This document shows positions 1 through 64,000 of a stretch of DNA of 64,000 nt, one piece after another. Position numbers and translations under genes: made by a program. The notes beneath the pieces are model-generated. The model saw nothing but the letters and a program-made list of their open reading frames with translations. It made no database searches and was not told the DNA's origin. The first letter of the stretch is position 1, and every line of letters begins with the position of its first letter. This DNA comes from Lepidodermella squamata (lineage: Eukaryota > Animalia > Gastrotricha), in assembly GCA_047495785.1 (NCBI GenBank), contig JBLDXI010000031.1:372001-436000 (forward strand), read 5' to 3'.

Positions 1-1867
1 TCGTCCCCAGATTTTTGTCCCCAGTTTTTTGTCCCCATATTGTTGTCCCCAGAGTGTTCGGTCCTCATTCCCGAGGTGTTCGTCCGCAGAATGTTGAATT
101 AGCAGTTTTCTGTCACCAAAGTCTCGTCCCCAGTTTGGTGTCCCCAGATTGTTCGCTCCACATTCCCCAGGTGTTCGTCCGCAGAATGTTGTATGAGCAG
201 TTTTCTGTCACCAAAGTCTCGTCCCCAGATTCTCGTCCCCAGATTTTTGTCCGCGGTTTGTTGACCCCAGATTGTTCGGTGTTAAATCCCCAGGTGAAAT
301 TTGAAAGCTGTTTGGGCTGTTTTAATGGCCACCTCGGCCTAGCTGTGATCGAATCTCCACGATGACGGTTGATAGATCGTTATTCGCTCATGCCGTTATT
401 TCTGGGTCTACTGATTTCCGACTGGGAACCGAGAAAACCGGTGACAAATATCTGGGGACAACACAATGGGGACCGAGCATTCTGGGGACAAACTGTGGAA
501 TTAGTGACCCACCAAACAGGTGACATAATCTGGGGACAACACAGTGGAGACCGAGAAAACGGGTGACAAAAATCTGGGGACAACACATTGGGGCCCGAGC
601 ATTCTGGGGACAAAACTCTGGGGACAACGCATTGGGGCCCGAGCATTCTTGGGACAAACGGTGGAATCAGTGACCCATCAAACATGTGACAATTATCTGG
701 GGACAACACAGTGGGGACCGAGCATTCTGGGGACAAACTGTGGAATTAGTGACCCACCAAACAGGTGACATAATCTGGGGACAACACATTGGGGCCCGAG
801 CATTCTGGGGACAAAACTCTGGGGACAACACATTGGGGACCGAGCATTCTTGGGACAAACGGTGGAATCAGTGACCCATCAAACATGTGACAATTATCTG
901 AGGACAACACAGTGGGGACCGAGAAAACGGGTGACAAAAATCTGGGGACAACACAATGGGGACCGAGCATTCTGGGAACAAGTTTTCTGTCACCAAAGTC
1001 TCGTCCCCAGATTTTTGTCCCCAGTTTTTTGTCCCCATATTGTTGTCCACAGAGTGTTCGGTCCTCATTCCCGAGGTGTTCGTCCGCAGAATGTTGAATT
1101 AGCAGTTTTCTGTCACCAAAGTCTCGTCCCCAGATTTTTGTCCCCAGTTTTTTGTCCCCATATTGTTGTCCCCAGAGTGTTCGGTCCTCATTCCCGAGGT
1201 GTTCGTCCGCAGAATGTTGAATTAGCAGTTTTCTGTCACCAAAGTCTCGTCCCCAGATTCTCGTCCCCAGATTTTTGTCCGCGGTTTGTTGACCCCAGAT
1301 TGTTCGGTGTTAAATCCCCAGGTGAAATTTGAAAGCTGTTTGGGCTGTTTTAATGGCCACCTCGGCCTAGCTGTGATCGAATCTCCACGATGACGGTTGA
1401 TAGATCGTTATTCGCTCATGCCGTTATTTCTGGGTCTACTGATTTCCGACTGGGAACCGAGAAAACCGGTGACAAATATCTGGGGACAACACAATGGGGA
1501 CCGAGCATTCTGGGGACAAACTGTGGAATTAGTGACCCGCCAAACAGGTGACAATTATCTGGGGACAACACAGTGGGGACCGAGAAAACCGGTGACAAAT
1601 ATCTGGGAACAACACAATGGGGCCCGAGCATTCTGGGGACAAACTGTGGAATTAGTGACCCACCAAACAGGTGACATAATCTGGGGACAACACAGTGGAG
1701 ACCGAGAAAACGGGTTACAAAAATCTGGGAACAACACAATGGGGCCCGAGCATTCTGGGGACAAAAATCTGGGGACAACACATTGGGGACCGAGCATTCT
1801 TGGGACAAACGGTGGAATCAGTGACCCATCAAACAGGTGACAATTATCTGGGACAACACAATGGGGA
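1..1867. repeat. Modular GGGGAC(AA) tandem array, ~1.03-kb higher-order unit
   Basis: Dozens of CTGGGGACAA/TTGTCCCCAG motifs in two sub-arrays pointing away from a ~150-bp core (ggccacctcggcctagctgtgatcg...ccgactggg); the core ends at 426 and 1454 (offset 1028). The ORFs here are translations of the repeat. Confidence 0.9.
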
Positions 1868-2147
1868 CCCAGTCGGAAAAAAGTAGACCTAGCTAGACCT
1901 ACTCGACCTAATTTAGATAGGCCCCTATAGATCGTAGCGTGATCAAATTTTGCAACTGGGGTAGATCTAGCCACGGTCACTATAGGGAGCAAGTAGATCT
2001 AGCTGTGTAGATCGACGATAGGTCTACACACGTGTAAATAGATCGAGAGTAGATCTAGCAAATAATTGAATCGTAACAAAAATGGCTGAATGAATCATGG
2101 CTTGGGTCCACCTACGGTCTAAGCATGACCTTGTCAGGTACAAATCT
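1868..2147. repeat. TAGATC-rich segment beginning CCCAGTCGGAAA; inverted copy at 8268-8547
   Basis: 280-bp reverse-complement match to 8268-8547; the ORF track gives the same peptide start for 1555..1992(-) and 8423..8884(+). Confidence 0.9.
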
Positions 2148-2164
2148 ATTTCACCCGAAATCTA

Positions 2165-2563
2165 TTCTCGGTCTCCACTGTGTTGTCCCCAGATTATGTC
2201 ACCTGTTTGGTGGGTCACTAATTCCACAGTTTGTCCCCAGAATGCTCGGGCCCCACTGTGTTGTCCCCAGATTTTTGTCACCGGTTTTCTCGGTCCCCAC
2301 TGTGTTGTCCCCAGATAATTGTCACCTGTTTGGCGGGTCACTAATTCCACAGTTTGTCCCCAGAATGCTCGGTCCCCATTGTGTTGTCCCCAGATATTTG
2401 TCACCGGTTTTCTCGGGCCCCACTGTGTTTACCCCAGATTTTTGTAACCCGTTTTCTCGGTCTTCACTGTGTTGTCCCCAGATTATGTCACCTGTTTGGT
2501 AGGTCACTAATTCCACAGTTTGTCCCGAGAATGCTCGGTCCCCATTGTGTTGTCCCCAGATAT
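2165..2563. repeat. GGGGAC modular array (reverse orientation)
   Basis: Same units as 1-1867, inverted; the unit resumes at 5810 after an insertion. Confidence 0.9.
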
Positions 2564-3549
2564 CGTTCGTGTTGCGACGTAAGGGACCGCCTGTACTAGT
2601 GCATATTTCTATATATCATTATACCGCTATCATTAACTGGGGAGCGGTTGCATCCCAAATTACTATGTTTGGTTCAAGGGCTATAAAATTGCCATTAGCT
2701 GCGATTGCTATCGTGCGTTCTTGGACTCTTGGAGAGAAAAGAGAAATTCAGCTTTTTCGCCTATCATTCCTATAATTCTTCAATTTTTTCACGCTTTCTT
2801 CTCTGGAATTCTTCGATTGCAGATTTAACAGGTAGCAAAAACGAGCTGCCGTGACCAATGAAAAACTATTATTATCCGTGTTTCGGTGCCGTAAATCTTT
2901 ATTTTCAATGCAGCGAAATAATTGAAAATGAACAAAGGAAATGAAACTAAGAGAACAATTCATCACACTTTGTTTAACAGAAATGGCGATAACAGGTTGA
3001 ATATATCGAAAGAGCCAGCACTCTGCAATAGTATAGTAGCGACCTTACGCCGTAATTTTCCATTTCCGATTCCCAATCCATATCCAATATCCAATCTTTA
3101 TCCAATCAGCTATAACTCAAGTGCCGAATTCGAGTAAAAGTTGAAGTATAATAATCCTAATCAACAATGCAGAATATAAAATTTAACACAGCAGCTAATA
3201 GGATGTACTTTACTACTTTAATAGCTGCGAGAGATATTGCAATAAGATTTTAATGAATTATTATTACGTATTTAGAAACGAGCCATTCTAAATTAAAAGT
3301 TCCTCTGATTTCTACGAAAAAGTATAGAATGATATTCATGCACATGTAATATTATTGGAAGTAGATCTCGCCCCAGGAAGATTTGGCGGATAAATCTTTG
3401 AATTAGGAAACAAGAGGTCTTCAAAGTTTTCTGAAAATGTATCACTTAAAACCGAAATGAACTAACAATTTTCGTTGACGGCGAAACTCCATTGGTTAAC
3501 TAATTAACTAAGTAACGATAACTAAATTGATAAGCCCCAGAAATGGCTT

Positions 3550-3710
3550 AGCGTCGTTGAATAACTCTGATTTGTGCATGTTTACGTCAGTGACAAGTAA
3601 AAGGTGATAGCAGAGTTTTTATGTGAACGAAGACGGAAGCAAACTTGTCACCCGTCAACTGTCTGTAACTGACGTGAACAAGCCCTAATCCGAGTTGTAT
3701 TCAACGACGC
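3550..3710. mobile_element. Small MITE/hairpin
   Basis: Imperfect inverted repeat gcgtcgttgaata...tattcaacgacgc flanked by TA; boundaries approximate. Confidence 0.55.
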
Positions 3711-4004
3711 TAACGACTACGGTACGACTACGGCGCAGTGATGGCGGTTCATTCTGCTTTGACTGCTATGGTTTAGCTTTTTTCTTCCATTTAAAATGTC
3801 TATATCTATTGGATACCAATTAAGTGTTAAATTTCAATACCGAGAGCAGATCAGATTTGTCTCCAAAAAGCTGCGCTTTGATTTAGGATCTAGCCTTGAC
3901 AAGCAGAACAAACCGCTCCATTGCTCCAGAAATCTACCCGTAAACCGTTCTCATCATAAAGTACGCGCCACTTATTTGCCTTCAATTACTCTGAAACTCT
4001 GAAA

Positions 4005-4497
4005 CAGTGTGGTCCACGGCCGGAAAATGGCGAGTCACCAACCGGAGTCAAAATTGGGCCAAAGAGTTAAAACCATTAAAACGCCGATAAACCAGTAAAT
4101 GTTACGTCTAAATATCACTCCAATTCCCGTTCTAGCTCGAAAATTTCTCTCTCTATATTCACCTGTCGCTGCAACTTTTCAGGGGGTTCGACTGGTTTTT
4201 AACAAAATTCGTCATTTTTGCGCCTTTGTAACTTGTAGAAAAATAGCTCCCTGCGAGCGAAGCGAGCTTCAGCTGAGGATATTTCTTCGACTTTTTGGAC
4301 TTTTTTGATGAGTGTGGAGTCAAAGCATCTCATTTTGGAGTCAAACTCAGAGCCGGAGTCAAGTTTAGCTAGGTTATTTGTGACTCTTTCCGGAGTCAAG
4401 CTCGGCTCAGTAATTAAAATAATCGGAGTCACACATGAGTAAAAAAAAATCCCAAAAGAGTCAAAATGGCTTGGGAGTCACACTTTGGACCACACTG
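4005..4497. mobile_element. hAT-type MITE
   Basis: TIR CAGTGTGGTCCA; 8-bp TSD ctctgaaa/ccctgaaa (1 mismatch); subterminal GGAGTCA repeats. Confidence 0.8.
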
Positions 4498-5809
4498 CCC
4501 TGAAAGTTATTCTGCATTCTCGCCATTAGATTGAAGTGCCGTAAGCATTCCTGATTGACCTTATTATAGTTAAGATTCCAGCTAAAATGATCAAGTGGAT
4601 GTGCATTGTAAATTATACTTCTGCGCATGATTGCTTTCTTTGATAACTACTGTTAGCCCGTGGCATTTTGCTCTTTGGCCGTCGGTTCAACACCATCAGA
4701 CTAAATGTGACGTACTATTTCATTAAGAAGTCCGCGCAAAAATCGTGAATCCCAAACTCAAATGGTGGGTCACGTTTTGTCGTATCATGCCAAGCGAGTT
4801 GCATGTCGAACATTTCTCGAATACAGCGGTTTCGTTGCTAATTGCTAATCATCAATCATCGCTAAATCGCTAACCAGATCACATTACCAAGGCAATCCGC
4901 TATCTTTCTTAGGATACAGAGATACAAGTCCTACTAGCAATTCTCGAATGAACTTCGTAAACTTTGGGTGATTCTACTATTGACCTCATGTGGCTGCGAG
5001 CTGCGAATCTGCTTCAGCGATTCCGCGAGCTTCGCGCAAGGTTGTAGTTCAGTTTGTCGCAACAGCTCAACTGCTCATATTTGATAAAATATGAAATGCG
5101 ATTAGAAAAATACGTGATCGCTTATTCATGCAATAAAATTTAAAAATATATCGAAATGCCTGTGAGCTGCGAGATAATGGAGAAGGATAACCACAAAAAA
5201 GTTTATAACTAATCGCGTAATAAGTGCTCTCTTGGCATTTTCATGATAGTTGAAAAATTGGCTCATAGTCCATACTTCCGTAATATGCATTTTTCGTGAT
5301 GATAACTGCATGGGTCGCATAAAATTAGGCTCCGGGAATGGGAAACTAAAAAGTAAGCCCATTCGAACGCAGACTCTGGTCATGTTTGAACAGTAAGTGG
5401 TGGATAGTCATGGTTCAACGTCACTATACAGAGAGAGTGCGAGAGAGAGACAGAGACTTTACCCTATGAGTTATGGATATTGATAGAATTGAATAATAAA
5501 AATTATATTATATATTATAATTATAAAATTGATAGAATTATCCTAGACTACGCTCGAAGGGAACGAAGGTGAAATCAAGAAGAGGAGGATAAATTTGGTT
5601 GATCTTAAGAATTTAGCCATGATAACGGAGAAATTGTAGTACGCATTCTGCATTCTGGTAGCGTTGCAACCGTTCGGTATCGGATGCGCCGCAATTAGGA
5701 TGCTATTACCCGCAAATAAAAAGTAGCTTATATTACCAGTACCAAGTATTTTATTACAAACAGCATGGAAGTACTGCCTAACGCGGTCTCTTACGTCGCA
5801 ACACGAACG

Positions 5810-6964
5810 ATATTTGTCACCGGTTTTCTCGGTTCCCAGTCGGAAATCAGTAGACCCAGAAATAACGGCATGAGCGAATAACGATCTATCAACCGTCATC
5901 GTGGAGATTCGATCACAGCTAGGCCGAGGTGGCCATTAAAACAGCCCAAACAGCTTTCAAATTTCACCTGGCGATTTAGGACCGAACAATCTGGGGTCAA
6001 CAAACCGGAGACAAAAATCTGGGGACGAGAATCTGGGGACGAGACTTTGGTGACAGAAAACTGCTGATACAACATTCTGCGGACGAACACCTAGGCCGAG
6101 GTGGCCATTAAAACAGCCCAAACAGCTTTCAAATTTCACCTGGCGATTTAGGACCGAACAATCTGGGGTCAACAAACCGGAGACAAAAATCTGGGGACGA
6201 GAATCTGGGGACGAGACTTTGGTGACAGAAAACTGCTGATACAACATTCTGCGGACGAACACCTGGGGAATGTGGAGCGAACAATAAGGGGACACCAAAC
6301 TGGGGACGAGAATCTGGGGACGAGACTTTGGTGACAGAAAACTGCTAATTCAACATTCTGGGGACGAACACCTCGGGAATGAGGACCGAACACTCTGGGG
6401 ACAACAATCTGGGGACAAAAAACTGGGGACAAAAATCTGGGGACGAGACTTTGGTGACAGAAAACTTGTTCCCAGAATGCTCGGTCCCCATTGTGTTGTC
6501 CCCAGATTTTTGTCACCCTTTTTCTCGGTCACCACTGTGTTGTCCCCAGATTTTTGTCACCCGTTTTCTCCGTCCCCACTGTGTTGTCCCCAGATAATTG
6601 TCACATGTTTGATGGGTCACTGATTCCACCGTTTGTCCCAAGAATGCTCGGGCCCCAATGTGTTGTCCCCAGATTTTTGTCACCCTTTTTCTCGGTCCCC
6701 ACTGTGTTGTCCCCAGATAATTGTCACGTTTGATGGGTCACTGATTCCACCGTTTGTCCCAAGAATGCTCGGTCCCCAATGTGTTGTCCCCAGAGTTTTG
6801 TCCCCAGAATGCTCGGTCCCCATTGTGTTGTCCCCAGTTTTCTTTTGTCACCCGTTTTCTCGGTTCCCAGTCGGAAATCAGTAGACCCAGAAATAACGGC
6901 ATGAGCGAATAACGATCTATCAACCGTCATCGTGGAGATTCGATCACAGCTAGGCCGAGGTGGC
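5810..6964. repeat. GGGGAC modular array, inverted relative to 1-1867
   Basis: Core copies start at 5835 and 6866 (offset 1031); local ~170-bp tandem duplication around 5919-6262. Confidence 0.9.
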
Positions 6965-7530
6965 TTAATTACTTGTTAATTAATTTCTAGATCTATAGCT
7001 CTTCTCAATTGATTTTTAGTTATTAAATACACGTCAGCTAGAAATAATTTGTGAAATCACTCAAGGCTCAATTTCGAATTCAGGCAGATCCGGGGTCACG
7101 TCCTACTTTTTTCTTGTATTTAATAATGAGGTGGAGTTTTTAATCCACCTTAATATATTGAAGCTATTTATTTTTATTTTCATGTTTGAACCCGCATCAA
7201 AGGCTGACTGATCCCCAGCGGAACCCGAAGTCGATCAGCTAGCGATTGAAGCCGGTGAAATTAAATCGCGACGAAACCTCGAAAATTTGAGCCAGTACAG
7301 TCGGTAATAATTTAACTAGCAAACCTTTCACTCCCGGCTTAATATTTCTTTATCTGAAAATGTCTATTAAATTAGGGTGAAATTATAACACACTATTTTC
7401 AGATGTTTGCTAAGCTTTCAATTTTCCAGAAAATTAATTGTTAATCTAAAATTTTTAGATGCAAAATTGAAGACGGCAATTTCGAACTTCAAAATGGCAA
7501 AAAATTATCAAGCGATTGCGGCTAATAAAT

Positions 7531-7706
7531 CAGTGTTTTTTTTAAGCAGTTTAACAGTTTAAATTTTAAACACCAAACGAGAAATTTTTAAACACCAAAA
7601 AGGGCGAAATTTGGCCGAAATAGCAAGAAAATCGGTCTTCACCCCCCAAAATTACACTCCAAAACCGCAAATTTAAACACCGAATCAATCCTTAAAAAAC
7701 ACGCTG
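7531..7706. mobile_element. Short MITE
   Basis: Imperfect TIR cagtgttttttttaag / cttaaaaaacacgctg; AATAAAT on both flanks. Confidence 0.55.
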
Positions 7707-8267
7707 AATAAATCGAGCAATTTTACGCATGGCTGAAATTCGATCAACGGTAAGAAAATGTTCAACTCTTATTCTCTCAAGTTTGAAATTGGCAATTGCT
7801 TTCAGACCTGAAAATTCAACTACTGATGCCCGAAATTTCAATTTTTCCTGCGTCGACAAATCGATTCTCGTCAACCCGAACGGTAACAACTTGAACCATG
7901 ATCAATTATTGGCGGCCTTTTAATTCAGCTATTGAAATTATATTAAATTATTTCTATCTCTTGCTTGAAAAATTGAATAAAATTCTAATTATTTTGCAGG
8001 CATGAAACGTGGCATGAAAAGTGGGCAATTCGCAAGCTGTAAGTCATGCAAGACAAGTCCCTGAAACTTCAATCCAATTTAAATATGAGAGGCGGTATGT
8101 ACTGATAGTGATAAAATTGATTGATTTTTGCTGCCAAATTTGATTGATTGATTATTGCGATATGATAATTAAATGAATAATAAATCAGGTACTTGAAATT
8201 CTCGCATTATTGGACCAACGGTATATCAGAAAGCACCTATATTGAGGAATACCTGGATGCCGGGGCC

Positions 8268-9075
8268 AGATTTGTACCTGACAAGGTCATGCTTAGACCG
8301 TAGGTGGACCCAAGCCATGATTCATTCAGCCATTTTTGTTACGATTCAATTATTTGCTAGATCTACTCTCGATCTATTTACACGTGTGTAGACCTATCGT
8401 CGATCTACACAGCTAGATCTACTTGCTCCCTATAGTGACCGTGGCTAGATCTACCCCAGTTGCAAAATTTGATCACGCTACGATCTATAGGGGCCTATCT
8501 AAATTAGGTCGAGTAGGTCTAGCTAGGTCTACTTTTTTCCGACTGGGTCCCCATTGTGTTGTCCCAGATAATTGTCACCTGTTTGATGGGTCACTGATTC
8601 CACCGTTTGTCCCAAGAATGCTCGGTCCCCAATGTGTTGTCCCCAGATTTTTGTCCCCAGAATGCTCGGGCCCCATTGTGTTGTTCCCAGATTTTTGTAA
8701 CCCGTTTTCTCGGTCTCCACTGTGTTGTCCCCAGATTATGTCACCTGTTTGGTGGGTCACTAATTCCACAGTTTGTCCCCAGAATGCTCGGGCCCCATTG
8801 TGTTGTTCCCAGATATTTGTCACCGGTTTTCTCGGTTCCCAGTCGGAAATCAGTAGACCCAGAAATAACGGCATGAGCGAATAACGATCTATCAACCGTC
8901 ATCGTGGAGATTCGATCACAGCTAGGCCGAGGTGGCCATTAAAACAGCCCAAACAGCTTTCAAATTTCACCTGGGGATTTAGGACCGAACAATCTGGGGT
9001 CAACAAACCGGGGACAAAAATCTGGGGACGAGACTTTGGTGACAGAAAACTGCTGATACAACATTCTGCGGACGA
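8268..9075. repeat. Inverted copy of ~1205-2147 (TAGATC segment + GGGGAC array + core)
   Basis: Reverse-complement match seen directly, with some array units missing. Confidence 0.88.
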
Positions 9076-9618
9076 TTCACGCTTTTTGGTAACTGAGGAA
9101 AGTAGAATAAATAAAGCTTTGATATTTCGAGAAGAACCCGGACTTGTCGAGTTAATCATTTAGGTATTTATTGGTTAACGGAAGCCCCTTTACATTGGTG
9201 GCAGTCGGTATTCTCGGAAATAAGTAAGTATTTGGTTCTTGTGCTCACACGAAGGCATGACCGCAGACATCACAGTAGCCAGATACATTTCACACACCGA
9301 GATTATCTTGGACGAACAGGGCTGGAAAAAGTGTTTTTCTTCCCACCAACGAACATAAAAATTCCCAAAATTTCCCAATTTTGGCGGGAATTTCATATCA
9401 GGAATTTCAGTGTTTATTTTACGTGCCGCGTAGTGATTTGTCAAGCAGGTGTCATTTTCAGCACAAAGTAAACAAATAATTGCTGTATTTCATCTCCAAA
9501 GTCATTAAGTTTAAAATATGTTTAGAACTTCTCAAATGGCCTTTTTGCATATAACTTTTCCCAAAATTTGCCAGAGAATTTTGCGACAGCTGATTTTTTT
9601 TTAAAGTCATTAATCGCA

Positions 9619-11293
9619 ATGAGTGTCCCATTTTCACATCAAAAGATCCCGTGTCCATATTGCAAAGCAGTAACGCGGCGCGATAAGTTGCACCGCCATA
9701 AATCTGCGATGCACCCGGCTGAACTGTTGAAGGAACAGCCGAAACTTCAATTCCATTCATCGCCAAATCCATCTAAATCGAAGATTTTAGGTACGGAGTC
9801 TGTTCAAGAACAGCTTCCTGTGATTCCTGAAAACAGCGAAGGTCCGAGTTCAGCATTACTCGCTAGGTCTATCTCGGTGTCCAGTTTTGGCGCTTCTGTG
9901 ATAGAGAGTGATGACAACGACGACTTATTTCAAGACGAACTGCTGTCAGTCACGTCTGCTCGACCTAGCTCAGTTTCCAGTCTTGGTGCTACCAGTCGCC
10001 GCTCGTCAGTGGATGACCTTCACGATAAAGTTGACGCTATTTTGCGTAAAATGGACGATATTTCGGCCGATTCTCGAGCTAAATGTGCGGTTGATGCACC
10101 GAAAAGCCAAAAGGTCTCAACTGTTAACGAGAAGGCTCCTGACCCTGAATCGAAACTGACCTGTTTAAAATCTGCGAAAAGCATTAATCGAATTAAATAC
10201 CTTGCACCGAATTTCGAAGTCGCTGAGGAACATGGTAAAGTTCGTATGCGCTGTAAAAGCTGCACTGAAAATTGACAGCTCCAGGGACGGATTGGTCGTT
10301 TTTATTACGATTTTGCGTTGGGGGATGACTTCAACAGTGAATCTCAACCAGACGAATTTCGTAACCTGAAGACCTCTCTGGCCGATCATCTTGAATGCGA
10401 AAGACATCTTGCTTCGGAAAGGATGATCGATCAGGCTGCTGACGGTATTGAGCGAAATAACTCCTCAGTGCGAAGAATAGGTACCTTTGAAATCCACTGG
10501 AATTTTTATTTGAAACTTTGTCTGTTGTAGCTTTACTTCTTGGAAGAATTGTGCTAAACAACGCCCGGGAAGCTATTTCGTATAGCAAGTTCGAAAGGCA
10601 AGTTGCTGCCTTAGCCATTTCTAATGTCGAAGTCGGAGAGTTGAATCACGGGCGGAAATTCGCATCCAACTTCACACGCAGCCTGCACATTACATTGAAA
10701 TTGAAAACTCAGTCGCTTTTGCACGAGCCGCTTGCTGCTACCGGTCGTCCTACTGCAGTGGCTGTTTTAGCTGACAAAATGACCGCAAAAAGAAGGACAG
10801 GGCAAATTGTTGCGATAGCGGCGTTTATCCAGGGACGTCTTCAAGCTTTATTCGTTGCAAACACCGTGGTTAAGGACCATTCTGGTAACAACTGTTTTAT
10901 TTGCCGGCTTCAAAGTCTCATAATGGTTATTTTCAGGTTTGGGTTTGGTGCGTAGCATGATCGAAACGCTGTACTCCGAATTGAACTTCAATAAACCGGC
11001 GTTGCGGGAACGGCTAACTGGCCTTGCCGTTGACGGTCAGTACGTTAAGCTGAATGCTCTTGAACACTTCCTTGAAGAGTTACAGCAAGCTGGGGTCACT
11101 GTAACGTGGGATTATGCCCATCGCATCGAATTGGTCGTTGCTGATGCGAGAAATCTACATCAATGGGTGCACAGTGTTACGGAGCTGATCACCGATGTGC
11201 TGAAAAAGGTTGGGCGTGGCAAGAAGTTTGAAGAAGTTCTGGAGATCGCTGGCGATGCTAACGAGAAACTCGCCAGCGTTAGCCTTTTCTCAA
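9619..11293 (+). pseudogene. Degenerate hAT-like (ZNF862-type) transposase, 3'-truncated
   Basis: N-terminal C2H2 finger CPYC...HKSAMH; second finger CKSC...HLECERH; motifs GELNHGRKF, ADKMT, DGQY, WDYAHRIEL; introns ~10481-10530 and ~10885-10936; in-frame TGA at 10273-10275; no C-terminal half before the duplicated block at 11419. Confidence 0.7.
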
Positions 11294-11418
11294 GTAAGTA
11301 CTTTGAAAATCGAAAATCAATCAATCTCGATAATCGATTATCAATTATCGATTAAGGCGTAAATATTAGGCGCCTTGGTTTCTTTTCGTTATGTAGTTCT
11401 AGTTTGCAGTTGGGCAAG

Positions 11419-13320
11419 CGAAGCGGTTTTCTAAACGTGAGATTTTCAGGCATTCCGGCGGAAGCATAGTAGCGTATTGAGCCGAAGCGATGTGCAGCCT
11501 ATGCCCCCTCATTCAGTATTCGATGCATTCAAGGCGAATCCACTTTTCACAGATTTTTTAGTTCAAGACAGCGGGTTTCGCATTGGAATTAAAGCTTGAG
11601 CGAGTTAATTGCTGTGAACTCGAAATCTCCAAGTCCGACGAATCTTGACAGTTGGATACAATGTTCCAAGAATTTTTTCAACTATATTGAATTGAAAATT
11701 GAAACATACCTATGTCGGTCGACTCATTGTTTATTAAAATTTTAATAAACGTCTGAGCTTGTTTACTAAAATTTCAGATCTGAAGCTGGACCACAGTTCG
11801 TACCGCACAAAATGCTCTGCATTCTCTTAATTTGTATCGGAAAATCTAAAATAGGTGCTTGTCGGTGCACGTCAGCTACTCTCAATTAGCTTCCCAGATA
11901 ACTTTTTTCGTATAATTTTGTTTTGAAGTATCAAGGCATGGTACGCAGACGATGGTCCCCGCAATCGATTTGCCCCCTGCTAATCATCACGTTTTTGACA
12001 TTCAGTCGACAAAATTCAAAGCGAAATGAGTTCATATTGGACTGCAGTTTTCGAGTTTAGTACAAACTGTCAGTATTACTGAATTGCACGAATCACGCTG
12101 GAACTCGTTGTTATTATCAAATTTGTTGCAGAATTTTAACCTTTCACAAGCTGAACAATGAGAGTCAACTATTAGGTGTTCTTGCAAGCTGGTTTTAGTT
12201 TTGCCATGGCGAAGATTCCATTTCGAAGCCCGATGCCAAAAATTATCACTTCATCGGCATATGCGAACGAAACGCTTAGAAACACGACAAATAATCGAAA
12301 AATTATCAAGCTGATGTCGACCATCAACTACGCAAGTCCGCTATTCGCCCTTGGTGCAATGTGCACCGAATCGATGCGAATGGCTCTTGACAACATGCGG
12401 CAACTCCCGAACTTTCTCGAAGATTATGAAATCGTCATTGAACCCTACGAAGATTACGTAAGGTGGTAACAAGAAATTTTTATCGAATTTAGTTACCTTC
12501 CGTGTTTTCAGTGTGCGCGACAATTCACAGTTTCGGCATACGTCTCATTTCTTCAAAGGGCTATTCTACCAGGCAGTATCGCTTTCCCCCTGACTTTAGC
12601 CTCCTTTTGTCCAGGAAACAGTCACACTGGTATGATATCGGTACATCACAACGTTCTCCAAGTAAGAAATCACTTTTCATGAATTTCCATTTATGACTGA
12701 GACGTTTCTATTAGCTTACCGAAGTCAGCGCGGCTCCGGAAACCTACAACAACAGGCAGTTGTATCGAAACCTCATGATGCCATCTCCAAGTGCTGCCAT
12801 AGAATCAGTGGCCTGGTTCTGTTTGAAAATGGGCTGGACACGGCTTTTTATGTTTTCGGAGAACGTGGACTACGCTATCGAACACGAATCCAGGATCATC
12901 GCTGAATTCGACCGGTTCAATGTTACCTACTCGTTTCAATCAGTCAAAATACCTTTCCAAGAGGGTTTACCGCCCGATTTCGAGGCCCTAGAGAGAGGAA
13001 TTGGGGAACTAGCGGCTTTGAAGCCTAGGATCATGTTGTTTGAAATGACAATCTTCTCTCGAGTCGCATGCTGGCTGCATCGATATGGCATCTATGGCCC
13101 TAACTACGTCATCTTGATCACAACCGGAGGGTTATTTGAAGATAATGATTTTCTGAGGTTCATGCCTTGGTGTACCCCGCAAATGTTACGTGACGTTCTC
13201 CGAACCATCATTAGTTTCAGCTACTCGAATGTAATGAATAGTATGTCTGATGGCGGATTGTCTTACAAAGACTACACTGGCACGTCAGGCAAGGAATTCG
13301 AAGAAAATCTTAAACTAATT
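11419..13320 (+). repeat. Segmental duplicate of 62096-64000 (homology probably continues past the window edge)
   Basis: High identity with scattered substitutions from cgaagcggttttctaaacgtgag onward; ~11685-11775 is not homologous; includes an orphan copy (11450-11599) of the last exon of the GPCR at 59353-62276. Confidence 0.92.
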
Positions 13321-14834
13321 GTTGAAAGCCCCGAGAAGCAGCCTGTTTGGTTCTTTTGGAGGTCATTTTGCTACGACAACGTCATAGCAGCTGGCTACGT
13401 CCTCAATGCGACTGAGACTGTTCTGAAATCGCGTAATCAGTCGCTTATTGACTGGACGATGCCGTCGCAAAGGTTTCAAAATAACGGGGGCGAGATTGTC
13501 GAAATTATGAAATCAATTCTCGACAAAATGCAACTTCGCACGTTCCTGGGCGAGGTGACATTCGATCACAGAATGAGGTTCGCCTACTCACAGATCCAGG
13601 AAAGTGACACTGAAAAAAGTTATTCCAATCAACAGCTGCCGAGACTTGTTGCTATGCCTGTGGCTATTTACAACGTTGATGAGAACAACGCGAAATCTAT
13701 TGAATTTGGACCACACAATTTCATCTGGAAAACATGGAATGGAAAGGCGCCTGAAGATCGATTGAAAGTTGTACAGATTCAAAAACCAGTTTTAGACCAA
13801 GCATCATACGGAGCACTGAAAGGCATCGGATGCATCGAATGTTTGCTTCTAATCGGTCTTCTTATTGGAACTATAAGGTCTATGCTACTTGAAGGGCGCA
13901 GAACTCGCGAAGCTAAGTGTTGTAGTTTGTCCATGATTTTCTCCGATTTGCTGCTTTTATGCAACGTCCTCTGCCAGCCTCAGGATTCGAATGAATCGAC
14001 CTTATGTTCAACCTGCATGCTTTCTTATGCATTTCTCACGCTCGGTCTGTCAGGAATTTTCTTCAGTTTCATGGCGAATTTCGAATTGGTTGCAAAATCT
14101 GTCAAAATTGTCGCGAGTAGAGGAAGACTTCAGTCTTCTACAGCTAAAGAATTGCAAACTCGAGGGAGCAGTGTTTATTTCAGAGAGTCTTCGGCAATTG
14201 AAGCGAGGATATCGGTGATACCTGCCAACCAAGTTTCCAGCTTGAAGAGGAGGTTTCTCACATTAGGATTCGGCCAAACTGGGCTGTCTTCCATGCTACT
14301 TCTAGCTTGGTTTATAGTTAGCCCGTTTGAAGTTAATGTCCGAACAGTGGACTATATTGAAGATCCTAGGAACCCTGCCCTGGCTTATCTCTACTTAAGG
14401 AAAGAATGCTCTATCGCAGGGAATCAAGTTGCCTATGGCATTGTCGGAGTTTTAGCCGCCATACCTTCAACATTCATCCTGAGGTCTTGCCAGCTCATTC
14501 TTGGACTTGATCGAGTAAGTTTTTAAATAAGTTACACTAAACCTTAATTAATCTCGTCCTTGATTAGACGAAGAGCTCTAGAAGCAAGTTGATGTCAAAT
14601 TGTTTCTACGGCAGTGTCATACTAATTGGATGTGCCTGTCTGGTATGTGGCGCCATCTTTAGCGACGATCAAGCTCATCTTCGCATTTCGCTGTCCGCTT
14701 TCGTTCTGATTCTGCCGCTTATCAACTCAGCGCCGTTATTGCAAGAGCTTATAGGCGGGATGAAGAAAACTACTGAGTTACGTGAATCCGTTACGGCGTC
14801 GCGGCGCAGGACAATTTCGTCGCGCTCAGTTTGA
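12158..14834 (+). pseudogene. Divergent GABA-B-like class C GPCR (Venus flytrap + 7TM), copy B1 with nonsense codon in the signal peptide
   Basis: Exons 12158-12457, 12512-12661, 12715-14514, 14568-14834 with GT-AG introns; seven hydrophobic segments. TAG at 12173-12175 where paralog 62833 has TGG; 6-bp deletion (LY) near 12772. Could still initiate at ATG 12206. Confidence 0.75.
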
Positions 14835-15490
14835 AAGGAGCCGCAATTATATATTATCATGGTGAATCATGTTAGGAGTAAGGATCTATTTTAGTGATGC
14901 ATACGAAGACCATCCATCAACGACCATACTTTAAAGATTGAAAGAAAGACCTGTAAAGCGAGTATACGACTTCGATGATTTTAAAGTTTTTGGACTATAT
15001 GTTACCGACTCGCCAAGTAAATAAATTTGAAACATATCACACGACATCATACGATCTCATGGCGTAAAAATATAGACCTCTTTCCAGCGTAGAATCTATG
15101 AACGATTTCGCTCTTGATTTAGGAAATGTTTCAATGAGGAAACCGGGCAAAATGTGGAAGCAGCGGCTATAGCATCAGGTGCCGTTAAATGCGGAAACTT
15201 ATCGATCGATAGTAACAAATGAACAATGAACCATTCGAATTTCTTGAGTTGGCACTGACATGAATATCAAATTTAACACCCATCTGGTGACTAAATCTAT
15301 TTGCTATAATTTTTCATAGCATAGAAACATTGCATGATGCATTGGATAAGCTTGTTGGAATGGAAATATATTGGTTCATAGACGTTAGCCGCCTCCAAGT
15401 TTCCGACTGCTTTATATGTCTAATGTTTAGCAAAGCAACTTTGTCGAATTTGCGCTCCGTTTAAATTATTTAGAGTCTGCTTTGATAATA

Positions 15491-15741
15491 ATGTCAATAA
15501 GGATTATTACAGCCCTCAGCTTCATTTCAGTCATTGCTGGGGAATCAATTAAAAGAAAGGAACTTGTTGTATTATCGCTACATCCATTCGCGGGTTACGA
15601 GCCTCTAACCTTCCAACACTGCCGCTCTGTCCAGCAAATGGTGGTTGACGATGTGAATAAATGCAGCGACATTCTACCCGAATATAAATTGACATTTGAC
15701 TTCCGAAATGAAGGTGCGGCTGGAATGCTGGCTGTCCGAAG
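15491..15741 (+). pseudogene. Truncated first exon of a third class C GPCR-like gene (gene C)
   Basis: Signal peptide MSIRIITALSFISVIAG then Venus-flytrap-like DDVNKCSDILPEYKLTF; runs into unrelated TACAC/GTGT-rich sequence at ~15742. Confidence 0.6.
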
Positions 15742-16681
15742 CTACGGCTGTGCTATTACGTGTGCTGTACATTCATGTGTACGCATATTGCATAGGCTAG
15801 TATACACGCGCGTACACGCTCGTACACGCGCATCTATGCGAATATAACTGTAAACAGTGCGCGGGTAAGGAGAGCCGCGCATTTGCCGCGGGTTATTCAT
15901 AGTGCGCGAGTTCTGAAACACCCTGTACGAGGCGATCACGATTCGACATTTCAAACTGTAAGGTTATAAATGACGTCTAAAAGAGATGCAAAGAAAAAAT
16001 ACAACGTTAATTACAGGTAAGGTCCCTAGATCACAGATCTGAAATCAGATTTTAAAATTCAAGACTGTTTTGAGCAAGCTTGGCTAAGAACCTGGATTTT
16101 GGACGCTTTTTCACCTTAACAGGCGACGGGTGCTCTCGGATGCGTTGAACAAATTCCCGGGTATTTTCTTTTTCAAAATCTAAATGATAATATTTATTTA
16201 CATTGATTTTCTTCACTATAATGTATTATTTCAGCACTGGTTATTATTCATGTGAACTTTGATTAGCGGGGTTTTTTGAACGCATTCATTTACCGTTACT
16301 TGGAAACAGCTCAGCTGTTGTAGCTGATAACCTGCACTTCGCTATAACGATTAAGCTTGAAGCAGGGGGGATGGTTTAAATTTTTGGGGGCGCGACTTTT
16401 CGCGAAGAGAAGGTAAACCCCCTCATCCCCCCGCTATTTCCTACACTGCGTACTGCATTGGGGACAGTCTTACCGACTGTGACAAAAGGCCTGCTATTAG
16501 GGACAGGCATACCCATAATCTTAGTCTGGATTTGCAGTGTCAAAGTCCACACATTTTTTGCTTCATGATGTGTGGTCGGGGCGGTGGGGTGGTCGATTAG
16601 GTCGGGAATTTTTTTATCATCTAATAATTTCTCGTGAGCATTATTTCCCCATTATTTACTTATTTAAATATTCTTTTTTTC

Positions 16682-17751
16682 ATGACCAAAACGCGGAAAA
16701 TCGCAGCAAAGGAAGCGGCAATTCAAGCCACAAAAGATGCGGCAATTCTTGAGGAGAAAGATCGCAATCGCAAGCAGAGCGATGCGCGGCGAAAGAGTGC
16801 GCGAGAAAACGAGACAAGCACACGAAGAAAGGCCGCTCCTGTTGCTGAAGAGGTCGCGTTGAAGTTGCCGCGGGTAGCCAAACAGCGAAAAACTGGCGAA
16901 GCGGAAGGTGTTAGCGGCCAAGAAATGGAGGTGGAGCGTAATGGAGTTGAAGGCGGAGATGATCACGAGGTCGATGGTCATGATGATGGCCAGGATGGTG
17001 CCGTGGGTGATGCTGTTGTTGATGGCGAGGAAGATGCATCGGAAGATGACGAGGACAATGACGAGGATGAAGATGAGAGCGATGACGAGGATGACGACGG
17101 GGGTGATGGCGAGGACGATAGCGAGGATGATGGCGAGGACGATGCTGATGAGCAACATGAGCCCGATGAACGTGAACCAATCGAGCCGACCCAATCGACT
17201 AAATCCAATCGAGCGGTTTCACGTGATATGCGCAAGAAGAGCGGTAAATCAGGCAATTCGTTTGCTCCAGGACCGTTGTTCTTCAGCGTCCCTGACAGCG
17301 ACCGAGTCGATCTAGATTCAAGTTATGCTTTCAAAATGTCATGGAACCATATACAAAATGTGGCGAGCAGCTATTCAAATTGTAAGCCTTTGTTTTGCTG
17401 TGTAAATTGTGTAAAATAGTGTTTAATCTCACAGCTAAATCAACGAAGAGCAGAACCGAGTGGAGTCCCGATGAAAGAAATCGTATTCGGCATTGTTTCG
17501 CCTATGTTGTCAGGTCTGGGATAAAATTTGAAAGTGTTACAGCTAAAATGATCGAATTTTGGATGGCAAAGACACCAACAGATCGTGACCTCGATAAAGA
17601 GTTGGGTAGAACAACTGGCGCCATTGCCCGTCAAATACCTGTGATCCACCGCCTTATAAGAGCGGGCGTGTTTCGTTTTCAGTGGGACGCTAAGGACAAG
17701 TTCCGTTTGTTCTATAATGCTGATCGTGATGGTTATGAGGTTGACAAGTAA
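16682..17751 (+). CDS. ~338-aa protein: basic N-terminus, long D/E tract, C-terminal Myb/SANT-like domain (transposon ORF2)
   Basis: Exons 16682-17381 and 17435-17751 join in frame across a GT-AG intron; RTEWSPDERNRI...ELGRTTGAIARQI resembles a Myb/SANT helix-turn-helix; AATAAA signals follow. Domain call is by eye. Confidence 0.7.
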
Positions 17752-17918
17752 AGGTTACGCTGTGATCTTTTGCCTCCTGCCTATGATAAATCAAAGTTGA
17801 GGAAGAAATAAAGCTACGTCGACAAAGATTAATGCGGAAATAAAATGATGACATGATGACATAGTTCAAACTTTTTATTTATCAAATGAAACACAGTTTC
17901 TAGGTACTTCAAATATTT

Positions 17919-20646
17919 TCAAATCAGCTTCAAATTTTCCTTCATGTTTTCGATTTTCAAAATCTGGCACGGTTTGGAGTATTTGTTTGAAATTGAACAG
18001 TCCATCGTTCTGCGTCTTTTCTTGTTGCTCAACTCAATGCTCTCAGTGCAGAGTTTTGCCAAATCGACCCCTTTCTCCAGAAGCTCGTAAACTTGGCACC
18101 CGAGCAAATGAGCGTAAGAAGTAACTGGTCCAATAGTTCGATGCCATATCTTTTCGTAGCAGCTAGCCATAATTTTACTTGGGACTAATACTGTATGGAC
18201 TCGACACTGCTAGCATCTCTCCATTAAAATCCTGCTGGACGCAAAAAACCGTCCGACGAATCGTGATCGTAAAGTCGTTCAAAAATCGCGAGAAAAAAAT
18301 CGCAAAATGACGTTTACGAGAACCTTTTTTACGCATGCGCCCATTACATTGGGAAGAATCGAAGTCTCGTCCTGTCGGTACCGTATCACACCTTACCTTT
18401 ATTTCGGATTGCATTTAATTTTACATAGCCGAATTCTACATGAGAGGAACTTTGTAACGGTATAAACCATGACCTATTGGGTGCTGAATTTACTTAGCTA
18501 AATTGACGTTTCTAACAGAATGAGGAAAAATTTCTAAAAATAGAACCGAATTATTTACGCTGATTCATTCAGAAAAAATACGAGAGAATATTCATGACTC
18601 ATTGAATAATTTTTTGCCATTTTTTTATTTCCTCAAAAATGGCAATTTCTGTGTAAAATTCAAAGTAAAATCACAGCAAAGTCATAAAATTTTGAATTTG
18701 GCACTGTTGCAAAGATCGTGACTTGAGCTATCGATATTCATAAAAATTAAGTCTGTATCTATCGGTATGACTTGCCCATACGGTACTCTCGTGAAACTTG
18801 TCCTGTTTTTGGCTTTGTAACGGGCGGATGCGTAAAAATGGTGCCTTTAATGCGTAAAAAACACATTTTTTCATGTGATTTTCTCGCATCAAAATTATTG
18901 ATTTTTTTCCTGTCCAGCAGAAAAGTGGCTAGTGTCGAGTCCATACAGTATTAGTCCCAAGTAATTTTAGCTGTTGACGTCACATGGTTCATCTCGATGT
19001 CCCGAAATACCATCAAGGTGGATAGACACAAGGTTCGCAAATCCTTTAATGAAGACAGCAGTAGCTTCTGACGGCTGCTTTGAGACTGAATAGATCCCCT
19101 GCGAGTGTTACGACCTGAAGTTTTGACTGAGTTGAGGAAGTTAGCCGGTAGGAAAAATGACTCGGATAGAGGCTTTCCAATCATTCTCTTGGCTAATTCA
19201 GCAAATGCCTAGTTTAAATTTCAGTTAGGAACTAATTTATTTCATATAACACAAAATTAGGGTCATACCTTGGAAATGCCGTAGTGATTGGAATTTTTGA
19301 TAAGCACACTAATGACACCTCGTTTTGTGGCTTTGGTCTCGATAGAAAATTTTGGCGTTTTCGAGTTGGTTTTCAAGAAAGAAACAAGATCGTTCATAGC
19401 ACCGCGGAACCCATGGCTTTTCAGAACACGTATGATCTATTGTTAAATAGAATATTGAACTTTCAAGTTGTTGGAAGGAATACCTACTTTAGCAATAAGT
19501 TGACGAGCAATATTGACCTTCATGTGGAAGAAATCAGGTAAAATCAGAAGTTTGTCAGGACCCAAACGAATCATCGGGGCAAAATCTTTCGACCAACCAA
19601 GCTTTCCTTTAAATGAATTTTCGTATGAGTCGAATCGGCGTTTCCGCGAAAGGACATTGAGCTTTTTAATATTCCTTTCACAGATTACGCAACGAAAATC
19701 GGCGCCCTGGTGACCACAGCCAAAGAGCTTGACAGTAGCTGGGTAGTCACAGCAAACCAATAATCGAAAATCGTAAGAATCATCCCCGATCTTCAAGCCA
19801 TCTCGAACGATATTCGAGAGCTCGCCGATGGTTGGCTGTAAAAACTTCCTGAACATCTCGGAAGATTCGCTTCCCTGGTACATTGACAGCTGATATTCAC
19901 CAGCGCAGTCCACTTTGGCCTTTGACTTAGCAGCACAAATGTATGAACTGACTGTTGCATCTGCCATGCTCGTCCTAGCTGCCATGCCATCCACCTGTTC
20001 AATTTGACTTTGCCCTAGCAAGGACCATATGTAATTTTGATTTACCTGAAGCCGTAGATCATTAACAACGTCTTTTTCCAAGTCGCCTCGAACAATCATT
20101 TTTTTAACGATTGAATCTACCGAGCGATATGCGCCTAATCCGCGGTGAGTTGATGTTATTGGGTGAAGCATAGCAAGGCGCTTTCGAACCCCATAGAAGT
20201 TTTCTTTTGTTACACTTTGGTAGCCAATTTCATTTTTAATGGTCATGAGGGTGGAAGCATTAATGCCGTGTTTCAAGCCGAGGCGAACCAAACTAAACAT
20301 AATAATCAAGCTGTAATATTACCAGTTGACAATTCAACCTTAACCTCTGCGTTTTTTCTCCAGCCTGTTCCTGTTTAGACTCGTTTTTCAATGGCCATTC
20401 CGACGCAACCACGCCTATGTTTTCGTATTCTACAACTAATTGGGCTTTTTTAATAACAGCCCCGTCCATAGCTGCATTGAAAGGCCACGCCACAGGTAAC
20501 GACTGCAAGAAAAGATTCTGCACCACCTCAGCTCGATGTACAGCTGATCGGTTGGAAATTGATGAAACGGGGCCCTTCATTCGAGACAAGCTGCGCCTAG
20601 CTGCATCTTGATCAACTATGGTCGGCTCAGAGTAAGTCGCCGGCAT
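17919..20646 (-). CDS. RAG1-core/Transib-like DDE transposase (~579 aa), interrupted by a MITE
   Basis: Exons 20646-20345, 20310-20046, 19994-19488, 19436-19269, 19208-18962 + 18169-17919 total 1740 nt and stay in frame once the MITE and one TSD are removed. Motifs: VDGM, CCDYPA...CVIC, PDFFH, GPVTSYAHLLGCQVYELLEKG..LAKLCTESIELSNKKRRR. Confidence 0.8.
18178..18961. mobile_element. 784-bp MITE with 8-bp TSD inside the transposase
   Basis: 31-bp perfect TIR CTTGGGACTAATACTGTATGGACTCGACACT; TAATTTTA at 18170-18177 and 18962-18969. Confidence 0.92.
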
Positions 20647-20969
20647 GTGATGAAAGAAATTCTGGAAACCTATAGAATCAATAATAATTACTTCTGCAAA
20701 TGTTCAGATTGATTCAAAGATTTTAATTCATATTTGTATGATAGTAATTTATTACCCAAAAAAGCTCTTTTTTTTATTTAGAAAATCCAATAAATGACGG
20801 AAGATGAGAAAAACAATTTTTTTCATGCTAATAATGACCACGGTCACCGACCGCTCCGACCGCTCCGACCGCTCCGACCACCGCCACCACCATGACGCAT
20901 TGAACAGCAAAAAAAGTGGACTTTGACACTGCAAATCCAGACTAAGATGATTGGTGACAAGGATTCGTA

Positions 20970-21330
20970 ATGGGGACATCAGTCGGCATGTTGTGCGACG
21001 ACAGGTGACAAGAATCAGCCATTGGGGAAAGTCTTGACTGGGGACAACAGTCGGCCATTGGGGACAGGCTTCTCAACAGCTGACAAGAATCCATTTGGGA
21101 CAGTCATTGGGGCCATTGGGCATTGGGGACAGTCTTACCGACTTGGGGCAAAAGGTCTGCTATTGGGGACATGCCTCTTTACACGAGACAAAATCAGCAA
21201 TTGGGGACAGTCTGACCGACTTGGGACAAAAGGTCTGCCATTGGGAGAAGAATATTCGCTACAAGAATCGGCTATTGATGATATGCTTCTTGACTGTGGA
21301 CAACAGTCGGCAATTTGGGACAAGGATTCG
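20970..21330 (+). repeat. ATTGGGGACA-type repeat cluster
   Basis: Multiple cattggggacag(tcttaccgact) units; also at 16456-16510, 21615-21658 and 22543-22565. Confidence 0.8.
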
Positions 21331-21658
21331 TAAATCCCGGAACCCTTTACCTAACAAATTTAATTGCACAGGCGCGCTCGATGAGTCAAGTTGCCGGTTA
21401 ACAGTAACGGATTTCGGCCTAGGTACAGCAGGAATGTTCGTTCTTCTCTTGGGAGGCGATGCATTTTTTCATCAGATTCGGAATCGGAATAAACGATTGC
21501 TGACTCAGACGCTCTAATATCAATTACAGCGGCTTGTGATGTAGCAGCCACTCTGATAAACTTGTTTACTGCCGTTTGAGAGGGAGGCTTAGTCACTGCT
21601 ACGAGGAGAATCAGCCATTGGGGAAAGTCTTTCCGACTTGGGTCAAAAGGTTTGCCAT

Positions 21659-22542
21659 CAGGGCCGGATTAACCCTCCGGCGGCCCCTGGGCTCTTGACG
21701 TTTGGCGGCCCCATTTTTTTGTGAATTTCTGGAAAAAGACGATACAATTTTAATTTGTAATTTTTAGAACACTCGCTAAGCGCAATAGTGTCCACTATTA
21801 TTGGTGTTATGCAGTGTTTTCCTTAAGATATTGATTGCTGTTTAAACCATATTTTTAAAAACACTCATGCTTACGTTTTTCAACATTTTTCAATGGGGAA
21901 TGGGGACACTAAGGTGGGCGCCTTCAGTCCAAGTCACCAATATAGCTAGAGCTATATAGTAAACGCTCTAAGGATGAATTCGATGGAAAGCTATTCAATG
22001 GCAAACCGCGCATCTCGTTTCGGCGAATTTTCATGTCATATTTATGGTTAAATTTTTCTTACCGCGAGCGAAGCGAGCTTTAGCTGACGATATTTCTTCT
22101 GATTTTGAGGTAGAAACGGTCTAAAAATGGAACATTTGAAACATAATTTCCCATTTTTTGCGCTCGTGAACTACCTCAACTATATCAAATAGTATCTGCG
22201 TAAACGTTGAAGCTGTAGAGATCTCGGATTTTACTACTATACTATAAAAGTCAAACAATGAGGGGCATAACATTTGATTTGTCAAAAATGCCACAGATTT
22301 GGTGAATTAGGTTCCTAAAAGTTATCGTATAATGAAGAAGTAGGGCGAGCGAAGCGAGCAAAATTTTTGATTATTTAGCTTCTCCAAGCGCTAATAATAT
22401 CCAATGGCCACAGCTATTAATCTTGGGCGTCTCGAAATGTATGAGTGTGTAAAATTTGACTTTTCAGTCGACGCTGGCGGCCCTTTTTGACTGGCGGCCC
22501 CTGGGCTCCAGCCCTCCAAGCCCATGCGTTAATCCGGCCCTG
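21659..22542. mobile_element. hAT (Ac-like) MITE, 884 bp
   Basis: TIR CAGGGCCGGATTAA; perfect 8-bp TSD TTTGCCAT. Confidence 0.92.
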
Positions 22543-23624
22543 TTTGCCATTGGGGACAGGCTTCTGGACAGGGTTGGGGCTGTTTAAACAATCTGTTTAT
22601 ACAGTATGTTTAAACAGGTCCGAAAAATCTGAAAAACAGGGTTTATACAGGTCGAACAGTGTTTTAACTACGATCTAACGTAAATGGTATATCGGAGCAT
22701 AAAAATATAGATCAGGTTTCCCTAACATTTGCTTATGACGTAACTGATGGTAGATATAAGCTCTGAGCTCTGAAAAAACAATCGAAAATGGCTGAGTAAA
22801 TGTCAATCAGTCAGCTGATCGATCGCTAATAACCGATAATCGATAACCGATAATCGGTGTCGAATGCTATAAAGCTGATGTTACCAGCTTGTTCAGCGGC
22901 AAAAGTTACCCTATCTGTCATAATAACGAAGATATCGCGAAATCAGTTTATGCTTCCGGTAGGGTATAATTGGGCGGTTTCGCGCCTTTAAAGTTGAAAT
23001 GTTCATAAAAATCGGCAAAACCGCCTCCTTTGACCTAGCAAGCCCCCTTAAGCCCCCTTGCTAGGTTATAAAATAGCAATAAAGTGCCTTGCAATAAAGT
23101 AATAAAATAATTACCGCCGCCCCGCTGCAAACGAACGACCGATGTCTGAATCAGACTTATCAGTCTCTAAGCGTGGTCTCAGTCATCAGCTGTCCTGAAA
23201 TCTTCGGCGGATCAGGTGATGTCAATGAATTTTTCGCTGAAAATGCTCACTCTAACCGACTCACGCGCCGGATGCTGCCAATTATGTTACAGTTAACATG
23301 ACGTTTTGTTAGACACTCAACTTGATTTGAATGGTGCAAATAAACGGCCGTCCATAGCCTCGTAATGTTGACTTTCCATGCTAAGGATGCATTATGAGTA
23401 AGGGTGACGCTCGCCTTTGCTAAGCGCTCTCTTCGCTTAAAAGCCATCTTGCTATGGATGTCTTGCAAATCCTTGGATCGCTAAGTCTGAAGGGGCGAAT
23501 TCTGAGTAAGGATTGTTGAGTAAGCCATCCATACCAAGCATACCAGTGACATCGCGTCCTTACTTGGAAGCCATCTTGCTAAGGATGTCCTTACTTGGAA
23601 GCCATCTTGCCAGGGATGTCCTTA

Positions 23625-24360
23625 TAGTGCGTTCACAAACTACTTCGGAGACCGACCGCTTCGGAGAGCGAAGTAGAAACTTCGGAGAGAAATAGCAAAA
23701 CTTCGGCGGCCTTATCAGTGGCATTTTCTACGCACGCGCGCGGCGCGACGACCGAAGTTTCTATTGTTCGCGGCCGAAGTTTCGCCGCTCGCTCACACAC
23801 CACGCGCGGGTATGGCTCTTACTCAGGGTCAATGCAATTTTTTTCCATTTTACCTTAATTCTCCGAATTGTTTGCATAATGAGACGCGCCTTCTGATGAG
23901 GATAAAAAGAAGCTAAATATTAGCGCTCAGTTCACCAGATTCGCTATAAAAAAATATTTGCTCAAATATTCTCGCGCATTCTCATTCGCGTCATAGAACC
24001 CGGACATTTTTGCAATATTAACTTCTCAGTATCTAAATGCTTCACTATTGCTATGTAATTTTTTAATGGCTAATGAAACGGATCGCATTGTCAATGAAAA
24101 TATCACCGGAAAGACAAATTTGAGGCGCCTGGTACAGTGTGGTCAAGTGGCTGTGTGTGCGCGCGCGTGTTTGCGTGCGTGCGTAATAACTTCGGACGCG
24201 CTCAAACTTCGGTTCGGAGGCACTTCGGAGAGCAGTTTTGGGGCTCTCCGAACCGAAGTTTATGCGCGTCCTTTGTTCGGTGCGCGCGTTTGTGAACGAA
24301 AATCTAAACTTCGGGCAGCGATTACGCAACTTCGGAGGCCTGTTACGAAACTTCGGTGGA
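23625..24360. repeat. ACTTCGG-motif-rich degenerate repeat (likely non-autonomous TE)
   Basis: Many ACTTCGG/CCGAAGT motifs clustered at 23640-23790 and 24190-24360; no termini identified. Confidence 0.45.
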
Positions 24361-24990
24361 GGAGGGAGGGGCCTTATACCTATAGAATATAAAAACTACC
24401 CAAGGAAAACATCTTTGCAGTTCATTCTACTTACTCCTTAGTTTATGCGAAACACATAATAATTTTGTCGATCTGATCGCATATTTGAAAATATTATATA
24501 TCTAGCTTTAATTTGATATCAAATTCATCCAATTCAGGTTTTGTAATCGCTTACGGCGAACCTTCGAAGATCGAGTAAATTCTTAGGTAGAAAAAAGTAA
24601 AAAAATAAAGAAGCTGAAGAAGCTGAGAATTATGAAAAAATAAACACGTGTTTCTTTAATAAAAATAATGATATTGCAAAGGAAAAAAGGTGTATTAACG
24701 TGCACACGTCGATCATTGAACATGTTCTATTCACGTATTTCAAAGAATTGATGGCGGAACCTTGAACTGAAGTTGAGAAATGTGATATCCATTCTACTAC
24801 ATCATCAGTACACTCCAATCAGTCAATTAGCTGGTCGTAACTAGCCCTTATTTATTGTTTCCCGATATAGCCGTTCCTAATAATAATAGCTTTTCCTAAA
24901 AGAAGGATAGATAATAGTAATGCCAATATCTTTTCACATTTACTAAATATTGGCATTACGCTCTGATGCCACAAATTCACAGTGTCATCT

Positions 24991-25785
24991 TTATCCTTTC
25001 GTGCATTTATCAACCGCGAACGATCCGAATGTTGCCGTGGCAGGGGAACTTGCGAATGTGACACCGCCGGCTCCCAGGGCAAGATTAGCGCAGCACTTGG
25101 CAAAGGAAGTGGCAGTGTATGTTCCGGTAGGAAGTGTATCTGCCTGTAAAAGAAATACTATCCATATAAAGAGCAATCTGCTCATTACTGAAAACGCACC
25201 GCTGTGCCTGATAATGCAATGCTGTTCGTCTCGCAGCTTGAAGGGAATCGCAAGCAATACCCACCGGTGCATACTTTGTAAGGCGCGGTATCGTAGGTAG
25301 TACCAGTAACGACGACGGCGCAATAAGACACGTAATTGGACGATGTTGCGTTGACCGGAATGGTATCATAGTAGGTTGTCGCAGAGGATCCACCAAGAGC
25401 TGCGCAGCAAAGATCGAACGAAGCTACCGCGACTGCCGGGCTGACTGCACTACCACCTAAGCCGCACGTTCCAGCTCTGGTGCAGTACTTCATGGTTTGG
25501 GTGACAGTAGCACCACTCCCTACTGTTGTGCCCTGGCAAACAGCATATGACGTCGACGTCTGGGAGAACAATACTTTCAAGACTTTCAAAAATATATCAT
25601 CTACGACTCACGGTTGGCGTCTGGCATGTCTGTGTCCCCAGAGCACAAGTGTTAGGCGCATAGCACGCCGTGTTCGCCGGGCAAACGCCAGTAGCGCAAT
25701 TCGTGCCAGCGACTGTTGTCGACGCTGGGCAGGCGAAAGCCGAGCTGGCGAGGCACGCCAATACCGAGGCGATAGTAACGAACAT
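24991..25785 (-). CDS. Secreted Cys/Thr/Ala-rich protein, ~228 aa, unknown family (paralog 1)
   Basis: Exons 25785-25612, 25559-25200, 25143-24991 with phase-0 GT-AG introns; signal peptide MFVTIASVLACLASSAFA; shares CPASTT, CATGVC, YCLRFPSSCETNSI and VDKC with paralog 2. Confidence 0.88.
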
Positions 25786-26047
25786 GTTGAATGGAAAGCT
25801 TGAGAAAATTCAAGTTGAAGTGCAAGGTGAACAATTGGAAGGCAACGCGGCTACTCTTAATACCGTACAAGTGGAGTGTCTCCCTACATAAGCAGTTGCA
25901 GACGTATACACGCAGTCCTGGACGACACAATTATCGCATCTCGTCAATTAGCGGACAGGACGACCTGGAGCTATAAAACTGGCAAACAGGAGAGAGACGA
26001 ATCAACTGCTAGCAATTTGCCTATTTCAGCCTTTACAACAAGCAAGT

Positions 26048-26808
26048 ATGCGCTATTTTGCTCTATTGATTGCGTCATGCCTCATTGACGCGTCTTTTGC
26101 CTGTCCTGCCTCTACGACCGCCTCTACAAATTGTGCGACAGGTGTTTGCCAATCGGGTCAATCGTGCCGAACCATTAACCAATGCGATACGAGTGGGCAG
26201 ACCTGCACAGACGTGAGTATTCTGGTCGGAGCTATTTAACATGTGTACAACTTCCCCCCTACGACAGAGTTTCATGGCGTGTCGTGTGGCTACTGTCGGC
26301 GGAACCAGCGTCGGTTTGACCGAAGCTAATGGCATCAGGTATTGCACGTACACCAAATCATGCGCCCTGGGTGGCAGCAGTATTGCGCAGACCTACAGCA
26401 GCTTCGACGCGTGCTGTTCGGGAATATCTGCTCAGATCTATGACGTTTTCACTATCAATTCCGGGCTAACGGTACAGGCCTGCCTCAGTCCCACAACGGC
26501 TGACACGACACCCTTCAAAGTCTGCGCTAGTGGCAGCAACCCTTACTGTTTGCGTTTCCCTTCGTCTTGCGAAACGAATTCCATCACCATCAGTGCAGCA
26601 ACGGTGAGATTTGATTTCTGATCCTCTTATCGATTAATACGCCTTGAAATCATCACAGCCCGACGTACTACCGACCACCGCTTTCCAGTTCAGCTCTTTT
26701 GCTCTGTGTTGTGCACGCATTGCCAAGGCAACGGCAACAAATGTTGTGACTTCGGCCACAACTGCAACGGCTGCCGGTTTCGGAGTCGACAAATGCCTTA
26801 AAGCTTAA
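26048..26808 (+). CDS. Secreted Cys/Thr/Ala-rich protein, ~216 aa, unknown family (paralog 2)
   Basis: Exons 26048-26212, 26268-26603, 26659-26808; equivalent intron positions to paralog 1; signal peptide; TATAAA near 25972. Confidence 0.88.
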
Positions 26809-28127
26809 AACAGCTAAGATCGAGAAATCTACTCGCTCTCGAAATTGAACTATTTTCATCCATTCGTAACTTCAATATTGTTGCTTCTCATAGCTCTGTA
26901 TCGCAGTTACGAATGTATTTGAATTTATTTCCCGCTTATCGAGAAATATGATATAATTAGCCGGATATGAAGAGTTAATATGTTGATTATGATAGGGTTA
27001 GCGACAATAAAATTGAGGTTAGCATTCGTCTGCTTTCGAGTCGCTATCACCATGGAAAGCGGCTAACTCAAAGGCTCAGTGTGCGACTTGCAGGAAAATC
27101 TCCCCCCCCCCCCTCTCTCTCCCCCTAGAAGAAAAACTCCGCACATGTTCATGCAAGATCTCTCAAGTTCAGGTCTACACACACGGTCATGGAATATATG
27201 TGCAAGATCACGGCAAATCATGCTCATTATCACGCGAGTTCATGGAGAGATCCTGCAAGATCTGACATAGATCTCTAATGAGCGTACGAGAAAGATGCAA
27301 GATCTTGCATGAACTCAGGTAGAAGATGTAAGTTCTGGCGGGGCCTCTACATACACTAAAGTCACTTGAAATGAATAAAAATGATGACTAAAATTTTGCT
27401 TCATGATTATGGTGAAAAATGCCTTTGGACTTGAGCAATTTTGACCGCAGGAGCAGAAAAAAGCAACTTTGTCGCCCGACTCAACCCGCTTTTCCACGTC
27501 GATGAATCGCATGCAGCCATATCAGCTCTCTCGGTTTATTGATTATTATCGAAAATTAAACAAAATGAATAGTTATTACTGAAAATAACAATAATAAATA
27601 TATAGAGGGCGGTGTAACTTTGACGCAGGAGGAGGCGCTAAGTTCAAAATACCCGAAAATGAAAAGTCCGCCTTAAAAAAACTGCGCTTTTCCTGTTTCC
27701 CGTTTCTGTTGTTTTGAAGCGTTTTTCATGCGGTTTTTCTGCAATAAAGTCGTTCCAATGTAATTTTTGAGTGTTTATGTTTAAATATAACACTTTTAAA
27801 CCGGGTTTTTGTCGCATCTAGATGGACATTCTGCAATGTTCATGGGGCATATTTGGAGGAGCTCGGCTGTTGATCTTATTTTGATATATCAATCATTTTT
27901 CTGCCATCATTGATATGCTAATTTACTAAACGTGATCTTTAGCTGCTGGCAAAGTCTTACTGCCATTCTCATTATTATCTTCGTATTTCCTCGTATCTCT
28001 AGACGTTGCTTAACCCATTAAAGCCCAACGGTCATGCTGTCCGATACAGATTCATCTTCGTCAACATCTTCGTCAACCAGCCAGCCGTCTGCTAATTCGT
28101 CCACATCAAGTGACGAAGATGTCTGTC

Positions 28128-30019
28128 GTCAAAATACCTTTCCAAGAGGGTTTACCGCCCGATTTCGAGGCCCTAGAGAGAGGAATTGGGGAACTAGCGG
28201 CTTTGAAGCCTAGGATCATGTTGTTTGAAATGACAATCTTCTCTCGAGTCGCATGCTGGCTGCATCGATATGGCATCTATGGCCCTAACTACGTCATCTT
28301 GATCACAACCGGAGGGTTATTTGAAGATAATGATTTTCTGAGGTTCATGCCTTGGTGTACCCCGCAAATGTTACGTGACGTTCTCCGAACCATCATTAGT
28401 TTCAGCTACTCGAATGTAATGAATAGTATGTCTGATGGCGGATTGTCTTACAAAGACTACACTGGCACGTCAGGCAAGGAATTCGAAGAAAATCTTAAAC
28501 TAATTGTTGAAAGCCCCGAGAAGCAGCCTGTTTGGTTCTTTTGGAGGTCATTTTGCTACGACAACGTCATAGCAGCTGGCTACGTCCTCAATGCGACTGA
28601 GACTGTTCTGAAATCGCGTAATCAGTCGCTTATTGACTGGACGATGCCGTCGCAAAGGTTTCAAAATAACGGGGGCGAGATTGTCGAAATTATGAAATCA
28701 ATTCTCGACAAAATGCAACTTCGCACGTTCCTGGGCGAGGTGACATTCGATCACAGAATGAGGTTCGCCTACTCACAGATCCAGGAAAGTGACACTGAAA
28801 AAAGTTATTCCAATCAACAGCTGCCGAGACTTGTTGCTATGCCTGTGGCTATTTACAACGTTGATGAGAACAACGCGAAATCTATTGAATTTGGACCACA
28901 CAATTTCATCTGGAAAACATGGAATGGAAAGGCGCCTGAAGATCGATTGAAAGTTGTACAGATTCAAAAACCAGTTTTAGACCAAGCATCATACGGAGCA
29001 CTGAAAGGCATCGGATGCATCGAATGTTTGCTTCTAATCGGTCTTCTTATTGGAACTATAAGGTCTATGCTACTTGAAGGGCGCAGAACTCGCGAAGCTA
29101 AGTGTTGTAGTTTGTCCATGATTTTCTCCGATTTGCTGCTTTTATGCAACGTCCTCTGCCAGCCTCAGGATTCGAATGAATCGACCTTATGTTCAACCTG
29201 CATGCTTTCTTATGCATTTCTCACGCTCGGTCTGTCAGGAATTTTCTTCAGTTTCATGGCGAATTTCGAATTGGTTGCAAAATCTGTCAAAATTGTCGCG
29301 AGTAGAGGAAGACTTCAGTCTTCTACAGCTAAAGAATTGCAAACTCGAGGGAGCAGTGTTTATTTCAGAGAGTCTTCGGCAATTGAAGCGAGGATATCGG
29401 TGATACCTGCCAACCAAGTTTCCAGCTTGAAGAGGAGGTTTCTCACATTAGGATTCGGCCAAACTGGGCTGTCTTCCATGCTACTTCTAGCTTGGTTTAT
29501 AGTTAGCCCGTTTGAAGTTAATGTCCGAACAGTGGACTATATTGAAGATCCTAGGAACCCTGCCCTGGCTTATCTCTACTTAAGGAAAGAATGCTCTATC
29601 GCAGGGAATCAAGTTGCCTATGGCATTGTCGGAGTTTTAGCCGCCATACCTTCAACATTCATCCTGAGGTCTTGCCAGCTCATTCTTGGACTTGATCGAG
29701 TAAGTTTTTAAATAAGTTACACTAAACCTTAATTAATCTCGTCCTTGATTAGACGAAGAGCTCTAGAAGCAAGTTGATGTCAAATTGTTTCTACGGCAGT
29801 GTCATACTAATTGGATGTGCCTGTCTGGTATGTGGCGCCATCTTTAGCGACGATCAAGCTCATCTTCGCATTTCGCTGTCCGCTTTCGTTCTGATTCTGC
29901 CGCTTATCAACTCAGCGCCGTTATTGCAAGAGCTTATAGGCGGGATGAAGAAAACTACTGAGTTACGTGAATCCGTTACGGCGTCGCGGCGCAGGACAAT
30001 TTCGTCGCGCTCAGTTTGA
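28128..30019 (+). pseudogene. 5'-truncated class C GPCR copy B2
   Basis: Same as 12943-14834; lacks exons 1-2 and the start of exon 3. Confidence 0.85.
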
Positions 30020-30675
30020 AAGGAGCCGCAATTATATATTATCATGGTGAATCATGTTAGGAGTAAGGATCTATTTTAGTGATGCATACGAAGACCATCC
30101 ATCAACGACCATACTTTAAAGATTGAAAGAAAGACCTGTAAAGCGAGTATACGACTTCGATGATTTTAAAGTTTTTGGACTATATGTTACCGACTCGCCA
30201 AGTAAATAAATTTGAAACATATCACACGACATCATACGATCTCATGGCGTAAAAATATAGACCTCTTTCCAGCGTAGAATCTATGAACGATTTCGCTCTT
30301 GATTTAGGAAATGTTTCAATGAGGAAACCGGGCAAAATGTGGAAGCAGCGGCTATAGCATCAGGTGCCGTTAAATGCGGAAACTTATCGATCGATAGTAA
30401 CAAATGAACAATGAACCATTCGAATTTCTTGAGTTGGCACTGACATGAATATCAAATTTAACACCCATCTGGTGACTAAATCTATTTGCTATAATTTTTC
30501 ATAGCATAGAAACATTGCATGATGCATTGGATAAGCTTGTTGGAATGGAAATATATTGGTTCATAGACGTTAGCCGCCTCCAAGTTTCCGACTGCTTTAT
30601 ATGTCTAATGTTTAGCAAAGCAACTTTGTCGAATTTGCGCTCCGTTTAAATTATTTAGAGTCTGCTTTGATAATA

Positions 30676-30926
30676 ATGTCAATAAGGATTATTACAGCCC
30701 TCAGCTTCATTTCAGTCATTGCTGGGGAATCAATTAAAAGAAAGGAACTTGTTGTATTATCGCTACATCCATTCGCGGGTTACGAGCCTCTAACCTTCCA
30801 ACACTGCCGCTCTGTCCAGCAAATGGTGGTTGACGATGTGAATAAATGCAGCGACATTCTACCCGAATATAAATTGACATTTGACTTCCGAAATGAAGGT
30901 GCGGCTGGAATGCTGGCTGTCCGAAG
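30676..30926 (+). pseudogene. Second copy of truncated GPCR gene C exon
   Basis: Duplicate of 15491-15741. Confidence 0.6.
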
Positions 30927-31866
30927 CTACGGCTGTGCTATTACGTGTGCTGTACATTCATGTGTACGCATATTGCATAGGCTAGTATACACGCGCGTAC
31001 ACGCTCGTACACGCGCATCTATGCGAATATAACTGTAAACAGTGCGCGGGTAAGGAGAGCCGCGCATTTGCCGCGGGTTATTCATAGTGCGCGAGTTCTG
31101 AAACACCCTGTACGAGGCGATCACGATTCGACATTTCAAACTGTAAGGTTATAAATGACGTCTAAAAGAGATGCAAAGAAAAAATACAACGTTAATTACA
31201 GGTAAGGTCCCTAGATCACAGATCTGAAATCAGATTTTAAAATTCAAGACTGTTTTGAGCAAGCTTGGCTAAGAACCTGGATTTTGGACGCTTTTTCACC
31301 TTAACAGGCGACGGGTGCTCTCGGATGCGTTGAACAAATTCCCGGGTATTTTCTTTTTCAAAATCTAAATGATAATATTTATTTACATTGATTTTCTTCA
31401 CTATAATGTATTATTTCAGCACTGGTTATTATTCATGTGAACTTTGATTAGCGGGGTTTTTTGAACGCATTCATTTACCGTTACTTGGAAACAGCTCAGC
31501 TGTTGTAGCTGATAACCTGCACTTCGCTATAACGATTAAGCTTGAAGCAGGGGGGATGGTTTAAATTTTTGGGGGCGCGACTTTTCGCGAAGAGAAGGTA
31601 AACCCCCTCATCCCCCCGCTATTTCCTACACTGCGTACTGCATTGGGGACAGTCTTACCGACTGTGACAAAAGGCCTGCTATTAGGGACAGGCATACCCA
31701 TAATCTTAGTCTGGATTTGCAGTGTCAAAGTCCACACATTTTTTGCTTCATGATGTGTGGTCGGGGCGGTGGGGTGGTCGATTAGGTCGGGAATTTTTTT
31801 ATCATCTAATAATTTCTCGTGAGCATTATTTCCCCATTATTTACTTATTTAAATATTCTTTTTTTC

Positions 31867-32936
31867 ATGACCAAAACGCGGAAAATCGCAGCAAAGGAAG
31901 CGGCAATTCAAGCCACAAAAGATGCGGCAATTCTTGAGGAGAAAGATCGCAATCGCAAGCAGAGCGATGCGCGGCGAAAGAGTGCGCGAGAAAACGAGAC
32001 AAGCACACGAAGAAAGGCCGCTCCTGTTGCTGAAGAGGTCGCGTTGAAGTTGCCGCGGGTAGCCAAACAGCGAAAAACTGGCGAAGCGGAAGGTGTTAGC
32101 GGCCAAGAAATGGAGGTGGAGCGTAATGGAGTTGAAGGCGGAGATGATCACGAGGTCGATGGTCATGATGATGGCCAGGATGGTGCCGTGGGTGATGCTG
32201 TTGTTGATGGCGAGGAAGATGCATCGGAAGATGACGAGGACAATGACGAGGATGAAGATGAGAGCGATGACGAGGATGACGACGGGGGTGATGGCGAGGA
32301 CGATAGCGAGGATGATGGCGAGGACGATGCTGATGAGCAACATGAGCCCGATGAACGTGAACCAATCGAGCCGACCCAATCGACTAAATCCAATCGAGCG
32401 GTTTCACGTGATATGCGCAAGAAGAGCGGTAAATCAGGCAATTCGTTTGCTCCAGGACCGTTGTTCTTCAGCGTCCCTGACAGCGACCGAGTCGATCTAG
32501 ATTCAAGTTATGCTTTCAAAATGTCATGGAACCATATACAAAATGTGGCGAGCAGCTATTCAAATTGTAAGCCTTTGTTTTGCTGTGTAAATTGTGTAAA
32601 ATAGTGTTTAATCTCACAGCTAAATCAACGAAGAGCAGAACCGAGTGGAGTCCCGATGAAAGAAATCGTATTCGGCATTGTTTCGCCTATGTTGTCAGGT
32701 CTGGGATAAAATTTGAAAGTGTTACAGCTAAAATGATCGAATTTTGGATGGCAAAGACACCAACAGATCGTGACCTCGATAAAGAGTTGGGTAGAACAAC
32801 TGGCGCCATTGCCCGTCAAATACCTGTGATCCACCGCCTTATAAGAGCGGGCGTGTTTCGTTTTCAGTGGGACGCTAAGGACAAGTTCCGTTTGTTCTAT
32901 AATGCTGATCGTGATGGTTATGAGGTTGACAAGTAA
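31867..32936 (+). CDS. Second copy of the acidic/Myb-like transposon ORF2
   Basis: Duplicate of 16682-17751, preceded by the left inverted repeat (31703-31735). Confidence 0.7.
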
Positions 32937-33103
32937 AGGTTACGCTGTGATCTTTTGCCTCCTGCCTATGATAAATCAAAGTTGAGGAAGAAATAAAGCT
33001 ACGTCGACAAAGATTAATGCGGAAATAAAATGATGACATGATGACATAGTTCAAACTTTTTATTTATCAAATGAAACACAGTTTCTAGGTACTTCAAATA
33101 TTT

Positions 33104-33355
33104 TCAAATCAGCTTCAAATTTTCCTTCATGTTTTCGATTTTCAAAATCTGGCACGGTTTGGAGTATTTGTTTGAAATTGAACAGTCCATCGTTCTGCGT
33201 CTTTTCTTGTTGCTCAACTCAATGCTCTCAGTGCAGAGTTTTGCCAAATCGACCCCTTTCTCCAGAAGCTCGTAAACTTGGCACCCGAGCAAATGAGCGT
33301 AAGAAGTAACTGGTCCAATAGTTCGATGCCATATCTTTTCGTAGCAGCTAGCCAT
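33104..33355 (-). pseudogene. C-terminal fragment of the RAG1-like transposase
   Basis: Duplicate of 17919-18170; upstream exons are absent. Confidence 0.8.
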
Positions 33356-33362
33356 AATTTTA

Positions 33363-34146
33363 CTTGGGACTAATACTGTATGGACTCGACACTGCTAGCA
33401 TCTCTCCATTAAAATCCTGCTGGACGCAAAAAACCGTCCGACGAATCGTGATCGTAAAGTCGTTCAAAAATCGCGAGAAAAAAATCGCAAAATGACGTTT
33501 ACGAGAACCTTTTTTACGCATGCGCCCATTACATTGGGAAGAATCGAAGTCTCGTCCTGTCGGTACCGTATCACACCTTACCTTTATTTCGGATTGCATT
33601 TAATTTTACATAGCCGAATTCTACATGAGAGGAACTTTGTAACGGTATAAACCATGACCTATTGGGTGCTGAATTTACTTAGCTAAATTGACGTTTCTAA
33701 CAGAATGAGGAAAAATTTCTAAAAATAGAACCGAATTATTTACGCTGATTCATTCAGAAAAAATACGAGAGAATATTCATGACTCATTGAATAATTTTTT
33801 GCCATTTTTTTATTTCCTCAAAAATGGCAATTTCTGTGTAAAATTCAAAGTAAAATCACAGCAAAGTCATAAAATTTTGAATTTGGCACTGTTGCAAAGA
33901 TCGTGACTTGAGCTATCGATATTCATAAAAATTAAGTCTGTATCTATCGGTATGACTTGCCCATACGGTACTCTCGTGAAACTTGTCCTGTTTTTGGCTT
34001 TGTAACGGGCGGATGCGTAAAAATGGTGCCTTTAATGCGTAAAAAACACATTTTTTCATGTGATTTTCTCGCATCAAAATTATTGATTTTTTTCCTGTCC
34101 AGCAGAAAAGTGGCTAGTGTCGAGTCCATACAGTATTAGTCCCAAG
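33363..34146. mobile_element. Copy of the 784-bp MITE (right TSD absent)
   Basis: Both TIRs present; left flank TAATTTTA, right flank gttttttc. Confidence 0.9.
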
Positions 34147-35591
34147 GTTTTTTCAGTATTTCAGATTAATGTACTTTTAACCCTTTCACTGTGGGGAGGA
34201 CGATTTCGGGATTTCGACTTGGACAGTCCGCAGTAATTCCAGATTGATGATGTTTTGATCGCCCTGTAGTATTACGTGTCAATGTTGACCACTAGAATTT
34301 GAAACAACCCGACATCGATCTCACACGATCATGAAACTAGGGTCATATTGAAATTCATAACTGGGATGTGCAATTTTTCAATTTAAAATTAAGTTAAATC
34401 CTCTTCATCATTCGGCATCATAAAATTCTGCAGTGGCCCTTTCACCTCTGCCATCCCAATATTTCTAATAAGAACTGACGACTGATGATGAAGTTGATCT
34501 TGCTTGCCCTTATTGCTCGGAATTACACAGAGCGTGATTTGCGCTCATTTGATAACAGTCGCGCGGAAAAAATGGAGGCAGTACTCGAAAATTTGCAAGG
34601 CGTCAGGATGAGAACATGAAAACTGACGTAAGAGTTAGAATACAAAGTGAGTGCTCGCACAACAGATTTTTTCGATTTTCGGCAGTGTAGACACGAACTT
34701 GGTCATTTTTCAATCTTTACTCAACAATTTACTTCAATTTAGGTAGAGTTAAATGGCGACCGCTGCGTAAACCTGAGTGAGTGTAGCAGAATTAGGAGAA
34801 GCGCAACGAGTTCTCAAAACCTGTGTAGCACCACCCGGTATTATGTAGCTAATCTGAATTACCGTAGCAAAATCTGAGTGAACGTAACAAGTCGAAAATG
34901 TATAATTAAAGATTATTTAAAATATTTATTTAAATTATTCTAGAATAACAGGATTGAATTGGGTAATTCTATTTCAATTGGACTGACTACCCAGCCCATT
35001 TTACAGATTACCGTGAAACATTTCTTTTGAATAGACCTCGAAAAACTAAACTTCCTCGAATAACTCGTGAGCCATCACCAGGTCGTAGCCACCTGCTTTA
35101 TCTCCACTCTGGCCACGCTTTACCGGTGTGAGTTTTATTGTAGCTGGACCTTGACCTTATATTTCGATTTTTCTGCCTTAAGAACTGCCGGGCGTGGCAG
35201 AAGACAGCAGATTATAGCAGATAGGAGCAGCCTAAATTCTGCATATAAAACCGTAAAAACATAAGCAGCATTGTCTATGCCAGATGCCAGATACGAGTTA
35301 CGAAATTTCTGCCTTCTTCGTCCATAATATGACAACTTTAATACCAAATTCAGTTTTGACAAAATTCCTACGTTCACCCTTATTTTTGCGACCGTCGCAA
35401 CGCCTGCCGTGTCATAGCACGCGGTTACACAGCGTATTAGATGAATGCGCGACGGCGTACGTTAAAGTGCTATTAAACACGCGTTTTCTGCTCCGTTCAC
35501 TCTCCAGGGCAACTCACTTTTCGGCTACGCTCGCTCAGCCAACCATTTAGGTGTCATTTAGTTTAGTTAACAATGTTTAGTTTTTCAAAGT

Positions 35592-38510
35592 TTAATCTTC
35601 GTGCCCAGAATGCACGTGAGGTTCTGGAGGCGGAGCAAAGTAAGGCACGATGCCAAAGAGGTAAAGCGGCACGCAGAAGTGCCATATCGCTTGAGCATAC
35701 CTATCGGCAAACAGTAAATGGATCTGAATTGTAACTAAAACTGTACTCACATTATTGTCTTATCAACTGGAAAATAGACAAGTAGGTGAGAGAAATTCGA
35801 TGAAGTATAAACGCTGATTTACCTGCTACGCAATAAACGAGCCATTTTCTTTTCAGCTCTCGCCTGTGGCATGCCGAATCCGCACAAGCTTCTCCATAAT
35901 TGGTGCTAGTTGCACTCGGCCGGATACCAATCTGAAGAGGCCAAAAAGTGAGTAAACGAAAGAGAAACTGAAAGATATATCACCTCAGATCTCCTCACAT
36001 TGCTGCTTCGACGATGATTTCTAGCTGAAGGTGACTCTTGCTCTTCAAAAGGCCCATCCTCATCGTCATCCAGTTCACCGTCTATAACCTGCCGCAAATG
36101 AAGCTCTCCATTTGCCATTGCTAAGATCGCAGACGCTGTACTTTTCCGCGAATCCACTCGAGACAGGTAGGGATGAGGCGCAGCTGGAGCTTCTTCGTCA
36201 TCGTAATACAGCTCATTCACTTCATTCGCTTGGTCCAACAATTGCTGCCGCCGGACGAGGGAAGACGACGAGCGAACTCTATGCCGAGACGCTAAGTTAG
36301 GCTGCAACTGCGACGGTCTTTTAGGTCTCCCCTCGGGCCGGAGGATTCGATAGTGACGCTGCTTTATATCGCTTGATAACTCAGTCTCGACAAAACCATC
36401 GACGATAAAATTATCGTTATCACCTTCAGATCTCGGGGATTGAAGCTGTTGTCGTAATTCGCCATCACTAGTTGACCATCGAACCTTTGATGGAGTTGGG
36501 TTGAGAGAAGCCGGGGAGAAGTGAAGTTTGACCGGCCCGACGTAGCCATCATCTGGCGGCTCGTCTTGGTCTTGCCTAGCTGCAGGAGGGCGTGATGAAT
36601 GTCTACCCCTTGGAGATTGGATGTTACTGGGACGCATAGAAAACTGGCTGTTACGACTGTCGTAATGCATTGAAGACGGCCAGGTCACGCTAAAGAAGCC
36701 AACAAACTGAAAAGAATCAGAGGATTGATCAAACCATTCCAGTGCTCTAACGCCCTACCATGGTGAGTACGGACGGTTCGCAATCAGGATGCATCGATGG
36801 AATTCGGAGAACAGCATACATCATGAAGAAGGTGACGAGAAGGGATACCACCAGGTTGCAGCTATTGGCCGTCATGTAAATCTGAAGTAAGGAAGTTGAG
36901 TCCGAGCTTTTAGGAATCTGAATAATCATCATTCTTGAATTTTCATCATCATTCTTTGAACGATGGACTTACGTGAACCGCAACGGAAGCTTGAGTTACG
37001 GATGTTCCGATGAAGAGACTGGTTAGTAGAGTCATTCGTCCAGGGTGTTCAACAGGGAGAGTGTGGGACAAGGTCTGAAGACACGCCAGAAGCAGTTGAG
37101 GAAACACGTAATACATGAAATAGTAACTAAGAGAGATCATTCATAAGCCAAAATGCTGTAAGGTAGAGCTTACTCTGATTTCCTTTCCAACAAGAAGATG
37201 AAAGCAATTGATGAGAAGTTGTAGCCATCGTAAAGAGTTATGCCCAGTTGAATTCTGTGGCCTGTTATCGCCCATTGGTGGTTAGTGTAGGTTCCTCGAA
37301 CGTCAACCGTATTTCCGCCACTAGAGTAAGGCCTAACTTGTAGCTGGTCGTAGTCATACTATCAATGAGACCAAAATTGATGAATTCATCATGAACAAAT
37401 CAATAAACTAACGATCCATGACTCAAGAAGAATTTCACAATGCTGCTTGTCGAAAGGGAAGTATTTGATGTGAAGATTGCACCTCGTAACAAGCCTAGAT
37501 TAAGATCAAAGATTTTAGAAAACTGAAAATTTGCATTTCTCCGAGTATTTACCGGCCAGATGGGTAATAGCCAACCTCGCCTAGGCTATCAACTTGAACA
37601 TGGGTTGTTTTATGCGTGAGACGAATCGTTTCAGGGCTGTTAACCACCTTGAAAGTCCCGACGCTTGATCATAAAATACAAATAAATGAAAATAAACAAA
37701 CCGTGATATCTGGAAGCCACACGAGATCTGTTGCTATGGCAACAACTTGCAAGTTGTTGAATTCGCTCGGTCGCCAGGTCAAAAACGCATCCGTCCATTT
37801 CTAAGAAAATAAAATGTAAACAATAATATCTCACATCCTCAATTATTTGTTAAAATTATAAATTTTTAAATAATTTTTAAATTTATCAGCAATCTCAGAA
37901 GAAATATTGATATTGATCTAATATTTCTCACCATTTTTATTGTTGCTACCATAACCATAGTCTGATCTCGCTCGACTAGCTCTTCAATCATGTTAACAGA
38001 AATCCCAACATCGACCATCATCGGCTGCGAAGAATTTATCAGTGGACGTATGTGCTTCAAATACGCACTGTTCGGCCCAATCAACTTCTGATGAAGGCGA
38101 AACTCCGCCGAATCACTCGCGCGGAATGAAATATCACTGGTAGTCGGCGGTGCTGTGCTTTGTTCCTTCTTAGATCGAGGATTCTCGAGTTGTTGATCGG
38201 TTATATCGACAAAATGGTAGTTCTTATCGGGTTTTGCTGGTGAAGTCGTCCAATATTCCTTTTTAAGCTGAACTGTGTCAACATTTTTGTTGTTTGAGGA
38301 AGCAACGCGAGGTTTGACAGGTTTGTAACTCTCTTGCGCACTCATAACTCGAATTCCGTCGACGTCTACCGCATCAAGGCTGACGGGCACTGGGGCGTTG
38401 ATGTTCAAGCGAGCCCTCGGACCGACAGGAACCAGCGAGTTTGTTTGCCCGGCCGCATATTGATCCAAGGCCGAGGTGAGGAAAGTCAGCAATGGAATTA
38501 GATATTCCAT
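35592..38510 (-). CDS. Cys-loop ligand-gated ion channel, divergent nAChR-like non-alpha subunit
   Basis: Signal peptide; RLHQKLI..Y.KHIRP, WTDAFLTW, VWLPDI, Cys-loop CNLHIKYFPFDKQHC; M1-M3 (YYFMYYVFP...LPVEHPGRMTL...IPKSSDS), long cytoplasmic loop, M4. Multi-exon; internal boundaries only partly resolved. Confidence 0.88.
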
Positions 38511-40764
38511 TCTTGTCTTCCGGTATCAGATATCGATCTTTGTGAGCATCAAAGGTTGATTGATCAAAGTAACTTGACGAATACTAAATTTGAGAAAATA
38601 TTAAAAAATCATCAATCTTGGATGTTGACTGCCAAGTTCTTCGAAGACATTGTGTTAGATTCATCTCTGGAATGAAGGGAATTCTACCCTCATGTAATTT
38701 GAGTTGTGAAAAAAGCTTATGAATGGCTAATAAATAATAAATAGACTCTCAAAGTGTAAATTATTTCCTAGATCTGACTGAAACTGGAAGATTGAGATGA
38801 TACAGGTTCTCCGCTTTTCCCCATGCAATTCTTCCCGAACCAATGAAATGGCGCTAAATTTACTTGAACCAAAGTAAAACTTTTCAGGGCAGCTTTTTTG
38901 AAGATATGTCCCCATTATAATGTCCTATTTTTTAACCCAAATAGATAATTGTACGAATGCATATTTAATAAACGATTGTTAGCGTGGGGCAGGCGTTTGC
39001 TATAGCAACCGATGCTCATGAAGCCAATTTGTTTGTTTATTCAACCTACGCGCAAAAAGAATTCATCTCTAAAAATCGAAAATCAGGCCGATTCTGTACT
39101 GATAATTGGCCCATCCATCTGTATCGCGCCGTCGAGATCGACTGTAGGGCAGAAATATTAGCATTCGAAAGTTTAACATTCACTTTAGATGTTTTGGGGC
39201 TGGAAAATCGCCTGAAAATGACCTGGTTCTATTGTCGCAATTGCCCTCGAGTCAATCACGACGTTACTATGCCCACAATTGTAATCCTACCGTAGGAAAG
39301 GAGAGTTTTCATGTGCTTGCCATTTGAAATATTTTTTTTGTGAAGTTGAAGAAGAAACATAAACGTCTCTTTATGCCAAATGTTCTAGATGTTCTAGATT
39401 TCAGAGCGTTATCGACTGACCCAATATCCACTCGAGCGTGTAAAAAGATCTGAATGCTAATGCACGCTCGCTACGACAATAATTAAACGCGCGCACATCA
39501 AGATCGCAAAAATCACTATGCAACTCCCTCCTAATACCGCAATTTGTTAATTCGCTATACAACCGGCACGTGCTGCTCTTTACGACCGGCATGGGTGTTG
39601 TTTTTGTTGTTGTTGACATCATAATGCAAAATATACTAGACATCTTCGACATGCAAAGCTCGGCCGGTCACACTGAATACAAAAAATGTGGGCGAGTGTT
39701 ACGCTCCAGTGATTTGAATTTAGAGAAATGCGATACTAGGTATCTGAAATCACTGAGCACAAGAAACTGAAGGAGATGAATTGGCTCTCGGAACGGCATT
39801 GTCCGCTATAAATTTAAGAAAAATTCAGGTGCATTGCACTGTCACGCGATTTGCAGCTGAGGCAAGATTACGTGACCAGTTCATAGTAGGGCAGGTACAT
39901 TATCACGATCTAGGAGGTTTATCGATTTCGGGAGTATGGCAGCAGTATGAGGAAAAGTCTCTGGTATTGGCATTGCGATGACATACATATCGAAATGTGT
40001 GGGGATTGACGCGCCTGCTTGTTGTGCAAACAAACAGAGGGCTGACTTCCGGACGCTGGTGTATTGTAAACATGAATCGACTATATTTTAAAATTGTCAT
40101 TCCACCTGAGTCGTTCTCGTTTTGGCGCATTGATGTATACCGTAAGTTTATTGAACATTTCAAAACTATCACGATTGAGTAAACAGATCAATTTCTTCCG
40201 AAAAACTTTTCTTCAGTGTACAATTGTATGTTCAATGCTGCTGGATTGAAGTAAGTGGGGATACAAATTCCGATAAATTTTTTTTCATATTCCTCTCTAA
40301 TTGTAAAGTATAAATGTTGAATTTATGATAATTCCAGGCTCGATTCTCCCAAGTTCAACGATTATTTGCAGGGGCTGTTCGTGCTCCCGAACTGATCGTT
40401 TAGACGATGCGTGAGATGCATTCCGAGATGTGAATGAGCGGCACGCGTTTCGTCGCGACGTGGCCAACCTGTGGCAGGTCGAGGCGCTCACTGCCCAACT
40501 TTTCTACCACGAAGCTTGGGTGCGCCTGTGCCACCTTGACGGTCAAATCCTCCCCCTTTCGATTGCTCCAGCCGACAAGCTGCTCACCCACTTCTTCACC
40601 CGTCGTATCCCAACTGCGCCGTTGGAGCAACGCTGTCACCTGCCCTCTGTCCATCCTCTCGCATTTACAAGCCGTCCCCAGTGCCGGTATGCAGACAGCG
40701 TCATCCACTTTTTTCTGCCGCTGCGCGGGGACATTTATAGTGTCCGACGTTCCACGCGGTTGCG

Positions 40765-40960
40765 CTTTTGTCTGATTCGCATTCTTGTCCGAAAAAAGAC
40801 AAATAATGGTGACGCGTGAGCGCTTGCATTCGTCTCTTGATTTTCAAGCCAAAGAATTGAGCCGTATTTGTGCTTTTGTCTGACTCACATTCTCGTCCGA
40901 AAAAGACAAATAACAGTGTCGCTTTTGCACTGTTGTCCGACTCGCATTTCTGTCCGAATA
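40765..40960 (+). repeat. Three degenerate copies of a ~40-bp repeat
   Basis: ttttgtctgattcgcattcttgtccgaaaaagacaaataa-like units near 40765, 40875 and 40933. Confidence 0.6.
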
Positions 40961-41860
40961 TAAGCTGAAGAGGTTTGCCGAGGTGTAGCCGTGGTGAAAA
41001 CTGGCCTCATGCTGACCTCAGTCGCAATCGTTTGAAAGCTGTTCGAGGCAAAAGGGCTCATATTCTGTCACCTGTAGAATTGTTACATAAAAATGGCTGA
41101 AGTCCTGATATCCACGTGCGAATGTTGTGAGAAATGCAAGTGAATTGGCAGGGTGTTCAAAAACACTGGCCTGCGGTGGCTGAGACTGGCTTTGCCGTAG
41201 TCGATGCGGCGCTTTGGAGTTGGTCAGGGTCGTTTTTGACGTAATATGAACAGGCGATGGCGTCGGGGGCTTCGTCAATGAAACATCTGAACATTAGACT
41301 TGCAAGCAGGTGCACATTTCGTTTTTCGTTCAGGTCGAGCCGGCCGAGTTGCTTTCGAAGAGGAACCACGTCTACTCATAAACCGAACACCAAAAAATTG
41401 GTTGATTCTTGCCGGCATATATCTAACATTCGGTTTTAGTCAATAAACTTTGAATTCTTTCGCTGAAGATATACGGGTGTAAAATGCGGATGAAACCCAC
41501 AAAAAGTAAGTGGATATTTTTCAAATCAGGTTTTGCCAATGCAACCAATATTCATCGTCATGTTGCAAATTGGTGATAACTCATATGGAGATTAAATCGA
41601 AATCTCCCAATCAATCTTCTCATCTCAGTTCATCGAGCCGTTAGAAATCTGGCAGCCGCTCGATAGTAAGAACAATTCTCATTTTATGTTTCCTCATATT
41701 GCAAGGAAAAACGCCAAATCAATACGAGTTTTTTCATTGCTACCGATCACACCTCAGCGGAAATCACGCCCCTCAGTTACTAAGAAACACCAATAATTTC
41801 TCACTTTTTTACTTCTTGAATAAACAGAAGAAAGCAAAGCTTCCTAGCACAAGCCGCAGC

Positions 41861-42577
41861 ATGATTCGCAATAACAGGCCACTCAAACTGATCCCTGGAT
41901 TAGTCGACGATTTTAAACTGGAGAAGGTTGAACCTATGCCTTGAGCCTAGATAATTCCACAATTTCCTCGATTTTAACAGGAATTTTTCGATTTTTGCGC
42001 CCGAGGAGATGCCTTGCAAGTGCAGAAACTGTTATTTATGTGCGATCCGTATCGCCTCCGCCGGTTACTCCAAGCCGTTTATTCTCAACGAGACCACGGC
42101 CAGCAAATCAATGGCTGGTCAAATTTGTTTCAGAATGGCTGTAATTGCCTCCACTTTGCTGTTTACAACGGCCATGAAAGCGTGTTGAAACAACTCCTGA
42201 ATGCTGCTTTAACTGTCGCCAAGAATGAGATCAATTTCCGCCTGGAAGATTTCGTCAATGCTCAAGATTTAACGGACAATGCTGCTGCTATCCACGTTGC
42301 CATCAGCCGGGGCCATGCAAATTGTGTCGATTTGTTGCTGAACACGCCTGGAATCGATAAAGCTATCGATATCAATTTGAAACAGCGAGCTAGGGGAGGT
42401 TGGACGCCATTGATGCTGGCTGCGTTCTATGGGCATGAGAAAATAGTTCAGATATTACTGGCCAAGGGAGCTAAAGTCAACGTTAGAGATTTTCGGTCGA
42501 ATACAGCGATGGATCTGGCGAAAAACGGCAAATACTCGAGTATTGTTATGATGTTGATGAAAGTTAATGGGGTCTGA
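41861..42577 (+). CDS. Ankyrin-repeat protein (paralog 1)
   Basis: Exons 41861-41926 and 41981-42577; LHFAVYNGH, IHVAISRGH, GWTPLMLAAFYGH, TAMDLA. Confidence 0.9.
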
Positions 42578-42948
42578 CATTACTTTTCAATAATTCCGTT
42601 GAACGAAGACTCTAGCTTTGAGAATCTGTTATTGAAACATTTTCATTCCCTAATTTTAATCAAATATCTGCATTATTCTTTCAATAATGAAGCTGGCAAC
42701 CTTTTACATGAATTCCTGTTGTAGGAAGGCCTTTGGAGCTTGATGCTCGATGATTAAAATGTATTCAAGCTCCCCAGCTGTGAAAAGCTTTTCGAAGTTG
42801 GTGCATGCTTTTAACATCGATCAGTCTGACAAGCCCAAACAAATTGCCCAATAGCCCTATTGAGTTGTATGGGGGAATCGATTTTTCAAGCTGCCGAGAA
42901 CGCCATCACTCTTTGCCTGAAATTTTTCATCGCATCTCCAAGGCCGAA

Positions 42949-43673
42949 ATGACCACCGCCACTTTCTCTTCGGACGAAAAGGTAGTTTACTATTCGGTTG
43001 TTAAAGTTTTTATTGAAAATAGCCCCAAGCTCAGTTTACTGTGAACTCTCTAGTCAGGCCAGACATCCATCTTGCTATAATATTTGCGCATTTTCAGGAC
43101 TTCTTCACAGCCTGCGCTCGAGGAGACGTCGAGTCAGTCGAGACCTTGCTTTCCGACCCAGATAAAATACGGCAACTATTAACTTCGAGCTACTCAAAAC
43201 AGCGCCACGGTAGTGATATCAACAGTTTCGCCTATCTGTTCCATTCAGGAAGCACGTGCTTGCATTTCGCAACTTACAACGGCCATATTTCTGTCCTTGA
43301 AACACTGTTGAATGAAGCCAATGGGCTGGCTGAGGCTGATTCGAGTTTTTCCCTCGCTGATTTCGTGAACAAGGCTGAAGATGAGGATGGCTGGACTGCT
43401 CTGCACTGGGCCTGTGCTCGAGGCCACGATTCTTGCGTTAATTTGCTGCTGCAAGTGCCTGGTATTGATGTGAACCGTCGCGAGTCGGTTCGAAATCGAT
43501 TGACGCCCTTAATGATGGCGGTTCTCAATGGCAAGGAAGCGATCGTGGAAGCTCTTCTAGCAAAAGGGGCAACGGCAAATGAGAAAGACGCGACGGGTCG
43601 CTCTCTGCTCGATATGGCAAAAGACGGTGGCAATCCTGCAATTATAGCCCTTTTGTCGTGGAATTGCAAGTGA
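42949..43673 (+). CDS. Ankyrin-repeat protein (paralog 2)
   Basis: Exons 42949-42981 and 43098-43673; same intron position as paralog 1 (EK|DFF); GWTALHWACARGH, TPLMMA. Confidence 0.9.
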
Positions 43674-43778
43674 AAATTGACGGAATGCTTAATAAGGTCA
43701 CTGCTAACTCATCAGTGCCTAGTGCCTGTAATTCGTGATATTAGATTATTCGTGCCTTTCGGTCTAGCCTCTATGATC

Positions 43779-43980
43779 CCCAGTCCGGCACGAGCACTTT
43801 TGGCTCATTCGAACAACTCCGAACAATTCGATTTGACCCCTTTGTTCGCCTGTTTTTTAGCATTTTCCAGCCGCACAACTCCGAACATATCCTAAAGTGC
43901 TAAAAACAGGCGAACAAAGGGGTCAAATCGAATTGTTCGGAGTTGTTCGAATGAGCCAAAAGTGCTCGCGCCGGACTGGG
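43779..43980. mobile_element. Foldback MITE with CCCAG termini and 2-bp TSD (EnSpm/CACTA-like)
   Basis: ~85-bp near-perfect inverted arms starting CCCAGTCCGGC; TC on both flanks. Confidence 0.82.
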
Positions 43981-44257
43981 TCTTAGTGAATGTTATCCCA
44001 AGAGAAGAAATTTCGGACATCGAATAAAGTCATGTAAAAACACTGCTGCTTAATCACTGCATTTCCATACTGCTCATTGGAAGTGTTTATCTGAAAAACA
44101 TACTCGCTTAAATGCGATAATATCGCTATAATATTGAATGAAGATGATCGATCAGACAAAGTTGAGTGATTTTTATTTCGGTTTTCTCTCAAGACTGAAC
44201 GCTGATCGCTGAATGCAGAAGATACTTCCATCCCGAAAATTTACAATGGTTAATGCA

Positions 44258-47200
44258 TTAGTAGTGAAGACTAGTCTTCTCGACGGATCTTCTTGTAACT
44301 ACATTGGCTGTCTCATTCGCTGCTAGAAGAGCAAGCTCGCGAAATTCCGCGACTCCTTTATGCTCGACACCCCATATTGAAGGTGCACTCATCAAGATTG
44401 TCACCATTCCGAAAATACAGGACGAAGCGTAGAGAACCAAAAACAACCGATCCATCACTCTCGCAACCATTTCCCATTCTTTCCTGAACTAAGATTAAAA
44501 AAAATGATTTTTTGTAAAATGAATGATAAAGTCCTAAATTTACCATTGTCTCCTTTTCTGTTGCTCGACAAAATTCAGCTATTTCAGTGACTTGGCCCAA
44601 GGTATACGTGATCAGCTCCCGTTTCGCCTCAATCTCCAAATCATTCTCATAAGGCGAAACAAAGTAATTACCATGACCCAGATCATCCTTCACGACATCG
44701 TAATAAAACCCGGAAGTCATTCGTCTGGCACCTGGCTCCTGAAGCGGGCCATGGTTATGAGTCGAAACACTCGGTCGTCTAACTTCCTTCCGATTCAAAA
44801 CAGAATACGACGAAGAAGACTCGGTAATTTTCGCAGAATTAGCATCATTCATCTGGCTGAATGATGACGTTTCAATATGTTCGAAGAACGCCTCCATCTC
44901 ATCGCGCTTATAGTCTTGCTTATGCTGTTTTTTCTTCTTATGTCTCGAAATGTCCTCCAGCGATTGATCTCGACTCATCTCATCAGCATGGGTGTTCTTT
45001 TCCAGCCGTATCAATTCGCGAGATTTTTTCACCTTTCTCACCTCGATGAGAAGAATGCGAGGTAGAACTTTAAGGAAGATGAATCGCACCCAGTCTGGCA
45101 GAGGAGTACATGAATTCATCGGGTTCACGAAGACTGAAATAACGACGACGGTTGACATTATTGACATGGTTACTAGGACCATCGTAAATAGAAGGTATTT
45201 TCCAATCAACGGAATCATCAAAGACGTCTATATAAATATATTTTGACGTCAATAAGGCTGAAAATATTTCCAGTTTCATGAACTTACTGGTGGGACAAGG
45301 TCCGCGAGTAAAATGATGAAAAAGGTGAGCGAAAGTAGAATTGAGATCGATAGGGTGACTTTCTCGCCAGATTCGCTCGGTAGGTAAAATACGAAAATTG
45401 TCAGCATTGATATGGCCACGCATGGGGCGATCAGATTAACTGTGTTGTATAATAAAAGTAATTTTTGAAAATCTGAGAAGAATCGGTAAGAATTAAAGCC
45501 CCTCGGACTAATAAATGACATTCAGGACGAAACAGTTGATACAATTTCGATCAAAAACTGATCAAAGATGGATCAAAATGAAATGTTCGAAAAATCTAAA
45601 AATTCGATGATCTTCGTTTGATCCACGTGAAATTGATCAAAATTCGATCAATTCTGAATTTGGATCAAATCTCGATCATATTTTGTAATGACCAACAATT
45701 GATACTAGTAGGATAATGAACCGTCAGAATCCGTCAGAACTATTCGAATTTCTTAATTGAGCTTACCTGTATAAAATAAAGCCTTTCTTCTCAATAGTAA
45801 GGTGTAGGTTATATCGACGTAGCCTTCAGTGAGTCCCGTGTAATAGACCTCATTTCTCTTTCCTGGAACAGCGATTATAAGCCATTCGACAGATTCGAAA
45901 TATCGAGATCGGTCGATGGCGTCGTAGATGAAATTGATGGAGGGCGAGCGTAGATGGACGTAGTTGACCACTCGAACATCAAAAGTCCAAGGCCCGAGCT
46001 AATTTGAAAACTATGAGTTTTTCAAAATGATTCTTCAGTCCACAAACAAACCTTCAAATCGCAAGCTTGGTCATCGAATGGGAAGTAGGTACTAGAAAAA
46101 CGCAATTGAAATGGGAGTGGGACTTCATTGATAGCAAGACTTACACGTCGATGAAGCAGAATGATCGGTAAATTGCTGGAGGTTCCCATCGAATTCTCCT
46201 GTAATGTGATTTCTGTAAAATTTGAGAGAAAAATTGAAGAGAAAAACCAACCCGGTGTGGTAAATGGTAGCTTTAGCACGGCTTGACAGCTGATAATCCC
46301 CATCGGCACTTCAAATTGGAAACAAGGCACGGTATTCGATGGATCAAAATCATCAAACTGAAGAGATCAACTCACACGACACAAATCAAATTTTCAGATC
46401 AAATTGGATTCAAATCACGAATGAATTTTATGACTGGATCTGAATTTGATCTAAAATTTCCAAAGTCTTTCAAGGGAAACTCACTTGTTATATAGCACAG
46501 TATCCGGTACCCAAACCCTAAAAGAAATTTGATTCTCTAACATTTTTATGACACATTATTGATGAAATATCACATACATTTGACTTGGTATGTGAAGCAT
46601 CTGAAAGAAAAATACGAAATTTTAGCAGGCAACTCTCGAAATTTGACATTCAGATTACCTTCCTCCCGCCGTAATCGTTGGGATCCCACCGCAAATTCAT
46701 ATCCTCCCATTCATGATTCACCCAAATCATCGTATTCATTATCTGATTTCGCTCATCCTGAAATAAAATTCAATTCATTAACGATTTTTCATAGTTTCAC
46801 CGGGTAAAAACTTACCACATCTCCAAGTTGGATCAAGGTCAACAGTAATTTTACTGTTATCTATCGAATATAAAGAACTATAATTTTCGCCTAAAATTAC
46901 GGTTTATCTCACCGCTGCTCCAGGAACCTTCTGTCTCGGCAATACAAATCGCGAATAATTGCCTTTAGGACCGAAAAATCTATCAAAAAGCTGATTGGCC
47001 TTGATTGTGTCCTCCGTTAATTCCGACAAGCCGTCTTGATCGTCCTCGCCTAATTAGAGAATTCAATATTGGGTCAAATGACATTCTGGCTGAATATTTT
47101 ACCAGATTGATGTTCGACATTCGGCTCTGGGGAAGAATTATCAGCCGCCCATTCTTCGATCGAACTAGCACTATGGTCATCTTCCATGCTGAACTCCAGC

Positions 47201-47262
47201 TCGGAATTCGCAAAGCGAAGAAAAATCGGGAAAATTACCAGAAAAAGTAATGTTGATCCCAT
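44258..47262 (-). CDS. Nicotinic acetylcholine receptor subunit (cation-type, lacking the loop C Cys-Cys)
   Basis: Signal peptide; [25 protein letters not shown]; loop [18 protein letters not shown]; [21 protein letters not shown]; [12 protein letters not shown]; M4 [10 protein letters not shown]. Confidence 0.93.
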
Positions 47263-47443
47263 TGCTTTTGAGGGCTAAAAATGACGTAAAACTATTTTAT
47301 TCTAATTTTTGGGACAAATGTTTGGCTGGGAACAATGGGCAAAGCTTGCGGTTACAATAACAAATCAGTCAATAAATACGGTGTTTACCTCATCACAGTT
47401 AATAGAATTAGCACCTGCTATTCTATTCAAATGTGGCATAATA

Positions 47444-47731
47444 CAGGGTGACTTTTTTATAGTGGAAATAATCTTTGTTAGCATTAATCGGGACTAGTAC
47501 TATCTAGTATTGCGAGTACTTGCACTGCACTAAAGTCGATTTCTCCAAACTCTTCAAACTCTATCTGATAATTATCGCGTAATACCAGGCCATTCATAAA
47601 ATTTTATTGCTAGCACGAGTTCGTTAAGTTTGGAGAAATCGACATGCAAGTACTCGCCATACAAAGATGATTCAGTACTAGACGCAATTATTGCTAACAT
47701 GGATTATTGCCACTATAAAAAAGTCACCCTG
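47444..47731. mobile_element. Tc1/mariner-type MITE
   Basis: TIR CAGGGTGACTTTTTTATAGTGG with TA TSD; long imperfect internal symmetry. Confidence 0.88.
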
Positions 47732-48327
47732 TATAGAAAGAACCAATTTTCTTTGTCTCTTCCTTGATCGATTTTAGCAGCTTGCGGTTATAAATGAACG
47801 CAAAATCCGTATGCACTTATTAGTAAGCCGTTTTTTACGATTGAGACCAGGAATATTTATAAATTTTCAGCCCTGCAGAGGGTCGAAAAATAACAAATAT
47901 AGATGCATTATTTTCTCGAAATTTAGAGCACAATAATTTATGGTAATCAATCGAAAAATTGCGATAGCACCGAATGGACCTACAAATGTGGAGTTTAACT
48001 CTCACAAAAATTATGCATAAAATTACGATTTTTTCTTATCATTTTCATGTTGGAGTGTTTGACGAATTTTCTGAATACTGTGGCATTTTTGCGCAATTTT
48101 TCACGCAATTCTTTATGATTGAAAAAACCGTCATTTTTCCACGTCGGAAGGCATTTTATTACTGTTTCTAAAATGTCCAGATCGGAACAGCACAGAACAC
48201 AACAAGATAGCAATTAAATAAGATGAAGTGGCCCGATGACATTTTCTTCTATCAATCGAAAATAATAGAAGAAATTCAGCCATAACTAGCTAAATAAAAT
48301 CAGGAAAAATTCGGAAAATTTCTATCG

Positions 48328-48750
48328 CTACTCCTCGGCCTGAAAGTTGATGAAAAGCTTGCAAGAATGGCCGTCAGCATTGATTGAAGATCGTTGATTG
48401 AAAGTTTTCGCAATAAATTCGTTAATAGCTAAACAAATAGCACGGCCTTTTTCGTTTGAATCGAACACCAACGTCAATTCAGCAGGGTTTTCTTTGATTT
48501 TCGCTCTGTCGATGACCGAATTTAGTTTCAGCTGATTCATAGCCTTTAAAACGTAGGTTTTCGCCTCGTCGATGGATAGTTCTTTCAAGACGAGGACATT
48601 TCGAGGTCTGGCGAAATTGTAGCTCTCGTAGAAGAGTTTGGCGGCTAGTTTGTTGTCGAAATCAGCGTATCGAGCATAGGCGAGGCCTAATGAGCCGTAT
48701 TTTGTCGCAAGGCCTCGCAATTTTCGCGCTTTTTCCAGTTGAAATTCTAA
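48328..48750 (-). CDS. Last exon of a putative DUF1771/Smr-domain protein
   Basis: Helical A/K-rich segment then LVLKELSIDEAKTYV...LTLVF...KG.AI..AINEFI, resembling an Smr fold; upstream exons unresolved. Confidence 0.5.
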   Translation of the reverse strand, partial: LEFQLEKARKLRGLATKYGSLGLAYARYADFDNKLAAKLFYESYNFARPRNVLVLKELSIDEAKTYVLKAMNQLKLNSVIDRAKIKENPAELTLVFDSNEKGRAICLAINEFIAKTFNQRSSINADGHSCKLFINFQAEE

Positions 48751-49325
48751 AAAAGAAGCGCATACAAATTTTTTCAAATTTTTAAGTGTTTGAAATTCTG
48801 GTTTTTTCGACCAAAATTGAAAGCTTAATAAAAAAAAACAAGCGATTATTTAAAAAGAAAATTAAAAATAACCTCAAATAACAAAATCAGGAAGAATTAG
48901 GATGCAGATTTAGCACCTGGGAGCGAGAAATTTCAGGATTTTTGCTGCTAAAAAATGTAGGAAAATTCAATAAAATGTCCTCGAACTATTCACCATTTTA
49001 TATAATAAAATTCGTATAAAAAGAGAGATTTTCTCGCTAAAAGAAAATTCTTTCAGAAATTCAGAAGTATTCTTGAAAAAGGTTGGCTATGCTGATGATA
49101 CCCCCACAATCCTCAATTTATACCCTCTAGTTCAGCTTTCAGAACTGGATTCTTCAGCTCTTCGGACTTTAACCTTGAAAAACGGACAATTTTTAGAATC
49201 AACCGGCAAAAGAAAAATGTTTCAATATTTTTGTCTAAAATTGGAGAATCGGATAACTAACTAAAATACGAAAATAAACTCGATTAAGGAAATCTATTAG
49301 GGAAAAGAAATTGCTAATCCTTACC

Positions 49326-49733
49326 TTGAAGCGGGTGCTTCGGAGTGTAGTCATGCGGATCGGCAGATATCTCCTCAATAACAGCAGACACAGGTTCTTC
49401 GTTTTTAGCCGGCCCTTCGACCTCCATTGCCTCGTCAATGCCCGGCCGGGTCAAATCCAGGCACGTGACACCCTGTTGCTGCTGCGCGGCCCAGTCGAAA
49501 GCTGGCGCGGCTTGTAAGGCAATAGCATTCTCGCTCTGGCTACTTTTAACCACCCTGCTGTGGTGATGGCCGCCGAAATTCAAGGCCGATGATTCAAGGC
49601 CTGTCATCAGTTGCTGCTGTTGCTTATAGGCCGAAGCCATATCGTCCGAAGTTGTCCGAGACGTGTTGTCTTTGCTGCTTATTTTCGATAATGGCATGCG
49701 GCCGGCGAGTCGCTTTTTGAAAAATCGCAACAT
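49326..49733 (-). CDS. Probable 5' coding exon, low complexity, possibly of the Smr-like gene
   Basis: GC-richer ORF ending at a GTAAG donor; I could not find a clean in-frame join to 48750. Confidence 0.4.
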
Positions 49734-51163
49734 TGCTGGTATATTGTCGTCTCAGAAATCAACGATGCGGAAAATTGTTATTATTATTATCTCAGCAGGC
49801 GCCGCAAAGTCAATAATCGCGCGTCTTTGTAATAATATATTATTATGCTAAATTATACAATAATAAAATTTTCGCAAATAAAAATATTATTATTATCGCA
49901 ACAAAATCAAGTGCGAAAAATTTTCGCTTTTAATTATCAAAAGTTTTTCGATGAGAGCTGAAAGCTGACCAATTCTCTAGCGGATAAAATTTATCAAAAT
50001 TTTTGGTGGGTGAATGATAAAAAAATTAGCTCTTTTATTTGGCCGTGAAATGAAATCGATTTATTTTCTGTGTCTCAATGCCCACTCGACCTGCGAAAAC
50101 AAATACTAATTTTGAGCGCGCGCGCGGCCTTAATTGCGCGCGTTTTTATATTATATAATATATTATATAGCGCGCGCGCGAGCGCAAAAACAACATCGTG
50201 TTGTTATCGCGCCTTTTAGAAAAATCGGCTGGCCATAAGGACAAGTTGAGTGTTATTAGGTTTTTATTTGCAGTTGTTCTTCAAGTCTGAGAGTCGAATT
50301 AATAGCTGGGAAAAAATTTATCGCACTACACGGCACGCAATTTTAATTGGTCTCAGACGTCCTTAAAGACCAAATTGCACTGAATTTTTTCCGCGCTCCC
50401 AGCTGTCCAATATTATGCATAAGCGGGCCAAGAAAAAATCCGGCAAAAAATCATATTTTTATGCAAATTTAAGGAGGCACGATTTCGACTGAGGGGTTTT
50501 GAATTCGAAATTATTCGATGCTAATAATTCAGCGTTTTATTATGAGGCTTATAATAAAATTTCGAGGATGAGTTGATGTCTTGTTGAGATTATCGAGGGT
50601 GAGACAATGGGGTCATTTAGCGCTATGATGGCGCTGAAACTGTTAACAATCGTAAAGTATGTGAGACGCTGATTTTCACGCGCAATTTCATGCGCGCGCG
50701 TGCGGCAATATGCGCATTATTAATAACGAGACACGCCCGATGCTTAATCCTCGTCGCATCCTCAACTGCGCGTCGCCGGTTTTATTATTGCTGCGTGAGG
50801 AACAATATAAGGCGGCGTTTTAAGGCGGACACATTGCTTATTAAGGCCGGCACGTTTTTGATATTCAGCCGAAGTGATTGCTCAAGAGATAAAATTATGA
50901 ATATTAGATATTTTAGGTTTTGATCCTGAAACATAGGCAAATGACTTTCGAATGTAAGACGGAATTTTTCATGATTTTTATCAAATTTTCGAAAAATCAT
51001 AAAAAAATAAATGAAATTCGAGGATTTTTTCCACGATTTTATGAATATTTCTACAAATTTTTTCGCTCTAAAATATAATATTTTCTCTGCAATATAATCA
51101 AAAATTACTGTTCAAGTTCCGAGTTTTTTATTGAAATTTCAATCTGGAATCAAAAGGAAAAAA

Positions 51164-51760
51164 TTATTGCGTGTTAATTAACTCGCGACATTCCGGTGCG
51201 ATCCTGTGCGGCGTTCTCAAAAATGCCCACCAATCCAGGCCCAATTTCTCTCGGTAAATTTCGAACGATTTCTCAATTAAATCTTGCGACAAATCCGGCT
51301 GTCTCGCTAGTATCCAGGCGTACATGCAGCGATACAGTCCGAAAAGCAGGTTGACATCGCTGAAAACCAGCGAAATGGTGTCGTAATCAGTGTACAAAAC
51401 GCGATAATCGCCTGCTGGTAGAAATCGGAAAAATTTGTTCATCATCCGAGCTGGTTGTTTTTGATCCGGTGTTGTACCGCGGCCTACGATTTGATGCCAG
51501 CGATTTTTGCCGGGCAGCCATTCTTTGTTAAGGACTCGAAAACTGCCGCCATTGTCGTCATTCGGCGTGTAATTTGCTGTGATGTCGGTGCCAGATTCGA
51601 ATGGAATATTGCGAGTTCGGTAGATTTCGAACCAGACGCCGTAGTAGCGCGACAAATCAAAGTCTGCCTGCAACTGGATAGATTTCGCCTGGATGAACAA
51701 TTTTCGACTAAAAACATTCACTTCAAACAATTAAAGTTACTTCCTAACCTTTTTGTTCAT
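51164..51760 (-). CDS. Lipocalin (ApoD/Blc/TIL-like) 1
   Basis: GVWFEI, YRVLYTDY, AWILAR motifs; micro-exon MNKK (51760-51749) then exon 51688-51164. Confidence 0.9.
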
Positions 51761-52534
51761 TTGATTTCGAGGTGAATAAAAATGTTAGAATTGAAATTTT
51801 CCATTTCTAGAATGTGTATATCATAGCATTTCTTGCGTAACACAGGAAATTCTATAGACGCAGGACAAAAAAGTACCAAGAATGGAATTTTGTTCTAAAA
51901 GAAACAACAACAGCTGCTGGGCCATTTTATCAGACCATCTTAGGAGGTTCTCGAGGTTCTCACTAAAAATGTTGATCCCACGCTTTTTTGAGGGAATCCT
52001 ATGCAACACCTTCGGAAGCTCCTTAGAAGTCGATTTCTCAGCATTTCAAACTCTTTATGTTTGGCATGTTTATTGAAAGAATTTTTTTGAAAAATGTCCC
52101 CACGTGTTATTTTGGACTGAAACTCCCGTTGTAACAGTTCACCTGAGCAGTCAACACTTGATTTGACCTAGTTTCAGACAAACCGATTTTAAGCGCACCT
52201 CGATCGGTTTCAACGAAATGGCAAATGGCCAACCTTAAGACCAATCTTTAAACTGAAAATTGCGGAATTTTATTGGCATTTTTCTTTTAATCGTAAAATT
52301 TTCGAAAATTCAGAAAACGCAGTTTTTGGGCCATTCAATAATTTTTCGAAGTTCGACAATTTTTATATTGTAAGATCCGAAGGTCGAATTAATTGCGAGA
52401 AAAATATCAAGAACCGATATCAGCATTAATAAAATATTAGAATTATTTTATTAAAATACCAATTATTCAAATAAATCTGAACATTTTCAGGGTTCATAAT
52501 CTTACAAAATTTCCATCGTGAATTTGCGGGCTTA

Positions 52535-53272
52535 TCAATTCGTTGGAGCCTGGCCGTGAGGAGTTCGCAAAAACTGCTCGCGTTTCAAGCCGAGTTTCTC
52601 TTCAATCAACGCAAATGCCAAGTCAACAACACTCCCAGGCACATTCGGGGTTCGGGCTGATATCCACGCATACCTAGCCTTATAAATGCCGAAAAAATAC
52701 GAAACATCGCTGTAAGCAATCGAAATTGTGTTATAATCTGTGTATAAAATCCGGTGATCATCGCCAGGCAGCCATTCCCAAAATTTAATGGACAACAAGG
52801 CTGGGTCTGATGCATCAGGCTGGGTTGCTGTCATTTTAACTTGGATCCATCGCTTTTCCCTTGGCAGCCATTCAATGTTTAGAATTTCGATTGTTTTACT
52901 GTCGTCATTTAGCGAGTAGATTGACGATATGTCGGTGCCGCCTTTTTCGAATGGCATGTTTTCCGTGCGGTAAATTTCGAACCATTGACCGAGATAGCGC
53001 GACTTGTCGAAATTAGCTTGATGATTCACTTCAGAAACCTGCAATCGTAGGAAAATCCTTGTTATGAATTTTGAATTTGTTAATATTACAAACCTTTGAA
53101 AATCCAATTTCACAAAGAATTATAAAACTAGCGAATTTTTTCGGAAAAATAAAGTTAAATTAAAATCAAAGTTTTTGAGAATTTTTTGAAAAATTTGAAA
53201 TTTGGCCTTGTTGTGATCTTTAAAATGGCACTATTTACGACATCTCAAATCCGAATTCTGTTACCTGTTCAT
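52535..53272 (-). CDS. Lipocalin 2
   Basis: GQWFEI, HRILYTDY, AWISAR; core exon from ~53038; 5' exons uncertain. Confidence 0.85.
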
Positions 53273-54413
53273 TTTTGACGATAGTTGAACCTGAAATTAA
53301 AAGTTTCGGCCATGAAATTGTAAGAATTGTCAGGAAAAATTTACGAACCGTGGCAAAATTGCAGTAATACCGCAAAAGAAACGAGTAATTTCACGTGAAA
53401 CATGTTTTCAGCCGACTTGTATGAAAAAAAGTTGAGCCAAGGAGAATGATAAAAACCTTCTACCTGTATTAGTTATAGCAGGCTCACCTTTTCGTTACTT
53501 CAACGTTTAAGCTGCAACATCTGACCTGGTTTGAAAAGACATGGAAAAGATTAAAATGATAATTCTCGAATTTCGTGAGCTGATCTCCACAGAATACTAT
53601 ATAGGTTGAGCTGTGAACGAAACTACCTTTACGAAATATTTTAGATAGTAATGAAGAAAATCGAAAATTATTCACTTAGCCCATAGGAATTGGAGTATTT
53701 TAAGCCGAAATCAATGCCGTATAGAATCCAGAACTTTTAAAAGAACTATGTAATGAGTTGAGTCTTTTTGAAGGAAGGTCTTTTTGAATAAGTGTTTCAA
53801 ATGAAATTTATGTGAAAGTTTGACTTCATGTAATTAGAATTTTTCTTTTCATCGAGCGTCAAAAATTGAACGTCCCACCATCTATCGCGAGACATCCTAA
53901 ACAACTTCAGGGACGTAATCAACAAAATTCCCGAATATTCGTGATTTCGCCCTTCACTTTTCTTGATCGATTTTTTTAATACCTTGGGATTTACGACTTT
54001 AATAACCTGATACCGCCAACTGGCTGGAAAATTCCCAAGTTAGCTCCCAATACTTCTGATATATCAGAAAAATCCCTGATTTGTAAAATCGATACTTGAA
54101 ATCGATTTGTAGCAGAAGTTTAGCTCGAAAACCAATCATGGCTGGAAAAAAATGAATGTTGAAACTCGAAAAAAAAACTATTTTAGGAGAAAATTGTGTT
54201 GGAACTCCGAAATTCAGCTTGCCTGCTGGGCGAACTAATAAATTCAAGAAAATTCGCATCCTCCCGAAAATCATAAAAATAATAAAAAATGATTCGAAAA
54301 AGACTCAAATGCCTTTGCAATTTTTTATTTGGCTTTTTTACCTAATATCTTCACGGAAGTTAATTTTTTCAGTACTTTGTATGCATTTAAGGCAAGTTCT
54401 TAAGTTGATTTGC

Positions 54414-55753
54414 TTAGGCACTAGGAGCATTGGCACGAGAGCGGCTGCCAGTCGGCGGAGCTTGGCCCTGGGGCGTCTTAACAAACTGGTTGCGGTCGAT
54501 GCCAACCTTGTCCTTGAGCAGCTTGAACGCCATTTCGAGGCTCTCCTGTGGCAATTCCGGCTGACGGCTCGAGATCCAGCCGTACTTGGTCTTGAAAAGG
54601 CCGAAAAACCACGACATCTCGCTGTAAGCAACAGCGACCTGGTTGTAATCGGTGTACAGGACGCGGTACTCACCGCCGGGGATGATTTCCCAGAACTTGA
54701 GCAACAACCGGGCCGGCTGGTCCGGGTAAGGCTGTTCGGCCTTCATCGTAGCCTGGCGCCACTTGTTCTGCTGCCACGCTTTGCTTTGAATTTCGATGCT
54801 GCCGTCGTCTTTTTGCGAGAAGGTTGTTGAGATGTCGCTGCCCGATTCGAATGGGATGCTCTTTGTACGATAGATTTCGTACCATTCGCCTGCGTATTGC
54901 GAGATGTCGAAATTCTCTTGAATCGGGACTTTGTTATCCTAATGAGCGCAAAAGTAAAACAAAATTTAAGAAAATATCCCTAAAATCGATCGAATTCAAA
55001 TCCGATACAGGGTGGCCAAAAAATTCCGCAGAGCGGGAATTCGCTGCGCATCAATTTAATGAGGGGTTTTAAGAAGTTGAAGAACTTCCAGCATTCTTTT
55101 GCCAATGGAACTCCTTAATTTCTTGAAGCTCCTCATCAAAATGATGACCAGCGAATTCCCGCTCTGCGGAATTATTTGGCCATCCTGTAGAATTGAGAAG
55201 AAAAAGTTGAGAATGTCTAAATTCTCACAAATAATGAAATTTTCGAGGCGTGTAAGGTAATAATTCTCGAGGTCTGGCAAAATCATGGAAAATTAACAAA
55301 ATCAATAAAAATGAAAAAAATGAAAATTTAATGATATTTTTGTATGTCGACAAAATCTCGAATTAAAAATGGCCATTTAATCAGAAAACAAAGATTTTTC
55401 ATTGCTTTTTGATTAATAAGAAATTCGGAAAATTCCAGAAATTTTTTGAAAGGTCTAAAAATATTCGAAAAATGATAAGAATTAGAATTCATGATTTTAA
55501 AAAATCCAAATAAAATTCGACAATTTTTTAATATATTTCTAATAAACTCAAACTGAAATGTTTCTCTGGTTATTTAGTATTTAGTCGGTGAGATTGGAAA
55601 TTAAAATAAAACCAACATCTTGGCTCGGTCTCGGAGTTGTGGCACCTGCAGAAAAATAATTAGTTCAATTTTATTATTTCGGCTTTATTATAATTACGGA
55701 AGCATACCGAAAGCCAGCGGCAAAATGGTGACAAGTGTTAACAGCTTCAGCAT
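54414..55753 (-). CDS. Lipocalin 3 (secreted)
   Basis: Signal-peptide exon MLKLLTLVTILPLAF, short exon GATTPRPSQD, core exon with GEWYEI, YRVLYTDY, GWISSR. Confidence 0.87.
55008..55187. mobile_element. Intronic Tc1/mariner-type MITE
   Basis: TIR CAGGGTGGCCAAA..TTCCGCAGAGCGGGAATTCGCTG with TA TSD. Confidence 0.88.
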
Positions 55754-56998
55754 TTTGTTGTTGTGAATAATTTCGGCTAATATGTGAACTAAGAAAACCA
55801 GAAACTGTCCAACTTTGTCGAGGTGTTTTCACTTTTTATACCCTATTTTTTCTCCGGCCGCGCACGTTTTTTGCAGCTGACTATGCCATGTAACGCCTGT
55901 GATTTATGCTAATGCGTGTGTGTACACGTGTATTAACAGTGAACCAATGGCCCCGATGAGGACGACAGTGTCACAGGGTAACGAGTTCAAAGGTTCAAAC
56001 AGTTCAAACATCGCACAAATTCTAAACGGAAGCTGTGGCCTAAATCGAGGTTTGTGATGTTATCATTGATGAATACGATGGATAGCTAAATCAGAAAAAG
56101 AGAAATCAGTCATTTGCTGGAAAATATATTTTACTATCTTTATTTCGAAAAATATACTATCGTATATAAATTTGGGGTTTCAAAAGGGCACGCAGACCGC
56201 TAACTTGAACCAATATAATTAAAGTTCAATTTGTGGTGAGTTCAATCGAGCCTCTCACAAATACCGGAGCCTATGATTGCCAATAAGAATTTATTAGCAA
56301 AATTAGAAGTTCAGTGATTACACTTAAAAATCATCGGATCATTTATCGAAATTTCGAACCTGATTGGAGCTTTGATGTAATATAGAACCCTGGACACTTC
56401 AATCCATAGAGAACGGCTCATAGAAATCACTCCATTCTCTATGCTTCAATCTTAGCTTTTCCTCTGCTTTCCAGGGATGAATTTCAAAAATAGGATTATT
56501 TTCATACATATTTCTCCCTCTCATTATATTTTAATTGACTCAAATTCAAAGTGATTTTAGAAATTCGAAAAAATCTTTTTTCAATTAATAATTTCACATG
56601 CAGTGCGCCCCTCTAATCTAATCAATGAAGCTAATCTGTTCAACATTTTCGAATAATGTTGAGGGTGAATCGCGAATGAACTGTAAACATTATGCAAATG
56701 AGCGTCCGAACTTGCCCGGTAATTTTGTCCAAATTGAGGTAACCAATTTCAAATGCCAAAAATCAGGAAAAAAACCAGAAAAATGGTGGTCGAAATTTGC
56801 TGGATGCTATTGTTGGAAATTTCAAAGTTTCAAAGTTTTGAGCATATTATTTTATCCCAAATTATGATAACGCCTCATTTTTCTCTCGATTTTGTTATTC
56901 ATTTTTATTTTCAATTTGAAAGCTCTCAAAAAACAATGATAGTATCTACAACAACCGGTTTCGCCTTTTAAGCTTGAAAGTCTTGAAAATGAAATTGT

Positions 56999-57636
56999 TC
57001 AGTTTTGAGGCGCCTGGCCATGCGGCGTTTTCAAAAACTCGCTGCGATCCAAGCCAACTTTATCCTTGAACAGCTCAAACGCCATATCAATCGTCGCCTC
57101 AGGCACATCAGGCTGCCTCGCCAGAATCCAAGCATACTTGGTCTTGTACAGGCCGAAAAAGAACGAAACATCACTGTAGACCACCGAAATTGTGTCGTAG
57201 TCCGTGTATAGGACACGGTAGTCGCCACCGGGCAGGAATCGCCAAAATTTAACCGACAGACGAGCTGGCTCCTTCGGGTCAGGCTGCGTCGCCTTGCCAT
57301 TCGCTTGGTTCCAGCGGTTTTTATTCGGCAGCCATTCCTTATTGAGAACACCAACGCTTCCATCTTCGTTAGCAGTGTAAGTCGCTGTGATGTCGGTTCC
57401 AGATTCGAACGGGATGTTCGATGTTCGATACACCTCGTACCACTGGCCTATGTATTTGGATTTGTCGAAGTTCGGCTGCAGGGCAACTCGGCCTGGCTTA
57501 GATCCCATCGAGCTAGGCGTTGTTGTTGCTAGAACAAAGATTTTAAGGTAAGATTTCGAATAAGCCAACATTTTTGTAACTACAACTCACCATGGATAAC
57601 AGGCAACAGGGCAAGAAAAGTCAATAAGGTGCGCAT
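56999..57636 (-). CDS. Lipocalin 4 (secreted)
   Basis: Exon 57636-57591 (MRTLLTFLALLPVIH) + 57528-56999; GQWYEV, YRVLYTDY, AWILAR. Confidence 0.9.
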
Positions 57637-58535
57637 TTTCAATGTTTGAACAAAATGGTGAGGGGAATGGTTGGGTTTTATAGGCTTAGAATGGCTGGCG
57701 ATGTGGATCAAACAAACAGTTGTCGGGTACAGAACTTGTGTGCATGGAATAACAATGAGTATGTGTTAGTTTTTTTTGTTTTGTTAGCTTATTTACGGGT
57801 GTAACGCGGAACGCATGAGTGGGCTGCGCTTTCATGACCTCGTTTAGGATGACAAGCGGCAGGTAAACGTAGGTAAACTGGAAATTATTCCCTGACAAGC
57901 GTAACTAAAAACTAACCTGGTTGGAAATCGAAACTTGAAATTTGGAAGACAGAAGGCTTTTAGTCGAAATTGCAGAGTTTTTCGGATTAAGATGGATTTT
58001 TCAAAAAAATGTGCATGGCATATGTTGCTCACTTGAAGTAAGGACTGAAAGACTCAAAGATCCTTTTCATGCAAGTTTTTTTTCACGCTCATTCAGTCCC
58101 TGTTGAGTAGCATAGTTACTTCGCTTTTCAGCCCATGCACAATCGCTTTCTTTTGCGATAATTCTGAAATGAGTCATTTGAATAGTCGATAATTGATCTT
58201 GAGCTCATTCTCGACATGTCGATTGCCTGTTTGATTTTATCGCCGGTGTCACAAAAATATGAACAACATGCCCATGTTCAAAGCCGCCATCTGACACTTG
58301 TCGGCAGCAGCGCAATTATAATGGACGTTTAAGGACGTGGAAGTTTGTCTGTCCTTCGGACCTCAATATTTTAAAAGCGCTCTTTGCATCATCCGAAATA
58401 TGTTTCGCTCATGGCAAAAAGGCAAAGCTATTTATTGATTCATATTTTACTCGTTATTCATTCAGAAATTCCAGGTTAAACACCAATACAGAGTAAAATG
58501 TAAACGCATTGTATAATGTATAATGGACCAAATCA

Positions 58536-58670
58536 GGGGGAGCACGTGGCTTAGTGGTTAAGCGTCCGTTGTGCTTTCTCTGAGGGTCAGTGGTTCGCCT
58601 CCAAGTCACGGCGCGGGTGTAACTGAGCAGAGCACTTTACTCCCACTGCTCCGGCTGAGTGGCAGCAATA
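58536..58670 (+). mobile_element. tRNA-derived SINE fragment
   Basis: Pol III A box TGGCTTAGTGG and B box GGTTCGCCTCC, followed by tgagcagagcactttactcc resembling CORE-type SINE bodies; no full cloverleaf. Confidence 0.65.
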
Positions 58671-59352
58671 CCTTCGGTCGCTATGATAATTGCCCGCCAA
58701 TAATGTGTTTTTTTTAATTTCCATCCACGGCTTTTAAAGACCCAGTTGTTCTGGCAGTGATTTGCAGCGTTTTCAGCTGATTGTAGTACTCTAGCAAAAA
58801 TTAATCTGACGTTAAAAAGCGGATATTGATCAGAAGCACAATCACCGTTCAGTTTTCAGTTACTGCAACATTAGCTTTTAGGAAACGAAGACATGACAAA
58901 TAAACATGTATTCCACGTTGTCATCCTTCAAACAGATCCTTGCTTTCTGTCATTTTCTGGGTCTGTACCTGGGATAGTAATCGAACAACTGGGGCAGATA
59001 TCAGCGTGTCATGTTATGTCTAAACGTTAAATGACCTGGGGCTATATGCAAGGCTCACCACCGTCTGGGATGACCGTACACTCCGACATTTCTAAAAGCC
59101 CTAACAATAGCTTGAGCGAAATGAGGAAGCTCATGTCGGTGAGAAAGCTCATGATTCTATTGCTGAAATCGGAGACTCAAGGCTGACATCTCCCTCGATT
59201 ATCAGTTGATGCCTGTGCGTTGATTCACAGTTGTGCTTGAAACAGCGGAAGAGGCGGAAATGGACGGAGCCAGGTCGAATATGCATAAAAAGCTTGCAAA
59301 AACCAGGAAAAAACGAACAGTTAGAGCAGTTTAAAAAATTAGAATTCGCGAC

Positions 59353-62276
59353 ATGTTTGCAACAGTAACTATTACGCTAATAGCTATCGTTCTTCAAATC
59401 GAAGCCAAAGTACCATTCAGAAGCCCATTGCCCAAGCTTATCACAAATTCAATCTCGAAATCATCCGCCCATTCGAGCGAAAGGAAGATTCTCAAATTAT
59501 CTGCTGCTATCCCGTACCTTGGTCCGCTGATTTCGCTTGGAGCAACTTGCGCGGAATCTATGAAGATTGGCCTAGGCAACATGCGAGCTCTCCCCAACTT
59601 CCTAACAGATTATGAAATCGTTATCGAACCTTACGAAGATTACGTAATTTTTTTATCGTTTTGACGTAATTCTATCAATTTCTCAATGTTAAATCCAGTG
59701 TGCTCGGCAAGTTACTATTGCTGGTTATATGAAATTCCTTGACTCTTCAAGGCTCCCTAATAGCAGCTATTTCCCGCTATCAATAGCGACATTCTGCCCT
59801 GGAAACAGCCATACTGGCCAAATTTCGCTACATCATAACATTTTACAGGTAGAACTATATCGAAATCCGGGAAATTTATATATCGAAGCTTTCTTGCTAC
59901 CAGTTGACAGAAGTGAGTGTTGCTCCTGAAGTGTACAACAATCGCCACGCCTATCGTAACCTCTACCTGATGATGCCATCGCCAAGCGCTGCTGTCGATT
60001 CAGTCGCTTGGTTTTGCATGAAAATGGGCTGGAATCGATTGTTCATGTTCTCAGAAAACGTTGACTATTCTAATGAAGTAAAATCTGAAATTTTGAATTG
60101 TCTCAACTTCGGATTTCAATCATTTTTCTAGCACGATTCGCGAATTATTTCTGAATTCGATCGTTTGAATTTTTCCTACTCCTATCAAACGGTCAAAATG
60201 CCGTACAATGGTGGTTTACCGGCAGATTCTGAAACTCTGGAACTTTACGTTGGCGAGCTTGCCGCCCTAAATCCTCGCATTATTCTCGTCGAATTGGCCG
60301 CCTTATCACGAGCAGCTTGCTGGTTCCACAGATATGGCCTTTTCGGACCCAATTACGTAATTATCCTGACGAACGGCGGTCTTTTCGACGAGAATGACTT
60401 CCTACGCTTCAAACCGTGGTGCACAACTCAAATGTTGCGAGAATTTCTTCAAAGCGTCATTAGTTTCGGTTATTCCAACGTTATCAACAGTGCATTAGAC
60501 GGAGGGGCCAGTTACCAAGACTTCACAGGGATGTCTGGCAAGGAGTATGACGAAGCTTTGAGAACGGCAGTCGAAGGAGCGGATGGACAATCCTTTTGGT
60601 GGTTCTGGCGTTCATTTTGCTACGACAACATCCTGGCAGCTGGCTTCTTACTCAACGCAACGGAAGCTAAGCTGAAATATTTTTGAAAAACAATCATCTC
60701 AATCATGCTAATGTACGCTTTTTAGAAAACGAGACGTTAAGTGATTGGTTAATGGACGGAAAGTTTCAAACGAATGGCAAAGACTTGATTCAAACCATGC
60801 GATCCATCCTCGACCACTCTTCTATACGAACGATGCTAGGCGAGGTGACATTCGATAAGCGAAACAAGTTTGCTTACTATCAGATGCAGTTGAAGACGGA
60901 AGAAGGTGTGGCGAAGCTCAGTCCCATTCCTGTTGCTATTTATGAAGTTGACGCTAACGAACGGAAGTCGATGAAATTAGGCCCGGGAAAGTTCGTTTGG
61001 CGAACTTGGAATCGCCTAGCTCCTAAAGACAGTTTAGTTTTGGTCGACATCCAAACGCCTCGATTTTCATTAGCAACCTACGTAACTATACTCCGTAAGG
61101 GATTCGGACATTTCTATTTTTGTTTAGCAATACTTTTCCCTCATAGTTCTCAGCGTGGCTGAAGTAGTTCTTATAATTGCGTTGATAAGCCTCCAGATAT
61201 ATCGAAACGGACTTCCGGACTCGGAAAGACTTCTTTCTACATTTTCACTGTATTCCAGTGGCATCTTCCTTCAGGGTTTTGTTCTCAGTCAGCGTTACAG
61301 CGGAATAGCTTCGGAACTGCTTCCGTCATGCATGGCTTCATTTACTATGTTAATTTTCGGTTTAATCATCCTATTTTTCGGCTATTGCGGCAAGTTTGAG
61401 GTTTGGTACCTGGAGCGGATATCGTGTTCCGGTCATACCTCTCAAAGTCACCAGGTTCATCGCGAAAACTCAACAAAGTTATCGCTGGAAATTCCGAGAA
61501 CCTGTAAAATCAAGCAAGCTTCTTTTTACGAAAAGGAAAGACAAGCGAAATTACATTTCTTGTTTGCAATTTTGATCGCCATATTGTTGGCTGCTTCACT
61601 AGCAGTAGTAATCTGGCTGGCTAAGACACCATTCTCGATTTCTCGTGCTTACAATAAGGACGAAACCTACTCGAGGCATGATGCAATTGCGTATCAGCAC
61701 TACAGCCTAAATTGTTCGATAAACGAGAGCTGGGCTGTTTACCTGTTGGTAGGGACGATAGGCGCGATTATAACCGGTCTGATAATGCGATCCATCTTTC
61801 TAGTTCTCAAACTTAAACACGTTGGTTCAAATTGGTTCACATTTCAACTTGAGAGTTAGCTTATATTTTTTTCCCAGATAAAGCGACACCCTCAATCTAT
61901 GGCTATAAAAATTATATCAAACGCGTTTCTTGCAACGATCATTCTTCTAGCAGCGATTTTACTAGTTTCCGGGGCAATTTTTCGAAGCGAGGACGCACAG
62001 CTGGAACTATCAATTTGCGCTTTCGTCTTGATCGTTCCGATATTCAATGTTGCTGCACTTTTTATGACTAAGGTATTTGATTTTGTATTCCTATTCGAAG
62101 CGGTTTTCTAAACGTGAGATTTTCAGGCATTCCGGCGGAAGCATAGTAGCGTATTGAGCCGAAGCGATGTGCAGCCTATGCCCCCTCATTCGGTATTCGA
62201 TGCATTCAAGGCGAATCCACTTTTCACAGATTTTTTAGTTCAAGACAGCGGGTTTCGCATTGGAATTAAAGCTTGA
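59353..62276 (+). CDS. Divergent GABA-B-like class C GPCR, gene A
   Basis: Eight exons: 59353-59643, 59699-59848, 59904-60077, 60131-~60675, ~60726-61094, 61149-61820, 61878-62072, 62127-62276. Signal peptide, Venus flytrap, 7TM; clear paralog of gene B. One splice donor is not canonical. Confidence 0.82.
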
Positions 62277-62832
62277 GCGAGTTGATTGCTGTAAATTCGA
62301 AATCTCAATGTCTGACGAATCTTGACAGTTATATACAACTCCCTAAGAATTTTTTCAAATACTTGAATTACTGGAACGGTTTCGACGATGAACTGGAGCG
62401 GAAATAAAATTAGCTTAGAATGGCAGACCTACATCTTAATAAACAATGAGTCTGAAGCTGGAGCACAGTTCGTACCGCACAATATGCTTTGCTTTATCTT
62501 AATTTGCATCGGAAAATCTAAAATAGGTGCTTGTCGGTGTACGTCAGCTACTCTCAATTAGCTTCCCAAATAACTTTTTTCAGCATATAATTGTGTTTTG
62601 AAGTATCAAGGCATGGTACGCAGACGATGGTCCCCGCAAACGATTTGCCCCCTGCTAATCATCACGTTTTTGACATTCAGTCGACGAAATTCAAAGCGAA
62701 ATGAGTTAATATTGGACTGCAGTTGTCGAGTTTAGTACATACTGTCAGTATTGCTGAATTGAACGAATCACGCTGGAACTCGTTGTTATTATCAAATTTG
62801 TTGCAGAATTTTAACGTTTCACAAGCTGAACA

Positions 62833-64000
62833 ATGAGAGTAAACAATTGGGTGCTCTTGCAAATTGGTTTTAGTTTTGCCATGGCGAAGATTCCATTTCG
62901 AAGCCAGATGCCAAAAATTATCACTTCATCGGCATATGCGAACGAAACGCTTAGAAACACGACAAATACTCGAAAAATTATCAAACTGATGTCAACAATC
63001 AATTACGCAAGTCCACTATTCGCCCTTGGCACAATGTGCACCGAATCGATGCGAATGGCTCTTGACAACATGCGGCAACTCCCGAACTTCCTCGAAGATT
63101 ATGAAATCGTCATTGAACCCTACGAAGATTACGTAAGGTGGTACCAAGACATTTTTATCAAATTTAGTTACCTTCCGTGTTTTCAGTGTGCGCGACAATT
63201 CACAGTTTCGGCATACGTCTCATTTCTTCAAAGGGCTGTTCTACCAGGCAGTATCGCTTTCCCCCTGACTTTAGCCTCCTTTTGTCCAGGAAACAGTCAC
63301 GCTGGTATGATATCGGTACATCACAACGTTCTCCAAGTAAGAACACGCTATTCATATATTTCCATTTATGATTTAGACATTTCTGTTAGCTTACCGAGGT
63401 CAGCGCGGCTCCGGAAACCTACAACAACAGGCAGTTGTATCGAAACTTGTACCTCATGATGCCATCTCCAAGCGCTGCCATAGAATCAGTGGCCTGGTTC
63501 TGTTTGAAAATGGGCTGGACGCGGCTTTTCATGTTCTCGGAGAACGTCGATTACGCCATCGAGCACGAATCCAGGATCATCGCTGAATTCGATCGGTTCA
63601 ACGTTACCTACTCATTTCAATCAGTCAAAATACCTTTCCAAGAGGGTTTACCGCCCGATTCCGAGGCACTAGAGAGAGGAATTGGGGAACTAGCGGCTTT
63701 GAAGCCTAGGATCATGTTGTTTGAAATGACAATCTTCTCTCGAGTCGCATGTTGGCTGCATCGATATGAAATTTACGGTCCTAACTACGTCATCTTGATC
63801 ACGAGTGGCGGGCTCTTTGAAGAAAATGATTTTCTGAGATTTATGCCTTGGTGTACCCCACAGATGTTACGTGACGTTCTCCGAACCATCATTAGTTTCA
63901 GCTACTCAAATGTTATGAATAGTATGTCTGATGGCGGATCGTCTTATAAAGACTACACTGGCACGTCTGGCAAGGAATTCGAAGAAAATCTTAAACTAAT
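62833..64000 (+). CDS. Class C GPCR gene B, apparently intact copy, runs off the window
   Basis: Open signal peptide MRVNNWVLLQIGFSFA; same exon structure as the 12158 copy; retains YRNLYLMM. Confidence 0.88.

Follow-up and report, generated by a model that had tools for sequence, protein, structure and literature searches.

A transposon in the genome of the gastrotrich Lepidodermella squamata raises the question of whether a transposase resembling the core of the antibody-gene recombinase RAG1, encoded tail-to-tail with a partner gene that is not RAG2-like, belongs with the RAG lineage in particular or with a wider group of transposases. The locus lies in a stretch of 64,000 nucleotides (contig JBLDXI010000031.1, positions 372,001 to 436,000; hereafter the window), for which the original prediction, made from the sequence itself, had proposed an undescribed two-component branch of the RAG1/Transib/CMC lineage.

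The perfect 33-bp inverted repeat that had been described around both genes is present (Table 1) and runs on to 47 nt at 89%, and the ends of the family are 34-bp inverted repeats with CA at the start and TG at the finish (CATCTTAG). The bounds of the element, previously drawn at 16511-20956, had to be moved inwards to those of Table 1, where an AT duplication flanks it. A search for copies free of the MITE that is nested in the window copy, as the original prediction had suggested, found three of them elsewhere in the genome (L021-L023; about 3.64 kb, 99.2-99.9% identical) and defined the termini and the 2-bp duplication. Each of these copies occupies a separate site flanked by a 2-bp duplication of its own, all three have both genes open, and the termini read CATC..GATG (in fuller form CATCT..AGATG), with C as the first base of the element compared to A in the window copy. 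The window copy shortened by the MITE and one copy of the MITE's target duplication measures 3,641 bp, and intact copies measure 3,641-3,645 bp. At the flanks of the four family copies, AT, TT, GA, and TT are all perfect duplications next to ends CATC..GATG, whereas only two of the four fit a 3-bp duplication perfectly. With a sister family (C1; 65% identical, 3,510 bp, ends CAT..ATG as CATT..AATG, duplication AC), the 2-bp duplication is perfect in 5/5 insertions and varies in sequence between them. Clusters of GGTCGG lie 55-100 bp inside each end, with three motifs on the left and four on the right in opposite orientation.

Table 1. Positions of the transposon and its parts in the window.
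Feature	Position	Strand	Remarks
Left 2-bp target-site duplication AT	16515..16516	.	Flank comparison of four copies
Whole transposon	16517..20949	.	4,433 bp in the window copy
Left terminal inverted repeat arm	16518..16550	+	Perfect, 33 bp
Left subterminal cluster	16573..16605	+	Three GGTCG(G) motifs; mirrored at the other end
ORF2 exon 1	16682..17381	+	Basic N-terminus, then long Asp/Glu-rich stretch; covered by cDNA contigs of X1
ORF2 intron	17382..17434	+	53 nt, GT..AG
ORF2 exon 2	17435..17751	+	100-aa helical domain and beta hairpin, then stop
Transposase last exon, distal part	17919..18169	-	H517, Q522, E539, E542, stop codon
MITE 8-bp duplications	18170-18177 and 18962-18969		TAATTTTA
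Nested non-autonomous MITE	18178..18961	.	784 bp; 39-bp terminal repeats; splits last transposase exon
Transposase last exon, proximal part	18962..19208	-	Contiguous with 18169-17919 in L021-L023
Transposase exon 4	19269..19436	-	
Transposase exon 3	19488..19994	-	D191, D272, C291-x2-C294; modelled pLDDT 84-97
Transposase intron	19995..20045	-	In frame, 51 nt, GT..AG; directly ahead of first catalytic Asp
Transposase exon 2	20046..20310	-	Aligns with RAG1 part preceding the RNase H domain
Transposase exon 1	20345..20646	-	100 aa, Cys-free, no recognised domain
Right subterminal repeat	20847..20879	+	CCGACCGCT x 3.7, reverse complement of GGTCGG
Right terminal inverted repeat arm	20916..20948	-	Perfect, 33 bp; element's final G at 20949
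Right 2-bp target-site duplication AT	20950..20951	.	Flank comparison

Removal of four GT-AG introns and of the MITE on the minus strand yields a transposase of 579 amino acids without internal stop, as had been proposed. The intron ahead of the first catalytic aspartate is itself open in frame, but all 13 homologues that cover this point lack its 17 codons, which identifies it as an intron; the remaining junctions match HSP breaks in paralogues. No transposase transcripts turned up in X1, the single public cDNA run searched, so these four introns are putative and rest on homology only. The catalytic codons are found exactly where they had been placed (D191 at 19991-19989, D272 at 19748-19746, and E542 at 18035-18033), and D191, D272, C291-x2-C294, H517-x4-H522, and E542 are conserved across paralogue alignments A1 and A2 in the order D..D..C(2)C..H(4)H..E. 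The C(2)C motif follows the second aspartate at +19/+22, and we take this spacing, like that from H(4)H to E, to equal that of RAG1.

The window copy itself is decayed and unable to supply transposase: the MITE sits in its last exon, its zinc-binding H522 is changed to Gln (the residue is His in all relatives), four further substitutions bring its private amino-acid changes to five, and its first base is mutated. At least 10 other full-length copies of this MITE are present in the genome, and the three MITE-free copies of the transposon join exactly at its insertion site. The partner gene ORF2 of the window copy is still intact.

Comparison of the transposase fold with RAG1, BbRAGL, and HzTransib, another proposed check, did find a RAG1-like fold. 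With an AF2 model of the core (pLDDT 84-97), the best 49 Foldseek matches in the PDB were all RAG1, BbRAGL, or HzTransib (E-values from 1.7e-5), and VIA-align gave a Z of 12.8 over 238 residues for RAG1, of 10.3 for BbRAGL, and of 8-9 for HzTransib, with the next unrelated fold at 4.9. Model residues 1-274 align with RAG1 residues about 469-859, and the core is predicted to fold like RAG1 across the pre-RNase H region, the RNase H domain (D191, D272), and a zinc site of C291/C294 and H517/H522, a modelled similarity that goes far beyond the generic RNase H fold. Language-model features ranked RAG1 clusters first for the transposase core (0.95), and for the last exon, RAG1_ZnH2 came first among named clusters (0.92, low recognition). 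The PDB matches included no structure of a CMC transposase, which leaves RAG1 and Transib as the sole members of the clade with solved structures to compare. Since the predicted structures of Transposase_21, DUF1280, and RAG1 match the core model equally well (TM 0.62-0.68), with a DUF1280-bearing cluster as the best of them (TM 0.68; language-model score 0.95), a RAG1-type fold is not discriminating.

At the sequence level, the transposase reached no Pfam family at the curated threshold. The sole signal in the subfamily of the window protein was a repeated sub-threshold match to Transposase_21, seen in 9/16 family members with scores of 16-22.6 bits where the cut-off is 28.6 and always spanning the second aspartate, a D-[YF]-P-A motif, and C(2)C; because this was all, the phrase "undescribed two-gene branch" is fair as worded, but a relation to RAG in particular is unsupported. 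DUF1280 was weakly matched by three of the 16 members (E 0.037 and above), which are distant paralogues outside that subfamily. Using hhalign, the genome's own CACTA-like ORF could be aligned at the second aspartate and C(2)C (E 2.3e-4, probability 44%) and a DUF1258-like (Mirage-like) ORF over 68 columns (probability 30%); with no Pfam threshold reached and probabilities of this size, a position inside the clade would rest on a weak sequence signal. Kojima 2025 describes the motifs C(2)C and H(3-4)H as shared throughout the CACTA/EnSpm-Mirage-Chapaev-Transib (CMCT) clade, whose termini are CA..TG in most cases and whose target duplications measure 2-5 bp (PMC12730594), and the D/D/C(2)C/H(4)H/E motifs, CA..TG termini, and 2-bp duplication of the element agree with this description. 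The family is probably a recently active cut-and-paste DNA transposon of about 3.64 kb that forms a separate, uncatalogued-looking CMCT lineage. Compared by described termini alone, it resembles the fungal CMCT lineage PlavakaB, which has CATCA..TGATG with 2- or 3-bp duplications (PMC12730594) against CATCT..AGATG with 2 bp in the animal host studied here; over 4-5 bases, such a resemblance could have arisen by chance or be general to the clade.

The partner gene, ORF2, is a spliced plus-strand gene for 338 amino acids that converges on the transposase with 167 bp between the stops, which bears out the tail-to-tail layout of the original prediction. ORF2 is transcribed and spliced, as a cDNA contig of run X1 omits exactly its 53-nt intron (joint L021 3725 to 3779), so that the proposed transcript check of junctions succeeded for this intron but not for the transposase. 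Its C-terminal domain was modelled by AF2 (pLDDT 90) as five helices and a hairpin, and the rest is low-complexity sequence, with a 12-nt period at 17021-17144 in exon 1 (TRF). No Pfam match, kelch included, was found for ORF2, similarity search detected no relatives at all, and the fold matches of its domain are weak (homeodomain/Myb-like three-helix DNA-binding folds, Z 4.5 or less); the partner was thus rightly described as not RAG2-like.

ORF2 might be no helper at all but a captured or selfish passenger, or else a gene that regulates or represses transposition, in each case moved along with the element, as could fit with ORF2 expression being seen where transposase expression is not and with the lack of a recognisable DNA-binding family. 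The expected co-occurrence of both genes holds in the three MITE-free copies and in five diverged sister families, but no ORF2-like domain was found within 1 kb downstream of the distant relatives L039-L041 (about 30% identity), and one distant relative has an ankyrin-repeat ORF at the position of ORF2. Against these readings stands that position, orientation, and C-terminal domain (31-60% identity) are kept in the five families, convergent downstream of transposases whose identity has fallen to 45-67%. A cofactor that co-evolves with the transposase would be expected to behave in this way, and we regard it as rather unlikely that ORF2 is no helper.

The element could also be an ordinary member of a catalogued CMC family, for example of a Mirage or EnSpm family that Repbase lists from this species or a relative, and would then offer nothing new beyond the annotation of this copy. 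CMC elements are abundant in the genome, and the sub-threshold Transposase_21 matches fit such a placement. A two-gene layout is classical for plant CACTA elements, which encode the TnpD transposase and the DNA-binding protein TnpA, and the element resembles them in having a second gene, short subterminal repeats on either side, and the motifs C(2)C and H(4)H. However, it ends in CATC instead of CACTA or CACTG, its duplication is 2 bp and not 3, ORF2 has no detectable similarity to anything, and its two genes are separate convergent units, unlike in En/Spm, where the two gene products come from one transcript. Mirage has a 2-bp target duplication and likewise combines a CMC-type transposase with a small-animal host. 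Yet Pfam DUF1258, which has been equated with Mirage (PMC3985635), matches other loci of the genome but none of the 16 family members at E 1 or less, and the HMMs of the family in turn match neither CACTA-like nor Mirage-like ORFs of the genome at E 1 or less. DUF1280, equated with Chapaev/Chapaev3 (PMC3985635), a group placed with Transib (PMC4411706), gave the best predicted-structure match and the weak matches in three distant paralogues, but Chapaevs carry a Cys-rich N-terminal "Chapa" zinc-finger domain (PMC4411706) that the transposase lacks since no cysteine is found in its N-terminus. Only seven fragmentary relatives were found among 1.8 billion representative proteins, and no relative of ORF2 was detected. 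Judged by these profile and protein searches, membership in a catalogued family is unlikely.

A placement inside the Transib/RAG-like lineage proper or as its sister, with a RAG1L-type transposase and another partner replacing RAG2L, would bear directly on the origin of the RAG1-RAG2 pair, and we consider it quite unlikely. It would account for solved RAG1 being by far the best structural match over the pre-RNase H region, RNase H, and zinc site, for RAG1 clusters being the language-model neighbours of core and last exon, and for the RAG1-like order and spacing of motifs. ProtoRAG, too, consists of two convergent genes inside inverted repeats. Transib/RAG-like elements make 5-bp duplications, and Kapitonov and Jurka reportedly described in 2005 both these and heptamer-like CAC termini for the lineage, whereas the element shows 2 bp in all five insertions and its ends (CATCTTAG) are not heptamer-like. 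Furthermore, the partner gene encodes a small helical protein in place of a kelch propeller, and an N-terminal zinc-finger region is absent from the transposase. Matches to RAG1 profile PF12940 were found neither in the exons (E 10 or less) nor in the 16 members or the genome (both E 1 or less), in a test that used this model rather than the newer RAG1 sub-domain models (PF26100 and others), and PDB profile searches with the transposase did not find RAG1. The RAG1-core likeness that had been noted therefore stands with regard to the fold and the D, D, C(2)C, H(4)H, E layout but is not distinctive, being clade-wide (PMC12730594). An intermediate status between RAG and EnSpm, suggested by an EnSpm-like DYPA motif, is unsupported, as the RAG/Transib-specific evidence fails and Transposase_21 is matched only below threshold. 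PIF/Harbinger elements, with a transposase and a Myb/SANT-like DNA-binding protein, are the best-known two-gene type in animals. Membership among them, which the two genes and the weak Myb-like and homeodomain matches of a small helical domain might suggest, is refuted by the RAG1/CMCT fold and zinc motifs, with no Harbinger-type Pfam match in the transposase even at E 10 or less and 2-bp duplications at varied sequences instead of the 3 bp of canonical Harbinger (PMC12730594).

Because fold and zinc motifs are common to the whole CMCT group, the element, a rare two-gene transposon, is a new lineage of this known clade and not a special RAG ancestor. Its transposase would pair both ends, cut at the CA/TG termini, and insert with a 2-bp stagger like the DDE enzymes of the clade, and ORF2 would act as a family-specific helper, as TnpA does for CACTA or the Myb-like protein for Harbinger, that probably binds the GGTCGG clusters inside each end.

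The transposon belongs to a mobile family with defined ends. A left-end search of the window's own 121-Mb assembly turned up another three complete copies, L021, L022 and L023, which lie on other contigs (3,641–3,645 bp, 99.2–99.9% identical). Comparison of the flanks of all four copies showed that termini of the form CATC..GATG give a perfect 2-bp duplication in every case (AT, TT, GA and TT), and the window element therefore extends from 16517 to 20949; a 3-bp duplication was rejected, being perfect in 2 of the 4 copies. At its first base the window element has A and the other copies C. On contig C1, a sister family of 3,510 bp whose transposase is 65% identical has CAT..ATG ends, a conserved repeat core and the 2-bp duplication AC. 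GGTCGG clusters lie near both element ends, 55–100 bp in from the termini and mirrored in orientation, and by analogy to CACTA subterminal repeats we infer them to be putative binding sites for the transposase or its partner, the plus-strand gene ORF2. Two additional loci, L024 (contig C48, 3001–3314) and L025 (contig C10, 6846–7162), match the element at 87–88% identity over no more than its left 315 bp, a stretch that takes in the first 54 codons of ORF2, and diverge beyond it. Both probably represent deletion derivatives or a related subfamily.

Features of the transposon in window coordinates
Feature	Position	Strand	Size	Remarks
Inverted repeat	16518–16550 and 20916–20948		33 bp	perfect
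MITE	18178–18961		784 bp	non-autonomous, nested; 39-bp terminal repeats, 8-bp duplication
ORF2	16682–17381 and 17435–17751	plus	338 aa	

The original prediction had removed a MITE from the transposase gene. This segment is missing from L021, L022 and L023, whose sequence joins exactly at the 8-bp duplication TAATTTTA, and it is therefore a genuine nested insertion. It is hAT-like by the length of its duplication and belongs to a dispersed family, of which the rest of the genome has at least 10 full-length copies (88–100% identity) as well as dozens of fragments. An exact 6,019-bp duplication (12943–18961 and 28128–34146) comprises flanking sequence, the transposon's left half and the MITE, stopping precisely at the outer end of the latter (18961 and 34146); its second copy runs on into unrelated sequence without the TAATTTTA duplication, and the arrangement suggests either a MITE-mediated rearrangement or an assembly artefact. 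The transposon itself is embedded in an array of degenerate 36–40-bp repeats with units like ATTGGGGACAGTCTTACCGACTTGGG (16400–16516 and 20952–21330), in which TRF places repeats at 21000–21071 and 21122–21245. Elsewhere in the window, a 1.9-kb direct repeat of 92% identity (11419–13319 and 62096–64000) reaches the window end, and positions 1–9100 hold a dense cluster of direct and inverted repeats, 300–650 bp long and 81–99.8% identical (e.g., 1574–2147 versus 8841–8268, 99.8%).

The window is eukaryotic DNA with a G+C content of about 42% and very short introns. A search of the genome for the canonical nematode SL1 leader gave no match. A 596-aa transposase model on the minus strand, built by removing the MITE and three GT-AG introns, was dropped when the paralogue alignment exposed an in-frame intron. 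When the large exon was aligned to its paralogues and to database fragments, 17 residues directly before the first catalytic Asp proved to be missing from every homologue covering that point, and the 51 nt coding for them start with GT and finish with AG. The fourth intron that had been proposed is thereby borne out and gives a product of 579 aa, while the remaining junctions match breaks between tblastn segments in paralogues. The codons that had been named for D191, D272 and E542 were all correct. The observation as a whole is confirmed.

Both reading frames, whose stop codons lie 167 bp apart, are open in all three MITE-free copies. The window copy carries five private amino-acid changes in its transposase and an unchanged partner gene; one of these changes, H522Q, replaces a His that is invariant in the seven other aligned sequences. 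Because of these private changes, the MITE and the altered terminal base, the window copy is non-autonomous debris of an otherwise intact family.

The partner gene is spliced and expressed: Contigs from the public sequencing run X1 span the whole of ORF2, and one of them leaves out precisely the 53-nt intron, with GT..AG on the strand of the gene. This run behaves as cDNA, and a loose end in it carries what resembles a SMART-type adaptor. Coverage of the transposase exons in this one run is essentially nil, and the introns of the transposase are therefore predicted from homology. X1 contigs also cover the transposase-side end of the element (L021 1000–1243, corresponding to window 20709–20952) and none cover the transposase coding exons, and “opposite strand” joints are seen within the other element end; possible sources of these contigs and joints are read-through, transcripts derived from the ends and a repeat artefact.

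By sequence, the transposase is nearly an orphan. The 579-aa protein was searched exon by exon. Among 1.8 billion representative proteins, phmmer retrieved only 7 fragments (from metagenome contigs where checked), and a profile search of a 5.8-billion set gave 2 fragments, each from a metagenome contig, and no full-length relative. Its own genome holds a large set of relatives at 26–67% identity. The only repeated Pfam match was Transposase_21, seen in 9 of 16 aligned members at 16–22.6 bits and thus always below the curated cut-off of 28.6; in every case the matched stretch includes the helix that precedes the second Asp, the D-Y-P-A motif and the C(2)C pair. Faint matches to DUF1280 appeared in three family members, and none matched DUF1258 or RAG1 (PF12940). 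These Pfam entries correspond to CACTA (Transposase_21), Mirage (DUF1258) and Chapaev (DUF1280; PMC3985635). Searches of PDB sequences with the single protein and with two paralogue profiles (A1 and A2) yielded no RAG1 and nothing meaningful. Profile–profile comparison with the CACTA-like and Mirage-like ORFs of this same genome aligned the second Asp and the C(2)C pair correctly, at weak scores (E 2.3e-4 and probability 44% for CACTA; E 5.4e-4 and probability 30% for Mirage), and family HMMs did not match these ORFs. The transposase has a DDE core with a zinc site, and its last exon encodes H-x4-H followed 19 residues on by an invariant Glu. Language-model neighbours of the core and of the last exon were RAG1 clusters, with low recognition for the last exon.

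The fold was modelled with AlphaFold2 from the large exon and a 16-sequence alignment, and the folded core (pLDDT 84–97) retains the 17 residues of the in-frame intron. The first 49 Foldseek matches in the PDB were all chains of RAG1, the amphioxus RAG-like protein or HzTransib. VIA-align gave a Z of 12.8 to RAG1 (238 of 274 residues, RAG1 residues ~469–859), 10.3 to BbRAGL and 8–8.9 to HzTransib, compared to 4.9 for the next unrelated fold, the P-element transposase. The label “RAG1-core-like” is thus true of the predicted fold, well beyond a generic RNase H domain. No CMC transposase structure was among the PDB matches, so within the wider group the solved structures that matched were those of RAG1 and Transib alone. 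In comparisons with predicted structures, a DUF1280-bearing cluster (TM 0.68), RAG1 clusters (TM 0.58–0.67) and a Transposase_21 cluster (TM 0.62) were about equally good fits to the model.

The ORF2 protein has a basic N-terminus followed by a long Asp/Glu tract, and its C-terminal domain measures about 100 aa. In five diverged sister families (L031/L032, L033, L034, L035 and L036–L038), this domain is encoded downstream of the transposase and on the strand opposite to it, at 31–60% identity, compared to 45–67% for the transposases. Copies with the transposase and without ORF2, which had been named as a refuting observation, are therefore not what these families carry. Relatives of about 30% identity had no ORF2-like domain within 1 kb downstream, with the architecture of the 26–36% relatives seen in part. 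In one such distant relative, L041, a convergent 206-aa ankyrin-repeat-like ORF (3745–4365, minus strand) lies downstream, where ORF2 would stand in this family. The C-terminal domain is confidently predicted to fold into five helices and a beta hairpin (pLDDT 90). It had no match in Pfam or, by Foldseek, in the PDB, its database homologue search was empty and a language-model search gave no lead; matches in the structure atlas reached a TM of 0.41 or less. Its best VIA-align rows were homeodomain, Myb-like and trihelix DNA binders (Z 4.5 or less), a likeness of the model that we take as a hint and not a finding. ORF2 is certainly not RAG2-like.

The CACTA/EnSpm-Mirage-Chapaev-Transib (CMCT) clade, which also takes in Plavaka, ESTA and Lanisha, is characterized by C(2)C and H(3-4)H motifs, CA..TG termini in most cases and duplications of 2–5 bp (PMC12730594), and the window family shows each feature that this study uses as a criterion. 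Unlike Transib/RAG, it has a 2-bp instead of a 5-bp duplication, ends that are not heptamer-like, a partner that is not a kelch protein, a transposase without Cys-rich N-terminal domain and no sequence match to RAG1; it also falls below the curated Pfam thresholds of CACTA, Mirage and Chapaev alike. The best-supported reading is that the family forms a new lineage of its own within the CMCT clade and has a partner gene specific to it. Its only affinity at the sequence level is to the CACTA side, which does not fix its exact position within the clade. The original interpretation is partly supported: the RAG1-type fold stands, and a special relationship to RAG is not supported, given that the motifs and ends are clade-wide and the features specific to Transib/RAG are absent. 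Chapaev has been placed with Transib (PMC4411706). It seems improbable that the family is a deep unnamed CMCT branch nearer to Chapaev/Transib/RAG1 than to CACTA/Mirage with the convergent partner as an obligatory cofactor. If true, this would be an independent or ancestral-type two-component system built on a RAG1-fold transposase, in which one could test directly how dependence on a second subunit arises in a RAG1-like enzyme.

For the separate CMCT lineage, the transposase would pair the inverted repeats, cleave at the CA/TG termini and integrate with a 2-bp stagger, while the partner may assist recognition or assembly of the ends. The window copy would be mobile only if an intact copy supplied transposase, and its mutated terminal base may hinder even such movement.

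The element should not be read as evidence that RAG had a new origin. What connects CACTA, Mirage, Chapaev and Transib/RAG1 is mainly a small number of common motifs. This family is compact and recently active: some of its copies are intact, its RAG1-type core is predicted well, its ends are clear and its small family-specific partner is expressed. It is thus a practical model for DNA cutting and joining by enzymes of the clade and for the contribution of a second subunit, and the window copy documents decay via a nested MITE and the loss of a zinc ligand.
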